Counted from the first letter of the stretch, positions 1-64,000 are shown. The stretch is DNA of 64,000 nucleotides from an uncultured Spirochaetota bacterium (GCA_963734545.1 CAVTHO010000005.1:576001-640000); one strand, 5' to 3'. Made by a program: numbers and translations. Notes: a model not told the origin generated them from the sequence alone.

Positions 1-494
1 CGCGGCCGTCCCTGGGAATAGATAAAAGCCCATCCCCGGGCGAACGTCATCATGCCCAGCGTTGCAATGAAGGGCGGGATCTTGAGCTTGGAAATCATGG
101 CGCCATTGAGGAATCCGATTGCGAGCCCGAGCCCGAGCCCGATCAACAGTACAATGCCGACCGGCCAGGGGCTCCCGCCCTTGAAGAGACGGTCCATGGC
201 GTCCGCGCTCTGAAGCAGGCTTGCCACCGCCACCGATACGATGGCAACAATGGCGCCCGAGGAGAGATCGATCCCGGCCGTGATGATGCACATCGTAACG
301 CCCAGGGCGATGATCCCGATCACGCTGATCTGCCGCAGGACATTCAGCAGGTTGTTGATCCGCAGGGACACCCCGCCGGAGAGGATGGCGATGATGATGA
401 TGAGCCCGACAAGGATCAGCAGGATGCTGTACTTGCTCATGAACGCCAGGACCGGGGATTCCCTTCTGGTCGAGACCTTTTCGGCTTCAATCAC
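1..494 (-). CDS. Sugar (inositol) ABC transporter permease, RbsC family; runs off the left edge of the window
   Basis: Read manually on the minus strand (not in the ORF track): GGAGG RBS, GTG at 494, then IEAEKVSTRRESPVLAFMSKYSILLILVGLIIIIAILSGG..LNVLRQISVIGIIALGVTMCIITAGIDLSSG, the RbsC GIDLS motif. Confidence 0.88.
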   Translation of the reverse strand, partial: MIEAEKVSTRRESPVLAFMSKYSILLILVGLIIIIAILSGGVSLRINNLLNVLRQISVIGIIALGVTMCIITAGIDLSSGAIVAIVSVAVASLLQSADAMDRLFKGGSPWPVGIVLLIGLGLGLAIGFLNGAMISKLKIPPFIATLGMMTFARGWAFIYSQGRP

Positions 495-515
495 GGCTGT
501 CCTCCAGGGCACGCG

Positions 516-2036
516 TTAGTAGTAGTGAACTTCCTTGAACGTGCTGAGCGGCTCGCCCGTGGCCATGTGCAGGATCTTCTCCTGCGTCGCCTCGGCGCGG
601 CCGATCTCCCCGACTTTCCGTCCCTCGTGCATCACCATGATCCGGTCCGACATGGCGAGAATCTCCGGCATCTCGGAGGAGATCAGGATGATCGCCTTGC
701 CTTCCTTCGCAAGGCTGGACATGATCTTGTAGATCTCGCTCTTCGTGGCCACGTCGATCCCGCGCGTGGGCTCGTCCATGATCAGCAGGGCGGGGACCGT
801 GGCGAGCCACCGCGAGACGAGGACCTTCTGCTGGTTGCCTCCGCTGAGGAACATGACGAGCTGCTCGAGGTTGGGAGTCTTGATCCGCAGGGAGCCCACC
901 GCGTCGTTGCAGAGCTTGCGCAGCGCGCGGTGGTTGATGAAGAGCGCGTTCAGGTTGTTGCGCAGGCTCGGCATGATGATGTTGTCCCGCACCGACAGGT
1001 TCAGGTACAGACCGCTCCTTTTCCTGTCTTCCGTAAGGAAGGCGATCCCGTGCCTGATGGCGTCGTAGGGGCTTTCGATCTTCACGCTCTTTCCGCGGAC
1101 TTTTACCACGCCCGCCTGCTTCGGCGTGACGCCGAAGAGCGCCTCCATCACCTCGGTTCTTCCGGCCCCGATAAGACCCGCAACGCCGAAGATCTCCCCT
1201 TCCCGGACGGAGAAGCTGATATCCCTGAAATAGCCGTGGCGCGTCAGACCCTCCACCTCGAGAACAGGCGCACCAAAGGTCGCATTCTCCTTCTGGAAGA
1301 ACTGGTCGATCGTGCGGCCCACCATCATCTTGATCAGCTTCTCACGGGTCAGGTTGACGCTGTCCTCGCGGCCGACGAACTCGCCGTCCCGGTACACGCT
1401 CACCTCGTCAGTGATCGCAAAGACTTCATCCATCTTGTGGGTGATGTAGATCACGGCGACCCCGCGTTCCTTCAGGCTCTTGATGATGGAGAACAGGTGC
1501 GCTACCTCCTGCTCCGTGAGCGCAGAGGTGGGTTCGTCCATGATGATCAGATCTGCCTTGCGCGAGACCGCCTCCGCGATTTCCACGAGCTGCATCTGGG
1601 CCACGCTCAGCTTGCCCATGATCTGGCGCGGCGTGAGGTTGATGCGAAGCTCCTTGAGCATCTCCGCTGCCGCCGTGTCGATGGCCCGGTGGTCGATGAG
1701 GCCCAGCCTGTTCTTCATTTCCCGGCCGAGAAAGATGTTCTGCGCCACGGTCATGTAGGGAAGCGGGCTCATCTCCTGATGGATCATGGAGATGCCCTGT
1801 GTGAGCGCTTCGTGCACGTTTTCGAAACTGACCTTGTTGCCCCTGAGGGTGATGGATCCCGCATCGGGCCGGTACAGCCCGATTGCGATTTTCATGAGGG
1901 TGGACTTCCCGGCGCCGTTCTCACCCATGACCCCATGCACGGTCCCCGGGCGCACGGAGAGCCCGACACCCCTCAAGGCATGGACGCCGGGAAAGCTCTT
2001 GTGGATGCCCTGCATTTCCAGGATAAACTCACTCAC
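516..2036 (-). CDS. Sugar ABC transporter ATP-binding protein (RbsA/MglA type, two ABC domains)
   Basis: Walker A GENGAGKST, MDEPT twice, LSGGNQQKV signature, 506 aa. Confidence 0.95.
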   Translation of the reverse strand: MSEFILEMQGIHKSFPGVHALRGVGLSVRPGTVHGVMGENGAGKSTLMKIAIGLYRPDAGSITLRGNKVSFENVHEALTQGISMIHQEMSPLPYMTVAQNIFLGREMKNRLGLIDHRAIDTAAAEMLKELRINLTPRQIMGKLSVAQMQLVEIAEAVSRKADLIIMDEPTSALTEQEVAHLFSIIKSLKERGVAVIYITHKMDEVFAITDEVSVYRDGEFVGREDSVNLTREKLIKMMVGRTIDQFFQKENATFGAPVLEVEGLTRHGYFRDISFSVREGEIFGVAGLIGAGRTEVMEALFGVTPKQAGVVKVRGKSVKIESPYDAIRHGIAFLTEDRKRSGLYLNLSVRDNIIMPSLRNNLNALFINHRALRKLCNDAVGSLRIKTPNLEQLVMFLSGGNQQKVLVSRWLATVPALLIMDEPTRGIDVATKSEIYKIMSSLAKEGKAIILISSEMPEILAMSDRIMVMHEGRKVGEIGRAEATQEKILHMATGEPLSTFKEVHYY

Positions 2037-2075
2037 GGTCCCATCCGCTCCCTGGTGGCCCCACGCGGGGGAAGT

Positions 2076-2104
2076 GCGGGGCCGGGCGGCTTGCCCGGCC
2101 CTGC
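2076..2104 (-). other. GC-rich stem-loop between the binding-protein and ATPase genes (probable mRNA-stabilising hairpin)
   Basis: GCGGGGCCGGGC-GGCTT-GCCCGGCCCTGC, 12-bp stem with one mismatch, no U-tract. Confidence 0.5.
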
Positions 2105-2116
2105 GGCGATCATAGC

Positions 2117-3037
2117 TTACTTCATGTACTTCTTGTAGTTGTCGAAGCTGACCGGCTCGAACGGAATTGCCGTGAATACCGGCACGCTCTGCTTGTTGAG
2201 CAGCTTGAGAGCGGTCTGCACGGCGCCCCTGCCCTGGGCCCCGCCGTTCTGGAACACGGTCATGTCCAGCCTCTTGTCGGCAATGTACTTCAAGGCATCC
2301 GAGGTTGCGTCAACCCCGGTCACGATCACCTTGTTCTTCATCTTTTTCTCTTCCAGCACGATCACGGCGCCGATGGCCATCTCGTCGTTGTTGGCGATGA
2401 TCGCATCGATTTTTTCGCCGCTGGCCAGCCAGTTCTCGACCACCGTGACCGCCTGAGCTCTGCCGAAGTCCGCCGTCTGCTCGCGGACGACCTTCATGCC
2501 TGGGTACTTGGCGATGACATCCTTGCTGCCCTGGGTCCGCCCGATCTGCGGGGCGGATCCCATCGAACCCATCAGGATGGCGACGTTGCCCTTTCCGCCG
2601 AGCTTCTTTGCCACGAATTCGGCTTCGAGGTTCCCTGCCACCACTTCGGGAGATGCGACGGCGACGACCTTGCCCGCGGAAAGCGCGGCGTCCTCAGGCT
2701 TGCGGTTGAAATAGACGAGCGGGATCTTGGCATCGAGGCAGAGCTTCGTGATCCGTGGGGCGATGGTCTGGTCGATGACGTGGATGAGAATCGCATCCAC
2801 GCCCTGCGTGATGAAGTTCTCGACCTGCTTGATCTGCTCGTTCGGATCACGTTTGCCGTCCGCGGCGATGATGTCGATGTTGCTCTTCTTCGCCTCGTCG
2901 GTGAGCTGGTCGAGCGCGTAGCGCATGAACACGTCGTTGAAATCCTCGATGGTCACACCCATCTTGAGCTTGCCGGCGGAGAACACCGTCGGCGCGATCA
3001 TGAGCGCGACCATGGCAATGAGAAGAAACTTCCTCAT
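2117..3037 (-). CDS. Sugar ABC transporter substrate-binding protein (RbsB-like, probably inositol)
   Basis: Signal peptide MRKFLLIAMVALMIAPTVFSAG; ANNDEMAIGA and GVDAT periplasmic-binding type I motifs; iol context. Confidence 0.9.
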   Translation of the reverse strand: MRKFLLIAMVALMIAPTVFSAGKLKMGVTIEDFNDVFMRYALDQLTDEAKKSNIDIIAADGKRDPNEQIKQVENFITQGVDAILIHVIDQTIAPRITKLCLDAKIPLVYFNRKPEDAALSAGKVVAVASPEVVAGNLEAEFVAKKLGGKGNVAILMGSMGSAPQIGRTQGSKDVIAKYPGMKVVREQTADFGRAQAVTVVENWLASGEKIDAIIANNDEMAIGAVIVLEEKKMKNKVIVTGVDATSDALKYIADKRLDMTVFQNGGAQGRGAVQTALKLLNKQSVPVFTAIPFEPVSFDNYKKYMK

Positions 3038-3071
3038 ACGGACCTCCTCTGAGAGATATTAGGCGCTTGCA

Positions 3072-3087
3072 ATGCAAACGCTTGCAT
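3072..3087. promoter_or_regulatory. LacI-family operator upstream of the ABC transporter operon
   Basis: ATGCAAACGCTTGCAT near-perfect palindrome with central CG; matches the site at 10207-10220. Confidence 0.75.
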
Positions 3088-3168
3088 ACGAAGGGAAAAA
3101 AATAGAAAAACCCTCATTCCAACCTCCGAATTTCGCTCCCCATCAAACGGTTGTCAAGTGGATTCTCC

Positions 3169-4257
3169 TCACTTGTCAGGATCCGGGATCATCTGGTCCC
3201 GGATGAGCGCCACGAGATCGTCGACAGCCTTGCTGAACTGCCGCAACGTCCTGCGTGTTGCCCCGAATCCGTCGAACTCCTCCGTCGTCATGCCTGTCTC
3301 CGAGTATGCGCGTCGAAAATCCTCGAACTTCCGCTCCAGCTCTTCCAGGATCCGCCCGTCCACCGGGGTGTCCATTCGTGATTCCACCGTCACGTCGGAA
3401 GCATTGAACCTGTTCTGCCATTCGAACGGGGGGGAAATCACGACGTCACCGCCTATGAACTCACTCCAGTGCAGGTGATTGCGGAATGCGGCGGACAGGA
3501 GGCGCAGCCGGTAGCCTCGTTTCCTGTAGAGCTGATACGCCTTCTTCATCACCGCGACTCCTGCCCAGTCGAATACACGCGGGTCCGCGATGATGCCCTG
3601 CTTTTCCGCCGTCACCCTCAGCCAGTCATCGAGGCGCCCCACCATGAGCGTGCAGACCGGCCCCATCCTGCTGATGTCCTTCTTCTCTTTCTCCCGCTGG
3701 GACAGGCCGCGTTCAACCGCTTCCGCCACGGCGATTGCCTGGGGGAGGGTGAAGCTCACCGTCGCGTTGATGCTGATGCCGCGGCGCGTGGCCTCCTCGA
3801 TGGCCTCCATGCCCGCGCGCGTGGCAGGGATCTTCACGATCATGTTGGGCGCCAGGGCGTCGAAACGGACTGCCTGCTCCACGATGCCGCGCGCGTCGCG
3901 GTAGAGACAGGGGTCGGTCTGGATGGACAGCCGGCCGTTCTTCCCGTTTTCCCTGTCGGAGACCGGCTTCAGGAGCTCGGCGGCCTTGACCGACATCTCC
4001 TCCACCACGCGCCAGGCCACCTGGTCGTCCGCCGCGGCGGGCATTTCCCGAATGATCTGGGCGATCCGGTCCTTCCAGAGGCCCCACTCCTTCTTCAACA
4101 CGGTGAGCACGATCACCGGGTTGCAGGTGGCCCCCGCCGCCCCGTTCACCTCGATGGACGTCCCGAGCTCCTGCAGTGAGCAGGAGTCATTCCACAGCAC
4201 GCTCGGGGTGGTCCGGGTCATTTCGCGCAGCCGGCTCTCCGTCTTTTCAGCTTTCAT
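3169..4257 (-). CDS. Transaldolase-family protein in the iol operon
   Basis: LWNDS, GATCNPVIV, NMIVKIPAT (Schiff-base Lys), INATVSFT, MVGRLDD motifs; 9 nt downstream of iolE. Confidence 0.85.
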   Translation of the reverse strand: MKAEKTESRLREMTRTTPSVLWNDSCSLQELGTSIEVNGAAGATCNPVIVLTVLKKEWGLWKDRIAQIIREMPAAADDQVAWRVVEEMSVKAAELLKPVSDRENGKNGRLSIQTDPCLYRDARGIVEQAVRFDALAPNMIVKIPATRAGMEAIEEATRRGISINATVSFTLPQAIAVAEAVERGLSQREKEKKDISRMGPVCTLMVGRLDDWLRVTAEKQGIIADPRVFDWAGVAVMKKAYQLYRKRGYRLRLLSAAFRNHLHWSEFIGGDVVISPPFEWQNRFNASDVTVESRMDTPVDGRILEELERKFEDFRRAYSETGMTTEEFDGFGATRRTLRQFSKAVDDLVALIRDQMIPDPDK

Positions 4258-4266
4258 GTCATCCCC

Positions 4267-5160
4267 TCACAATCCCGTCTTTTCCCGAATGAAGCTGCGC
4301 GCTTTCAGCGCATACTCGAAAGGGTTGGCCCGCGCGGGATCCTGCTCGGCCTCCACCACGTACCAACCGCTGTAGCCGCTCGCCTCCAGGCCGCGGAATA
4401 CCGGCTCGAACCTGATCCCTCCGTCTCCGGGCACGGTGAAGACCCCTGCCTGCACGGCCTGAAGGAAGCTCATGCGCTCGCTTTTCACGCGCGCCAGCAC
4501 CTCCGGGCGGACGTCCTTGAGGTGCACGTGGCGGATGCGTGCCGCGTGCCGATTCAGGACAGCCGTGCAGTCTTCACCGGAAAAGGCGAGGTGACCCGTG
4601 TCGTACAACAGGGACAGCCGGGCGGGATCCGTCATGTCCATCAGGCGGTCGATCTCCGCGGCGGTCTGCACGCCCGTCCCCATGTGATGATGGTAGGTGA
4701 GCGTGATGCCCTTCTCCCGGGCCCGTGCGCCCAGGGCGTTCAGCCCTTCGGCGAGGCGTTTCCATTCCTCGTCGGTGAATTGCGGCTTCTCCTCGAAGAT
4801 GGGAGCATCCTGCTTGCCCTGAATCGAGTGTCCCTGTTCCGCTGCCCCGATGATCCGCGCGCCCACGGCGAAGAGGAAATCGCGGTGCGCGACAAAAGCC
4901 TTCTCCACTTCCTCGTAGGGCCGGGTCGTGAGGAACGAGCTGAACCACGCATTGCAGATCGTGAGGCCGCGAAGGTCCAGGTATCTTTTCAGCACCTGCG
5001 GGTCACGGGGGTACTTGTTTCCCACCTCGCTGCCCTCGTAGCCCGCCAGAGCCATCTCGGAAATGCACTGTTCGAAGGTATTGCCCCCCCCGAGCTCCGG
5101 GAGGTCGTCGTTGGTCCAGGCAATCGGCGCGATGCCCAGGCGCACCCTTTTCTCTTTCAT
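4267..5160 (-). CDS. iolE: myo-inosose-2 dehydratase
   Basis: [42 protein letters not shown] motifs. Confidence 0.95.
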
Positions 5161-5169
5161 TCCTTCCTC

Positions 5170-7035
5170 CTAGAACTTCCGCGCCGATTCGACTTCCCGG
5201 GTGATCTTCCTGGCCGCCGCCTCCACCTTCGGGTTTTCCGAAACCTGCGCGGTCCCCACGCGCCACCAGGATTCGTAGTCATGCGTCATGGATTTCGGGG
5301 TCACCTTCGCGTCGATCACCGTGGAGAGGGTGCCGGCAAGCGCGCTCTTCACCGCGGCGCGGAACTGGTCCATGGTCGTGACGGAATGCCCGCGCGCCCC
5401 GTAGCTCTCGCCGTTCTTGGCGAAGTCCAGGCTGATCAGGGGGCCGGTCAATCTGCCCGTGCCGGGGTCGCGCCGGCGAAGGTCGTTGCCGAACTTCGTG
5501 ATTCCCTGGCTGGTCTGCAGGTTGTCGATGCATTGGTAGCCCGCGTTGTCGAAGACCACGATGGTGATCTTGATGCCCTCCTGGATTGCAGTGAGCAGCT
5601 CCGAGTGCAGCATCACGTAAGAGCCGTCCCCCACGAGCGCAAAGACCTCGCGGTGGGGCTCCGCCATTTTGGCGCCGACTGCCGCCGCGATCTCGTAGCC
5701 CATGCAGGAGAACCCGTATTCCATGTGGTAGGAGCCCGGGACCCGCGCGCGCCACACCCGCTGCAGGTCTCCGGGGATGCTTCCCGAGGCGCCGACGACA
5801 ATGGCATCACGGGGCAGGAGCTTCTCATTGAGCTCGCCCAGGAGACGGACCTGGGAGAGTCCTGCGGGGTCCTCTTCCGTGTACAGGCGGTCTTCCTCTT
5901 TCCTCCACTCGGCGCGCGCCAGCCTTATTTCATCAGCCCAGCCGGATTTCCAGCCCGCCCCACGAAGCGCGGCGGTGAGCGCCTTCAACGTCTCACGCGC
6001 GTCCGCACGCACCGCGAGGGCGTTCATCTTTGCCGCATCGAAGGAGTTCACGTTGATGCCGAGGACCGCGGCGCGAGGATTGCGGAAGAGGTTGCGCGAG
6101 CCGGAAGTGAAGTCCCCCAGCCGCGTGCCCACCGCGATGACGAGGTCAGCGTCATGGGCAATCCTGTTGGCAGCCAGGCCGCCGGTGACCCCGATGCCGC
6201 CAAGGTTGAGCGGATCATCCCAGGGAAGAACGCCCTTGCCCGCCTGTGTTTCGCCGACGGGGATCCCGAATGCCGCGCAGAACTCCGCCAGCGCCTGTGC
6301 CGCCTCCGAGTAGCGGGCGCCGCCGCCGCAGATCAGGATCGGACGCGCGCGGGACCGTATCAAAGCAACGGCCCGTTCGATCTCCCCCGCGGTCGGCGCG
6401 CGTCTCTCCACGTGATGCACCCGCTTTTCGAGGAACTCTTCCGGATACTCGTATGGCTCTCCCTGCACGTCTTGAGGAAGGGCAAGGGTCACCGCGCCCG
6501 TCTCCGCCGGGTCCGTCAGCACGCGCATGGCATTGATGCAGGCGGCCATGAGCTGCTCGGGACGGTTGATCCTGTCCCAGTAGCGGCTGACCGCGCGGAA
6601 TGCGTCGTTTGCCGTCGCCGTGTAGTCGTCCCAGCGCTCCACCTGCTGCAGCACGGGATCGGGCTGCCGGCAGGCAAAAACGTCTCCCGGAAGCAGAAGG
6701 ACGGGGATGCGGTTCACCGAGGCCACGCCTGCCGCCGTGACCATGTTCAGTGCGCCCGGGCCTATCGAGCTCGTCACGGCAAGGATCTGCCTCCGGTTGA
6801 GCTGCTTCGCGTAGCCCACCGCCATGTGGGCCGCGCCCTGTTCGTTGTGGCCCTGGAAGTACGTGAGGCCGTGCTTTCCCTCGGCAAGCGCCTCGCCGAG
6901 CCCGACCACGTTTCCGTGGCCGAAGATGCCGCACACGCCCCGCACGAACTTGATCTCCACGCCGTCGAACTCTGCGTACTGCGCGTCCAGGAACTGCAGG
7001 AGAGCCTGCGCCATTGTCAGCCGGACTGTCTTCAT
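5170..7035 (-). CDS. iolD: 3D-(3,5/4)-trihydroxycyclohexane-1,2-dione acylhydrolase (ThDP)
   Basis: MKTVRLTMAQAL, GIFGHGNV, SSIGPGA, PDPVLQQ, EYGFSCMGYE, GDGSY motifs. Confidence 0.96.
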   Translation of the reverse strand: MKTVRLTMAQALLQFLDAQYAEFDGVEIKFVRGVCGIFGHGNVVGLGEALAEGKHGLTYFQGHNEQGAAHMAVGYAKQLNRRQILAVTSSIGPGALNMVTAAGVASVNRIPVLLLPGDVFACRQPDPVLQQVERWDDYTATANDAFRAVSRYWDRINRPEQLMAACINAMRVLTDPAETGAVTLALPQDVQGEPYEYPEEFLEKRVHHVERRAPTAGEIERAVALIRSRARPILICGGGARYSEAAQALAEFCAAFGIPVGETQAGKGVLPWDDPLNLGGIGVTGGLAANRIAHDADLVIAVGTRLGDFTSGSRNLFRNPRAAVLGINVNSFDAAKMNALAVRADARETLKALTAALRGAGWKSGWADEIRLARAEWRKEEDRLYTEEDPAGLSQVRLLGELNEKLLPRDAIVVGASGSIPGDLQRVWRARVPGSYHMEYGFSCMGYEIAAAVGAKMAEPHREVFALVGDGSYVMLHSELLTAIQEGIKITIVVFDNAGYQCIDNLQTSQGITKFGNDLRRRDPGTGRLTGPLISLDFAKNGESYGARGHSVTTMDQFRAAVKSALAGTLSTVIDAKVTPKSMTHDYESWWRVGTAQVSENPKVEAAARKITREVESARKF

Positions 7036-8039
7036 ACGTCCACCTCCGCGATTTTGACCGCGCGGCCTTCCGCGAGCGACTTCTTCGCGGCAAATCCCAT
7101 CAGGAGCGGCTTCAAGCCGTCGATGTCGCCGACAGGGCTCGGTTTCCCGTCGATCACGGTGTCGAAGAACGCGTTCATCTCGTCGACAAAGGCCTGGCGG
7201 TAGCGCTCGAGGAAGAAGTACAGCGGCTTGTCGGACGCCACGCCCGCCTCGTTGGAGAGAGTGACGGAGGAAGGGGTGTCGTTCCCGCAGGCCAGGGCCC
7301 CCTTGGAGCCGAATACTTCGACCCGCTGATCGTAGCCGTAGGTGGCCCTGCGGGAGTTGTCGATGACGCCGATGCAGCCGTTCTGGAAAGCGAGGGTCAC
7401 GACGGCCGTGTCGACGTCTCCCGCCTTTCCGATGGCCGGGTCCACGAGCACGGCCCCCCGGGCGTACACCTCGACGGCGTCGGAGCCCGAGAGATAGCGG
7501 GCCATGTCGAAATCGTGGATGGTCATGTCCAGGAAGATGCCGCCGGAGACCTTCACGTACTCGGGAGGCGGAGGGGCGGGATCGCGCGAGGTGATGCGGA
7601 CAATGTGCGGATCGCCGACGACCCCCTGCCGGACCTGGTCCCTGATCCGCCTGAAATTGTGATCGAACCTGCGATTGAAGCCCACCTGCAGCGTCACGTG
7701 CGCCTTTTGGGCGGCGGCCAGGGCCTTCTTCACCTTGGCCACGGTGAGGTCCACCGGCTTCTCGCAGAAGATGTGCTTCCCCTTTTCCGCCGCGGCCATC
7801 ACGATGTCGGCGTGCGTGTCGGTCGAGCTGCAGATGAGCACCGCGCCGATCTCGGGATCCGCGAGCACGTCGCGGAAATCCGCGCTCACCTGCCTTATAC
7901 CCAGTCCCGAGGCCCAGTCACGCACCTTGTCCGCCGCGACATCGGCGATCCGCGCGATGGTGACCCGTGGAATACTGTGCGCGATGTTTTCCGCGTGGAT
8001 CCTTCCGATTCTCCCCGCTCCGATCAGCCCCACCTTCAT
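7032..8039 (-). CDS. iolG: Inositol 2-dehydrogenase
   Basis: GAGRIG, CEKP, GFNRRFD, ITSRDP, DMTIHDFD, YGYDQRVEV. Confidence 0.92.
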   Translation of the reverse strand: MKVGLIGAGRIGRIHAENIAHSIPRVTIARIADVAADKVRDWASGLGIRQVSADFRDVLADPEIGAVLICSSTDTHADIVMAAAEKGKHIFCEKPVDLTVAKVKKALAAAQKAHVTLQVGFNRRFDHNFRRIRDQVRQGVVGDPHIVRITSRDPAPPPPEYVKVSGGIFLDMTIHDFDMARYLSGSDAVEVYARGAVLVDPAIGKAGDVDTAVVTLAFQNGCIGVIDNSRRATYGYDQRVEVFGSKGALACGNDTPSSVTLSNEAGVASDKPLYFFLERYRQAFVDEMNAFFDTVIDGKPSPVGDIDGLKPLLMGFAAKKSLAEGRAVKIAEVDV

Positions 8040-8048
8040 ACGTCCCTC

Positions 8049-9063
8049 CTACAACCGGATGATCTGTTCTTCCCGGAATGACCGGGTCGCGGCGAACGCG
8101 AGCTTCGTGGCCATGGTGCCGTCATGCACGCCCGCCTGCGGCGCGCGGGTTTCCCGAATACAGTCGACGAACTCCTGGACCTCGGCGAGGTAAGCGGACT
8201 CGAAGCGTTCCAGGAAGCTCTGCGAGCACTCGCGGACCACGCCGCGCGCGTCCAGCAGCTCGACAAAGTCCCTCTGCGGCACGCTGGCGATCCTGAGCGA
8301 GGCCTTTGTGCCGATGATCTCCGTCTCCACCGCGTATCCGTGCGCCGCCGTCCTCCCGGCCAGGAAGAAGGCCATGGCACCGTTGTCAAAGCGCACCAGG
8401 GCGGCGAGGTTGTCACCGTCGCCGTACGCGGCGAACTCCGGGTGCGCATAGCAGCCGCCCGTGGCGTAGACGGTTTGCGCCTCTCCGCCGAGCATCCAGC
8501 GCGCCAGGTCGATGTCGTGCACGGACATGTCGAGGAATTGTCCGCCCGAGGACGGCGCGAATCGTATGGCGCCCTCGATGGCGGACTCCGGATCGACCGA
8601 GTAGCCGCGAAAGAGGATCGGCCGGCCGATGTATCCCTCGTCGATCAGTTTCTTCGCGCGGCGGTAGGAAGGATCGAACCGGCGCATGAAGCCGAGCATG
8701 AAGGTCCTGTCCGGGTGACGCGCAACCGCGCTTTCCGCCTGGACGCACTCTTCCAGGGTCACGCCAAGAGGCTTTTCGCAGAAGACGTGAAGACCCGCCT
8801 CCAGCGCCTGCTCGATCTGCCCGGCAGTGGACCGCGGAGCTCGAAGCGATAAGAACCGCGTCCAGCTCCTCGTCCTCCCGCATGCGCGCGAAATCCGCAT
8901 ACCCGCGCGGCACCGCCCACTCGCGCCGGGCTCTCTCCACGCGCTCCGTCTCGAGCGCGCACACGGCACTCAGCTCCGCACCGTTGACGCGGAAAGCGAT
9001 GTTCTCCGCATGCCGCATCCCGAGTCTTCCCAGGCCGACCACACCGATGCGCACCTTCTGCAA
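8049..9063 (-). CDS. Gfo/Idh/MocA inositol dehydrogenase paralogue; frameshift near 8822
   Basis: N-terminus in ORF 8413..9063 (GLGRLG..VLIASSSAVHC) continues in ORF 8049..8969 (QIEQALEAGLHVFCEKP, GFMRRFD, DMSVHDID). Confidence 0.88.
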
Positions 9064-9160
9064 CGCCGCTCCTCCTTGCGCGGTCTATCCCGCACCGCCC
9101 GAAGGGCGGTTTCCACGCGCGGGCCCTACTGTCTTTTGCTTGCCATCGCCCTTCACGCTC

Positions 9161-10225
9161 CTACGCCTCGCTTGATTGACGGATCACGAGCTTCGGGGAG
9201 AGAAGAGTCCGCCGCGCGCCGCGCGGCGCGCCGCCCGCCCGGCGCGTGCGGATCAGCTCGATCAACCGCTCGCAGGTGACCAGGGAGAGCTCTTCGCGGG
9301 GCTGGTGGATGGTGGTGAGGGAGGGGCGCATGCTGGCGGCGAGGTCCGTGTCGTCGTATCCGATCACGGAGACGTCCTGCGGCACGCGCAGACCGAGCTC
9401 CTTGACGGCAAGCAGAGATCCGATGGCCATGAGGTCGTTTGCAGCGAACAGGGCATCGTAACCCTGTACGTTCCGGCCGAGACGCATCACCGCCTCGTAG
9501 CCGGACTCCATGGTCTGGTCCCCCTGCAGGAGGTCCTCCGGGCGCAGCGCGATCTCCGATTCCGAAAGACCGCGGCGCAGCCCTGCCAGACGGAGCCGGT
9601 ATTCCCGTTCGGTCTCCTTCACACTTTCGGTTGTCAGGCACAGGACGCGCTTCCTGCCAAGGGCGCCGAAGTGCTTCCCCGCGAGGTAGCCGCCGTACTC
9701 GTTGTCCGGGTAGATGACGTCGACGTCCGCCGGGCACTGATCCGTCGGCGGGTAGTGGGAGAACACGAACGGCACTTCCTTCGCATGCAGGTAGTCGATC
9801 AACTCCTGCTCGAACACGGGCTGCACGATGATGAGCCCGTCCACCTTCTTGCGCGCGACGAGCTTCGTGATATTGTTTCCGCCGGTGAAGTGGTTGTTGA
9901 GAAACGCCACGAGCAGATCTATGTCGTTGCACTCGAGCACGCTGCGCAGAGAGCTGTGCAGCGTGCCGTGGTAGAGATTCACGCCGAAGCGGTCGTACTC
10001 GGGCGGGAGGATGATGCCGATCGTGCCCACGCGGCGGGTGATGAGGCTTCGCGCGTGGGAATTGAACTCGAAGCCGAGCGCGTCTGCAATGCCGCGGATG
10101 CGCTTGCGCGTCTTTTCGGGAATCAGAGTCACATCATTCAGGCTCCGCGACACGGTTGCCATGCTGACTCCGGCAGCTCTTGCCACATCGCGAAGTGTCG
10201 TCTCCTTGCAAACGTTTGCATTCAT
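9161..10225 (-). CDS. LacI-family transcriptional regulator (probable iol repressor)
   Basis: TLRDVARAAGVSMATVSRSL HTH; ANDLMAIG, VSVIGYDD, LTTIHQP. Confidence 0.93.
   Translation of the reverse strand: MNANVCKETTLRDVARAAGVSMATVSRSLNDVTLIPEKTRKRIRGIADALGFEFNSHARSLITRRVGTIGIILPPEYDRFGVNLYHGTLHSSLRSVLECNDIDLLVAFLNNHFTGGNNITKLVARKKVDGLIIVQPVFEQELIDYLHAKEVPFVFSHYPPTDQCPADVDVIYPDNEYGGYLAGKHFGALGRKRVLCLTTESVKETEREYRLRLAGLRRGLSESEIALRPEDLLQGDQTMESGYEAVMRLGRNVQGYDALFAANDLMAIGSLLAVKELGLRVPQDVSVIGYDDTDLAASMRPSLTTIHQPREELSLVTCERLIELIRTRRAGGAPRGARRTLLSPKLVIRQSSEA
10207..10220. promoter_or_regulatory. LacI operator overlapping the 5' end of the repressor gene (autoregulation)
   Basis: Perfect 14-bp palindrome TGCAAACGTTTGCA; a TTGACA lies about 40 bp upstream on the minus strand. 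Confidence 0.78.
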
Positions 10226-10311
10226 TCAGGATCCAGTTATTTTCATTTGCGTTTTTTTGTCAAGAGTGCGGGGTGGGCAGGTGTGTCCATCGAAGCTTTC
10301 CGCCGATGCGG

Positions 10312-13154
10312 TCAGCCTCTGGCCAGCCACGCCGTTCCACAGATGTTCTTGAAATCGCACCAGGGGCATACCGACTTCAAGTCCCGCGCAGGGGCGAAGG
10401 GAACGTCGGGTGAAACGATCTCCCTGAGCAGGCCGACGATCACGGATTCCAGCTTCGGCCAGGCTGCCTCCGCCTCCTTCGCGTCCGTGAACAGGGGCAA
10501 TTCGATGCGCGCGTCCATTTCGGTGCGTCCAAGGAGAAGGAACATGGCCTGGATGTCCGACTGGAGCGCGGCCGGTTTCCGCGGCATACAGCAGGACATA
10601 GAAGGGAAGCTGGAGCGTGCCGATGGCCGCGCTCCAGGTGGCGCGGTCCTCGATGACGAGCTTCTTGAGCCTCAATGCGTAGGCGGCGCGGTGGGCGGAG
10701 GTCTTGTAGTCGATCAGGCGCGGCGTGCCGTCGCGCTCCTGCACCACGTCCATGCGCCCCCGAAGGCTGAATCCTTCCCTGACCGCGGTCGCGTCGTGCT
10801 CCAGGGCCTGGAGGATCACCCGATGCTCCGTCGCCAATGCCCGAATGTAGCGGTCGACGAAATCCCGCAGGTGACGTCTGATCTGGTCGCGCAGGAGCCT
10901 GTTCGCCCCGGTCTCCGCGGGTCCAAACGATTCTGCAAAGAGCGCGTCCACGAGTCGGACCATCGCGGCGGGATCGGCATCCTCCGCGGAGAGCGGGCCG
11001 GCCTGTCCGCCCGGAGAAGTACTCGAAAAGCACCTTGTGGACGAAAGTGCCGATCTCTGCCGCGCCGATCTCTCCGGTGGTTTCCTCGCGCTGACCCAGC
11101 TTGAGAACGAATCTATAGTAGAATTTCAGAGGGCATTTCAGGTATGCATCGAGCCCGGTTGCGCTGTATTCGCGCAATCGGAGCCAATCCACCATGTCAG
11201 GGGTCTTGTTGACGGGCGCCGGGGGGCTGTTCGAGAGATCGACCCTGTACTGGATCGGGTGGACCAGGCGCTGCTCATCCAGGGTGCCCTGGGCCTTCTG
11301 GCGCTCCCAGAGAAAGCGTTCCACGAATCGGGACCTTTCCTTCCCGCCGCTTTGCACGGAGAACAGGTGGAGCTCGCGGGCGCCCGCCGTCAGCGTCTCG
11401 AAGTGGTATGCGGCGATGTCCTCCACGTCACGATAGGTGGAGAGGCCGAGCGCCGCGCGGACGGGGAAGGGGAGGAGGGTGTTCTCCGAGCCTGTTTCAG
11501 GAAGCGCTCCCTCGTCGGCATCCAGCACGAACACCCTCTCGAATCGCAGGCTGCGCGTCTCGAGGGCGCCCAGGACCTGGAGCCCGTGCAGGGGGGTTCC
11601 TTCGAAGGGGAGATAGCAGGTCTGCAGGTAGCGGCGGAGCAGCACGAAGTAGCTGGCCGTGTCGTTGAAGGATTTCACCGACATGAGGGACCGGGAGATG
11701 GTCTCCAGGGACCGGACAAACGACTCGGAGAAAGGCGTGAAATAGGGATGGTCGCGGGCCGTGCTCTCGTCGTGCACCCAGGCGATGAGCTGGATGCAGC
11801 GCTCGGCGAAGTCCCGCACGCTCCGGAAGGACCGGAACTTCGTGATGGTGCGTTCATGGATGTCGACGAGGTGCGCGCGAAGCGCCGCTGCCATTGCATC
11901 CCTGTTTTCCTGCGTTATCCTTCGCGCCGCCTCGTCGAACAAGGCGAGGTCATTCTCGATCTCCTCCAGCGTGGCGAACCTGCGCGTCCGGGTATGCGCG
12001 AGGCGTTCTTCCAGGGCGTGGAAGAGGACCCGCGTGGCCTCCGCCGATGCGCCGAGCCGGATGTTCTTCACGTACGGGTGCAGCACGAAAGAGACATAGT
12101 CCGGCAGATAGACGCGTTCCTCGTCCATGGAGCCGACGAGCTCCATGAGCGTGTTGAGAAAGCCGTAGAGCGGCGTGCGCGGAAGCGGGTAGCCGAGGGA
12201 GACGTTGTAGCTTTCCTCGTCGAACCGGGAAAGGCATTGCCGCACGAGGGGGAAGAGGGTGTCCGGCGTGGGGAGCACGATGAGCGTGCCGCTGTCAGGG
12301 GATTTCAATGCCGCGTTCAGCGCAAAGACCTGCCCATGGGTGTCCGGGCTGCTGTAGAAATGGACCTCGGGCCTCCGGGGTGTCGATTCCTCTCCCGTCT
12401 TTTCCGCGCCGGCGACGGCGAGCCCTTTGATCCTTTTCCGCAGTCCCGGGCCGTCCTGAAACACGAGCTGGACGGAAGGCCATTCCTTGAGCTTCCGGAA
12501 CAGGGCCGCCTCCGACTCGGTAAGGGCGTAGAACCCGGCAAGGATGATCAGGCCGCGCACGGGAAGGTCGCCCGGCTCGATTGCCTCCGCAACCAGGCGG
12601 TAACGGGAGGACCTGGTGGAGAGACCCTGCTCCCGCACGGCGGGATAAAAAGCATCGTAGAAATAGGCGAGAGACTGGAGCCGCTCCCGGGAACGCGGCG
12701 GCACTTCCTGCTCGACGAGAGTCTGCACCTCCGCCGCCTTCCGTGAGGATACATTCTCGATCAGGAGCTCCTCGAGATCGCGGTGGATCTTCAGCCCGAT
12801 GGGGAAAAAGCTGTCCAGTGTCATGAACGCCTTGCCGCCGAGCGGCCGGGCCGCGGCAAGCTGGATATCGTGCAGGACGGCCACCGCGTCTATGGGCTCG
12901 AGTTTCGGCCGGGTGAGCCCCGCGCGCTCATCTCGTGTCTCGAAAACCAGGTCGATGAGCTCGTCCATCGAGAGAACCCGCGGCGGCACGAAGCTCTTTT
13001 TCAATTCCTCCGCAAGGCGCCGGCGGAGAAAATGGGCAGGCCGCTTGCCGGGGAAAACCACGAGAGATTCCCGCACGTCTTTCCCGGCGTCCGTCAGCCG
13101 CCGGGCTATCTCATCGATGAGGCTCGCTGCCGCGGGGAGGATCGTGGCGTTCAA
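10312..13154 (-). CDS. addB: AddB/RexB-like PD-(D/E)XK nuclease subunit; frameshifts near 10995 and 10570
   Basis: VVFPGKR, YSATGLDAYLKCPLKFYY, GTFVH, LRGRMDVV..LIDYKT, QLPFY, C-terminal CPWCDFKNIC Fe-S staple, spread over three frames. Confidence 0.82.
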
Positions 13155-16100
13155 ACGACCCTCCGGACGCTTCCCGCATCGACAAAGGCGAGGAGGGCTT
13201 CGACGGTCCTGCCCGGATACACCTGGCGCAGGATTCGCGCGTACGCGCGCACGTCCTCCTCGTAGCGGCCGGTCTCTTCCGCGCCCGTCTTGAAGTCCAC
13301 AACGGTCACGCGATCTCCGTCCACGACGACCCTGTCCATCCGGAAAAGCCTGCCTGCCTCATCGCAGAACTCCTGCTCGCGAAGCACGAGGCGTCCGGGC
13401 GCGCGGGGTGAACAGTCTCCCGAGCTCCGTGCCGCGCAGAACGCGCGCAAGGGCCTCTGCGGCGTCCGCGAGCCCTGCCGGATCTTCCCGGACCTCGCGC
13501 GCGGTCCGCGCGGCCGCTGCCCGCAGGGTCTCTCGTGCGTCGGCGCCGATGTACTCCACGAGCTCCAGCATCCTGTGCACCCGTTCGCCCCGTCGGCGCT
13601 CGAGCCGGCCCAGCCGGCCGCTGGCAAACGGGGCAGGGACCGGCCGGGTCTCATGGGAGAGGGGGGGGCCGGACTCCGGTGGGGCGGTCTCGAAGACAGG
13701 AACGCCTTTCTCCGCTGAAGCCTGAAACCCGTCGGCAGGCAGGAGGTCGAAGGGGAATGTGTCCCGCTCCCGCTTCACGCCGATCACGTACAATTCGCGC
13801 TTTGCGCGGGTGAGAGCAACGTACAGCCCGTTCAGCCGGTTGACTTTCTCTTTGGCAGCCTCCTCTTCGTAAAGGGCGCGCAGCGTGGGGTCCTTGTCCG
13901 CCACCGACCGGGTAAGCCGAACAAGGCTCACCTCGCCGCCCTGCCGCACGAGCGTGTGCTCGAATCCGCGGCTGGATTCTCCGTAGAGGAGAACGATGAC
14001 CACAGGAAACCCGAGGCCTTTCGCCTTGTGCACGGTCATGGCGCGCACGGACTCGGCACCGCGCGGAACGTCAATGGCCCACTCCCCGCCGTCGCCACCG
14101 GCCTGTCCCAGGAACTCGCGCAGGCTGTTCTTCCCCAGGCCTTCGAAATCCTTGACCGTTTCCAGGAGCTTGGCGAGCGTGGCTTCCTCCTCGCCGGCCC
14201 GCGCAAAGACGTCGAAGACGGCGTACGCTTCGCTCACCAGGTCATAGAGGGGCAGGTATCCGGCTGACCTGAAGAGACCGGCAAAGCAATCCTTCCACAA
14301 AGCGGAATATTCACGCTGAAATGCCTTGTACAGGGGCCTCTCGTTGCGGCTCCGGAACAGAAACTCGTGAAGACGGGCCATGTCGGTCCACCCGTGGCGC
14401 TGCGCCAGGCTGCGCGTGAAGATGTCGCTCAGGAGGAACGTCGCAAAGGCCAGGTCGTCCGGAGGTGAGTCGAGGAATCCGAGCAGCGCCAGCATCTCCC
14501 CGGCGATCTTTCTGCAACGCACGTCCAGGCTGCTGAAGGAGATGAACGGGATTCTCATTTCGTTCAGCCAGGAGGTCGCGGTGACGATCTGGTCGTTCCG
14601 GGAAGCCAGGAGGGCGATGTCGCCCCACCGGTATCCGCGGCGCCTCAGGTCTTCCATGATGTGCCGGAGCTTCACGCGCTCCGGCGGGTCCTCGTCCTCC
14701 CTCTCGAGGATGTGCATCTCCACGTAGCCTTGATCGCTGCCCGCGCGCGGCTTCTGCGTCCAGGCATCCAGCCCGCTCCTGCGCGCCGCATCCCGGTACT
14801 CCGGCGACGCATGCGCGTTCGTGCGGAAGACCTCGGAAACAAACTCGACCACCCGCGGTCGGCTGCGCCAGTTGATCGGCAGCTCGCGTACCGAGAGCCC
14901 GGCCGACGGGAATGGAGTGGTCGTTTCGAGGGATTTCATGATCGTGTAGTCCGCGTGCCGGAACCCGTAGATTGCCTGCTTGGTGTCGCCGACCACGAAG
15001 AGACTCCCGCCCATGGCCAGGGAGTTCTCCACCAGGGGATAGAGATTGCGCCACTGCAGCGGCGATGTGTCCTGGAACTCGTCCACCAGGAAGTGCCAGA
15101 CCCGGTCCCCGATTCTGAAGTAGATCTCGGGGATGATGTCCTGGGTGAGGTACGCGCCGAGGATGCGGTTGATGTCGCCGATGAACACCCTGCCTTGTCC
15201 GCGCTTTACCTTTTCCACCGTCGCGGAGAGCGCCGCGTGCAGCCGGAGGTAGGGCTGATAGTACGCGCGGGCACGGCACCCGGCGTACTCTCCCACCAGC
15301 AGGGCAGTCTGCTCCCAGGCAGCCTGGATCTCCCCCTGCCGGGTCTGCGCGCCCGTATCACGCCGGCCCGGCTTCTTCACCGGACCGCGCTTCATGCTGC
15401 GCCCGGCAATGTCGCCGAACCTGCCTTTCCGGGCATTCGCCAGGGCCTCGCGGAAGGCCGACCGGGGGCTTTCTTCGAGCCCCGAGGCGTCCACCATGCC
15501 GGCCACATGCTCGAGACTCTCGCGGATCCGCGTCTCCAGGTGCCGCAGGCGCGGACGCAACTCCAGGGATGACACCTGCTCCTCCCGCGCGGACAGCCTC
15601 GATTCGATCTTCTTGACCTCGTCGAGCAGGGGCGACGCCGGGTCCCACTGATAAGGGTCCTCCGCTCCCCTGAACCCGAGCACGGCGTGGATGGTCTCGT
15701 CGAGGAGCGCGGCCGCGGGGCTGCCTTCCCGCGCCTCGCGCAGGAAGAGAGTGAACGCATAGTCGATGAGCGGAGCGGGGTCCATGACGATCTCGAAATC
15801 GGGGCTGTAGCCGAAATCCAGCGCCGATGCGCGAAACACCGTGGACATGAAGCTGTCGATGGTGCTCACCTGGAAGTCGGAATACCGGGTCAGGATTTCC
15901 TCGATGAGCTCTCCTGCCCGGCGGGCCGTGCGCTCCTCGCCGCCCTCGGTGACCGCCGCCAGCTCCGCCAGCCTTTCCGGATGCCGGAGGTGCGTCATTT
16001 TCAGCCAGCCGAGGACGCTCTCCCTCATCTCTCGCGAGGCATTGTTGGAGAAGGTGATGGCAAGGATATTCCGGAGGTCGTTCTTCGGCACCCTGTGCGA

Positions 16101-16217
16101 CAGGAGGAACTGCGCAAAGCGCTCCGTCAGCGCAAACGTCTTCCCTGAGCCGGCAGAGGCCTTGAGGACCGTGACGCTCGGAAATCGAATCAGGGCGTCC
16201 GGTTCAAGGTCAGGCAT
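13151..16217 (-). CDS. addA: AddA/UvrD-family ATP-dependent helicase-nuclease; frameshift near 13395
   Basis: ASAGSGKT, AITFSN, VDEFQDT, VGDTKQAIYGFR, MTVHKAKGL, YVALTRAK; nuclease RMDRV..VVDFKTG in the second frame. Confidence 0.88.
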
Positions 16218-16247
16218 GGATGTCGATGATAACAATGGCGGATAGCG

Positions 16248-16275
16248 TTGACAAGGAGCGCGGGAGGACTATATT
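16248..16275 (+). promoter_or_regulatory. Putative sigma-70 promoter for the priming glycosyltransferase
   Basis: TTGACA-16 nt-TATATT in the divergent addA/sugar transferase intergenic region. Confidence 0.55.
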
Positions 16276-16577
16276 TGCGATCGGAATGGAGTTTTGATGA
16301 AAAGACGGATCCCTGCACCGGCCCCTTTCCGCAGATTGCCGGCGTTCCCCCCTGGGCCCGCCCGGCGCGCGGAAATACTGTCATAGCGGCTGCTGAAATC
16401 GGCTGTGGGTGATGGTACCTTCGGTCCGGGGGGAGAGCGGCAGTGATCCCGGCTGAGAGAAGACACGCTGCCCGGATGCGACATGCGCTGGGCAGGGCAG
16501 GATTGGACGGTTCGACGCCCGCGCGGAGCGAGGCGGACGTCCTTCTGCCCCGCTCCGTTCCGGCCGCTCGCGGCCGG

Positions 16578-18017
16578 ATGAGCGCGAGAAAGCACAAGAT
16601 CCTCATCCTGCTTCTTGTTCAACTCGCATTCTTCACCGGCCTCTGGTTTGCGGCGCGAAGCGTGGCCCTGAGGATGGATCCATGGGCGAACATCCTGTCC
16701 CACCGGCTCGTTCTGCCGCTCGCGCTCTTCTTCCTGTCCTACTTCCTCCTCAACTGGAGGAACATCTACTCGCGGGACTACCACTACTACCTTCGACGCG
16801 CCCACAGAACCGTCCTGAAAAATGGTCTGCTGCCCATGGCCCTCGCCTGCCTTGGCTTCCTGGCCCTGGGGACCTGGCGGACCGTGCCTGTTCCGCTGAT
16901 GCTCGTCTTTCTCGCCGCGGGATTCGTGAGCTTCGCCATTGCCGACGGCAGTCAGTACCTCTGGATCCGTTATCTGAGCCGCCTCGGGTATTTCCGGAGG
17001 AAGGTCCTCGTGGTGGCCGCCCCCGGCATACCCCTCTCGACCCGCCTCGGCGTGCATGACTTCGGCTCCACGAAAATCTACGCCGGCGAGATCGACCGAT
17101 TGAACGGTGCCTGGGTCTGGAGGCCTGCAGGGGGTGGGGCTCCGAAAGTATTGAGGGAGTTCTCGCAGGTCAAGACGATCATCCTGAAGGAAAACATCGG
17201 GGACGTTCTCCTGTTCGTCGACGGATCCGCCGATCGGTACTTCGAGAGGGAGCTCGTCGACTACTGCCAGTCCCTGCCCATCAGCTACTCCCTCGTGCCG
17301 GAGAAGGCGGGGATGCAGCAGAATGGAATCGCAAGCCTCCTCTTTCCGAACATTTCCGTGTCCGAGAGATTCGCGGGGCCCCGCGATTCTCTCACGGCGG
17401 TTTCCGCGAAAAGGCTTCTGGATATCGCGGTATCGCTGCTCTGCCTCACCCTCTTCCTTCCCGCAGGGCTGCTCATCGCGCTGGCGATCCTCGTCCGGGA
17501 CGGCCCCCCCGTGTTCTACGTGTCCGAGCGGATAGGCAAGAATGGAAAACCCATGCGCTTCTTCAAGTTCCGGACGATGATCCGCAACGCAGAGGAGCAG
17601 AAGGAGAAGCTTCTCTCCTTCAACGCCCGGAGCGACGGACCACTGTTCAAGATGAAGAACGATCCGAGGGTCACCGCGATCGGAAGGCTGCTCCGGAGGT
17701 ACAGTCTCGACGAGTTTCCCCAGTTCCTGAACGTCCTCCTGGGCACCATGAGCCTCGTAGGGCCGAGACCGCACCTCCCGCGTGAGGTGGCGGAGTATCG
17801 GGAGGGCGACTACCTGCGGTTGGAATGCATGCCCGGTATCGTCGGAATTCCCCAGGTGTCGAAGAGGAACGTCACCATGGGCTTCCGTGAGTGGGTGGAG
17901 CTCGACCTCTCCTACCGGCGGAGCTGGTCGCTTTCCCTCGACATGGGCATCATAAAAAAGACGGTCAGCCTGTTTTTCCGTGCGCTCTTCTCGCGCCACG
18001 GTTCCGGCCACTACTGA
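16578..18017 (+). CDS. Polyprenyl glycosylphosphotransferase (WcaJ/WbaP/CpsE-type priming sugar transferase)
   Basis: N-terminal TM helices; KRLLDI, FFKFRTM, DPRVT, SLDEFPQFLNVLLGTMSLVGPRP; start placed at ATG 16578. Confidence 0.92.
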   Translation: MSARKHKILILLLVQLAFFTGLWFAARSVALRMDPWANILSHRLVLPLALFFLSYFLLNWRNIYSRDYHYYLRRAHRTVLKNGLLPMALACLGFLALGTWRTVPVPLMLVFLAAGFVSFAIADGSQYLWIRYLSRLGYFRRKVLVVAAPGIPLSTRLGVHDFGSTKIYAGEIDRLNGAWVWRPAGGGAPKVLREFSQVKTIILKENIGDVLLFVDGSADRYFERELVDYCQSLPISYSLVPEKAGMQQNGIASLLFPNISVSERFAGPRDSLTAVSAKRLLDIAVSLLCLTLFLPAGLLIALAILVRDGPPVFYVSERIGKNGKPMRFFKFRTMIRNAEEQKEKLLSFNARSDGPLFKMKNDPRVTAIGRLLRRYSLDEFPQFLNVLLGTMSLVGPRPHLPREVAEYREGDYLRLECMPGIVGIPQVSKRNVTMGFREWVELDLSYRRSWSLSLDMGIIKKTVSLFFRALFSRHGSGHY

Positions 18018-18027
18018 GCGGAAGGCC

Positions 18028-19666
18028 ATGAGCCGACGAGGGGGCCTGTCGACGCTGCTCGTGATCGGGTGCGCGTGCGTTCTGGCCGCGCAGGAACAGC
18101 TGCCCGTGGACATCGATGATCCGGTGTACCCCCTCCTCGAGATCTCCGCCATCAGGGGTCTCGTTGCTCCCGGGTCCATGGTGAAGCCCTACAGCGAGAG
18201 AGAGATCCGCAGCCGCCTGGATGCGGCCCGCGGGGGTGAGCGGCCGCTCAGCCAGGATGAGCGCAGCGTGCTGGATGAGATGGCGAGGCGCTTCCCGAAA
18301 GGGGACGCACCGGTGGCGTACCTGGAGGCAGCGGGGCAATCGGGCCTCCGCGCCGACCTTTCCCGCGCGGGCGTCCTCGATTTCTCCCTCAGCGGGGAGG
18401 TGGGGATCCTCGGCAGTCTCTGGTCCATCGCCTCCTACCGGCTTCGGCTCGAGGGGATGCTGGACATGGCGGACCCCGAGGCCTTCGCCCCCTACGATTT
18501 TACGAAGCAGTGGGATGGATTCCAGGTGTGGACCGAAGGCAGCAAGGTGCAGACATCCAACGGCATCAACGGTCATTTGAACTTTGCATCCGCCGCGTCT
18601 TCGGCCCTCTCCTTCGACTTCTTCGACCACGCCCTCAACCTGCAGTTCACCAGAACGCGGCGCGACTGGGGCGTCGGGGAGGGAAGTCTCAGCCTTTCGG
18701 GGACCGCCCGTCCGATCGAAGCCTTCAGTGCGAGCGCCCGTCCCGCCTCCTGGGCGTCCTTCCACTTCCTCGCCGGGTCCCTCGGGGACTGGTGGAGCCC
18801 TGCCGCGGAACAGAAGATGTTTTCTCTCCATCGCATCGAGTTCTTCCCCCTGGACTGGCTCTACATCTCGCCCTGGGAGAGCGTGGTCTACGCCAAGCGG
18901 CTGGAGCTTTCCTACCTGAACCCGCTGATGCCTTTCTTCTTCGGCCAGCAGTTGAGCGGGGACTATGACAATATCGCGATGGGGGGGGACGTGGCAGTGA
19001 CGATCGCGCCATTCGCGCGCGTGTACTTCTCCCTTTTCGTGGACGAGATTTCTTTTGTGCCTCTTTCCACATTCTTCAGCCGGCCGGGCAACCAGTATGC
19101 CTGGCAGATCGGCGTGAAGGTGCCGCTGCCGTGGCCCGCCTGGGCGCTTTTCACCTTCCAGTATACGAAGATCGAACCGTACACATACACGCACTATCTC
19201 CAGGCGGTCCCGCAGTACGGCACGCAGTTGATCGACACCAGCTATTCCAACGACGGCGAGAACATCGGCTACCATCTCCCTCCCAACTCCGACGAGTTCC
19301 TCGTCCGTCTCTCCGCCTATCCTGCCCCGCGGCTGTCGGTGACGGCGCAATACCAGCTCATCCGTCACGGGACCGGGCAACCACCTGCTGGGCCAGATCG
19401 AGGGGGATATCAGCATCCCGATCGTCTACGACCCCCCCACCACGTATCCGTCGAAGGATTTCCTCAACGACGGCATTTACGAGTGGATTCACATTGCCCG
19501 CCTCGGCCTCGCCTATTCGTTCCCGGCCCTCCATGCCTCCGTGTGGGCGGAATATGCCCTTGTGTCTGCTTCAGACTACAAGAACATCCCGGGAAAAAAC
19601 GCGCTGAAGAATCTCGTCGGCATCGGCGTGAGGTTCCAGGCTGCGACCTGGTCCGGTGGAGAGTAG
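18028..19666 (+). CDS. Capsule assembly Wzi-like outer-membrane beta-barrel; frameshift near 19378
   Basis: Signal peptide; KPYSEREI, WGVGEGSLSLSG, HRIEF, ESVVY, YLNPL, DNIAMG, IGYHLPPNSDE. After the shift the frame reads LLGQIEGD..GIGVRFQAATWSGGE then TAG at 19666. Confidence 0.65.
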
Positions 19667-19681
19667 GCGGGATCCGGGCCG

Positions 19682-20584
19682 TCAGGACTCCGATGCCGCG
19701 GCGTCAGAATCCGGCAGGACGATGCGGAATCCAATCGAACCCTGGAAGAGGAAGGGCGTGAACCCGATGTCCGAAAAGCCCGAGAGAAAGTCTGTCCCGA
19801 AGCTCCAGACGCTGGTGCGCAAACCGAGAGTCAGGGCGAACGCGGGGACGATGATCAGGTCGATTCCCGCACCCACGATGAAGGAGCTCAGGCCGTGAGA
19901 AGGACCGAGGCCGGCATTGTACTGCCGGAGAAGCGACTGGTAGGCGAAATTGAAATCGAGACGGTAGGGAACATTCTTTTCGAAGACCTTCACGTCGAAG
20001 GTATAGGCGGTGAGACTGTCGATCAGGAAATTGGAGCCCTTGAAGTAGCTGAACTCCTTGTACGACATGGCCAGGGAGCAGATGGCGGAATTGCGAATGT
20101 AGAACCCGAGCATGACCTCGTTGCCCAGGGCGGAGTTATCTCCGGTGCTTGCCAGTCCGCCCAGCGCGTTGTCCGTCCGCAGGGTCAGGAACGCAATCCC
20201 CGGAAGCTCCGCGCCGACCAGGGTGGAAATGCCCGGCTTCAGGATGGTCGAACGGGAGTTCAGCAGGCCGAGGTAGGGACCCACCCCCACGCGGAAATAG
20301 TCCGACTTGTACTGGAGCAGCGCGGAGAGAGAGTTTCCAAGGATCAGGTCCCTGCTCAGAACCGCGTCGAGACGGATGTTGCGGGAAACGTCCTGGCGCA
20401 GAGACAGGAGCCCGCCCCAGAAGTAGCTCCCTCCGTTGTAGTCGGCGTCCGCGGGGTCCCGTGACTGCGCGAAACCGAGGTTGCCGAGCGGAAAGCTTCC
20501 CTCGATCTCGAGCCCGCTCGCGGAGGACGCGGCACCGCAGAGGAGAACCGTGATGAGGACGGACAAGGCAAAGGTTTTTGTCAT
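19682..20584 (-). CDS. Hypothetical exported protein, probable outer-membrane beta-barrel
   Basis: Signal peptide MTKTFALSVLITVLLCGAASSASG; alternating amphipathic strands ending FLFQGSIGFRIV; true start inside the longer ORF 19682..21367. Confidence 0.65.
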   Translation of the reverse strand: MTKTFALSVLITVLLCGAASSASGLEIEGSFPLGNLGFAQSRDPADADYNGGSYFWGGLLSLRQDVSRNIRLDAVLSRDLILGNSLSALLQYKSDYFRVGVGPYLGLLNSRSTILKPGISTLVGAELPGIAFLTLRTDNALGGLASTGDNSALGNEVMLGFYIRNSAICSLAMSYKEFSYFKGSNFLIDSLTAYTFDVKVFEKNVPYRLDFNFAYQSLLRQYNAGLGPSHGLSSFIVGAGIDLIIVPAFALTLGLRTSVWSFGTDFLSGFSDIGFTPFLFQGSIGFRIVLPDSDAAASES

Positions 20585-20628
20585 GTGCACAGCCGCGTTA
20601 CCGGGGCCAGCATAGCACGAACTCCCGT

Positions 20629-21408
20629 TCAGCGGTAGCCGGCGGGCCGGCGGACACGCTGCCACAGCACGAGGGGCAGAAAGGGCGCCGAGTCGATGAA
20701 GTACCGGCGAAAAAGCCGTTTCGGTTCCCGCAGGAACCGGTAAAACCACTCCAGCCCTGCCTTCTGCATCCAGTGGGGGGCGCGCCCGACGGAACCGCTC
20801 CAGATGTCGAACGCGGCGCCCACTCCGATGGCCAGTCGTACTTCGAGCTTCTCCAGATTGGCGCGGATCCACAGCTCCTGCCGGGGCGCGCCCAGTCCGA
20901 CCCACAGAATATCCGGTCGTGCCGCGTTGACGCGCCGGATGATTTCGTCGTTGGCAGGGGTGGAAAACACGGGGGAGACGGGAGGGGCAAAGGAGCCGAC
21001 CAGGCGAAGACGGGGAAATCGCCGAAGGAGCACCCTTTCGAGCCTCCTGACGACCTCGGGAGTCGAGCCGAGAAGGAAACATGTATATCCCCTGATCTCC
21101 GCCACCCGGGAGAGCTCCCCCAGCAGGTCCGCACCGGCCACCCGGCCGGGAATCCGTGCACCGAGGATGCGTGATGCCCACAGGAGCGGGACCCCGTCCG
21201 GCAGCACGAGGGAAGCCGCATTGCAGACGTCGAGGAAAAGCCGGTTGCGGCGCGCATACATGAGCGAGGCCACGGGAAGGACGATCGCCTGGTGGGCGCC
21301 TCCCGCTCCGATCAATTCCTCCAGCCTCGAGATGGCACTCCCAAGAGAGACGCGGTCCACGGTGCATCCGAGAATTTCCACGCGGCCCTGCCGGTCTCTC
21401 CTTCTCAT
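20629..21408 (-). CDS. WecG/TagA/CpsF-family glycosyltransferase (GT26)
   Basis: LVLPDGVPL, RVAGADL, ILWVGLGAPRQE, GVGAAFD, RAPHWMQKAGLEWFYR..EPKRL. Confidence 0.9.
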   Translation of the reverse strand: MRRRDRQGRVEILGCTVDRVSLGSAISRLEELIGAGGAHQAIVLPVASLMYARRNRLFLDVCNAASLVLPDGVPLLWASRILGARIPGRVAGADLLGELSRVAEIRGYTCFLLGSTPEVVRRLERVLLRRFPRLRLVGSFAPPVSPVFSTPANDEIIRRVNAARPDILWVGLGAPRQELWIRANLEKLEVRLAIGVGAAFDIWSGSVGRAPHWMQKAGLEWFYRFLREPKRLFRRYFIDSAPFLPLVLWQRVRRPAGYR

Positions 21409-22584
21409 CCCGGCACGCCCGGCCTTTCGCGTGCCCGCGAATAGAGATTCATCAGGAGAGCATAGTTCGCCTCTGCCGTGAACTTCGAGAGGAACTCGGC
21501 CCGCGCTTCCGCGCCCATCGTCCGGGTCTCCCGCGGCCGGTCCCACAGACGCTGCACCGCTGCGGCAAGGCCATGCGGATCTCCCGATTTGAAGTGGAGG
21601 CCGGTGCGCCCGTGATGGACGATCTCCGCCGCCGCCCCGATGTCGGTTGAAATGACCGGGAGGCCGCAGGCGAAGGCTTCCGCTATGACAAGGGCGAATG
21701 TTTCGTACCACGTCGATGGAAATACCAGGAATCGGGCCCGCTTCATCAGGTCGAAGACTTCCTGCCGTGCAAGCGCGCCGTAGACCCGAACCATTCCCCG
21801 CGGCCGCGACCGCGCGAACCTGTCGACCAGGTCCCGCATCGGTCCCTCTCCGCAGACTGCAAGCGGCACTCGCGGCAGGCCCTGCCAGGCATCGAGCAGC
21901 ACCCGGATCCCCTTCTCCGTGGTGAGTCTTCCCGCGAACAGGGCGAAATCCCCCTCTGCGCCTCCCGCGCCCGGATCCGGATGCACGAAGTTCGGCTTCA
22001 CCGCGATCAGCCCTTCCGCGATGCCCCCCTCGATGAGTTTCCTCCGTGAGAACTCCGAGGGCGCGATGAAGAGATCCACCTTGTTCCGCCAGGTCCCGAG
22101 CATGCGGTGCGTGTGCAGCATCATCGTCACGGCGGCGGTCTGCAGTCGGGAGCCGCGATAGCAGCCGTGAAACACTCCGGGCCACAAGAGGCGCGTGCCC
22201 ATGCAATCCTCACAGGGCCGGCCGGAGCGGAAAGAACGTGGCCGCCGCGCAGAGCAGCCGGTAGTTGTGCAGGGTCTGGACCACGGGGGTGCCGGTCTCG
22301 CGGCAGGCCCAGTACGCGGAAGGGGAGATGAGCGGGAATGTATTGTGAAAATGCGCAACATCGGGCCGCTCGCGGCGAATGAGGTCCCGCAGCCTCATCC
22401 GCGTACCGGATGACCAGACGGTTCGCACGGCGGCCGCGGGCCGGCCGATTTCATCGATGCGGCGATTGTCCTCCACATACTCCACCACGTCGTGACCGTG
22501 ACGCCGCAGAAGGGATGACTCCTGCAGGAACACGGCGTCCTCGCCGCCGCTGTGGAGGTAGCGGTTGTGAACGAGAAGGATCAT
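21405..22584 (-). CDS. Glycosyltransferase family 4; frameshift near 22225
   Basis: HNRYLHSGGED, HFHNTFPLISPS, TLHNYRLLC, then GRLTTEKG and PSTWYETFALVIAEAFACGLPV. Confidence 0.88.
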
Positions 22585-22590
22585 CGAGGA

Positions 22591-22618
22591 ATACTACACC
22601 GGAACGCGCCCCTTTCAA
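22591..22618 (-). promoter_or_regulatory. Putative sigma-70 promoter giving a leaderless GT4 transcript
   Basis: Minus strand TTGAAA-16 nt-TAGTAT-6 nt-ATG (22584), no SD sequence. Confidence 0.55.
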
Positions 22619-22675
22619 GAACCGCCCTTCAGGTGCTACCCTTGTCTCCATGGATACTTATGGGGAGTCCCTGTC

Positions 22676-23362
22676 GTGAAGCCTTTTCTGGCCTCCCTGG
22701 CACTCCTGATTGGCGCGCTTCCCGTTCTCCAGGCCGAAGGTCAGGGCGCCGCGATCGTCCAGAAGATCATGGAGATCGTGCTGACGCACAACCCGGTCCT
22801 CACCTCGGCCGCGCGCCTGGAAAAGGAGAGCGAAAGGCTTCCCCGGCAGGACCTCTCTTTCCTCATCCCCGGGGTGAGCGTGGGGGCAGGCTTCGGCACG
22901 TGGAACCCGCAGACCAACACCTACGTGTATGTTCCCAACCTGTCCCTTGGCCTGACCTTCTCCTTCAGTGACCCGACCCGGACCATGAATGTCTTCAGGA
23001 TCCAGGAGGCCAAGGAGAAGGCGAAACAGGATTGGGAAACCTCCCGAGTCGCTGCGCTCTCCCTGCTGTTCTCCAAGATACGGGAGATCGGCACGCTGCA
23101 GAGCCGAATGAAAAGCAATCTCGCCCTCAAGAAGTATCTGGAGGATTTCAGCAGCGCCGCGGAGACCCAGAGCCTCGCCCAGACCATGGGACCGGAGAAG
23201 CTCTGGGACCTGAAGGAGCGGCTGGCGAACCTGGATACCGATCTCCAGGCCGCGGACGGCCAGATCCAGTCCCTGATGCTGGAGACGGCAATGAGCCTGG
23301 GAGGCGATGCATGGGAGGAGCTCCTCGCTCTCCTCCGGCAACTGGTGGCGCAGGGCCTCTGA
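22676..23362 (+). CDS. Exported protein resembling a single TolC/OEP repeat
   Basis: Signal peptide; VLTHNPVLTSA, LIPGVSVGAGF and SLGLTFSFSD followed by long coiled-coil helices; 228 aa; directly upstream of wzc. Confidence 0.5.
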   Translation: MKPFLASLALLIGALPVLQAEGQGAAIVQKIMEIVLTHNPVLTSAARLEKESERLPRQDLSFLIPGVSVGAGFGTWNPQTNTYVYVPNLSLGLTFSFSDPTRTMNVFRIQEAKEKAKQDWETSRVAALSLLFSKIREIGTLQSRMKSNLALKKYLEDFSSAAETQSLAQTMGPEKLWDLKERLANLDTDLQAADGQIQSLMLETAMSLGGDAWEELLALLRQLVAQGL

Positions 23363-23382
23363 GAGCGCGGAGAAGCGCGGCC

Positions 23383-25323
23383 ATGAGAGAGCACGCGAAG
23401 GACCGCAGGAGGTTCGCGGAATCTAGGAAACTCCTCTGGCGGCGGAAATGGATCGCCGCCGTCACTGTCGCGGCAACATTATCGACGGTCTTCGTTGGCA
23501 ATTTCCTGGTCACGCCCCTCTACGAGGCCTCTGCCATGCTGTACGTCAAGGAACAGGTGCCCGCGTTTCTCGGCACCGGCTACCCGAGCAACGACCCTTC
23601 TGACCTGACGCCGGCAGGGGAGATCAGCACCCAGATGGAGATCCTCAAGAGCAGGAGCGTGCTGGCGGACGTGATCGGGCGGCTCGACCTGGTGAACCGC
23701 TTCGCGGCGAAGACGGGAGGCGGGGAGAACCAGAGGATGCAGCTCGCCATCGACAGGCTGCGGAAGTCGCTGTCGGTCGGCGCCATCACCGACACGCGTC
23801 TCATCAGGGTGTCGCTGCGCTCACCGGACCCGGAGCTGGCCATGCGGATCACCAACGCGATCTCCCAGGCCTTCATCGAGAGGAACGTCGAATCCCGCCG
23901 GGGCGAGGCGAATGCCGTCCTCAGCTTCGTCTCCAGCCAGGCATACACGGTGAGCCAGAGGCTGAACGCCGCTGAGGAGGACCTTCTCACGTACAAGCAG
24001 ACCGAGAAGATAGCCGTGCTGGACGAGGAGACGACGTTGAAGCTGGATCGTCTCTCCCGGCTGGAGGTCGACTTCCAGCAGGCCCGGCTGGACAGGCAGA
24101 TCCTCGCCACACGAATCGCCGCTCTCCAGAGGGCGGCGTCTGCCGGCGCTCCCGGCCCCCAAGCGGCGGGCTCCCTCAACCCGGTCCTCCGGATGCAGAT
24201 CATGGACTACAGGTCTCAGGACACGGTGCGTGCGGCGCAGGAAGAGGCACTGCGGTCGCTCATCAGCGTGCACGAAGCGGAAATCAACAGGCTCCCCCCC
24301 CGGGAGAAGCGGTTGGTCCAGCTGGAGCGGGCCCGGAGGATAAACGACGAGCTGTATGCGGCGCTCGTGAAGTCAACGAATGAAGCGCAGATCGAGGCGG
24401 CGAGCCAGATCGGCAACATCGACGTCATCGACCCCGCGGTGCTTCCCGTGGTTCCGGTGCGCCCGAAGAAGCAGGAGAACCTCCTTGTCGGGATCCTGCT
24501 GGGCCTGCTCCTCGGGGTCTGCTTCTCGTTTCTGTTCGAATACTTCGACCACTCCGTCACGACGGAGGAGGAAGTGAAAAAGCTGCTGAATGTGCCGCTC
24601 CTCGGCTTCATTCCGAAGTTCCTGAAGCCGGGGGTCACCTCCCTCCTGACCCGCGACGCGCCCCACTCCCCCGTGTCGGAGGCGTTCCGCATGCTTCGGA
24701 CCAATCTGCTCTTCGTCGAGATGGAAAGAGGGCTGAAGACCATCGCGGTGACGAGCTCGATTCCCGGGGAGGGCAAGACGACCATCGCGGCCAACCTCGC
24801 AATCGCCCTCGCCTCCCAGGGGGAGAGAGTGCTCATCGTGGACGCGGATCTGCGCGCGCCTGCGGTCCACAGGATATTCGGCCTCCCCCAGAGTCCTGGA
24901 TTCACCAGCATCCTGGCGGAGCGCGCGGACTACCGGGGTCTCCTGCGGGAGATCCCCGGAGCTCCCCTGGTGCGGGTGATCACGAGCGGCCCCCTGCCGC
25001 CCAATCCTGCGGAGGTCGTCGGGTCCATGCGGATGAAGAGTTTGATCGGTGAGTTCCGGGAGAGCTTCGACCGGGTGATCTTTGACGCGCCGCCCGTGCT
25101 GGGGGCCACGGAAACCGTGGTGCTTGGGTCGTTGATGGATGGCAGCCTCCTGGTGCTGGGCATGGGGAAAATGGATCGGAGGGCAATCAGGAGGACCTGC
25201 GAGATCTTCGGCACCACCAGGGTCACCATGGTCGGCGGCGTCCTCAACCGGGTGGAGAAGACCGACCGGCGGTACAGCCGCCACTACTATCGGGCGCCCG
25301 CCGAATCGTCCCGGCACAGCTGA
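23383..25323 (+). CDS. wzc: Polysaccharide co-polymerase/tyrosine autokinase (Wzc), copy 1
   Basis: LWRRKW TM1, EILKSRS, VIDPA..PVRPK TM2, SEAFRMLRTNL, PGEGKTT, DADLR, PPNPAE, DAPP; Tyr tail RYSRHYY. Confidence 0.9.
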   Translation: MREHAKDRRRFAESRKLLWRRKWIAAVTVAATLSTVFVGNFLVTPLYEASAMLYVKEQVPAFLGTGYPSNDPSDLTPAGEISTQMEILKSRSVLADVIGRLDLVNRFAAKTGGGENQRMQLAIDRLRKSLSVGAITDTRLIRVSLRSPDPELAMRITNAISQAFIERNVESRRGEANAVLSFVSSQAYTVSQRLNAAEEDLLTYKQTEKIAVLDEETTLKLDRLSRLEVDFQQARLDRQILATRIAALQRAASAGAPGPQAAGSLNPVLRMQIMDYRSQDTVRAAQEEALRSLISVHEAEINRLPPREKRLVQLERARRINDELYAALVKSTNEAQIEAASQIGNIDVIDPAVLPVVPVRPKKQENLLVGILLGLLLGVCFSFLFEYFDHSVTTEEEVKKLLNVPLLGFIPKFLKPGVTSLLTRDAPHSPVSEAFRMLRTNLLFVEMERGLKTIAVTSSIPGEGKTTIAANLAIALASQGERVLIVDADLRAPAVHRIFGLPQSPGFTSILAERADYRGLLREIPGAPLVRVITSGPLPPNPAEVVGSMRMKSLIGEFRESFDRVIFDAPPVLGATETVVLGSLMDGSLLVLGMGKMDRRAIRRTCEIFGTTRVTMVGGVLNRVEKTDRRYSRHYYRAPAESSRHS

Positions 25324-25350
25324 GGCGCCGGGCGGCCTCCGGGCAGGCGC

Positions 25351-26688
25351 TCAGGAAGAGCGCAGGAATGCGCGGTGGAGGATGGCCCGTCTCTTTTCCG
25401 CTCGCTTTGCAAGCAGCTCCAGAATGATGTCCCCAATGCCCGCCGTCACTTTTTCCAGGGGCTGGGCCGCATCCACGACCCTGCCATTCTCCATCGAACC
25501 GACCAGCGCGGCGTACGCGTGACGCTGCCGCTCCAGCTCGTCGAGGCTGATCTCTGTTTTCCGGCCGATCAGGGTCTGCGCCGGCGCGTCCAGAGCGATG
25601 CACAGATCCGGCTTCGGCACTGCCCGGGCGAACGCCCTGGCCAGCCAGGAGGGGCCGCCGTAGCGATACCGCCGGGGATCGACCAGGATATCGTAGGCAT
25701 AGCGGTCGAAAAGAATCAGCGAACCGCGCTCCAGGGGCCTCCAGAGTTTCATCGCGCGTCCCAGGGTGAACTCGAAATACCAGACAACCAGCTTGAGGAC
25801 GGAGGACAGCATCGTCCTGCTCGTTGTCTCGTGCGGGTTGTCCACCGTTTCCCGGCCGGCCGCCCCCCGCCCGCCCAAGGGCAGCCATCCCGGGAAGAGG
25901 TGACACCGCACGACGCTCATCGGGGCGTCGGCGCATTCCGAGAACCGGCGGATGATGCTCGTCTTGCCGCTGCCGTCAGGTCCCAGCAGCACGACCACGA
26001 ATCCGGGATGCTCCCGGAACCTTTTGGCCAGCATCCAGAAATGCCTTGTCACATTGGCGAGGGAAGACAATGGACGACGAGCAAAAGCGCGAAGAAGGAA
26101 ACTGCGCCGGACTCTTCGATGAGGGACCTTCGTGCCGCTGGCCACGCTGTCCAGCACCCCGCCTGCCAACCGGGTGCCGACCACCGGGCGAAGCCTGCGC
26201 AACATGCGGGCGTGGTGCCGCCGGATGGCGTCCGACACGAACTGTCCGTGACGTGTCACATCACCCATCCACAGCGTCTGGCGCAGGATCATGTAGAGGG
26301 CCAGGTCTGCATCGGCGACCGCAGGAAACCCGCAAGAGTCGTCAATCGATGCACCTTCCAGCGGGATGTGCAGATACGGCACGCCCCTGTAGGAAAGACG
26401 GGGAAGCAGGTCGACATGGAGGACCCTGCCGGAGCCAGGATGGCGCCAGTAGAGTTGATGGGAATACTCGTTCGCAATGGTATTGAAAAGGACATAGCCC
26501 TCGGCGCCCAGCGTTTCCGTCAGGAAGCGCCAGGCCTTCCCGAGGTTCTCTTCCGCTATCAGCAGGTCAATGTCGTGAAAGAAACCTCTCTCCAGGTTGC
26601 CCCGGGCGTCACCCAGGAACGCAAAGGGGATTCCTGCTGCCCGGGTGAGCAGGATGACGCGCACTGCCTCGGATGCATCGACCGCCAC
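25351..26688 (-). CDS. Fusion of a nucleotidyltransferase-like N-terminal domain and a thymidylate-kinase-like C-terminal domain
   Basis: HDIDLLI and LHVDL (NTase-fold Asp pattern); GPDGSGKT P-loop, ILFDRYAYD and PKPDL (TMK motifs). Confidence 0.7.
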   Translation of the reverse strand: MAVDASEAVRVILLTRAAGIPFAFLGDARGNLERGFFHDIDLLIAEENLGKAWRFLTETLGAEGYVLFNTIANEYSHQLYWRHPGSGRVLHVDLLPRLSYRGVPYLHIPLEGASIDDSCGFPAVADADLALYMILRQTLWMGDVTRHGQFVSDAIRRHHARMLRRLRPVVGTRLAGGVLDSVASGTKVPHRRVRRSFLLRAFARRPLSSLANVTRHFWMLAKRFREHPGFVVVLLGPDGSGKTSIIRRFSECADAPMSVVRCHLFPGWLPLGGRGAAGRETVDNPHETTSRTMLSSVLKLVVWYFEFTLGRAMKLWRPLERGSLILFDRYAYDILVDPRRYRYGGPSWLARAFARAVPKPDLCIALDAPAQTLIGRKTEISLDELERQRHAYAALVGSMENGRVVDAAQPLEKVTAGIGDIILELLAKRAEKRRAILHRAFLRSS

Positions 26689-26696
26689 GCGGTGCC

Positions 26697-27290
26697 CTAT
26701 GCCTTCCTGATGACCCGCGCCGGATTACCCGCCGCGACAGTGTCGGGCGGCAGGCTGCCGGAGACCACCGCCCCCGCGCCGACCACCGTGTTTCGCCCGA
26801 TCCGCACCCCCTTCAGGACCATGACGCCCATGCCCAGAAACACCCCGTCCTCTATGACGACCGGTGCACTCCGGATCTCTCCGGTTTCCCGGGCCGCTCT
26901 CTGCGCCGCATCGAGCGGATGCAGGTCAGAATCGACGATGGTGCAGTTGGCCCCGATCATCACCCCGCGGCCGATTACAATGCCCTTCCGGGCGAGAAGC
27001 GTGGTCCCGCTCATGCTGACCTCGTTGCCCACGGTGACACGGGCTTCGGGAGTGATGGTGCGGATCATGCAGCGATGATTCAGACCGACAGGATTCGACA
27101 TCTTCGCGGAACGCAACACCACATCCGAGCCGAGGACGATCTGGCCGCGCCGAAAAGGCAGGATGAGAGGATATCCGTACACCCGCAGGTTCTTTCCGCA
27201 GGGAACGCCTGCGGCCTTCAGGTAGGCGCGGTACACGACCGTCAGGCACTCGTGGTAGAGAGTGTACAACCTCTTGAAGAGCCGCTGCAT
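26697..27290 (-). CDS. Hexapeptide-repeat O-acyltransferase
   Basis: IVDSDLH, PVVIEDGVFLG..VLKGVRIGRNTVVGAGAVV, AGNPARVI. Confidence 0.9.
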   Translation of the reverse strand: MQRLFKRLYTLYHECLTVVYRAYLKAAGVPCGKNLRVYGYPLILPFRRGQIVLGSDVVLRSAKMSNPVGLNHRCMIRTITPEARVTVGNEVSMSGTTLLARKGIVIGRGVMIGANCTIVDSDLHPLDAAQRAARETGEIRSAPVVIEDGVFLGMGVMVLKGVRIGRNTVVGAGAVVSGSLPPDTVAAGNPARVIRKA

Positions 27291-28109
27291 TCAGGCCTTG
27301 CCTTTTTCCTTTCTCGTGGGTACGAACCCCCTCTCCCGGTGGAAGGCAATGAGCGTTCTCACGAAATGATAGTACTGCACGCACTTCCTGGAGAGCCGGA
27401 ACCGGGGCAATCCAAAGCTCGACCGGATTCTCTTCTGCTCGTCATGGAACCCTTGAACCTCCCTGACCGACTTGCTGGCATCATGGACCCGGAACACGGA
27501 CCAGTAGTCGTGCACATGCCGTATCGCGTCCGGTCTGTCCTTCAATGCCCGTCCGATTTTCAGGAACAGGTCATAGTCGAAGGCAAACTGATAGTCTGAG
27601 CTCAATCCCCCCACCGCGTCGTAGATTCTGCGCGTCCAGAAAGCCGACGGCTGGGGGATCATCAGAAAGACGGCCAGGCAGATCTCGAAATCGAAGGCGA
27701 TTTTCGGCTTGGCAATGAGCCTTCCGTCCGGCTGCAGCAGGAAGTAGTCCCCGTAGATCAGCTCCAGGCCCCCGTCTTCCCGGAAACGGTCGCGCACCTT
27801 TTTCAGTGTCCCGGGCATGAACAAATCATCCGAGTTCAGCCAGCAGCAGATATCTCCCGTGCATCGACGGAAGGCCGCGCTGAGCGCCTTGACCTGACCG
27901 CCGTCCGGCTCGCTCTGCCAGTAGGTGAGGTGCTTCGCATATCGCCTGATCACCTCCACGGATCCGTCGGTTGAGCCGCCATCCATGACGATGTACTCGA
28001 GGTCTCTCATACCCTGGGAAAGCACGCTGTCTATTGCCTGCTCGAGATATGCTGCCTGATTGTACGAGGGCGTGACGACCGAGATTTTCGGACCGGACAT
28101 GACTGGCAT
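27291..28109 (-). CDS. Glycosyltransferase family 2
   Basis: ISVVTPSYNQ, DGGSTD, WLNSDD, IPQPSAFW. Confidence 0.92.
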   Translation of the reverse strand: MPVMSGPKISVVTPSYNQAAYLEQAIDSVLSQGMRDLEYIVMDGGSTDGSVEVIRRYAKHLTYWQSEPDGGQVKALSAAFRRCTGDICCWLNSDDLFMPGTLKKVRDRFREDGGLELIYGDYFLLQPDGRLIAKPKIAFDFEICLAVFLMIPQPSAFWTRRIYDAVGGLSSDYQFAFDYDLFLKIGRALKDRPDAIRHVHDYWSVFRVHDASKSVREVQGFHDEQKRIRSSFGLPRFRLSRKCVQYYHFVRTLIAFHRERGFVPTRKEKGKA

Positions 28110-28136
28110 ACGTCTACCACGCCTGCGACACCGGAT

Positions 28137-28937
28137 TCAACACTTGGTCCGAGGGCCCCCTGCCGTCACGCCGCGTGCGGCATCAATCGGTGCCGACTTC
28201 ATCTCCCGGCTCAGGAACACCGCATCTACCGCCATCAGCCGGTCATGGCTCCTCACCGGGTTGAAGAAGTCGAGAAGGTCGTAGCCCGCGGAATCAAGAA
28301 ACGACAGATACTCGTGCAGCTTGTATTGTCCCTCATACGCGGGGCCGGTGATCAATTCGGTGTAGATGAGGGATATCGCCCGGCGCGCCAGCATGCGTGT
28401 GGCGCCCTCGAGAACGGAGAACTCCGAGCCCTGCACATCCATCTTCAGAATGTCGATGCGGGTAATTCCCGCTTCGAGACAGAACAGGTCGACTGTCGTC
28501 GTTTTCACCTCGATCTGTGATCTTGTTTCCAGCAGCCCTTCTCCCCAGAGCAGCGCTGCCCTCTCATCTGTCGGCAGAAGAGAATTTGTGGCAGGGCTCG
28601 GATTCACGTTGAGAATCGCGGTGCCTTCTTTTTCGGATAGGGCAACGTTGTGGCAGGAAGTACGAGGGTCCCGCTGTACGCTCCTGGCAAGCGCATGAAA
28701 TGATTCCGGGAATGGCTCGAAACAATGAATCGTGGCGAGAGGAAAAAGCCTCCTGTATGCTTCAGTGACTCTCCCGGTGTGCGCGCCAATGTCGAAAATG
28801 ACCGGCTCCTTCATCTTTACCAATTCTCTCTGCACGGCAAAGGCGCGGGTGAGTGAGGGGGGCATCCTGATCAGCTGATAACCAAAGCGGCGGAGAGCTT
28901 TCTGGATTGCCTGCCGGATGGCCTTGTCAATCGACAT
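28137..28937 (-). CDS. FkbM-family methyltransferase
   Basis: FDIGAHTG, CFEP, IDILKMDVQGSE. Confidence 0.9.
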   Translation of the reverse strand: MSIDKAIRQAIQKALRRFGYQLIRMPPSLTRAFAVQRELVKMKEPVIFDIGAHTGRVTEAYRRLFPLATIHCFEPFPESFHALARSVQRDPRTSCHNVALSEKEGTAILNVNPSPATNSLLPTDERAALLWGEGLLETRSQIEVKTTTVDLFCLEAGITRIDILKMDVQGSEFSVLEGATRMLARRAISLIYTELITGPAYEGQYKLHEYLSFLDSAGYDLLDFFNPVRSHDRLMAVDAVFLSREMKSAPIDAARGVTAGGPRTKC

Positions 28938-29655
28938 GCGGTCCCCCGGGCTTGCGTCCGATTATGGCCAGGGAATCCCGCATCGACGGCAGCACTTTTG
29001 TGGCGCTCCAGAGCAGCGTGCGGAGGGCACGTTTCGGATGCAATTGGCTGCCGATCCCCCGCTTTCGAATGCCCTCCCGGCTCCGCGCATACAGGTCCTT
29101 GAAGAAGGTGTTGTAGAAAATACACCTCAGCACATCAAATCCGGCCGCCTGCAGGACAAACCGCAGGTCCGACATGGTGTACTCTCTGACGTGGCCCCGG
29201 TAGGGATTTCCGGATTCGTAGTAGCTTTCGATTTTTGGATAGTTGGTGATGCCCCGCACCAGGGCCATCCGATGCCGGAGACTGACGGCATTCGGGGTGG
29301 AGATGATGATCCTTCCGCCCGGCTTCAATACCCGCATGGCTTCCCTGAGAAAGGATTTCGGCGAGCCGTGCAGATGCTCGACGGTGTCATTGCAGCTTAT
29401 GACATTTATCGACTCGTCGGCGGCAGGCAGGGGATCTTCCATCAGGTCGCACTTCTCTATCCGCAGACCGAACAACGCCAGGTACGCGTCCCTGCCCGTG
29501 AAATCCGTCACATTATAATCGGGGATGTCGACAGCACGGACCGAAGAGTGCCCCATTGCTCTGAGCACCATGGCCGTCATGCCGCTTCCGCAGCCTGCAT
29601 CGAGAATGGCGTCGGCGGGATTCAGGGCAGCCAGCGAGACAAGGTACGTGTCCAT
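28927..29655 (-). CDS. Class I SAM-dependent methyltransferase (true start may be about 45 codons upstream)
   Basis: LDAGCGSG, VEHL, RVLKPGG..STPN, HVREYT; frame stays open upstream to about 29790 without a start codon. Confidence 0.85.
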   Translation of the reverse strand: MDTYLVSLAALNPADAILDAGCGSGMTAMVLRAMGHSSVRAVDIPDYNVTDFTGRDAYLALFGLRIEKCDLMEDPLPAADESINVISCNDTVEHLHGSPKSFLREAMRVLKPGGRIIISTPNAVSLRHRMALVRGITNYPKIESYYESGNPYRGHVREYTMSDLRFVLQAAGFDVLRCIFYNTFFKDLYARSREGIRKRGIGSQLHPKRALRTLLWSATKVLPSMRDSLAIIGRKPGGPHVD

Positions 29656-29788
29656 GACGAAACGATGAAGCTGGGTGACGACGTACGGGCCCGGAAAGGG
29701 TATTTCGCTGCTTTCGATTTCGCGAAAAACCTTCTCAAAGCAGGGAATCGCGTTTCGGGCAAACTCGGCGGGATAGTCTTCGAAGATA

Positions 29789-30496
29789 CTATTCCCTCCA
29801 CGCCGCGACCAGCAGCAGCGGCGTCATCACCCTGTGCGGGGGAATCCCTTCGGCCCTGGCGAGGACTTTCAAGAGGGGATAGAAGGCCCCGCGGAAAACT
29901 GCCCGGGCAGCCCGCACGGCCCGATGGGGAGATCGCTCGAAGGGCAGCAGGGAATACCGCTTCCAACCCGCGGCGCTGAGCAGCTGACCGAGACTGTACT
30001 CCGTATAGCTCGTGGTATGGGAAATGTCGATGTAGCGATACTGGGGGTCGAAGGGATTCGCGGCGTTGTTGACCAGCAGCAGCAGAATGCCGCCCGGACG
30101 GAGACTCGTCCTCAGCGCCGCCATGACCGCAAGGGTGTCCGGGGGCTGAATGTGCTCCAGCACGTAGAACATGGTGATGAAGTCATAGCGATCCATTTGT
30201 CTGCTCAGGAAGAGGGACAGGTCATCGGTCTGGTGAGTGGTCACGCCCAGAGAGGAAACTACCCGGGCGACTTCGTGGCTGATATCCACGGCCTCCACCT
30301 TCTGATATCCCTTCCTGCGCAGCAGGCTCACCAGCTCTCCCCGTCCGGGGCCTATGTCGAGGAGGGAGATGTCCTTATCCGGGGGCAGATACCGCTTGAG
30401 GAGAAGATCGTAGGAGCGCGTGACATCCTTGTCCTGCTCCATTCCGTAGTAGGAGCTCAAGTATCGCTCAAAAATCCACCTGCGGTCGTCGGTCAT
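29789..30496 (-). CDS. Class I SAM-dependent methyltransferase
   Basis: LDIGPGRG, VDIS, VLEHI, LRPGG, DISH. Confidence 0.87.
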   Translation of the reverse strand: MTDDRRWIFERYLSSYYGMEQDKDVTRSYDLLLKRYLPPDKDISLLDIGPGRGELVSLLRRKGYQKVEAVDISHEVARVVSSLGVTTHQTDDLSLFLSRQMDRYDFITMFYVLEHIQPPDTLAVMAALRTSLRPGGILLLLVNNAANPFDPQYRYIDISHTTSYTEYSLGQLLSAAGWKRYSLLPFERSPHRAVRAARAVFRGAFYPLLKVLARAEGIPPHRVMTPLLLVAAWRE

Positions 30497-31323
30497 GCCA
30501 ATTTCCTCGCGTCTGAAAGAAACTCTAAAACGTGTCCCGGGGGGCGCCGTCCGTAGCAGCCGTGCAGGATTCTCAAACCCACCCGGGCGGCCCTCGCTGC
30601 CACGCGCCTCAGGGGGACTTCCATGAAAAACGGCGGCCGTCCGAGGGCTCTCAATCTGTAGCGGTTGTCTTCACCGTTGCTCTGCATTCTGTAGCGCACG
30701 TTCATCTGATCCGGATACCTGCGTGCCAGAGACAGGACCCGGGGAATGTGCGCGATGCTGCCGCAGCGAGAGAACCTCTCCCAGAGCTCGCCGTCCATGG
30801 CCAACCGATAGTTACGATCCAGTCCTCCCGCCTGTTCATAGATGCTCCGGCGCCAGAATGTGGATGGCTGAGGTATGTAGTTGTAGGACCAGAGCCAGAT
30901 GAACCTGTGGAATCCGATCTCCTTCTTGTATCCCAGGACCCTGTCGTCTTCGTCGATCCAGACTGCGTCACCATACAGCGCAGCGACGTCTTTTTTCAGG
31001 AGAAACCATTCAGCCACCGCGCGCAGCGTCCCCGGAAGCATGAGGTCGTCGGAACAGAGCCAACCCATGATCTCTCCGGTGGACCGGCGAAACCCCTTGA
31101 TCAACGCATCCGTCTGGCCCGCGTCAGGCTCGCTGACCCACCATGCCAGATGTTCCTGGTAGCGCCGGATGATCTCCCGTGTTCCGTCCGTCGAGCCTCC
31201 GTCGACGACTATGTACTCCAGCGCGGGATAGTCCTGGGCCAGCACGGAACGTATCGCGGCATCGATGAAGCGGCACTGGTTCAGGGAGCAGGTGACAATG
31301 GAAATCTTCGGGAGCTCACGCAT
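30493..31323 (-). CDS. Glycosyltransferase family 2
   Basis: ISIVTCSLNQ, DGGSTD, WLCSDD, IPQPSTFW; paralogue of 27291..28109. Confidence 0.92.
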   Translation of the reverse strand: MRELPKISIVTCSLNQCRFIDAAIRSVLAQDYPALEYIVVDGGSTDGTREIIRRYQEHLAWWVSEPDAGQTDALIKGFRRSTGEIMGWLCSDDLMLPGTLRAVAEWFLLKKDVAALYGDAVWIDEDDRVLGYKKEIGFHRFIWLWSYNYIPQPSTFWRRSIYEQAGGLDRNYRLAMDGELWERFSRCGSIAHIPRVLSLARRYPDQMNVRYRMQSNGEDNRYRLRALGRPPFFMEVPLRRVAARAARVGLRILHGCYGRRPPGHVLEFLSDARKLA

Positions 31324-32671
31324 GCGGCAGCACTCTCACGGCCGCGCCGGGCGTCACTGCCTGCATCCGCAGCTTCTGGACGGCCGATACCACGAGCCAG
31401 AATGTCACCGCGGTGGGGCTGGCAATGATCATTTCTTCCGACACTATGCCGACACTCAGGACGGCAAGCAAGAGCATGAAGGTGGCAAAAATCTCCGGTG
31501 ATTTTCCGGTCTGAAGAAACATTCTGAAACATGTCAGGAAGGTTCCGAGCACGATGAGCAGGAAAAGCAGTCCGCTGGGGACCCCTCCCCCGGCAAGAAC
31601 CTCGATGAAAGCGTTGTGTGCGGTGCCGATGCTGATGGCATAGTTCAGGCCATAGACGCGGGGAGCCGCGTAAAAGCCGAGCCCGATGAGGGGGGATTGT
31701 TTCAGCATGATGGGAACCAGGAATTTCCACCATGGGACCCGCTCGCTCAAAGTGGCCAGAGACCTCGGGTCCCGCACAATCCAATTCACGACCAGCGGCA
31801 GAACCCGGGACACAATGAGCACGAGCAGCAGGACCCCTACGAAGACGAGAAAGCCCCGCACCGCGGATATTCGGGGTCGTCGCATGAGCGCGAGCAGCAG
31901 AAACAGCAGCACGGAGGCGTAGGCGGAACGGGTCATCGAGAATACCAGCAGGGCGGAAAACAACAGCAGTGCCAGTGCGAACACCCATCGGCGCAGGGGA
32001 GGCGCGCAGCTCAGGAGCGCGATCAACCCCGCTGCACCAACGGCCCCGGTGTCGGCGATCAGATCCCCCCGCATGCGTTTTCCTGCCAGGACGAGCTCCG
32101 GGGACACCACCGCGGCCACCGCCAGGACGACGCCCAGAATCACGTACCCCCAGAACAGGGTGTGCAGGGTCTTTTCAATGCCGTACCGCTCGACCCAGAA
32201 GAACCCGAATAAAACCATGATCAGGATCTGGAACACTCGGAAACCCGTCAGCAGGGGGCCGGGTGAAACCGCCATCGAGAGCCCCAGAAGGACGACGAGC
32301 ACCAGACCGGCATAGTGAGGCCAGCGGAAGATCCGAGACCCTCTCCTGCCGGTGTTTCGATTCCTGAACGCTTCCCGAAACACCCACGCGGCACCTATTA
32401 TCCAGACGAAAATGTGAAGCACGACGACCCAATCGATTTCACCCTGGAGGGAAGCGAGCGGATCCCGGGCCCGAATGCGAGGCGGGCCGCTCAGCAGGGC
32501 CATGAAGACAAGCTGGTCAACCGCGGTGGAATCGCTGATGAGAATGGCGATGATCACGCAGGCGGCAAGGGCAACCAGGGACGTAAGGGCCGGAGCGGCA
32601 ATGATTCCAAGGCCGGTCAGGATGGCAAAGAGCACCAACGGCAGAAGGAGAAGGACTCCGCGCTGCGCCAT
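31316..32671 (-). CDS. O-antigen ligase/polymerase (Wzy/WaaL) family membrane protein
   Basis: About 11 TM segments; SMTRSA, SERVPWW, PLIGLGF, AHNAFIEVL Wzy_C motifs. Confidence 0.82.
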   Translation of the reverse strand: MAQRGVLLLLPLVLFAILTGLGIIAAPALTSLVALAACVIIAILISDSTAVDQLVFMALLSGPPRIRARDPLASLQGEIDWVVVLHIFVWIIGAAWVFREAFRNRNTGRRGSRIFRWPHYAGLVLVVLLGLSMAVSPGPLLTGFRVFQILIMVLFGFFWVERYGIEKTLHTLFWGYVILGVVLAVAAVVSPELVLAGKRMRGDLIADTGAVGAAGLIALLSCAPPLRRWVFALALLLFSALLVFSMTRSAYASVLLFLLLALMRRPRISAVRGFLVFVGVLLLVLIVSRVLPLVVNWIVRDPRSLATLSERVPWWKFLVPIMLKQSPLIGLGFYAAPRVYGLNYAISIGTAHNAFIEVLAGGGVPSGLLFLLIVLGTFLTCFRMFLQTGKSPEIFATFMLLLAVLSVGIVSEEMIIASPTAVTFWLVVSAVQKLRMQAVTPGAAVRVLPHA

Positions 32672-32672
32672 C

Positions 32673-33932
32673 TCATTTCCCCAGGCTTTCGTAAATCCTT
32701 GCCATGCGTGCGGCCTTTTCTTCCCAGCAGAAATGTGTCCTCACTCGTCTTCTGCCGGCCTGTCCTTTCCGTCTGGCGATCCCGGTGTGCAAAGCCAGGT
32801 ATTCTAACGCTTCGGTCATTTCTTCCACAATCTGTTCTCCGCTGATTGCCGGGACCTTGATGCCTGTCTCCGCGGTGACGTTCAGGCCCGGTCCGCCGAG
32901 ATCCAGACAGATGACCGGCACGGCCGCCGTCATCGCCTCCAGGCAGACCAGGCTCCCCGAGTCGTGAAAGCCGGGGTGGACCAGCACGTTAAAGGAGGGA
33001 AGCCTTTTCAGGACCTGGTCCCGGCTCAGCGCCCCTTCGAAGCGCACCTTGCCGGATATGCCGAGAACCCGGGACAGCTCTTCGAGGCGGCTTCTTTCCG
33101 GTCCCTCGCCGATAAGGCAATACTCACTGTCCGGATGCATCCTCTGAAACCGGGAATACGCGCGCAGGCCGAAATCGAAGCCCTTTAGATGCAGCAGCTC
33201 TCCGACGCTCAGCAGACGAAACCTGCCATCCATGCGGGGGGCCGCCGGTTTCACGGCCTGGATTTCCTCACGGGTCATGCCGATCTGGGAGAAGAGCTCT
33301 ACCCTGCGGCACCCCAGCAGCCTGAGTCGGGCGCGTGTTTCGGGAGTGGCCGCCAGGGCGATACTCGCCCGGCGGGCGGTCAGACGAACCAGCGGATTGC
33401 ATTCTCCGAGCCGGCGCACCGCGTTGCGAAGCGATTCATGCAGCCGCCCGCGCAGGCTGAAGAGCCGGGTGAGAGACTTCGGGAAGCTTTCCCCTCCGCC
33501 GACCGGGCCCCAGACAAACGGCACGGGAAGCAGGGAGAGCAGGCTGGGCATCCAGTAGTTCACGAACGAGACGTGATGCACCAGGTCGAACCTCACCCTC
33601 CTGTGCAGGCGCCTTCCCAGGATGTACACACCCACCTGCCAGAGGAGGTAGTACAGATGGACGCCCCGTTTCCCTTTCTTCCAGAACCGTGCCCACCGGG
33701 GCAGGTCAAAGTAGATCCAATGCACGTTGGCGAGGGGAGTCGTGCGCAGCGCCTCCGTGATTCGATCCCTGTTGTTGCTTCGCGTGACCAGCCAGATTTC
33801 ATGGAACCGCGACATCTGTCTGGCCTGATTCCATCCCACTCCCGGTTCGGATCCCTTGCCGGGCTCACAGGCGTAGGCGGACATGAGGATTCGCCTGGCC
33901 GCCTTTCTGGAGGAGACGTCCCCTGGTCTCAT
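32673..33932 (-). CDS. Glycosyltransferase family 4
   Basis: MSAYACEPGKGSEPGVGW, WGPVGGGE, HDSGSLVCLEAM; start ATG 33932 overlaps the upstream stop. Confidence 0.88.
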   Translation of the reverse strand: MRPGDVSSRKAARRILMSAYACEPGKGSEPGVGWNQARQMSRFHEIWLVTRSNNRDRITEALRTTPLANVHWIYFDLPRWARFWKKGKRGVHLYYLLWQVGVYILGRRLHRRVRFDLVHHVSFVNYWMPSLLSLLPVPFVWGPVGGGESFPKSLTRLFSLRGRLHESLRNAVRRLGECNPLVRLTARRASIALAATPETRARLRLLGCRRVELFSQIGMTREEIQAVKPAAPRMDGRFRLLSVGELLHLKGFDFGLRAYSRFQRMHPDSEYCLIGEGPERSRLEELSRVLGISGKVRFEGALSRDQVLKRLPSFNVLVHPGFHDSGSLVCLEAMTAAVPVICLDLGGPGLNVTAETGIKVPAISGEQIVEEMTEALEYLALHTGIARRKGQAGRRRVRTHFCWEEKAARMARIYESLGK

Positions 33933-35239
33933 TGCGAGCGCGCCCGTTCTTCCTGCTTCCGCACCGATTCGTCCATCAAACCCGTCAGTCGGGCGAGCGC
34001 TTCCGCCGCATGTGCCGTGAGGGGTTGATTGTCCTGCGCCCACAGCTGAGCCCAGAGACTGTAGTGATCGCACAGATAGGCGGCATAGAGGGCGGGGATC
34101 AACCGCGGGGAGATGCCCAGAGCCTCGAAGTAGGCACGGCATTCCCGCTGCGCCGTAGAGGCGACATCCACCCGGCGAATGCCCTGTCCAGCGGCCTGGC
34201 TCAGGAAATGGAATATGTCCCATCCGGGGATACTGTCCCTGTCGGCGTACTCGACATCGATGCAGGTGATGCGACGCGCCTCCTTTTCGATGCCCGTGTT
34301 CCACGGGGTAAAATCCCCCAGGCGCCATACCCAGGGGATGTCGATCGAGTCCAGAGCGGAAGTCAGGAAGTCGAGGGCCTTTTCGAGTATGAGAGAGTGA
34401 GCTGAGGGGATGACACCTCTCAGGCCGCTCGCCCTCACACGCAACCTCGAAAAGAAGGCACTTTCCTTGAAACGTCCCCTCACCTGGCTGATGCCGGCAA
34501 CTTCGATCAGGAATTGGATGTGTAAAGGCGTCAACTGCCGGTCCTTCCTCCGCCCCCCCTGGAGCGGGAGAGGATCCGTTACCAGGACACATCGGTCGTT
34601 CCATCTGGCAAAGTGCCTGGCCCCGGGAAACCGGCCGAACTTCAGGGGACGAGCGGCAAGGGCCTCCAGGCTGCGCTTCTCATTCTCGACCAGCGACACG
34701 GTCCGCCCATTCCAGCCTATCTTGGCGAACCCGAGCGGCTGGCCCTGCCGCGACAGGATGGCAATGACAGGTTTTCTGACCGGACCCGGCGCGCCAAAAT
34801 GGATGCCAAACACAACATCGTCCTGACCGAACACCTCGCGCAGGTAGTCCAGAAGGAACCCGGGGCCGCCGTCATTTTTCGGCGAGCGGGTGTGGACCAG
34901 GGCGCCGGCCCCCTGCAGAACGCGTCGCGCCACTCCCACCCGCAGGCCAAGGATCAGCAGCTCGCGCGAGATCCGGGGACCGATTTTCTGGGGGTTATAC
35001 AGGCACAGGGAGCCGATGCCTGCGGCCGCGGAGTCCAGTGGAATCAGCAGGATCCTGCCGTCCCTGAGGGCAAGCCAGCCGAGGAGCGGGAGCGGTCCCG
35101 GCGCGTCGGTCCGGGAAAAGCCGTCACCCGGGGAAATGCGGTCTCCCACGCTGAAAACGGAGTTCAGCCACTCGAGCGAGCCCATCTGCACAGGGTGGGA
35201 GCGAACAGGGGATGGCCGGCGGTTGCCTGTCCGCATCAT
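33929..35239 (-). CDS. Aminoglycoside-phosphotransferase/choline-kinase-like protein
   Basis: GFAKIG..ENE (K/E pair), LGDFTPWN catalytic loop, IDVE, GWDIFHF. Confidence 0.65.
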   Translation of the reverse strand: MMRTGNRRPSPVRSHPVQMGSLEWLNSVFSVGDRISPGDGFSRTDAPGPLPLLGWLALRDGRILLIPLDSAAAGIGSLCLYNPQKIGPRISRELLILGLRVGVARRVLQGAGALVHTRSPKNDGGPGFLLDYLREVFGQDDVVFGIHFGAPGPVRKPVIAILSRQGQPLGFAKIGWNGRTVSLVENEKRSLEALAARPLKFGRFPGARHFARWNDRCVLVTDPLPLQGGRRKDRQLTPLHIQFLIEVAGISQVRGRFKESAFFSRLRVRASGLRGVIPSAHSLILEKALDFLTSALDSIDIPWVWRLGDFTPWNTGIEKEARRITCIDVEYADRDSIPGWDIFHFLSQAAGQGIRRVDVASTAQRECRAYFEALGISPRLIPALYAAYLCDHYSLWAQLWAQDNQPLTAHAAEALARLTGLMDESVRKQEERARSQ

Positions 35240-36558
35240 GGCTTCTCCCTCCGCGCCACGAGGCTCCGGAAGAGAAATAACATCATCGCAGCGGCAGCCA
35301 TTGATGACAACAGCAATCCCCACAGAGCCCCGGCCGTCCCGAGCTTCCTCGCAAGGAAGATCCCTGCCCCGATAGTGACCCCGCTGGACACAAGATAGCT
35401 CCAGAATACCTTGTCCGGACGCTCCAGGACTCGCAGCGCGGCCCCCCACACCGCCGTGAAGCTGGCAATGAATGCCAGCAGGCCGACCAGTGGTACCAGA
35501 GGCACGACATCAAGGTACCTGCCTCCATACAGGATTCTCACTATGTCGCTTCGAAACGCAACGAGGCCCAGGTAGTACAGGCCGGCGCCTGCCAGGAACA
35601 GCACCAGAAAGACCTCGATGGTGCGCGTCATTCGCCGTCTTCCCTCATTGAGGCCGCGCGAGAGAAGGGGCACCAGCAGAAGGGAAAGCGCGCTGATCGA
35701 ATTGCCGACAGGCAGGACAAGGTTGGTGAGCGCGCGCAGATCGGCTACTCCTTCCAGGCCGGCCCAGACAGGGAGCAGGGTGAAGTAGATGTTCCCCGGG
35801 ATCCAGATCAGGACCGCAGACCCGACCGCCCAACGGGAATACTTCCAGTGTTCCCCGATCACTTCGGCGGCACGGGGGCCGCCGGCAGCCCGCCACTGCG
35901 GCCGAAGAAGCCTCGAGAGAAGCAGGGTCGCAGGCAGGCCGCTCCAGCCCATGGCCAGAAAGGCCATAGCGGGAGAAATCCTGTTTGCCATGCGCAGGAA
36001 AAACAGGCTTCCGAGCAGCAGGACAATGTAGGAGGCCCCCCCCAGCACGGCCCATTCCGGCTTCAGGCTCACGTAGAAAGCCCGCTTGAGCAGCCACAAC
36101 AGGAGCATGAAAGGGCCGGAGAACGCCAGCGCCGCCAGGGCGAATTGTACCTCCGCCGAGTAGGCGCGGCCGAGAAGAACAGAAGCGCCCAGCAGCAGGA
36201 GGCAGATCGGCGCCATGACCGCGAAATGCCCGAGGGTGAGAAGGCCGATGTACCTCTTGAACCGCGTTGCATACCTGCCGGCCCCGAAGACCAGCATGGG
36301 CTCGCTGAATACGGCTGTATGAAAGGTTCCGAAGAGCAGGAATACCGAATAGGCCACGGCAAAGGCCCCGTACTGGACGGGAGGCAGCCAGCGGGCCAGG
36401 AGGAGGTTGACGACGAAGTTGGCCCCGGCGAGCATTGCCTGGTCGGCGATGCTCGATCCCCCTTTGATGAGCCAGCGGCGCGCCGAGGTGAAACGCCGGC
36501 TGATCCCCCTCGGACTACCTACCAACCTGGCGACGCGGGATCCTTTCTGGTGAACCAT
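35236..36558 (-). CDS. wzx: Polysaccharide flippase (Wzx/MATE-like)
   Basis: DQAMLAGANFVVNLLLARWLPPVQYGAF; about 12 TM segments. Confidence 0.8.
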   Translation of the reverse strand: MVHQKGSRVARLVGSPRGISRRFTSARRWLIKGGSSIADQAMLAGANFVVNLLLARWLPPVQYGAFAVAYSVFLLFGTFHTAVFSEPMLVFGAGRYATRFKRYIGLLTLGHFAVMAPICLLLLGASVLLGRAYSAEVQFALAALAFSGPFMLLLWLLKRAFYVSLKPEWAVLGGASYIVLLLGSLFFLRMANRISPAMAFLAMGWSGLPATLLLSRLLRPQWRAAGGPRAAEVIGEHWKYSRWAVGSAVLIWIPGNIYFTLLPVWAGLEGVADLRALTNLVLPVGNSISALSLLLVPLLSRGLNEGRRRMTRTIEVFLVLFLAGAGLYYLGLVAFRSDIVRILYGGRYLDVVPLVPLVGLLAFIASFTAVWGAALRVLERPDKVFWSYLVSSGVTIGAGIFLARKLGTAGALWGLLLSSMAAAAMMLFLFRSLVARREKP

Positions 36559-36576
36559 TGCAGGTCGTCCGGTTCG

Positions 36577-38715
36577 TCATTTCTGAGGTTCATGGCCCCG
36601 ATAGTAGTAGCCATAGCCGTATCCCGAGTCGCTCTTTTCAATCCCGTTGAGCACTCCGCCGAGGATCGTGACCCGCGTATGATCGAGGATTTCTGACATT
36701 CTCCTGACCGCGCGCCGGTCGATCTTCCCCTTTCGGAGAACCACAAGCGCCCCGTCGACATAGGACGCCAGGAGCACGGCGTCCGTGGCGCCCAGGACGG
36801 GTGGGCCGTCGAAGATGATACGGTCAAAGCTTCCCCGCAGCTCCTCGACCAGCTGCCGCATGCGGGCGGAGCCGGTGACCTCCGCCGGGTTCGGCGGGAT
36901 GCGTCCCGCGGTGATCACGCTCAGGTTCGGAAGCCCTTCCACCTCTCGAACGACGGAGCGGACGCTCAGGTGGTCCACGAGGATATCGGTGAAGCCGGGG
37001 GTCTGGGGGAGGAGGAGGACACGGTGCACCGCCGGCGCGCGAAAGTCGGCGTCGATGATCAGGACCCGTTCTTCCTGCATGGCGAGGGCCGCCGCGAGAT
37101 TCACGGCGACAACCGTCTTTCCTTCTCCCGGGACGGCGCTCGTCACGGCAATGGTCTTCAACCCCTTGTCAAGCTCGATGAAAAAGAGATTGGTGCGCAG
37201 CAGACGGAACGCCTCCGATATGGGAGACCGCGGCTCGTCCCGGTTGAACAGCGGATGCGGGGGAAGAAGCTCCCGCGTCTTCTTCGTGATGACGCGGCCG
37301 TTCTGGTGGAATCGGGGGATGTATCCGAGAAGCGGGACCGCCAGCAGCTTCTTGATCTCCTCCTCGCTGGTCACAATCGTGTCGAAGCGTTCCAGGAGGA
37401 ACGCGAAGCAGAGCCCCAGGACAACGCTCAGCAGGAACCCGATGACGAAATTCTCCTCCTTTCTCGGGCTCACCGGGCGCACCGGCGTGACGGCAGGATC
37501 GATCACCTCGATGTTGCCGAGCTGGCTGATCGCCTCTATCTGCGCCTCGTTCTTGGACTTCACCAGCTCGGAATACAGGTCATCATTGATCCTGCGCGTG
37601 CGCTCGAGCCGCGCGAGGCTGATGTCCTGCGCAGAGAGCGTGTTGACGTCCGACTCGTTGGCATCGATCAGCCCCCGGAATGCCTCCTCCTGGGCCGCCA
37701 GTATGATGTCCTGGTACCGATAGTCCGCGATCTGCAGCTGAACAACGGAGTTGACCGACCGGGGCGCCGCCTGCCCGACCGTTTTCTCCATCTCCGACTG
37801 GATCTCCCTCTTCAATGACTCCGCGCTTGCGCGGAGTCCGGCCTCCGCCGGGTCCCCGGGGACGAGCTGCGCCAGTCGTCTCTCCGCCTCGGTCAGCCGG
37901 CCCCGCAGGGCTGTCACCGCGGCGCTGAGAGGCGTTCCCGCCTGGGCGGCGTCGGGGGGGGCAAGACGCATTGCGGCGGCCGTGCGGGTGGCGAGGATCT
38001 GCCTCTCCAGTTTTGCCTGCTCGTAACGGCTCTCCAGATCGGACAGCCGGTTCAGCTTGAGCCGTGCCTCCTCCGAGATGTCAGCGATGCGGTGGGACTG
38101 CTTGTAGCGCAGCAGGTCTTCCTCAGCCTTGTCCAGCCTGGCGTTGACCTGGTTCACCTGATCGGAAACGAAGGCGAGCACGGCGTTGGCTTCGCTCCTC
38201 TTTGACCCCACGTTCCGGTCGATGAAAGCCCTCGAGATCGCACTGGCGGTTCTCATCGCCATCACAGGGTCCGGAGAGCGGACGGAGACCTTGATGAGGA
38301 GCGTGTTGGGGACATTCGAGACGGCGAGCTGCTTCCGCAGTCTTTCGATCGTCAGCTCGAGCCTCTCGCCTTCCGAGAGACCTTTCTCCGTGACCAGGAC
38401 ATCTTCCAGACCGAGCTGGCCGCTGATCTCCTCCAGGAGGCTGCGGCTCTTGAGGATCTCCATCTGCGTGTTGATTTCCTCCAGAGGCGTCAGGTCGGAG
38501 AAACCCGTTACGGAGGGGTTGCCTCCCAGGAGCGAGGGGATCTGTTCCTTGATATACAGGGTGGCGGAGGCTTCATAGACCCGCGGGGAAAAATGGTTGA
38601 AGAAGAACACTGCAAGCAGGGCCGCGACCACGGTCAGTCCGACCACCCATTTCCGGTGCCAGACGACCTTCCAGTATTCCTCGAGTCTCCGGCCGTCCCT
38701 GGCCGTTTCTCCCAT
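36577..38715 (-). CDS. wzc: Polysaccharide co-polymerase/tyrosine autokinase (Wzc), copy 2
   Basis: VWHRKW, EILKSRS, VIDPA, SEAFRLLRTNL, PGEGKT, DADFR, PPNPAE; Tyr cluster GYGYGYYY; ORF open from 38766. Confidence 0.92.
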   Translation of the reverse strand: MGETARDGRRLEEYWKVVWHRKWVVGLTVVAALLAVFFFNHFSPRVYEASATLYIKEQIPSLLGGNPSVTGFSDLTPLEEINTQMEILKSRSLLEEISGQLGLEDVLVTEKGLSEGERLELTIERLRKQLAVSNVPNTLLIKVSVRSPDPVMAMRTASAISRAFIDRNVGSKRSEANAVLAFVSDQVNQVNARLDKAEEDLLRYKQSHRIADISEEARLKLNRLSDLESRYEQAKLERQILATRTAAAMRLAPPDAAQAGTPLSAAVTALRGRLTEAERRLAQLVPGDPAEAGLRASAESLKREIQSEMEKTVGQAAPRSVNSVVQLQIADYRYQDIILAAQEEAFRGLIDANESDVNTLSAQDISLARLERTRRINDDLYSELVKSKNEAQIEAISQLGNIEVIDPAVTPVRPVSPRKEENFVIGFLLSVVLGLCFAFLLERFDTIVTSEEEIKKLLAVPLLGYIPRFHQNGRVITKKTRELLPPHPLFNRDEPRSPISEAFRLLRTNLFFIELDKGLKTIAVTSAVPGEGKTVVAVNLAAALAMQEERVLIIDADFRAPAVHRVLLLPQTPGFTDILVDHLSVRSVVREVEGLPNLSVITAGRIPPNPAEVTGSARMRQLVEELRGSFDRIIFDGPPVLGATDAVLLASYVDGALVVLRKGKIDRRAVRRMSEILDHTRVTILGGVLNGIEKSDSGYGYGYYYRGHEPQK

Positions 38716-38847
38716 GCCCCGCTCGCTTCTCACGGTACCCTCTTGCTCCCGGTGTGCGCCGCGCACCGCACGAGCGCCGTTGCTGTTCGTGCTTTCCTGG
38801 CTCTGCGATTCCGCATCATGGTTTCACTCCGGGCCGCGGCGGGCGCT

Positions 38848-39957
38848 TCAGGTGTGGAATCTGACGCCTGCCATGTATCCGTAGACAGGGGTCGTCCATG
38901 GCTGTGTCGACAGCTCCCGGCCGAATACCGCTACATCGATCGTGAAGAAAGAGAGATCGATCGAAAGCCCGCCGCTGGGAAGGAGCTGGTAGAAGCCCGC
39001 CCGAAGCTTCACGACCTTCAGCAGCGTAATCTCCATGCCCAGTCCGATGTGGAGCAGGGGATTGCGGGCCTGGGCCGGGTAGATGACGAAATCGAAGATA
39101 TCGTTGTAGTCGGCCAGGATGGTGAAACCGTCGACGTACGAGGTGAACGACTTGATCGGCGGGTTCCACCGCATGCCGATCGAGATGTCCATGGGGAGCG
39201 GCGACGCGCTGGTCTGGATGGGCGCCGCATCATTCTGATAGTCGCGGAGCGTGCTGTACGTCTTCAGTGACCTGATGGCGAGATTGCGCCCCGCAATCCC
39301 GACGGAAAGCGTGTTGTTCCAGTTGTACAGGACACCGAACTCTGCGCTCACCCCTGCCGCCATGGTGAAGCGCTCGTCGATGATGAAATCCCAGGCGGAA
39401 ATAGTGGATGCGACCAGCTCGCGCAGGTCCTGTCTGGTTTCACTGCGTGCCGCCAGGAAAATGGGAATCGAGAAGCCCACATCCAGAGTGCTCTGCCAGT
39501 CGTCAGGCAGAGGGATGCGAAATGCATATCCGGTGATCATGATCAGGTTTTGCGTGACGGCGGCGTTGCCATTGGGAGGGGGACCCATGACCCGGGACAG
39601 GATGTTGGTGTTTGAAAAAAGGCCAAAGCCGAGTCCGTTGCCCACATATGCAATGGAAAGAGGGCCGAAGAGGTCATACGTCGATTTTTCGACCCCCGGG
39701 TCATTCGGCCCGTTGTAAAGGCTCACATTGACGGTCCCGATCGAAAGGTTCGGCTCCACGGAACGGAAGCCGGCGGGATTGCTCTGGAGCGTGGAGATGT
39801 CATCCGCCTGCGCCGCGTGGTTGCCGCCCAGCGCGGCTTCACGGGCGGAAAAAGGAACCTGGAAGAGGTCAAAGAAAGCCCCGTCCCATGCAAATAGCTG
39901 CAGGGGTCCGCCCAGCGCGAGGATGATCAGGGAGAGCAGAATGATCCGTTTTTTCAT
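38848..39957 (-). CDS. FadL/PorV/UPF0164-like outer-membrane beta-barrel
   Basis: Signal peptide MKKRIILLSLIIL; SAREAALGG..NPAG plug motif; ends YMAGVRFHT. Confidence 0.65.
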   Translation of the reverse strand: MKKRIILLSLIILALGGPLQLFAWDGAFFDLFQVPFSAREAALGGNHAAQADDISTLQSNPAGFRSVEPNLSIGTVNVSLYNGPNDPGVEKSTYDLFGPLSIAYVGNGLGFGLFSNTNILSRVMGPPPNGNAAVTQNLIMITGYAFRIPLPDDWQSTLDVGFSIPIFLAARSETRQDLRELVASTISAWDFIIDERFTMAAGVSAEFGVLYNWNNTLSVGIAGRNLAIRSLKTYSTLRDYQNDAAPIQTSASPLPMDISIGMRWNPPIKSFTSYVDGFTILADYNDIFDFVIYPAQARNPLLHIGLGMEITLLKVVKLRAGFYQLLPSGGLSIDLSFFTIDVAVFGRELSTQPWTTPVYGYMAGVRFHT

Positions 39958-40067
39958 CGGGCTCCTGGTTTGCAAATACAGTCTATCACAATTGTCGACA
40001 TTTAAAAGCTTTCCGGCGACAGCCGGTGCTCCCCTGCGACTACGGCGGAACAAGGGCAGCAGTCCGC

Positions 40068-41081
40068 TCAGTGCGCCGCGGTATTCCGCGGATTGTGCGC
40101 CGCGGTATTCCGCGGATTCTGCACTACCCAGGGGAGGTTATCGAGGTCCACATTGCCGCCGGAGAGAACAATTGCCACCCGCAGACCGCGGACGGCGAGC
40201 GCGCCTTCGAGGATCGCGGCCAGCGGCACGGCAGCCGAGGGCTCGATCACCGTTTTCATGCGCTCCCAGGTGAACCGTGTTGCCTGCACGATGGCATCTT
40301 CGCTGGCGGTCACGATGTCGGTCACGCCGGCCCGCACGATGCGGAAGGTGTTCGGTCCCAGCGACGTCCGCAGGCCGTCGGCAACGGTGCGCGGGTTGCC
40401 CGATGGATGAAGGGTCCCGGTCTTGAAAGACCGGCGCGCATCATCCGCTGCCGCCGGCTCGGCGCCGATCACGCGCGTGCGGGGAGAGACGGCGCCCGCT
40501 GCAAGCGCGGTGCCGCTGAGGAGACCGCCCCCGCCCACGGGCGTGACGATCATGTCCAGGTCGGCGATCTCCTCCAGTATTTCCAGGGCGCAGGTCCCCT
40601 GCCCGGCGATCACGCGCAGGTCATCCGAAGGGTGCACGAATTCCGCCCCGGTTTCCTTCACGACGTCCTGGAGCACTCGTTCCCTGTCATCGGGCGCGTT
40701 ACCCGAGAAAACGATTCGCGCCCCGTATCCGCGGACCGCTTCGACCTTCACACGCGGCGCGTCCCGCGGCATGACGATGCATGCCTCGATTCCGCGCAGC
40801 CGCGCGGCGAGCGCCAGCGCCTGCGCGTGGTTTCCCGAAGAGTGGGTGGCCACGCCGCGGCGCGCGGCCTCTTCGTCCAGGGAGAACACGGCGTTCGCCG
40901 CGCCCCGGAACTTGAACGCGCCCACCCTCTGCAGGTTTTCGCACTTGAAAAAGACCGAGGCGCCGGTCATCTCGTCGATCGTCCTGCTCGTGATCAGGGG
41001 AGTCCGATGCGCGTAGGGCAGGATGCGCGCGGCGGCCTGCCGGATATCCTCTATCGTGGGTCCGTGTGAAGGCGACTCCAT
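40068..41081 (-). CDS. PLP-dependent serine/threonine dehydratase / serine racemase family
   Basis: FKCENLQRVGAFKFRGA, SSGNHAQ, PVGGGGL, EPSAA, LSGGN. Confidence 0.92.
   Translation of the reverse strand: MESPSHGPTIEDIRQAAARILPYAHRTPLITSRTIDEMTGASVFFKCENLQRVGAFKFRGAANAVFSLDEEAARRGVATHSSGNHAQALALAARLRGIEACIVMPRDAPRVKVEAVRGYGARIVFSGNAPDDRERVLQDVVKETGAEFVHPSDDLRVIAGQGTCALEILEEIADLDMIVTPVGGGGLLSGTALAAGAVSPRTRVIGAEPAAADDARRSFKTGTLHPSGNPRTVADGLRTSLGPNTFRIVRAGVTDIVTASEDAIVQATRFTWERMKTVIEPSAAVPLAAILEGALAVRGLRVAIVLSGGNVDLDNLPWVVQNPRNTAAHNPRNTAAH
40071..40118. repeat. Perfect 2 x 24-bp tandem duplication at the 3' end of the dehydratase gene
   Basis: GTGCGCCGCGGTATTCCGCGGATT twice, encoding NPRNTAAH twice. 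Confidence 0.95.
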
Positions 41082-41147
41082 GCAGCGACGGTAGCGCGCC
41101 GAACCCCCCTGTGCAAGTGACGCAGGGCGCACGCGTGAGCCCGTGAA

Positions 41148-41918
41148 TCAGGGCTCGGCGAGGGTGATCGTGATTCCGGACTCCCCGATGGCTCGCGCCT
41201 GATCAGGGGCAAGGCGGGAGTCCGTGATGAGCCGGGTCACACGGGAAAGCGGGGCAATCAGCGCAGGGGCCGTTTTTCCTATCTTGCTGTGATCCGCAAC
41301 CACCCAGACTTCCCGCGCATGCTCGATATAGAGTGCCGCCGCGTGCGCCTCGACGTCCGTGAATGTCGAAATGCCATGATGGACATCAAGTCCGTCAACG
41401 CCTATCAGCGCGATGTCCAGGTGAAAGCCACGGATAGTGCCCTCCGCAATATGACCCACCAGCTCGTATGAGCGCGTGCGCAGGGTTCCTCCCGTCACGA
41501 TGACCTGCTGCGACTCGAACGGCGCCAGCTCCATGGCAATGTTGATCGCATTCGTGACAATGGTGAGTCTCTTGTCCTTGACGGCTTTCACCACCTGCAT
41601 GACCGTCGTGCCGCCCGTACAGCCGATCACGCTGCCGCCCGCAATCAGGGACGCCGCAGCTGCGCCAATGGCCCTCTTTTCCAGGAGATATGCCGAGACC
41701 TTTGACTGGAAAGGCAGCTCGTCCGGGTTGTCAATGACCGTCGCGCCGCCATGCGTCCTATGGAGGTATCCCTTCTCCTGCATGGCATAGAGATCGCGCC
41801 GGACCGTGGGGGGTGAAATCTGGAGCATTTCCGCCAGCTCTTCGACGGCTACGCTTCCTTTTCTGGCGAGCTCGCTTCTTATGCGTTCGTACCTCTTTTC
41901 CTTGATCATTGTTGTCAT
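41148..41918 (-). CDS. DeoR/GlpR (AgaR-like) transcriptional regulator
   Basis: ISPPTVRRDL HTH, RTHGGA, GGTT, VTNAINIA, ADHSK; start at 41918 or 41909. Confidence 0.92.
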   Translation of the reverse strand: MTTMIKEKRYERIRSELARKGSVAVEELAEMLQISPPTVRRDLYAMQEKGYLHRTHGGATVIDNPDELPFQSKVSAYLLEKRAIGAAAASLIAGGSVIGCTGGTTVMQVVKAVKDKRLTIVTNAINIAMELAPFESQQVIVTGGTLRTRSYELVGHIAEGTIRGFHLDIALIGVDGLDVHHGISTFTDVEAHAAALYIEHAREVWVVADHSKIGKTAPALIAPLSRVTRLITDSRLAPDQARAIGESGITITLAEP

Positions 41919-41986
41919 AGTATGCCATACAAATCGATCAAAATCAATCATTTTTATGTTGACATTTGATCGAAATCATTTACATT
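41919..41986. promoter_or_regulatory. Overlapping divergent promoters with DeoR-type direct-repeat operator
   Basis: Plus strand TTGACA(41959)-16-TACATT; minus strand TTGATT-17-CATACT preceded by TGn; 10-bp repeats AAATCGATCA and AAATCAATCA, plus GATCGAAATCA. Confidence 0.6.
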
Positions 41987-42009
41987 GGACCGAGTCCATA
42001 TTGAGGTTG

Positions 42010-43207
42010 ATGAGCATGCAGACAAGTGCGCTTCAGGATCTCCTCAATCGTCCGATCGCGGATCAACAGGCCGCAGGCTACTCTCAAACCGCCGCTGAAA
42101 TAGCGAGCCAACCGGTTGTCTGGCAGAATACGCTCAAAGTCGTGCAGGGCCTGTTCCCGGCCCTTTCGGGATTCTGCGCAGGGGCGAATCGTCTGATTCT
42201 CACAGGGGCCGGCAGCTCATACTATCGCGGCCGTCGGCATGATGCCCCTGCTCACGCGGGCTTTCCCGTCAGTGGAGGCAATCCCCTCGACCGAGATCCT
42301 CATGGATCCAGAGTCATGCTTTCCTCGTGAGGGGTTTATCCTGGTCTCGATTGCCCGATCCGGCGACAGCCCGGAAAGCAAGGCCGTGTTCGCGCTTGCC
42401 GAACAGCTTCGGCCCCGGAAGGTGAAGCATCTCGTGATCACCTGCAACCCGGACGGAGAGCTGCTGCGCATGGGGCAGCACTGCGGCAGCCGGGCGTTCA
42501 CGCTGCTCCTCCCGGAGGAATCCAACGACAAGGGTCTGGCGATGACTGCATCGTTCACCTCCCTGTCGATTGCCGGCTTCTCTCTCGGGTTCCTCGCGGC
42601 GTCTTCAGAATACGCGGCAGTCGTGGACGGGCTCTGCAGGGCCGCTGGTCCGCTGCTGACAACCGGATCCAACCTGGCCTCCGCGGAATCCCACAATGGC
42701 TACACGCGCGCGTTCTTTCTGGGCACGCGGCCATTTTTCGGCGGAGCGCTCGAAGCGCACTTGAAAGTCCAGGAGCTCAGTGGCGGCGCGGTCGTGGCCA
42801 AGGCAGAGGATACCCTCGGTTTCCGCCACGGCCCCCTGGCCGCGGTGGACGCGCACAGCCTTGTTGTGCTTTTCCTTTCCCGCAGCTCGTACAGGCGCCG
42901 ATATGAGCTGGATCTGCTCCGAGAGCTGCACGACAAGCGCCTGGGAAAAAAGACAATCGTCGTCTGTGACGGCACCGACGGCCTGGAACAGAGTTCGTCC
43001 ACCGGTCCCGGCACCGAGGTCATCGACTATGGTCCGGCTCCGGGAGTCACGGACGAGGTGCGCACGCCTCTCCTCGCAGTAACGGGGCAGCTCCTCGGCC
43101 TGTTTTTCTCCTTGAGCGCAGGGCTGCGTCCCGACAATCCTTCCCCTTCCGGCGTCATCAGCAGGGTCGTCCAGGGTGTCCGCATTCACCCTTACGGTGA
43201 GCGGTGA
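42010..43207 (+). CDS. agaS: AgaS-like SIS-domain aminosugar-phosphate isomerase/deaminase; frameshift near 42222
   Basis: TAAEIASQP, LTGAGSS, ARSGDSPES, ITCNPDG, NDKGLAMTASFTS, GFRHGP, PDNPSPSGVISRVVQGV. Confidence 0.78.
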
Positions 43208-44107
43208 TGAAGATACTCTTTGCCGGAGACGCGAACATCGATTTCCAGATGACGGGGCTGAGCTCCCTTCCCCGGGTGGACAAGGAGATACTTTGCACCG
43301 GGTTCGCAGCGGCCATCGGGGGCTCAACAACCATCTGTGCCGCTGCGTACGCCAACCTGGGGGGGAACGCGTCCTTTTGCGGACTGCTGGGAGACGACCA
43401 GAACGGGCGTCTCATGGAAAAAATGCTCCGAGACGCAGGGGTCGGGCTGGACCTCCTTCGGTTCACGCAGGAACATTCCACCGGAGTCACCGTGAACCTG
43501 GTCCATCGGCTCCACACGGACCCAGATCACCTACCCGGGGACGCTCACGACCGTGGACGAGACGGAGGTCATTCTTCAGGCGATGGGAGGCTTTTCCCAT
43601 ATCCATCTCTCAGGGGTCTATCCTCTGGCCCGTTTCCTGCCGCGGATCGGGACCGTGCTGCGCGGCGCGCGTGACGCCGGGGTCACCTCGTCCCTGGACA
43701 CCCAGTGGGATCACGAGGAGAAGTGGGTCCATCTTCCTGACTGGCTTCCTTTGCTGACGTATCTCTTTGTCAACGAAGAAGAATCCCTCTCCATCACGAA
43801 AAAGGCGGATGTCGATTCTGCCTACCGCGAGCTCGCGTCCCGCACGGCGTGTCCGCTCATCACGCGGGGTGCATCCGGTGTCCATGCGCGCGGCCGGCAT
43901 TTTCCCTCGTTCGCAGTCGAGGTGCGCGACACCACGGGCGCAGGAGACACGTTTGCCGCAGGGTTCCTTTTCGCGACGAAGGAAAAATCGATGCCGTTTG
44001 ACGACGCCGTCCGATTCGGCTGCGCCGCCGCCGCGCTCTGCTGCACCTTCACGGGCGGCGTCAGCCCGGAATTGCGCGCAGAGCGGGTCATGCGGCTCAT
44101 GAGTTGA
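43204..44107 (+). CDS. PfkB-family carbohydrate kinase; frameshift near 43507
   Basis: IGGS, GDDQNG, then NEEE and DTTGAGDTFAAGF. Confidence 0.88.
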
Positions 44108-44176
44108 GGCGATCCAACGCAGCGGCCTGCCAGGGGCACGGCGCTGCGGAAAAACCATGGTGCGAAGGAGGTGTGT

Positions 44177-45427
44177 ATGAAGAGACAGGGTTTGGTTTTC
44201 CTTGCGTTCCTCTTGATCGGCGCATCGGTGTGTGCCCAGGAGACCATCACGGTCATCTTTCCCAAACACGAGGCGGACCTCAGCGGGGCATTTGCCGCCC
44301 GGGTAAAGGATTTCGAGGCGGCTTCCAAGGTCACCGTCAACCTGATCCAGATGGGGTGGGACGACGTGAACAACAAGCTGACCGCGGAGATGGCCAGCGG
44401 AGGCAGTGCATACGACGTCGTCGAGTTCGACAACGGCAACGTGGCTGCCTGGCTGGGCGCCAACTGGGTGGAGCCTCTGGATGCGTACATGCCGAAGAGC
44501 TTCACCAGGGGCATGATTCCCGGTCTCGTGGATCTCTTCTCCGGGGCGGACGGGAAGCTGTACGGAATCGTGTGGAACAATGACACGCGCTTCTTCTTCT
44601 ACAATGCGGCCATGCTGAAGAAAGCGGGAATCGCCAATCCGCCGCGGACGTGGGACGAGCTGATTGCCCAGAGCAGGATTCTCCAGAGCAAGGGCATTGC
44701 CAGGTACGGCATGGCCGGGTTCTGGAAGGCCGAGTGGGCGCTGGCGAACGATTTCCATTTCTACGCCTATGCGTTCGGCGGAAAGGTCGTGGACAAATCC
44801 GGAGCTTTCCTTTTCAAGAACGATCCGAACACCCTGGCGGCTGTCCAGCTCATGGTGCGGATGCTCAAGGAGGGGATCGTCGATCCCGCCTCTCTCACCT
44901 ATGACCAGGAGGCGGTCAACAACGTCTTCCTCAAGGGAGACGTCGCCTTCCTCAGTCAGGGAATCCCGGGGATCATGGCGTATGCCCAGGACCCGGCCCG
45001 TTCGAAGGTCGTGGACCAGATCAAAGTGGGTCTCGTGCCGGGCGGGAAGATCGGAGTGTCCGCCGCACTGACCCTGCCGGAGGCGTATGCCATTCCCAGG
45101 GGCTCGCGGAACAAGGCCGCTGCGTGGAAGTTCATCGCGTACATGACCAGCAGGGAGTCGAACAAGAAGCTCGCCCAGGCCATCGGCATTCTGCCCATCT
45201 GGACGGACCTGTACACGGACAGGGACCTGGTGAAGCTCTATCCCTACTGGGCGGACTTCTCCAAGCAGATGGCAAGCGCCCAGGGACTGTCCGTCATCAC
45301 CTGGTACAACAACTTTGTCGACGTGTGCATCGCCGAGACGCAGAAGATGCTGGCCGGCAAGCTGGAGCCCCGACAGGCGCTCGCCGAGATGGCGGATCTT
45401 CTGAAGGACTATCAGGGCAAGCCATAG
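44177..45427 (+). CDS. Carbohydrate ABC transporter substrate-binding protein (CUT1)
   Basis: Signal peptide; YDVV, DGKLYGI, FYN..L, PPRTWDEL, AAWKFI. Confidence 0.9.
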   Translation: MKRQGLVFLAFLLIGASVCAQETITVIFPKHEADLSGAFAARVKDFEAASKVTVNLIQMGWDDVNNKLTAEMASGGSAYDVVEFDNGNVAAWLGANWVEPLDAYMPKSFTRGMIPGLVDLFSGADGKLYGIVWNNDTRFFFYNAAMLKKAGIANPPRTWDELIAQSRILQSKGIARYGMAGFWKAEWALANDFHFYAYAFGGKVVDKSGAFLFKNDPNTLAAVQLMVRMLKEGIVDPASLTYDQEAVNNVFLKGDVAFLSQGIPGIMAYAQDPARSKVVDQIKVGLVPGGKIGVSAALTLPEAYAIPRGSRNKAAAWKFIAYMTSRESNKKLAQAIGILPIWTDLYTDRDLVKLYPYWADFSKQMASAQGLSVITWYNNFVDVCIAETQKMLAGKLEPRQALAEMADLLKDYQGKP

Positions 45428-45440
45428 GGTGCGGTGAGGA

Positions 45441-46337
45441 GTGTTCAACCCGTTGACGATGGATGAACCTCGGAGGCTGGGCGTCGTTCTGGTGGCGCCC
45501 TCCCTCCTCATTGTCTTCGGCTTCCTGCTGTTCCCCTTTGCCTATTCACTTGTCCTGAGTCTCATGAATTACGATCTTGCGCGGCCGCAGGGCAACGGCT
45601 TCGCCGGTCTCTCGAACTACTTTCGCCTCACGCAGGACAAGTACTTCGTCAACTCGGTGCTCGTCACTCTCGTGTTCAGCTTCGCTTCCGTCGCGCTGGA
45701 GATCGTGCTCGGCGTGGCGATTGCGCTCGTGATGAACCAGAAGTTCCGGGGCAGGGGCCTGCTCCGCGCGCTCATCATCATTCCCTGGGCGCTTCCGTCC
45801 ATCGTCAATGCGTCCATGTGGAGCTGGATCCTGAACGCCAACTACGGCGCCTTGAACGCGCTCCTCTCCCAGCTGGGACTGATCCATGCTTACCGGCCGT
45901 GGATCGCCGACCCGGGATGGGCCATGGTGATGATCGTGCTCGCCAATGTCTGGAAGGAGACGCCCTTCACCATCATCCTCGTCCTGGCCGCGCTGCAGGG
46001 AGTGCCTCCCCACCTGATGGAAGCTGCCGTGGTGGACGGCGCGGGGGCAATCCGGAGATTCATCAACGTCACCCTGCCCCTGATCCTGCAGATCGTCATG
46101 ATCTGCGCGCTGCTGCAGATCATCTGGAGCCTTCTGCATACATTCGAGCTGGTCTACGTGGTGACCCGCGGCGGCCCCTTCAATTCAACGGACATCATCC
46201 CCATGAGAATCTACTGGCAGACCTTCAAGGCGCTGCGGTTCGGATACGGCGCGTCCATGGCATACCTTGCCGCGCTTGCCCTGCTGGTGCCGGGCATCTT
46301 CTACATCCGCTTTGCGTACAAGGCCACGGTGGAATGA
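45441..46337 (+). CDS. Carbohydrate ABC transporter permease (MalF-like)
   Basis: GLSNY, IPWALP, EAAVVDGA loop, TRGGP. Confidence 0.92.
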   Translation: MFNPLTMDEPRRLGVVLVAPSLLIVFGFLLFPFAYSLVLSLMNYDLARPQGNGFAGLSNYFRLTQDKYFVNSVLVTLVFSFASVALEIVLGVAIALVMNQKFRGRGLLRALIIIPWALPSIVNASMWSWILNANYGALNALLSQLGLIHAYRPWIADPGWAMVMIVLANVWKETPFTIILVLAALQGVPPHLMEAAVVDGAGAIRRFINVTLPLILQIVMICALLQIIWSLLHTFELVYVVTRGGPFNSTDIIPMRIYWQTFKALRFGYGASMAYLAALALLVPGIFYIRFAYKATVE

Positions 46338-46350
46338 GGCAAACGGAAGG

Positions 46351-47214
46351 ATGAACCGGAAGATTCACAGGATCCCTCGGCGCGTGCTGCTCTACGTGGT
46401 GGTTCTCCTCATTGCGGTCTGGGTCCTGGCTCCCTACGCATGGCTGATCATCTCTTCGATTTCGACAAAGATCGACCTTCTCGGTGTTCCCCTGAAATGG
46501 CTTCCTCCGCGCCCGACCCTTGAAAACTACAGGAGTCTCTTTGCCGGCTCGGACAGCGCGCTCAGCCAGGGCATGAGCTTCTTCTCCCGATCCATGCTCA
46601 ATTCCCTGGCAATCACCTTCTCTTCCATGGGCGCCTGCATGATCCTGGGCGTGCTGACCGCATACGCGGTGGCCCGTCTCGTGTTCCCCGGCAGGAGACT
46701 CTCCCTCATCCTGCTCATGGGCAGCTACATGATGCCGCCCATTGCCATCGTCATCCCGGGCTACATCATATTGAAGAGTCTCGGCCTGCTGGACACGCAG
46801 TTCGGGCTGGTACTGGTGAATGTCACGTTCATCCTCCCGCTCGTGGTCTGGATCATGAGGGGATTCTTCCTGAGCATTCCGCTGGAGCTGGAGGAGGCTG
46901 CCCGAATCGACGGATCGTCCCGGATGGGCGCCCTCTTCAGGATCATCCTGCCCCTTTCCGTTCCCGGCCTGGTCAGCGCGGGCGTGTTCTGCTTCATCGC
47001 ATCCTGGAACGAATACCTCTACGCGTTTCTCTACACGTCCATGCAGGCCAGGACCCTTCCGGTGCTGATCGGGGAGTTCACGACAAAGGTGGGAACCGAC
47101 TATCTCAAGATGGCGGCAGCCGGGGTCGTGGCGAGCGCCCCTCCTGTCCTTCTGGCCCTCGTGTTCCAGCGCTTCCTGATTCGCGGTCTCACCGAAGGCG
47201 CGGTGAAAGGGTAG
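46351..47214 (+). CDS. Carbohydrate ABC transporter permease (MalG-like)
   Basis: PTLENY, ELEEAARIDG, SWNEY, GLTEGAVKG. Confidence 0.92.
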   Translation: MNRKIHRIPRRVLLYVVVLLIAVWVLAPYAWLIISSISTKIDLLGVPLKWLPPRPTLENYRSLFAGSDSALSQGMSFFSRSMLNSLAITFSSMGACMILGVLTAYAVARLVFPGRRLSLILLMGSYMMPPIAIVIPGYIILKSLGLLDTQFGLVLVNVTFILPLVVWIMRGFFLSIPLELEEAARIDGSSRMGALFRIILPLSVPGLVSAGVFCFIASWNEYLYAFLYTSMQARTLPVLIGEFTTKVGTDYLKMAAAGVVASAPPVLLALVFQRFLIRGLTEGAVKG

Positions 47215-47274
47215 TACAGCGCGCCGCAGGGCGCTGTCCTTGACTCTGCCGGGGGACGTTGCGACCTTGGATCC

Positions 47275-48921
47275 ATGGCAGACGACGTAAGGAAAAGAAT
47301 CGCCGATCTCTTTCCACGGTCGGAAGACGTGCCCGCTGACGCCGATTTCGCGCCCGGGCAGGGCCGTTACGACAAGGGCATCCTCTACCTGGTGGACGGC
47401 AGGGTGCGGAGTTGGGAGGGGAGGAGCGCCGAAGCCCTCTCCGCGGTCTGCACCAGGGATGGAGCCGGCCGTGTCTCCCCGCGCCCGCTCGGGCCGGAGG
47501 CCCGGCTGGACAGGACGGCCGCCCTCGGAGCGCTGGAGGCGGCCCGCAGCGCGTGGGACCACGGCCGCGGCCGCTGGCCCACCATGCGCGTCGGCGCCCG
47601 GGTGGAGGCGCTGCAGCTTTTTGTGTCCCGCATGAGGGCGGTGCGGGAGGAGACGGTCCGTCTCCTCATGTGGGAGATCGGCAAGAGCCGCGCCGACAGC
47701 GAGAAGGAGTTCGACCGGACCGTCCAGTACATCGTGGACACGATCGAGGCGCTCAAGGAGACCGATCGGGCAGGAGCCCGGTTCTCCACGAACGATGGCG
47801 TCCTTGCCCACATCCGGCGCGCGCCGCTCGGCGTGGTGCTCTGCATGGGCCCATTCAACTATCCGCTGAACGAGACCTTCACGACCCTCATCCCGGCGCT
47901 TGCGATGGGAAACACGGTAGTCGTGAAACTGCCTCGCTATGGCGCACTCTGTCAGGCTCCGCTCCTGGCCTGCTTCGCGGAGAGCTTTCCCGCCGGTGTC
48001 GTGAACATCGTCAACGGGGAAGGGAGGGAGGTGGCGGGACCGATCGTCGAGACCGGGGAGATCGCGTCCCTCGCCTTTATCGGCAGCTCGCACACGGCGA
48101 ACGACCTCAAGCGCCGTCATCCGATGCCCAATCGTCTTCGCTGCATCCTCGGCCTGGATGCGAAGAATCCCGCCATCGTGCTCGAAGACGCGGACCTGGA
48201 CCTGGCCGTCGCGGAGTGCGTGACCGGCGCGCTCTCCTTCAACGGGCAGCGCTGCACGGCGCTGAAGCTCCTGTTCGTGCATCGCGCCGTGTCCGAGAGA
48301 TTCGTGGCAAAGCTCGCCGACGCGGTGGACGCTCTCCCTTTCGGGATGCCATGGGAAAAGGGGGTGCGGATCACGCCCCTGCCTGCCCGGGACCGGGTGG
48401 CGAAAATGCAGAGCCTCGTGGCAGACGCGCAATCAAGAGGCGCACAAGTCGTCAACCGCCGCGGAGGGCTCACAAACGCCACCTTCCATTTTCCCTCTGT
48501 CGTGTATCCCGTCACGACCGCAATGGAATTGTATTCCGTTGAGCAGTTCGGTCCGGTTGTGCCTGTCGCTGTCTTCGACGACATCCAGGAGGTTTTCACG
48601 GCGATCGTGGCGTCCAGCTACGGGCAGCAGGCAAGCGTCTTCGGCACCGATCCCCGGCGGATAGGCCCTCTCATCGACGCGCTGGCCAACCAGGTCTGCC
48701 GGGTGAATCTCAACGCGCAATGCCAGCGCGGGCCGGATGTCTACCCCTTTGCCGGACGCAAGGACAGCGCGGAGGGAACCCTCTCGGTTTCCGACGCCCT
48801 GCGCTGCTTCTCCATCCGCTCCATGGTCGCGGCGCCGGGAACCGAGGCCAACACGGGGCTGCTGCGGGACATCGTGAGAGAGCGGACCTCCAATTTCGTG
48901 AACACGGACTACCTGTTCTAG
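47275..48921 (+). CDS. gapN: NADP-dependent non-phosphorylating glyceraldehyde-3-phosphate dehydrogenase (ALDH family)
   Basis: GPFNYPLNE, FIGSS, LGLDAKN, FNGQRCTA, EQFGP, GRKDSAEGTLSV. Confidence 0.78.
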   Translation: MADDVRKRIADLFPRSEDVPADADFAPGQGRYDKGILYLVDGRVRSWEGRSAEALSAVCTRDGAGRVSPRPLGPEARLDRTAALGALEAARSAWDHGRGRWPTMRVGARVEALQLFVSRMRAVREETVRLLMWEIGKSRADSEKEFDRTVQYIVDTIEALKETDRAGARFSTNDGVLAHIRRAPLGVVLCMGPFNYPLNETFTTLIPALAMGNTVVVKLPRYGALCQAPLLACFAESFPAGVVNIVNGEGREVAGPIVETGEIASLAFIGSSHTANDLKRRHPMPNRLRCILGLDAKNPAIVLEDADLDLAVAECVTGALSFNGQRCTALKLLFVHRAVSERFVAKLADAVDALPFGMPWEKGVRITPLPARDRVAKMQSLVADAQSRGAQVVNRRGGLTNATFHFPSVVYPVTTAMELYSVEQFGPVVPVAVFDDIQEVFTAIVASSYGQQASVFGTDPRRIGPLIDALANQVCRVNLNAQCQRGPDVYPFAGRKDSAEGTLSVSDALRCFSIRSMVAAPGTEANTGLLRDIVRERTSNFVNTDYLF

Positions 48922-49001
48922 CGGCCATGCGGCAAGGGACGCCCGGCTCTGGCGGCCGTGTTCCCTTTCGTGCTTGAATGGGGAGCAGAGGGAGTCCTCG
49001 C

Positions 49002-50789
49002 ATGAAAAATAGGTTCGGGCGGTTCGCGTTGCGGACAAGTCTCCTGTACGCGCTTATTGCGGGTCTGTGGATACTGCTCTCCGACCGCCTTCTCACGGCA
49101 CTCGTATCGAATCGCGAAATGCTCATGGAGGCGCAAACCTACAAAGGATGGGGGTTTGTCGCCGTCACCGCGCTCTTGCTGTACGTCCTGGTGCGCGCGC
49201 AGCTCCTGAGAGGGGAAAAGGAGGTTGCCGCGCGCAGGCTGGCGCAGGAACGGCTGCGGGAGAGCGAGATGCGATTTCGGCAATTCTCGGAGATTTCAAC
49301 CGAAGGCATCATCCTCCACAGCCACGGGGTGATCAACGACACCAACACCGCGCTCGCCCGGATGTTCGGCTACCAGCCCGAGGAGCTGGTCGGGATGAAC
49401 CCGCTGCTGCTCGTGGCCGAAGAGTCGCGCGAAGCTCTGGCCCGCGGTCTCGCCGGCGACGCCGCGGCGGCCATGGAGGCGACAGGGCTGCGCAAGGACG
49501 GCACCTCGTTCCCCCTCGAAGTGGAACCGCGATCCTATCTCGCGCGGGGAGGGGAGATGCGCTTCGTCTGCTGCCGTGACATCACCGAGCGCAAGCGGCT
49601 GGAGACCGAGCGCGTGGATCTGCAAAGGCAGCTCCTGCATACGCAGAAGCTGGAAAGCCTCGGCGTTCTTGCGGGGGGCATCGCGCACGATTTCAACAAT
49701 CTCCTCATGGCGGTGCACGGAAACCTCGAGCTCGCGCGCGCGGACCTGCCTGCCCCTTCAGCGGGGCGCGCCAGCCTGGAGCGGGCCATCCATGCCGCGC
49801 GCCGGGCCGCCGATCTGACGCGCGCAATGCTCGCATACTCGGGGAGGGGACGGTTCGAGGTCTCGCGGGTGGACCTGAACGATCTCGTGCGGGAAAACGC
49901 GGATCTCTTCCGCTCCGCCGTGGCGCGGAACGTGACGTTGAGCCTCTCCCTGACCGATATGCCCGCAACGATCGAGGCCGACACGGGACAGGTGCAGCAG
50001 GTCATCATGAATCTCATCACGAATGCGTCGGAAGCGATCGGCGATGCCCCGGGGGAGATCAGGATCACCACCGCCCTGATGGAACGGGACACGGATTTCC
50101 TGGGCCGCAGCCGGACCATCGAGAAACCGCTTCCCGGACTCTACGCGTGCCTCGAGGTGACGGACACGGGCCGGGGGATGGACGAGGCCACGCTTCAGCG
50201 CCTGTTCGATCCCTTCTTCACCACAAAGTTCACCGGCCGGGGCCTGGGAATGTCGGCCGTGCTCGGGATCGTCCGGGGACACAAGGGCGCGATCATGGTG
50301 GACAGCGTCCAGGGCAGGGGGACGACTGTCCATGTCCTGTTTCCCGCCGTCGGCGCTGCGGCAGCGCAACCGGCCGCGCCGTCCGACCGCCCGGACGAGC
50401 CGGTCGGCGTTTCCCTCTCCGGGATGGTGCTCGTCGTGGATGACGAGAAGGCGGTGCGGGACGTCGGGATCGCCCTCGTCTCCTATCTCGGTTTCAAGCC
50501 CATCGGCGCGGCCGATGGAGAGGAAGCGCTGCAATTGTTCGAGGCTCATGGCGAGGAGCTGGCCTTCGTGCTGCTCGACATGACCATGCCCCGGATGGAC
50601 GGGATCACGGCGCTGCGGGAGATGAAGCGCCGGAGGCCGGACGCGCGCGTGATACTGTGCAGCGGCTTCGGCGAGCATGATGCGGCGGAACGCTTTTCGG
50701 CCGAAGGAGCGGCAGGCTTCATCCAGAAGCCGTACGGCCTGGAACAGCTGAAGACCACGATCCTCGCGGTGCTCGGTCCCCCGAGCTGA
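49002..50789 (+). CDS. Hybrid PAS sensor histidine kinase/response regulator (CckA-like)
   Basis: 2 TM, PAS, GGIAHDFNN, NLITNA, DTGRG, FFTTK, GLG; receiver VDDE..LDMTMP..KP. Confidence 0.93.
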   Translation: MKNRFGRFALRTSLLYALIAGLWILLSDRLLTALVSNREMLMEAQTYKGWGFVAVTALLLYVLVRAQLLRGEKEVAARRLAQERLRESEMRFRQFSEISTEGIILHSHGVINDTNTALARMFGYQPEELVGMNPLLLVAEESREALARGLAGDAAAAMEATGLRKDGTSFPLEVEPRSYLARGGEMRFVCCRDITERKRLETERVDLQRQLLHTQKLESLGVLAGGIAHDFNNLLMAVHGNLELARADLPAPSAGRASLERAIHAARRAADLTRAMLAYSGRGRFEVSRVDLNDLVRENADLFRSAVARNVTLSLSLTDMPATIEADTGQVQQVIMNLITNASEAIGDAPGEIRITTALMERDTDFLGRSRTIEKPLPGLYACLEVTDTGRGMDEATLQRLFDPFFTTKFTGRGLGMSAVLGIVRGHKGAIMVDSVQGRGTTVHVLFPAVGAAAAQPAAPSDRPDEPVGVSLSGMVLVVDDEKAVRDVGIALVSYLGFKPIGAADGEEALQLFEAHGEELAFVLLDMTMPRMDGITALREMKRRRPDARVILCSGFGEHDAAERFSAEGAAGFIQKPYGLEQLKTTILAVLGPPS

Positions 50790-50837
50790 AAAGCCTCTGA
50801 TGACAGCGCGCGAAACGCACTGGGTACAGTGCATGGG

Positions 50838-50866
50838 TTGAAGCACGCCGGCGGCGCCACTATAAT
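50838..50866 (+). promoter_or_regulatory. Putative sigma-70 promoter of the kinase/activator operon
   Basis: TTGAAG-17 nt-TATAAT. Confidence 0.65.
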
Positions 50867-50872
50867 CGTGCA

Positions 50873-52318
50873 ATCGGAACACCCGTAAAGACCGCAATCC
50901 TTGCACTCCTGATCGCCGTCTCGGTCGCTGCCACGCTCCTGTTTCGACTGGTGGTGCACAGCGGCGCGCTCTACACGCATTTCATGTACCTCCCCATCGC
51001 GGTCGCCTGCATGTGGTGGGGAGTGCGCGGCATGGGTGTTGCCGTCGGGCTTGCCTGCGTGATTCTCTCGATGCACGCCTTCGGCATCGCTCCCGAGAGC
51101 ATCTGGAATGACGTCGTGCGAAGCGTTTTTTTTCTCATGGTGGCCTACGTCGTCGGACGCCTGCGGGACATGATCAGCACCGGCAGGGAAGCCCTCGCCA
51201 GGTCCGAGGGCGCCAGTCGCTCGATTCTCGAGAGCACGACAACGGGTGTGCTCATCCACCGGGACGGTCTCGTGGTCTTTGCCAACGAGCGGCTCGCCCG
51301 GCTCCTCGGCAGGGAGCCCGGGTCCATGGTCGGCGCGCCCCTCGAAGCGTTCCTGGGCCGCGAGGAGAGCCGGCCCCTGCGCGCCCCTCTGGAGGGCTCC
51401 GAGCTCCCGCGCGAGATGCCGCTCGTGCGCCGGGACGGCTCACAGGTCTGGGTGGAGGCAGCGGGTTCCCGCGTGGACTTCGCGGGGGTCGAGGCGGTGA
51501 TGATCAGCGTCACGGATCTGACCGCCCGCAGGGAGGCGGAGGAGAAGCGGCGGGAGCTGGTGGACCTGTCGCGCCGGCAGGAAGAGCAGCTCGAGCATTC
51601 CACGCGCCTGGCGGAGCTGGGGGAGATGGCCGCGGCAATTTCCCATGAGCTCAACCAGCCGCTCACCGGTATCAGGAACTACGCGCGCAATGCGTTCTAC
51701 ATGATCGATCAGAAGGCGGGAGGCGAGGAGGAAGTGAAGACCAACCTGCGCCTGATCTCGGAACAGGTTGACCGGGCCGCGAAGATCATCAACCAGATGC
51801 GCGAGCTCACGCGCAGATCGGACAGCACGTTCGTTCTCCTGGAGCTGAACAGCGTGATCCGTGAGTCCGTGGAGTTCATGCTCCCGCAGATGCGGCTTTC
51901 GGAGGTGACGGTGAGCATCCAGCTTGCGGACAACCTGCCTCCCCTCTGGGGAGACAGGGTCCGTCTGGCCCAGGTCTTCCTCAACCTGCTTTCCAATGCG
52001 CGCCAGGCCATGGAAGGCGCCGCGGTGCGGCGCCTCACCCTCACGAGCCGGTATGAAGCGGAGGCCGCCTTTCCTGTGGTCGTGCAGGTGAGCGACACGG
52101 GCAAGGGCTTCACCGAGGACCAGGGGCGCAGGTTCTTCCAGCCCTTCTATACCACCCGCAAGGGAGGTCATGGCCTCGGTCTTTCCATCTCCCGCGCGAT
52201 CATCCAGGACCACAGGGGAGCGATAGAGGTGTCAGGCGCCCCCGGCACGGGCGCGACCTTCACGATACGGCTGCCCACGGCCCCGCGCGCGCCGGGACAG
52301 CCGGGGAGAGAAACGTGA
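50873..52318 (+). CDS. Membrane PAS sensor histidine kinase (DctB/FixL-like)
   Basis: N-terminal TM segments, PAS, ISHELNQPL, QVFLNLLSNA, DTGKG, GLGLSIS; the frame extends upstream of 50951 through a TM helix to about 50873. Confidence 0.9.
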   Translation: MGTPVKTAILALLIAVSVAATLLFRLVVHSGALYTHFMYLPIAVACMWWGVRGMGVAVGLACVILSMHAFGIAPESIWNDVVRSVFFLMVAYVVGRLRDMISTGREALARSEGASRSILESTTTGVLIHRDGLVVFANERLARLLGREPGSMVGAPLEAFLGREESRPLRAPLEGSELPREMPLVRRDGSQVWVEAAGSRVDFAGVEAVMISVTDLTARREAEEKRRELVDLSRRQEEQLEHSTRLAELGEMAAAISHELNQPLTGIRNYARNAFYMIDQKAGGEEEVKTNLRLISEQVDRAAKIINQMRELTRRSDSTFVLLELNSVIRESVEFMLPQMRLSEVTVSIQLADNLPPLWGDRVRLAQVFLNLLSNARQAMEGAAVRRLTLTSRYEAEAAFPVVVQVSDTGKGFTEDQGRRFFQPFYTTRKGGHGLGLSISRAIIQDHRGAIEVSGAPGTGATFTIRLPTAPRAPGQPGRET

Positions 52319-53717
52319 CAGCGGAAGAGACAGGACGGGGAAAGGCAACAATCGTCGTCATCGACGACGACGAAGCTGCCCGGCACTCCATCGGCCAGAT
52401 GCTGGGCCTGCGCGGGTGGGCGGTGGAGGTGTTCTCCTCGGCCGAAGCGGCCCTGGCCTGGCCCGGCCTCCGCGACGCCATGTGCATCGTCACCGACGTC
52501 AAGATGCCGGGGATGGACGGGGAGGAGCTCCTGGCCCATGTCACGGCCCTGCCCGGCGCGCCGCCCGTGGTGATGATGACCGGTCACGGCGATATCGCCA
52601 TGGCCGTGCGCTGTCTCAAGGCCGGTGCGTTCGACTTTGCCGAAAAACCCTTTGACGACGACGTGCTCCTTGCCTACGTGGGCAAGGCGGTGGAACAGAC
52701 GCGCCTGGTGCGGGAGGCCACGGACCTGCGCCGCAGGCTGACCCTGTTCTCCCCGGGGAAGACGGCAGGTTCGGCATGATCGGGAGGAGCCGCGCCATGC
52801 AGGACGTGTACGCCCAGGTGGAAGCCGCGGCGCGCGCGGATGCCCCCGTTCTCATTTCGGGGGAGACGGGCGTGGGAAAAGAGCTGGTGGCCAGGGCCAT
52901 CCACGCGCAAAGCCCGCGGGCGCACGGCCCGTTCGTGCCCGTGAACGCCGGCGCCCTGCCGGAGACGATGCTGGAAAGCGAGCTGTTCGGCCACACGAAG
53001 GGGGCATTCACCGGCGCGATGGGGGAAAGGGAAGGCAAGCTGGTGGCCGCCTCGGGCGGCACGCTGCTTCTCGATGAGATCGAGACGATTTCTCCGCGCG
53101 CCCAGGTGCAGCTCCTGCGCGTGCTGGATGACGGCGTCATGGAGGCGCTGGGCAGCGACAGGCCGCGCAAGGTGGACATCCGTCTCCTCTGCGCGTCGAA
53201 CGTGGACCTCGAGGCGGAGGTGCGGCGCGGAGTGATACGCGAGGACTTCTACCACCGGGTCATGGTGCTCAGCATCCACGTGCCCCCGCTGCGGGAGCGC
53301 GCGGAGGATGTTCCGCTCCTGGTCTCGCATTTCCTCAAGCTGGCGGCAGACAGGAACGGCGTGCCCGTGCCGGCGGTCGCGGAAGACACGCTTGCGCAGA
53401 TGATGCGCCATCATTGGCCGGGCAATGTGCGCGAGCTGAAGAACGCCGTCGAGCGGCTTGTCATCACCTCCCGGGCCGGGACGGCAGGCGGCTTCTCCCC
53501 GGACATGCGGTTCGACACGGAGAGGCTCCTGTCGCTGCCCGCGGGCCCCGGACGGCTCCGCGACGAGATGGAAAAAGTGGAGAAGGCTGTCCTGGAAGCG
53601 GCGCTCAGGGAGTGTCACGGGGAGATCAACGCGACCTGGCAGGCGCTGGGCATTTCCCGTCGCGCGCTGTACGAGCGGATGAAGAAGTACGGTCTGGACA
53701 GGGAAAGCTACAAATAA
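52315..53717 (+). CDS. Sigma-54-dependent response regulator (NtrC/DctD family); frameshift near 52755
   Basis: Receiver DDD..DVKMP..KP; AAA+ GETGVGKE, ESELFGH, GAFTGA, WPGNVREL; Fis-type HTH. Confidence 0.92.
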
Positions 53718-53728
53718 GGGAGGCCAGG

Positions 53729-54839
53729 ATGACACACAGGGAGCGCGTCGCCATGTCCCTGCGCCATGAAACGCCCGACCGCTGCCCGATGCAGATCAGC
53801 TTCACTCCGGAGTTTGCCGCTGCGCTTCGCAGGCGCATTGATATTCCGCCAGGAGCGCATCATAACCCCCACGGCGGCGGGAACACCTACGAGCTGGAGC
53901 GCGCGCTGGGAGAGGACATGCTTCTCACCTCGGTGGGGTGGGCAAACAGCTACTACGCGAACGACACGTACAACCCGGGAATGGACACGTATCTCGACGA
54001 GTGGGGCATCCGCTGGAAAAACACGCGCTACTCCACGAGGTTCGGAGACGGGGTCTATACCGAAATCGTCGAACACCCCCTTTCCGGCGACTCGGCCATT
54101 GCCGGGTATCACGCGCCCGATCCCGACCGGCCCGAGCTGTATTCCGAGTCCGACTGGGTGCTGCGCACGTTTCAAGCACGAGTACTGGATCGTCGGGGTC
54201 ACGGTCACCACCATCTTCGAGACGGCGTGGGCCCTCCGCGGCTACGAGACATTGCTGATGGATTTTCTGACGGATCCCGAGCGCGCGGACGCGATTCTCG
54301 ACATTCCGTTCCGCTACCACTTGAGAGCCGCGGAGAAGCTCGCCCGCATGGGCGTCGACATGATCTGGACGGGAGACGACATCGGCGCCCAGAATGCCAT
54401 GCTCATCGCGCCGGAGACGTGGCGGCGGTTTCTCAAGCCCCGCATGGCCCGGCTCATCGCGGCGCTCAAGCGGATCAATCCTGCCCTCAAGGTGGCGTAT
54501 CATTCGGACGGCTGCATCTCACCCGTCATCCCCGAGCTGATCGAAATCGGCGTCGACGTTCTCAATCCCGTGCAGCCGAGAAGCATGGACCCCCTGCAGC
54601 TGAAAAAGCAGTACGGGGACCGCCTGTGCTTCTGGGGATCGATCGACGAACAGCAGACTCTGCCGTTCGGCGGACCCGAAGACGTGAGGAACGAGGTCAT
54701 CACCCGGCTCAGGACACTCGGCAGGGGCGGCGGCCTGATCATTGGGCCGACGCACCATGTCCAGCTGGACACGCCGGTGGAGAACGTCCAGGCGCTCGTG
54801 GATGCGGTGATCGGCACGCCGTACACATCAATCGAGTAG
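53729..54839 (+). CDS. Uroporphyrinogen decarboxylase/MtbA (UroD-MetE-like) family protein; frameshift near 54172
   Basis: MTHRERV..PDRCP, DEWG, LRG.E.LL.D, GDDIG, HSDG, NPVQ, WGSID.Q..LP.G. Confidence 0.85.
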
Positions 54840-54887
54840 ACTCTTCCGCTCCCTCATCCGTACTATATGATTCGAATGGAGGCGGGA

Positions 54888-55832
54888 ATGAAAGCAGTTC
54901 CCCTGGGAAACAGCGGCGCATCGGTCAGCCGCATCTGTCTTGGGGCAATGTTTTTCGGGAGCAAGACGGACCGGTCGATGTCCCACAGCCTGCTGGATTG
55001 CTACATCGATGCCGGGGGCTCTTTCATCGACACGGCGAACATCTACGCCTGGTGGGTCCCCGGGTTCACCGGCGGGGAGAGTGAGACCGTCCTGGGGGAG
55101 TGGATGCGGCAGCGGAAAAACCGCTCCCGGCTCTTTCTGGCTTCCAAGGTCGGCTTCGGCTACGGAAGCGTCAAGGGAGGGCTCACCGCCTCGCTGATAA
55201 AGTCCGAATGCGAGAAGAGCCTCAGGCGGCTCGGCGTGGAGACCATCGATCTCTACTTTGCCCACGTGGACGACAGGAAGACGCCGCAGGAGGAAACGCT
55301 CGAAGCGCTGCACCGCCTGGTCGACGAGGGAAAAGTGCGGTACCTCGGCGCCAGCAACTTCCTGGCGTGGCGGCTTGCCGAGGCGGAAGGGATCTGCAGG
55401 GCACGCTCCTGGGCAGGCTACTGCTGCGTGCAGCAGCGTTATTCATACCTGCGTCCCCAGCCGGGAACGACATTCGGAGCGCAGATCGCGGCCAACGACG
55501 ACCTGTTCGACTATTGTCAGGCGCAGGGAACGAGCCTCCTTGCCTACTCTCCTTTGCTGGGAGGGGTGTACAGCCGGGCGGATCGAAGCGTTCCGGAGCA
55601 GTACCGGGGGGCGGACACGGAAGCGCGGTTGTCCCGGCTGAAGAGCCTGGCACGGGACCTCGGAAAAACGGAAAACCAGATTGTCCTGGCATGGCTGATG
55701 CAGTGCAATCCTTCAGCCATCCCTTTGGCAGCAGGCAGCACGGTCGAACAGCTTCGAGAGGATCTTGCCGCGGATGAAATCAAGCTGACTGCAGACCAGG
55801 TGGCCTGGCTGAGCACGGCCGGGGCTGCGTAG
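54888..55832 (+). CDS. Aldo/keto reductase
   Basis: CLGAM.FG, FIDTANIY, SETVLG, LASK, SLRRL..ETIDLY, GKVRYLGASN, YSPL. Confidence 0.93.
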   Translation: MKAVPLGNSGASVSRICLGAMFFGSKTDRSMSHSLLDCYIDAGGSFIDTANIYAWWVPGFTGGESETVLGEWMRQRKNRSRLFLASKVGFGYGSVKGGLTASLIKSECEKSLRRLGVETIDLYFAHVDDRKTPQEETLEALHRLVDEGKVRYLGASNFLAWRLAEAEGICRARSWAGYCCVQQRYSYLRPQPGTTFGAQIAANDDLFDYCQAQGTSLLAYSPLLGGVYSRADRSVPEQYRGADTEARLSRLKSLARDLGKTENQIVLAWLMQCNPSAIPLAAGSTVEQLREDLAADEIKLTADQVAWLSTAGAA

Positions 55833-56024
55833 TATAGCCGCAAGCCTCGCTTTCAGTGCGCTTTTCCCTCATGGGAGAATTATGCACAGCCAATGGGAGA
55901 CAAATACTGGTCCATTGCGCCACAGGTATCGGCGAATCTGCTTGAGCCGGAACAGAAATCCCGCAGCGGTCGTTCAACCTTTTGTCAGGGAAACATTTAG
56001 GAAGTAGCAGTAATATCTGAGCTC

Positions 56025-56057
56025 AATTCTCGATAGGTTTTCGATTAATCGAGAATT
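56025..56057. promoter_or_regulatory. Inverted repeat just upstream of the sigma-54 promoter (candidate regulator site)
   Basis: AATTCTCGAT-13 nt-ATCGAGAATT, overlapping a perfect palindrome TCGATTAATCGA at 56041-56052. Confidence 0.5.
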
Positions 56058-56066
56058 CCTTCACGA

Positions 56067-56083
56067 TTGGCATGCCATTTGCT
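56067..56083 (+). promoter_or_regulatory. Sigma-54 (-24/-12) promoter of the hydrogenase-type operon
   Basis: TTGGCATGCCATTTGCT with exact GG-N10-GC spacing, 25 nt before ATG 56109. Confidence 0.8.
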
Positions 56084-56108
56084 AACTGATATATTCGGCG
56101 AGGCGCTC

Positions 56109-56463
56109 ATGAAGGTGAAAGAGCTCGCAGAGCTCATCGATGCGCAACTGCATCTCGGCACATGCTCTGAAGACTCGGAGGTTTCCCGGGTTCACGCCTC
56201 CGACACGATGAGCGACCTCATCGAGCACGCTGCCGCGGACACTCTCCTTCTCACCACGCTCAACAACAATCAACTGATCCGTGTCGCCGAGCTGATGGAC
56301 GTGCCCGGGCATTTGCCTGGTGTGCGGAGCGGATCCCCTGCCCGAGCTCCTGGCGCGCGCGCACGCGGCAGGAACGGCGATCCTGGTCTCACCGGCCGGC
56401 CTGGAAGAGACCTGCCGGCTCCTGGAATCCCGTTCCGACAGCCTGAAGGTGACCAGGACATGA
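56109..56463 (+). CDS. DRTGG-domain protein; frameshift near 56308
   Basis: MKVKELAE..HASDTMSD..LLLTTLNNNQLIRVAELMDVPG, then ICLVCG..ILVSP; TGA overlaps the next ATG. Confidence 0.78.
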
Positions 56464-58099
56464 TCACCCTCAGCTACCGGATCCAGGGCGGCGACTTCGA
56501 TTCTGCCGGCCTCGCGACCAGAAAACTGAAGGAGCAGCTCGCAAAAATCGGCGTCGGCGCGTGCGTCATGCGGCGCGCAATGATCGCCTCCTACGAGGCG
56601 GAGATGAACGTGGTCATCCATGCCCGGACCGGCACGCTCTGGGCCCGGCTGGATGAGGTGAAGCTCGACCTGGAGGTAGCGGACGAGGGTCCCGGGAATT
56701 CCCGACGTGCAGCTTGCCCTGCGGGAAGGCTGGTCCACGGCCTCCTCGCAGGCCCGGCAGATGGGTTTCGGCGCAGGGCTGGGCCTGCCGAATATCCGAA
56801 AGAACAGCGATCTTTTCGATATCGAGACACGGGTGGGCAGGGGAACCAGGATTCGGTCCACCATACTGCTCGGCGCGCGGGATGACGGCGGTGTCTCTCC
56901 GCTGCCTGTTCCCGCCTTCCTGTCGCTGGACCACGAGCGATGCCGCGCATGCCTGCGCTGCATTTTCGCCTGTCCCACGGCCGCGCTTCGTGTGCACGGG
57001 TCCCGGCCCGCCCTGCTGAACGAGCTGTGTGTCGGCTGCACTGCCTGCGCTGCGGAGTGCGCCGATGGGGTGTTCGGGATCGGCAGCCCTGACGCCGGCA
57101 GCGCCGCATCCCGCGGATCCGGCGCGGCGCTGCCGCCGGTTCCCCCGGACGCGGCCCTCGTGCTGCCGCGCGGCTTTCTTGCCGGGTTCCCGGTGGAGGG
57201 TTCCCCCGCGCGCGTCCTGGAGGCGCTCGGGGAGGCGGGTTTCACCGATATACGCCTGGCGGAGGAATGGGAACAGGCGCTGCGCCGTGAGGCGCGAGCG
57301 CGCGCCGCTTCAGGCAAAGGGCCCCTGCCCCTCATCCCGCCTTTCTGTCCGGCAGTCGTGGCCCTGGTGGAAAGCAGGTTTCCTTCGCTGATTCCCCATC
57401 TGGGCCCGTGGCTTTCTCCCCTGGAAGCGGCCGGGGAGGAGTTTCCCCTCCGACCGGTGTTCCTGGTGGCGGCCTGCGGCGCGCAATTTGCCGCGGCGGG
57501 GAGGACGAGCCTGACGGACCGGCTCACGGTTCTGACCCCCGCGCGCCTGGCCGCGGCTCTGCTCCCCGGCCTTACGCGCAAGCCCGCCCCTGCGTCGGCG
57601 GACGGTCAGCCGCGGGTGCGCCGGGGGCGATGCCCGCGCACGTCCGGCGGCGCCGGCCCGGAGAGCTCGCAGTCACGGGCGTGCGTCACGTGATGCGGGT
57701 GCTTTCGGAGGTCGAGGCGGGCGCCCTGGGCGGCGCGACGCTTCTCGAGCTCTCGCTCTGCGAGGGAGGGTGCGCGGGCTCGCCCCTTCTCTGCGCCGAC
57801 CCCTTTCTTTCCCTGCACCGCTGGCAGCGCGCGCCGATCGGCACCGCGCACAGCGACGCGGCGGCCGTGCCGAGGCAGAGACCCTACGCGCAGCGCCACG
57901 GGGTGAGGCTCGACGCGGACATGGGTGAGGCGATACGGAGGCTCGCGCGTATCGACGAGCTGGCGCGGACGCTGCCCGGCCGGGATTGCGGCGCGTGCGG
58001 CGCCCCCTCATGCGCGGCATTGCGGAAGACGTGGTCATGGGAAGGGCGCACGCAGACGGCTGCCCGCACCTCCCGGGACACAGAGAGGAGACACAATGA
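56460..58099 (+). CDS. RsbT-like anti-sigma/Ser-Thr kinase fused to 2x[4Fe-4S] ferredoxin, degenerate [FeFe]-hydrogenase-like domain and C-terminal Fe-S domain; frameshifts near 56695, 57630 and 58020
   Basis: GGDFDSAG, YEAEMNVVIH, D.GPG, GFGAGLGLPN, then in the same frame CRACLRCIFACP and CVGCTACAAEC; FCPAVV..VE..FP; CEGGCAGS; LPGRDCGACGAPSC..AEDV. Confidence 0.75.
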
Positions 58100-58446
58100 C
58101 CCTGGGCGATATCGCGAGGGCGATGGACATGGAGATCCTGACGCCGGCGCTTTCGGTGAACGGCGGAGAGGAGATCACGAGGGCACACGCCTCGGATCTG
58201 CTCAGCGAGGTGCTTGCGAACGCGCCTTCCGGCGGGCTGCTCCTGACGATCCAGGTGCACATGAACGTGATCGCGGTGGCGCTGCACGCGGGCCTCGCAG
58301 CGGTCGTATTCACCTCGGGCGTGCAGCCCGAGGAAGGTGTGCGGGTGCGCGCCACGAAGGAGGGGCTGCCGCTGCTGAGCACCCCCGAATCGACATTTGA
58401 TACGGCCGGAAAGCTGTACGCCATGGGGCTGCGGGGAAGGCCGTGA
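58096..58446 (+). CDS. DRTGG-domain protein
   Basis: HASDLLSEVLA, TIQVHMNVIAVA, GKLY. Confidence 0.85.
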   Translation: MTLGDIARAMDMEILTPALSVNGGEEITRAHASDLLSEVLANAPSGGLLLTIQVHMNVIAVALHAGLAAVVFTSGVQPEEGVRVRATKEGLPLLSTPESTFDTAGKLYAMGLRGRP

Positions 58447-59224
58447 ATGGTGCGCCTGGCTGCGGACATGCATATCCACACGGTGCTGTCTCCCTGCGCT
58501 TCGAGAGAGATGACGCCCCCCGCCATTGCGCGGGAAGCGGCGCGAAAGGGGATTGCATTGATCGCGGTCTGTGACCACAACAGCGCGGGAAACGTGAGTG
58601 CCGTTGCCGCAGCCGCGGCCGCCCTGCCGGACGGCCCCGCGGTCATTGCCGGGATCGAGATCACGACCGGGGAGGAAGCGCATGTCCTCGGCTTCTTTCC
58701 CACTCCGTCCGCCGCCTGCTCCGCTGCCGCGGAGGTGGCCGCGGGGCTCCCGCCCTGGCGCCCGCTCGCTGCCCGCACCTCGGCCTCGCCGGCGGCAGGC
58801 GGCAGCTCGCGAGCCCGAGCAGGAGCTCGTGGACGCGGACGGGAACCGGACGGGGATCGAGACCCGGATGCTTGCGGCGGCGAGCGGGTTCACGCTCTCC
58901 GCGGCAGTGGACCTCATTCACCGGTACGGCGGTCTTGCCGTGGCGGCCCACGTGGACCGCAGAAGCTTCAGCGTTCCCGGGCAGCTCGGCTTCATTCCGC
59001 CGGAGGTGCCGTTCGACGGCCTGGAAATCTCGGCGGCCGGCGCGGCACGAGGACGCACCGCGGATTTCGTTTCACACGGGCTCCCTCTGCTCAGCTCTTC
59101 CGACAGTCACTTCCTCGAGGAGATAGGCAGCGGCCTCACGGTGCTCGACGTGGAGGCGCCGGTTTTCTCCGAGCTGTGCAAAGCGCTGCGGGGTGTCGAA
59201 GGGAGGGGGTGCGCGATTGCGTGA
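58447..59224 (+). CDS. PHP-domain phosphoesterase; frameshift near 58790
   Basis: DMHIHT..SPC, DHN, GIEIT..E.H, AAHVDR, SSDSH. Confidence 0.85.
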
Positions 59225-59760
59225 GATAGCGCTGCACATCCTCGACCTGCTCGAGAATGCGATCCGGGCCGGTGCCACCGTCATTGCCGTCGACGTGGAG
59301 GAGGAGCCCGATCGCGATCTGCTCTGCATATCCGTGGAGGACAACGGCCCCGGACTCGGCGTGCCGGAAGAGACGGCCGCCGACCCGTTCTTCACCACCA
59401 AGGAAGGGAAGAAGACGGGACTCGGGCTCGCCATGCTGAAGTTTCGCGCCGAGCAGGCGGGGGAGCTTCCGCCTGGAACGATCCCTGCTGGGCGGGTGCG
59501 CCGTACGGGCGCGCATGCCCCTGTCGAACGTGGACAGGAGCCCGCTGGGTGACCTCGCTGCCACGTTCGCCTCCGTGGTGTGCACCAATCCGGGCATCGA
59601 GCTGCGCGCCCGGCTGCGCGTCGGCATCAGGGAATGGCGCGTCAGCTCTGCCGAGATTTCCCGGAGCCTGCCTGCCGGGAACAGGAGCGAGATCGCGGTT
59701 GCCCGGCGCATGAGAGAGAGAATAACGGAGGGTCTCGCGGCCCTTCATGTGTCGGAATAA
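59217..59760 (+). CDS. HATPase_c histidine-kinase-like protein; frameshift near 59462
   Basis: TTG start; REIALHILDLLENAIRAGA, EDNGPG, DPFFTTK, GLGL, then DRSPLGD. Confidence 0.85.
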
Positions 59761-59798
59761 CAAACTGCACGGGAACCGTGCGAGGGAAGGAGAACGGC

Positions 59799-60446
59799 AT
59801 GAACGAGCTTCACAGTAAGGCAGCGTGCCCCGAGACGGCGAGCGAAAAGGAGCTCATGGAGCGCCTGGACGCGACACTGGCGGAGTACAGGGAGAAACCG
59901 GGGGCCCTGATCCCCGTGCTGCAGATCGCGCAGGGCATATTCGGCTATCTGCCGGAGGCCGTGCTCAAGCGGATTGCGCTTCAGCTCGGCAAGTCCTACA
60001 GCGAGGTGGCGGGCGTCGTGGGATTCTACTCGTATTTCTCCACGATCCCCCGGGGCCGCCACCTGGTGCGCGTGTGCCTGGGAACTGCCTGCTACGTGCG
60101 CGGGGGGAAGCAGGTTCTCGAAAGCTGCCGGCAGGAGCTCGGGATAGATGTGGGCGGGACGACCGCTGACGGGCTCTTCACGCTGGAAGTGGCGCGCTGC
60201 TTCGGCGCCTGCGGCCTGGCGCCCACGATGATGATCGACGACGACGTGCATCAGCGGGTGAAACCGCAGAAACTGCGCGCGATCTTCTCGGGGTACCGGG
60301 AGGGAAGCGCAGGGAAGGAACGGGAGCCGGCGCGTGCGGCCTCGAAGAGCAGGGCACGTCCCAAGGCATCTCCGAAAGCGACTCCGAAAAAGAAGCCAGC
60401 GAAGAAGCACGCGACGAGCAGGAAAGAAAGGGTGGCGGCAAGATGA
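59799..60446 (+). CDS. nuoE: NuoE/HydC-like [2Fe-2S] subunit with Lys/Ala/Pro-rich C-terminal tail
   Basis: LIPVLQIAQ..FGYLP, CLGTAC, CFGAC. Confidence 0.9.
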   Translation: MNELHSKAACPETASEKELMERLDATLAEYREKPGALIPVLQIAQGIFGYLPEAVLKRIALQLGKSYSEVAGVVGFYSYFSTIPRGRHLVRVCLGTACYVRGGKQVLESCRQELGIDVGGTTADGLFTLEVARCFGACGLAPTMMIDDDVHQRVKPQKLRAIFSGYREGSAGKEREPARAASKSRARPKASPKATPKKKPAKKHATSRKERVAAR

Positions 60447-60823
60447 GCGAAAAGATCACGAGCCCACAGGACCTCCTGAAGCTGCGCGATCAGGCCAGGG
60501 GCCAGGTCGAGCTGCGCGGAGGACACAAGGAGACCCAGGTGGTGGTGCACATGGGCACGTGCGGCATCGCGGCGGGCGCGCGCGACGTCGTCACGGAGCT
60601 CGTCTCTGCCCTGGACGCAAAATCCGTGCAGACCGTCACGGTGAGGCAGTCCGGCTGCATCGGTCTCTGCGACCAGGAGCCCATGCTCACCTACACGGAC
60701 AAGACGGGCCGCAATTTCCTGTACGTCAACCTCACCCGCGAAAAGGTACGGGAGTTCGTCCTGCGTCACATCATCGACGGGAAGCCCGTCGAGAAGTACA
60801 TCATGGAAGGAGACGCGAAATGA
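60443..60823 (+). CDS. Thioredoxin-like (2Fe-2S) ferredoxin subunit (HydD/HndB-like)
   Basis: MGTCGIAAGAR, SGCIGLCDQEP, HIIDGKPVEKY. Confidence 0.85.
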   Translation: MSEKITSPQDLLKLRDQARGQVELRGGHKETQVVVHMGTCGIAAGARDVVTELVSALDAKSVQTVTVRQSGCIGLCDQEPMLTYTDKTGRNFLYVNLTREKVREFVLRHIIDGKPVEKYIMEGDAK

Positions 60824-63800
60824 GCCGATCGAGATGCAACGTCCTGATCTGCACCGGCGGCGGCTGCGTCGCATCCGGCGCCCTCGAGCTCAGCGCGTCC
60901 ATGCGCGCGGCCATCGAGAAGCACGGCCTGGAGGGCGAGGTGCAGGTCTTCGAGACCGGCTGTCTCGGCCCCTGCGCGGCGGGACCCGTCGCGGTCGTCT
61001 ACCCGGACGGTATCCTCTACCAGAATCTGAAACCCGCCGACGCGGAGCGTATCGCCACCGAGCACCTGCTGAAGGGCAGGATCGTCGAAGACCTGACATA
61101 CGAGCGGAGACCGGCCGGCATGGAAGCGCCGGGCCTTCAGGAGATCCCCTTCTTCCGCAAGCAGGTGAAAGTGGTGCTGCGCAACTGCGGGCTCATCGAT
61201 CCGCTGAAGATCGAAGAGTATGTCGCGCGCGACGGCTACATGGCGCTCGCCAAGGCGCTCACCGAGATGACTCCCGAGCAGGTCGTCGACGAGGTGAAGA
61301 AATCAGGCCTGCGGGGCCGCGGCGGCGCGGGGTTCTCCACGGGCATGAAATGGGACCTCTGTCGGAAGGCGGAGGGAACGGAAAAGTACGTCCTCTGCAA
61401 CGCAGATGAAGGGGACCCGGGCGCGTTCATGGACAGGAGCGTGCTGGAAGGGGACCCGCACAGCCTCATCGAGGCCATGGCCATTGCCGGATACGCCATC
61501 GGGGCAGCGCAGGGATACGTCTACGTGCGCGCCGAATACCCCCTGGCCGTGGCACGCCTGGGCAAGGCGATCGAGCACGCGCGCGAGCGCGGCCTGCTGG
61601 GCAGGAACATCATGGGCACGCGCCACAGCTTCGACCTCGACATCCGCATGGGTTCCGGGGCGTTCGTCTGCGGCGAGGAGACGGCACTCATGAACTCCAT
61701 CGAGGGCAACCGCGGCGAGCCGCGGCCCCGGCCGCCGTTTCCCGCCAGCAGGGGGCTGTGGGCGAAACCCAGCCTCCTGAACAACGTGGAAACATACGCC
61801 GCTGTTCCCATGATCATCCTGAAGGGCTCGGCATGGTACGCATCGATGGGCACCGCGAAGAGCAAGGGCACAAAGGTGTTCGCTCTTGCGGGGGCAGTGA
61901 AGAACACCGGCCTCGTGGAAATTCCCATCGGCATGTCGCTGGGAGAGCTCGTATTCGACATCGGCGGCGGAATGCGGGAGGGCAAGAGCTTCAAGGCCGC
62001 GCAGATCGGAGGGCCTTCGGGAGGCTGCATCCCGCGTCATCACCTCAACGTGCCCGTCGACTATGAATCTCTCACGGAGCTGGGCGCCATCATGGGATCA
62101 GGCGGCCTCATCGTGATGGACGAGGACACCTGCATGGTGGACATGTCCCGATTCTTCCTCGAGTTCGTGCAGGACGAATCGTGCGGCAAGTGCACTCCCT
62201 GCAGGATCGGCACCAAGCGCATGCTGGAGATACTGGACCGCATCTGCGAGGGCAAGGGGCAGGAGGGCGACATCGAGCGCCTGATCGACCTTGGCAATAC
62301 GATCAAGGACACGGCGCTGTGCGGTCTCGGCCAGACCGCGCCCAACCCCGTGCTGTCGGCCATCCGCCATTTCCGGGATGAGTTCGTCGAGCACATCCGC
62401 GACAGGAAATGCCGGGCAGGCGTCTGTCCCGAGCTGGTGCGCGCGCCGTGCCAGAACGCGTGTCCCGCCGGCGTGGACGTGCCGGGATTCGTGAGCCTGA
62501 TCGGCGAGAAGCGCTTCGACGAGGCGCTGGCGCTGCACCGGGAGAGAAACCCGCTGGCAGCCATCTGCTCCCGCGTGTGCTTCCATCCCTGTGAGAGCAA
62601 ATGCCGGCGCTCCACGCTGGACGACCCCCTGTCGATCCGGGCGCTGAAGCGCTACATGGTGGACCAGGAAAAGGGATTCAACCTTCCCGCTCTCGTGCAG
62701 GACGGCGAAAACGCGAAGCGGAAGGTGGCCATCGTGGGCGCGGGTCCCGCGGGCCTTTCCTGCGCATACTTCCTGGCCCGGCTGGGCTACCGGCCGACGG
62801 TCTTCGAGGCAGCCTCCGAGCCCGGCGGCATGCTCCTGCAGGCCATTCCCGCCTACCGGTTGCCGCGCGACATCCTGCGCCGGGAAATCGGCATGATCGA
62901 GAAGCTGGGCGTGCAGATCAGGACGAAGAAGAAGATGGGAAAGGATTTCAGCCTGCAGAGCCTGCGGGAGGCAGGGTTCGAGTCGGTGTTCCTGGCCGTG
63001 GGCGCGCCGCGCGGCACGGGCCTGGGAATGAAGGGCGACGAGGCAGCGGGCGTGACCGAGGCCATCGATTTCCTCAGGCAGTACAACCTCTCGGGCAAGG
63101 CGCCGGTGGGAGAAAAGGTGGTGGTCGTAGGCGGAGGCAATGCCGCGGTGGACGCCGCGCGCACGGCCCTGCGCCTGGGCGCGAAGTCGGTCACCGTTGC
63201 GTACCGCCGCACCCGCCCGGAGATGCCGGCGTACCAGGAGGAGGTGGAGGAGGCCGAGCGCGAGGGGGTGAAGTTCGAGTTCCTCGTGGCGCCCCTCGAG
63301 CTGGTGCAGAAGGGTGGGAAGCTCGCCGCGGTGAAAATGCGCCGCATGGAGCTCGGGGAGTTCGACCAGACGGGCCGCAGGAAGCCTGTGGCGAAGCGGG
63401 AGACCGGCCACGGACCGGATGCGCGGGGAAACGGAGGCTCCGAAAGCGTCTTCGTGCTGGATGCCGATCAGCTGATCGCCGCCGTTGGCCAGAAGCTCAA
63501 CACCGTGGAATTGTTCGACTGCCCTCCGGGCGCTTCGGCCGGGCAGCGCGTGTCTTTGAAGCTCAACGAGCGGGAGCTCATTGCGGTGAATCCTGTGACT
63601 GGTCAGGCCTCCGAGGACTGGGTGTTTGCCGGCGGTGATGCGGTGAGCGGACCGGCCTCCGTGATCGAGGCCATAGCAGCGGGAGAGAAGGCAGCGGTGG
63701 GAATGCACGCATTTCTCACCGGCAGGAACGGGGTGCCCTGGAGGCTGCCGCGGACAGTGGACACATTCTTCGACCCGGACGCCGATCCCGTGATGGGCAA

Positions 63801-63975
63801 GCGCCCCGGTCTGAAGCTGATACCGGTGAAGAAACGCACGGGGTTCGTGGAAGTGGAGACCACCTGGTCGGCCGGCGTGGCCCTTGCAGAAACAAAGCGC
63901 TGCCTGCGCTGCGACTACCGTGAAGAAGCTGTCCCCTCGCAACAGGTTACCGTGGCCGCCGCCAAGAGCCGCTGA
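60820..63975 (+). CDS. nuoF: NuoF/HydB-like FMN/NADH subunit fused to a GltD/NfnB-like FAD/NADPH module (StnB-like architecture)
   Basis: N-terminal 2Fe-2S (CTGGGC, CLGPC), GRGGAGF, NADEGDPGAFMDR, GEETAL, GGPSGG, CGKCTPC; then PCQNACP, CSRVC..C, GAGPAG, GGGNAAVD, YRR, GGDAV.GP, RCLRC. Confidence 0.9.
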   Translation: MSRSRCNVLICTGGGCVASGALELSASMRAAIEKHGLEGEVQVFETGCLGPCAAGPVAVVYPDGILYQNLKPADAERIATEHLLKGRIVEDLTYERRPAGMEAPGLQEIPFFRKQVKVVLRNCGLIDPLKIEEYVARDGYMALAKALTEMTPEQVVDEVKKSGLRGRGGAGFSTGMKWDLCRKAEGTEKYVLCNADEGDPGAFMDRSVLEGDPHSLIEAMAIAGYAIGAAQGYVYVRAEYPLAVARLGKAIEHARERGLLGRNIMGTRHSFDLDIRMGSGAFVCGEETALMNSIEGNRGEPRPRPPFPASRGLWAKPSLLNNVETYAAVPMIILKGSAWYASMGTAKSKGTKVFALAGAVKNTGLVEIPIGMSLGELVFDIGGGMREGKSFKAAQIGGPSGGCIPRHHLNVPVDYESLTELGAIMGSGGLIVMDEDTCMVDMSRFFLEFVQDESCGKCTPCRIGTKRMLEILDRICEGKGQEGDIERLIDLGNTIKDTALCGLGQTAPNPVLSAIRHFRDEFVEHIRDRKCRAGVCPELVRAPCQNACPAGVDVPGFVSLIGEKRFDEALALHRERNPLAAICSRVCFHPCESKCRRSTLDDPLSIRALKRYMVDQEKGFNLPALVQDGENAKRKVAIVGAGPAGLSCAYFLARLGYRPTVFEAASEPGGMLLQAIPAYRLPRDILRREIGMIEKLGVQIRTKKKMGKDFSLQSLREAGFESVFLAVGAPRGTGLGMKGDEAAGVTEAIDFLRQYNLSGKAPVGEKVVVVGGGNAAVDAARTALRLGAKSVTVAYRRTRPEMPAYQEEVEEAEREGVKFEFLVAPLELVQKGGKLAAVKMRRMELGEFDQTGRRKPVAKRETGHGPDARGNGGSESVFVLDADQLIAAVGQKLNTVELFDCPPGASAGQRVSLKLNERELIAVNPVTGQASEDWVFAGGDAVSGPASVIEAIAAGEKAAVGMHAFLTGRNGVPWRLPRTVDTFFDPDADPVMGKRPGLKLIPVKKRTGFVEVETTWSAGVALAETKRCLRCDYREEAVPSQQVTVAAAKSR

Positions 63976-63987
63976 GCAAGAAGGAGA

Positions 63988-64000
63988 ATGACGATGCCAA
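63988..64000 (+). CDS. Start of the next operon gene (probably the NuoG/HydA/StnC-like subunit); truncated by the window
   Basis: AAGGAG RBS followed by in-frame ATGs at 63988 and 63994; product inferred from context only. Confidence 0.45.

Follow-up and report, generated by a model that had tools for sequence, protein, structure and literature searches.

Plants supply bacteria with myo-inositol, in the form of phytate and lipids, as a major source of carbon, and textbooks describe the pathway of its catabolism. In genome surveys, inositol use is judged by iolC and iolJ, the genes for 5-dehydro-2-deoxygluconokinase and the class II DKGP aldolase. Among the Acidobacteriota, Bacteroidota, Chloroflexota and Spirochaetota, the many bacteria with the variant described here would escape surveys of this kind. 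In this variant, the inositol operon ends in a gene for a transaldolase-like (TAL-like) enzyme. A route with a transaldolase in a comparable role is the sulfo-TAL pathway. Its published outline runs from an isomerase through a sulfofructose (SF) transaldolase, which converts glyceraldehyde-3-phosphate (GAP) to fructose-6-phosphate (F6P), to an aldehyde dehydrogenase (PMC7491151). Our literature search found no description of a TAL-like enzyme ending an inositol operon. The exchange of kinase and aldolase for such an enzyme, recurring in six phyla, points to an undescribed ending of the textbook pathway.

The inositol operon and its genome

The window, that is, the whole 64,000-nucleotide stretch of DNA analysed, comes from an uncultured Spirochaetota bacterium (GCA_963734545.1, CAVTHO010000005.1:576001-640000). 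Its iol cluster consists of lacI, a frameshifted iolG paralogue, iolG, iolD, iolE and a TAL/FSA-family gene; the genes of a sugar ABC importer come next. The original prediction had the genes from lacI to the TAL/FSA-family gene running in one direction, and all of them were recovered at their predicted positions on the minus strand. It had noted neither the importer nor the frameshift.

The first gene (10225..9161, minus strand) encodes a LacI-family transcriptional regulator (PF00356 and Peripla_BP_3). A LacI-like gene was also present within 10 kb in 37 of the best 80 related loci. The next gene, for a Gfo/Idh/MocA dehydrogenase paralogous to IolG (~9063..8049, minus strand), is split over two frames, with the N-terminal half of the family on ORF 8413-9063 and the C-terminal half on ORF 8049-8969. 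The frameshift lies near 8821, where a G run is one base longer than in the relative L031. Three enzymes of the canonical (Bacillus subtilis type) pathway follow on the same strand, all above their NCBIfam cut-offs: the inositol 2-dehydrogenase IolG (8039..7032; TIGR04380, 476.9 bits, cut-off 355), the ring-opening trihydroxycyclohexane-1,2-dione hydrolase IolD (7035..5170; TIGR04377, 911.9 bits, cut-off 715) and the myo-inosose-2 dehydratase IolE (5160..4267; TIGR04379, 421.2 bits, cut-off 290). The TAL-like gene (4257..3169, minus strand) encodes a Gln-type enzyme of the TAL/FSA superfamily with 362 amino acids. Its distance from iolE was confirmed as 9 nt (4258-4266).

Downstream on the minus strand are genes for an RbsB-like periplasmic sugar-binding protein (3037..2117; PF13407, 190 bits), whose counterparts in the nearest relatives (L030, L031, L033) share 82-87% identity with it, for a sugar ABC transporter ATPase with two ABC domains (2036..516; RbsA/AraG-like, 562 bits) and for the N-terminal part of an ABC permease (512..1). 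The permease gene continues past the left edge of the window, and its complete form is L020:17484-18512, minus strand (RbsC-like, 255 bits).

The absence of iolB, iolC, iolJ and iolA from the window, on which the original prediction had built, was literally correct, but an IolB-like gene was found just outside the window and an IolA gene elsewhere in the genome, which is 89% complete. A KduI/IolB-family cupin gene and a gene for an AP_endonuc_2 TIM-barrel protein are located 0.6-2.4 kb past the left edge, convergent on the operon. The IolB-like cupin, 1.5 kb outside the window, scored 203 bits with PF04962 and 111.6 bits with TIGR04378 (cut-off 205), and was 26-30% identical to bona fide IolB. 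An IolB-like isomerase is required for making the ketose. IolA (MMSDH) is encoded on contig C4 (600045-601472; TIGR01722, 538 bits, cut-off 448.5), unlinked to the operon. The genome has one copy each of the genes for IolD, IolE, the TAL-like enzyme and the IolB-like protein.

The suspected lack of IolC and IolJ held for this 89%-complete genome. No IolC was found above the cut-off, the best match having 184 bits versus 300 and a non-iol context. IolJ was not found there either; two class II aldolase genes are intact, but neither is linked to the operon. A DUF2090 aldolase was likewise absent from the assembled genome, and no kinase-aldolase pair was found near the operon. The only genes of these kinds inside the window are a split one with a weak PfkB match (~43297-44047) and one for an aldehyde dehydrogenase other than MMSDH (~47530-48783).

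Family, fold and active site of the transaldolase-like enzyme

The TAL-like protein matched PF00923 over residues 21-348 (137.1 bits, cut-off 27). It fell below every NCBIfam transaldolase/FSA equivalog cut-off, with NF002881 as the best model (120.9 bits versus 367), followed by TIGR00876 (88.9 versus 233.75), TIGR00874 (61.5 versus 396) and the FSA model TIGR00875 (46 versus 246). The structure was predicted with a pLDDT of 96.8. The model is a TIM-barrel with TM values of 0.80-0.82 to the solved transaldolases 7bbx, 3clm and 3r5e. In fold, the protein resembles FSA and the classical transaldolases (E. coli TalB; Tal of N. gonorrhoeae and C. glutamicum, 3clm/3r5e), but its identity to them is 22%.

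Several active site residues are shared with these enzymes. Lys142 aligns with the Schiff-base Lys of 'IKIPAT' in 3r5e and 3clm and was kept in all 110 aligned family members; Asp24 was kept in 109 of the 110. Conservation extends to the Asn/Thr motif and to the Arg that corresponds to TalB R181. Both Arg208 and Arg259, kept in 82/82 core-clade members, suit a carboxylate or a phosphate.

The acid-base residues are different. At the position of the catalytic Glu, which we take to be TalB Glu96, the protein has Gln113, as revealed by the alignment of 'GRLSIQTDP' with 'GRVSIEVDP' (3r5e) and 'GFVSLEVSP' (3clm), and Gln was found in 110/110 family members. The position occupied by Phe in Tal and by the catalytic Tyr in FSA (presumably TalB Phe178) is Met205, a Met in all 82 core-clade members. 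With Gln for Glu and Met for Phe/Tyr, the usual acid-base catalyst of transaldolase and FSA is missing, and the arrangement is neither of the two known ones. The variant motif highlighted by the original prediction is present (GATCNPVIV), but it is not the key change; the relevant one is the Gln replacing the catalytic Glu. The TAL-like protein is best explained as a divergent member of the transaldolase/FSA superfamily with a class I (Schiff-base) mechanism.

Related loci and their genomic contexts

At least 590 relatives of the TAL-like protein were found, and the best 80 loci, a tight clade with 64-79% identity, were examined. These span Spirochaetota, Chloroflexota, Bacteroidota, Acidobacteriota, Planctomycetota and Myxococcota. 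Within 10 kb of the TAL gene, they contained genes for IolG-like proteins (52/80), IolB (45/80), IolD (43/80), IolE-like proteins (36/80) and MMSDH (IolA, 25/80). IolC, IolJ, other class II aldolases and DhaK were each found within this distance in 0/80 of these loci. Conservation of the TAL-like gene in iol clusters, as expected from the original prediction, was seen in several phyla. With 43-45 of these loci sharing it, the arrangement is not chance.

In a Bacteroidales locus (L044) and an Acidobacteriota locus (L066), IolD, IolB and MMSDH were all above their cut-offs, and the former is a single operon with the order TAL-iolB-iolD-iolA-iolE-iolG. IolB, TAL and MMSDH occurred together in L044, L066, L110 and L111. 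A natural IolE-TAL fusion was also found (P0129), its IolE part scoring 341 bits (cut-off 290). The TAL gene was often beside the gene for IolA, the consumer of malonate semialdehyde.

Across the genomes compared, mostly MAGs of unknown completeness, IolC was above the cut-off in 0/50 TAL-bearing genomes (43 with IolD beside TAL), in 9/13 other IolD-positive Spirochaetota and in 3/14 control genomes. The predicted anti-correlation with iolC and iolJ is visible in the 0/50 versus 9/13 for IolC, but has exceptions among low-GC spirochaetes, some of which have the TAL-like gene as well as iolC and iolJ. In the low-GC spirochaete G335, the genes iolJ, iolC, iolB and iolA share an operon with a TAL-like gene of 45% identity. 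Such co-occurrence, which speaks in part against the original prediction, was encountered in G335 and was absent from the best 80 loci. In the G335 lineage, the TAL-like gene is not simply a substitute.

Nor is the family tied to IolD. The closest relative of the window's protein is in L030, in an operon of IolG, IolM, IolN and IolO; IolD is absent from this operon and was not found in the L030 genome. The same TAL clade was present in IolM/IolN/IolO-type operons in 5/80 loci (L030, L032, L036, L037, L057), and other close relatives adjoin a FucI-like isomerase and a tungsten-type AOR. A comparison of 40 sites showed identical residues in proteins from the IolD, IolM/N/O and FucI/AOR contexts, and the donor may therefore be a compound other than 2-deoxy-5-keto-gluconate.

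Proposed pathway, alternatives and known systems

For the operon of the window, the TAL-like enzyme probably transfers the dihydroxyacetone unit of 2-deoxy-5-keto-gluconate to GAP, producing F6P and malonate semialdehyde and replacing IolC and IolJ. With the substrate, acceptor and products that we infer, the pathway would run as follows. Inositol would be taken up by the ABC system and oxidised by IolG, the product would be dehydrated by IolE, and IolD would open the ring to give 5-deoxy-glucuronate. The neighbouring IolB-like cupin would convert this to 2-deoxy-5-keto-D-gluconate, in effect a fructose-configured ketose with CH2-COO- at the far end. By our own Fischer-projection reasoning, this compound, read from C6, is D-threo (3S,4R) like fructose, and the chemistry works. 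Lys142 would form a Schiff base on the keto group and the C3-C4 bond would be cleaved. Malonate semialdehyde would be released and oxidised to acetyl-CoA by the IolA encoded on contig C4. The enzyme-bound dihydroxyacetone unit would pass to GAP, yielding F6P, and the acceptor GAP would be regenerated via glycolysis.

A saving of one ATP, as originally suggested, does not follow from this scheme. Regenerating GAP from F6P takes a further phosphorylation by phosphofructokinase, which brings the net ATP cost to that of the canonical route. A PPi-dependent enzyme would change this balance, but a long-type PPi-PFK was not found in the 89%-complete genome.

Three other readings were weighed. An FSA-like aldolase might split 2-deoxy-5-keto-gluconate into malonate semialdehyde and free dihydroxyacetone, which a Dak-type kinase would then phosphorylate. 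We consider this unlikely, even though FSA, too, has Gln where transaldolases have the catalytic Glu, PDB titles list E96Q/F178Y engineered into TalB, and free dihydroxyacetone could be handled in this genome, which has three Dak1 genes. The FSA catalytic Tyr is replaced by Met throughout the core clade (82/82), and the 362-aa chain is of the long transaldolase type, compared with ~220 aa for the FSA type. Furthermore, of the 43 genomes in which IolD adjoins the TAL gene, only 9 contained Dak1, and it was present in 0/80 loci. Given this distribution, transfer rather than release of dihydroxyacetone is the best reading. It is also conceivable, if quite improbable, that the substrate is a different ketose or keto-sugar acid formed during the breakdown of inositol or related polyols, for instance 5-keto-L-gluconate, D-tagaturonate or a product derived from an inosose. 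In IolD-type clusters, the enzyme would then form an accessory or gluconeogenic branch instead of standing in for IolC and IolJ. The IolM/IolN/IolO-type and FucI-like/AOR operons fit such a role, as do the residues shared between contexts, the coexistence with iolC and iolJ in G335 and an IolN above the cut-off in this genome (C6:363072). However, 43 genomes have IolD, IolB and often IolA beside TAL and lack IolC, so that the last cleavage is left without any other enzyme. By our own reasoning, 5-keto-L-gluconate and D-tagaturonate also lack the 3S,4R configuration required by known TAL/FSA enzymes.

Very unlikely, in our view, is that an unrecognised kinase and aldolase elsewhere do the work of IolC and IolJ, with the TAL-like gene merely rebalancing sugar phosphates. 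The PfkB and aldolase genes are neither near the operon nor near each other, IolC/IolJ homologues were found in 0/80 loci, and IolC exceeded its cut-off in 0/50 genomes. Candidates for such a pair are available, as the 89%-complete genome encodes at least eight kinases of the PfkB family and has two intact genes for class II aldolases. The Glu-to-Gln change, though, speaks against an ordinary F6P/S7P transaldolase, and the genome has another, short TAL/FSA gene (C7:490161) that is available for the pentose-phosphate pathway.

If transfer from 2-deoxy-5-keto-gluconate to GAP is true, the enzyme would be the second natural transaldolase to harvest an unphosphorylated sugar, after sulfoglycolysis, and would produce F6P from a keto-acid. 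It would also exemplify TAL-fold catalysis without the canonical Glu, which is relevant to aldolase engineering. More tentatively, the Gln-type transaldolases might constitute a new functional class, using unphosphorylated keto-sugar acids or ketoses as dihydroxyacetone donors with an acid-base arrangement unlike transaldolase and FSA. They might then close at least two inositol pathways (IolD/IolB and IolM/IolN/IolO) and other kinase-free routes (e.g. FucI-like isomerase with tungsten-type AOR), carbon entering directly as F6P in many uncultured soil and sediment bacteria.

Among the known inositol routes, the Thermotoga maritima type (IolG, IolM, IolN, IolO) resembles our system in that its genes are coupled with the TAL clade in L030 and three Chloroflexota operons, and its products are also 5-keto-hexonates. 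The operon of the window, in contrast, follows the IolE/IolD route, and the published Thermotoga route reportedly ends in uronate catabolism, without a transaldolase. IolC and IolJ of Bacillus subtilis occupy the same pathway position, act on the same C3-C4 bond and deliver malonate semialdehyde to IolA, but they belong to families unrelated to the TAL-like enzyme. The canonical pair uses ATP and yields DHAP, whereas the proposed enzyme would use GAP and yield F6P.

The sulfofructose transaldolases (SftT/SqvA, BmSF-TAL), in the published pathway outline, act on an isomerase-made, unphosphorylated, anion-tailed fructose analogue and pass its dihydroxyacetone unit to GAP, giving F6P (PMC7491151). 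The outline also has a C3 aldehyde-acid released and oxidised by a co-encoded dehydrogenase (PMC7491151), like the malonate semialdehyde proposed here. L044, L066, L110 and L111 likewise combine genes for an isomerase, a transaldolase-like enzyme and an aldehyde dehydrogenase in a module that lacks a sugar kinase (kinase in 0/80 loci). The two enzymes differ in that SftT is short (~220 aa) and the BmSF-TAL structure 8bc3 matched the TAL-like protein weakly, over residues 103-179 only (E 7.8e-7), and in that the TAL-like family has Gln in place of the catalytic Glu. The substrate tail is a sulfonate for SftT, and would be a carboxylate for the TAL-like enzyme.

The inositol operon and its genome

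All genes of the original list (LacI, dehydrogenases, IolG, IolD, IolE and the transaldolase (TAL)-like protein) were located, in one string on the minus strand. It began with a LacI-family regulator (10225..9161), followed by a Gfo/Idh/MocA dehydrogenase in two frames (about 9063..8049), IolG (8039..7032), IolD (7035..5170), IolE (5160..4267) and the TAL-like protein (PF00923, 362 aa; 4257..3169). IolG, IolD and IolE exceeded their NCBIfam equivalog cut-offs (477 vs 355, 912 vs 715 and 421 vs 290, respectively). Spacing within the iol part was a 4-nt overlap or 9-nt gaps. The string continued 131 nt after the TAL-like gene with an RbsB-like binding protein (3037..2117) and an ABC ATPase (2036..516), and ended in an ABC permease crossing the window's left edge. 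The surrounding DNA had a GC content of 0.61-0.66, and the closest relatives of the TAL-like protein carried the label Spirochaetia.

The first Gfo/Idh/MocA gene (8049-9063) had a frame break near 8821, with one surplus base in a G run relative to its 75%-identical counterpart in L031, a locus around a related TAL-like gene. Other genes of the assembly, PfkB kinases and a class II aldolase, were also split, each matching its family in two or three neighbouring frames (about 43297-44047 in the window; C3:122267-123145, C6:345230-346007, C8:168392-169251 and C4:653935-654744 on other contigs). The pattern points to indel errors across the assembly in general and not to many pseudogenes. Either a true frameshift or an error in the homopolymer accounts for the break near 8821, and it may be an assembly error because several other genes of the genome are split too.

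The genome comprised 5.14 Mb in 10 contigs and was 89% complete. Two genes convergent on the operon lay beyond the window's left edge, one for an AP_endonuc_2 TIM barrel and one for a cupin of the KduI/IolB family. The original 'no iolB', true of the window itself, thus has to be amended to a putative iolB nearby. The cupin scored 203 bits on PF04962 and 111.6 on TIGR04378 (cut-off 205), and was 26-30% identical to IolB proteins that were over the cut-off or came from canonical operons. Directly next to it, about 2.4 kb left of the window, was a methylglyoxal synthase gene (L020:14518-15666 (-)). IolD, IolE, the TAL-like gene and the IolB-like gene were each present in single copy. An MMSDH/IolA over the cut-off was encoded on contig C4, without iol neighbours.

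The original prediction would have been refuted by iolC and iolJ just outside the window. Neither turned up there or elsewhere in the genome, and the same held for the alternative aldolase DUF2090; nothing beyond unlinked class II aldolases and PfkB kinases below the threshold was detected. In the profile search of this 89%-complete genome, no IolC exceeded the cut-off, and the best match (184 bits vs 300) was equally fructokinase-like and lay in a GntR/amino-acid ABC context. Two class II aldolases were intact, neither linked to a PfkB kinase. A separate short TAL/FSA gene was located at C7:490161. A second gene matching PF00923 (C3:284055), close to a PfkB kinase, was rejected because it is a weak remnant among GntR and branched-chain ABC genes, outside any iol cluster. 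Well away from the iol operon, the genome also encoded the diketo-inositol hydrolase IolN (C6:363072-363992, 491 bits vs cut-off 245), with no IolM over the cut-off genome-wide to pair with it.

Relatives of the TAL-like gene and their neighbours

Relatives of the TAL-like protein numbered in the thousands. All 8000 scored candidates were significant, the best 120 being at least 72% identical, and 329 matches at E<=1e-30 were found among 50%-identity cluster representatives. At least 590 stretches of GTDB species genomes encoded a relative, as found with an alignment of closer family members. The best 80 of these (64-79% identity) were used as the locus set. Judged from record titles or tree labels, they spanned Spirochaetota, Chloroflexota, Bacteroidota, Acidobacteriota, Planctomycetota and Myxococcota.

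In these 80 loci, tblastn was used to count neighbours up to 10 kb from the TAL-like gene, with proteins of the window's genome and of one canonical operon as queries. IolG-like proteins were found in 52/80 loci, IolB in 45/80, IolD in 43/80, LacI in 37/80, IolE-like proteins in 36/80 and MMSDH in 25/80. IolC, IolJ, other class II aldolases and DhaK were each found in 0/80. All-against-all ORF clustering of the loci agreed with these counts. IolD, IolB and MMSDH were all over their cut-offs in L066 (Acidobacteriota) and in L044 (Bacteroidales), the latter with the single operon TAL-iolB-iolD-iolA-iolE-iolG. In a metagenomic protein of 655 aa (P0129), an IolE that passes its cut-off was naturally fused to a TAL-like domain. 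In P0154 (566 aa), a TAL-like part was joined to a partial IolB, which may be a gene-calling artefact. The spirochaete contig L033 carried two TAL-like copies, one for which the ORF call gave no full-length open frame (10001-11077) and one matched in two pieces (15773-16874), and IolD about 11 kb upstream, just outside the locus.

Co-occurrence with IolC was surveyed in 50 TAL-bearing genomes, 43 with IolD beside the TAL gene and 7 others. IolC was over the cut-off in none of the 50, and any match at E<=1e-40 was seen in only 6; of 14 control genomes, 3 scored over the cut-off with the same model. IolD occurred in 14 of 301 evenly sampled Spirochaetota genomes, including that of the window. 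Nine of the other 13 had IolC over the cut-off, mostly adjoining IolD, and 3/13 had a TAL-like gene of 44-46% identity. The TAL gene was present and IolC absent in genome G289. Two low-GC spirochaetes (32-34% GC) carried both solutions. G335 did so in a single operon, iolJ-iolC-iolB-TAL-iolA-ABC-iolD-iolE-iolG-iolG (locus L110, contig C368), and G343 in two clusters, iolB-iolD-TAL-iolA and iolJ-iolC-iolB...iolD-iolE (L111/L113, contigs C27 and C32). Both genomes count against strict replacement, and the expected anti-correlation with iolC and iolJ thus stands for the core clade, the 64-79% identical proteins, and fails as a universal rule. The swap is the rule in the core clade, and both solutions can coexist in the divergent low-GC branch.

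The complete 2.8-Mb spirochaete genome G300 had iolB-iolD-iolG together (L120, C1:2512000-2531999). IolE, IolC and a TAL-like gene were all missing within 10 kb, and nowhere in the genome did an IolC exceed the cut-off. This may be yet another variant.

Contexts other than IolD were placed on a maximum-likelihood tree, built quickly from 110 rows. These comprised 78 of the best 80 loci, the window, three low-GC proteins and 28 distant representatives; L103 had not been clustered, and a 294-aa L033 fragment was left out. The window's protein grouped with those of L030 and L031. The supported 12-row set around it comprised eight 'other', two aldehyde:ferredoxin oxidoreductase (AOR) and two iol contexts. 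Contexts were interleaved, with at least seven changes needed for the iol label. L030, the locus of the nearest relative (TAL 79% identical; L030:5887-20307), shared an orthologous IolG (84%), the TAL gene and the same ABC importer (87-92%). In place of IolD/IolE it had IolM (515 vs 450), IolO (336 vs 300) and IolN (308 vs 245), with two IolO-like epimerases, and IolD was not found in its genome. These names are those of NCBIfam families, for which a T. maritima control was over the cut-off; IolM, IolN and IolO belong to the Thermotoga-type inositol pathway. Of the best 80 loci, 5 had IolN next to the TAL gene. In three Chloroflexota loci (L032, L036 and L037), the TAL gene was accompanied by IolN over the cut-off, a Zn-dependent dehydrogenase, an ABC importer, an amidohydrolase, a cupin and a DUF6282 protein. 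Two further loci, L053 and L068 (L068:6496-11086), had a kinase-free operon of an ABC importer, a FucI-like isomerase, an AOR and the TAL gene. An aldehyde dehydrogenase adjoined the TAL gene in five Acidobacteriota loci without IolD. IolD was wholly absent from 4/5 tested genomes whose TAL gene had a non-IolD context.

The L030, Chloroflexota and FucI/AOR contexts therefore tie the clade to more than IolD-type operons. It belongs with two architectures of inositol catabolism and, in a wider sense, with operons that lack a kinase and combine the gene with an isomerase and an enzyme oxidising aldehydes. By our own stereochemical reasoning, 5-keto-L-gluconate and D-tagaturonate, considered as candidate donors in the IolM/N/O operons, deviate from fructose in configuration at C3 or C4.

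Active site and proposed transfer reaction

The AlphaFold model of the TAL-like protein was confident, with a pLDDT of 96.8. Its closest structures were the transaldolases of N. gonorrhoeae and C. glutamicum (TM 0.80-0.82, 22% identity), and the protein sequence was below the cut-off of every NCBIfam transaldolase and FSA equivalog (best 121 bits vs 367). Active-site residues of TalB include D17, E96, K132, F178, R181 and R228; PDB titles list mutants at most of these positions, E96Q/F178Y among them. Alignment with solved transaldolases showed that the Schiff-base Lys142, the N-terminal Asp24, the TxNP and N-x-T motifs and Arg208, after the 'FVSR' strand, were kept. The catalytic Glu of 'SIEVDP' was replaced by Gln113 and the transaldolase Phe by Met205. 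Gln113 and Lys142 were invariant in 110/110 family rows, and Arg208 and Arg259 in 82/82 core and low-GC rows. Judged by these residues, the protein has the superfamily's covalent machinery together with a conserved pair for binding anions, and lacks the acid-base residue of both transaldolases (Glu) and FSA (Tyr). No active-site difference between iol-linked and non-iol-linked TAL proteins was found at the 40 sites compared.

The proposed donor, 2-deoxy-5-keto-D-gluconate, reads CH2OH-CO-CHOH-CHOH-CH2-COO- from C6. By our own Fischer-projection reasoning, its two stereocentres are configured as in D-fructose, which makes it an F6P analogue with CH2-COO- for CHOH-CH2OPO3. A Schiff base would form at Lys142, and retro-aldol cleavage would free malonate semialdehyde, the IolA substrate. 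The dihydroxyacetone-enamine would stay enzyme-bound until the dihydroxyacetone unit is passed to GAP, yielding F6P.

Release of free dihydroxyacetone would be the alternative to this transfer. Dak1 kinases were found in 15/50 TAL-bearing genomes and in 9/43 with IolD beside the TAL gene, among MAGs that are possibly incomplete, and in none of the best 80 loci. The window's genome itself has three Dak1 genes: two, 96% identical and about 14 kb apart, lie on the window's contig but outside the window (C5:730881-731948 and C5:745407-746618), and the third is on C3. Transfer is favoured over release on these Dak1 counts, with the gene in a minority of TAL-bearing genomes and in none of the 80 loci.

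The original observation was confirmed and its interpretation kept in part. We consider it moderately probable that the enzyme is a transferase acting on 2-deoxy-5-keto-gluconate and GAP. The saving of one ATP had to be given up, because F6P must be phosphorylated before GAP is regenerated, and the net cost equals that of the IolC route unless PPi is used; no long-type PPi-phosphofructokinase was found to support such a saving. The advantage of the route probably lies in entering metabolism directly at the hexose-phosphate level and in needing a single dedicated gene in place of two.

A transaldolase or FSA linked to inositol catabolism or 2-deoxy-5-keto-gluconate was not found in the open full-text literature, subscription journals and supplements aside. 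Searched for the word 'transaldolase', a 2022 genome survey on the use of inositol and a 2025 review on inositol metabolism in the gut each gave zero occurrences. As far as the open literature shows, the TAL-ended iol operon is a previously undescribed version of a known inositol pathway. For the sulfofructose route, SftI, SftT and SftD were shown experimentally to act in sequence, with cleavage needing GAP or E4P and label entering F6P (PMC7491151). This sulfo-TAL pathway follows exactly the same logic as the reaction proposed here.
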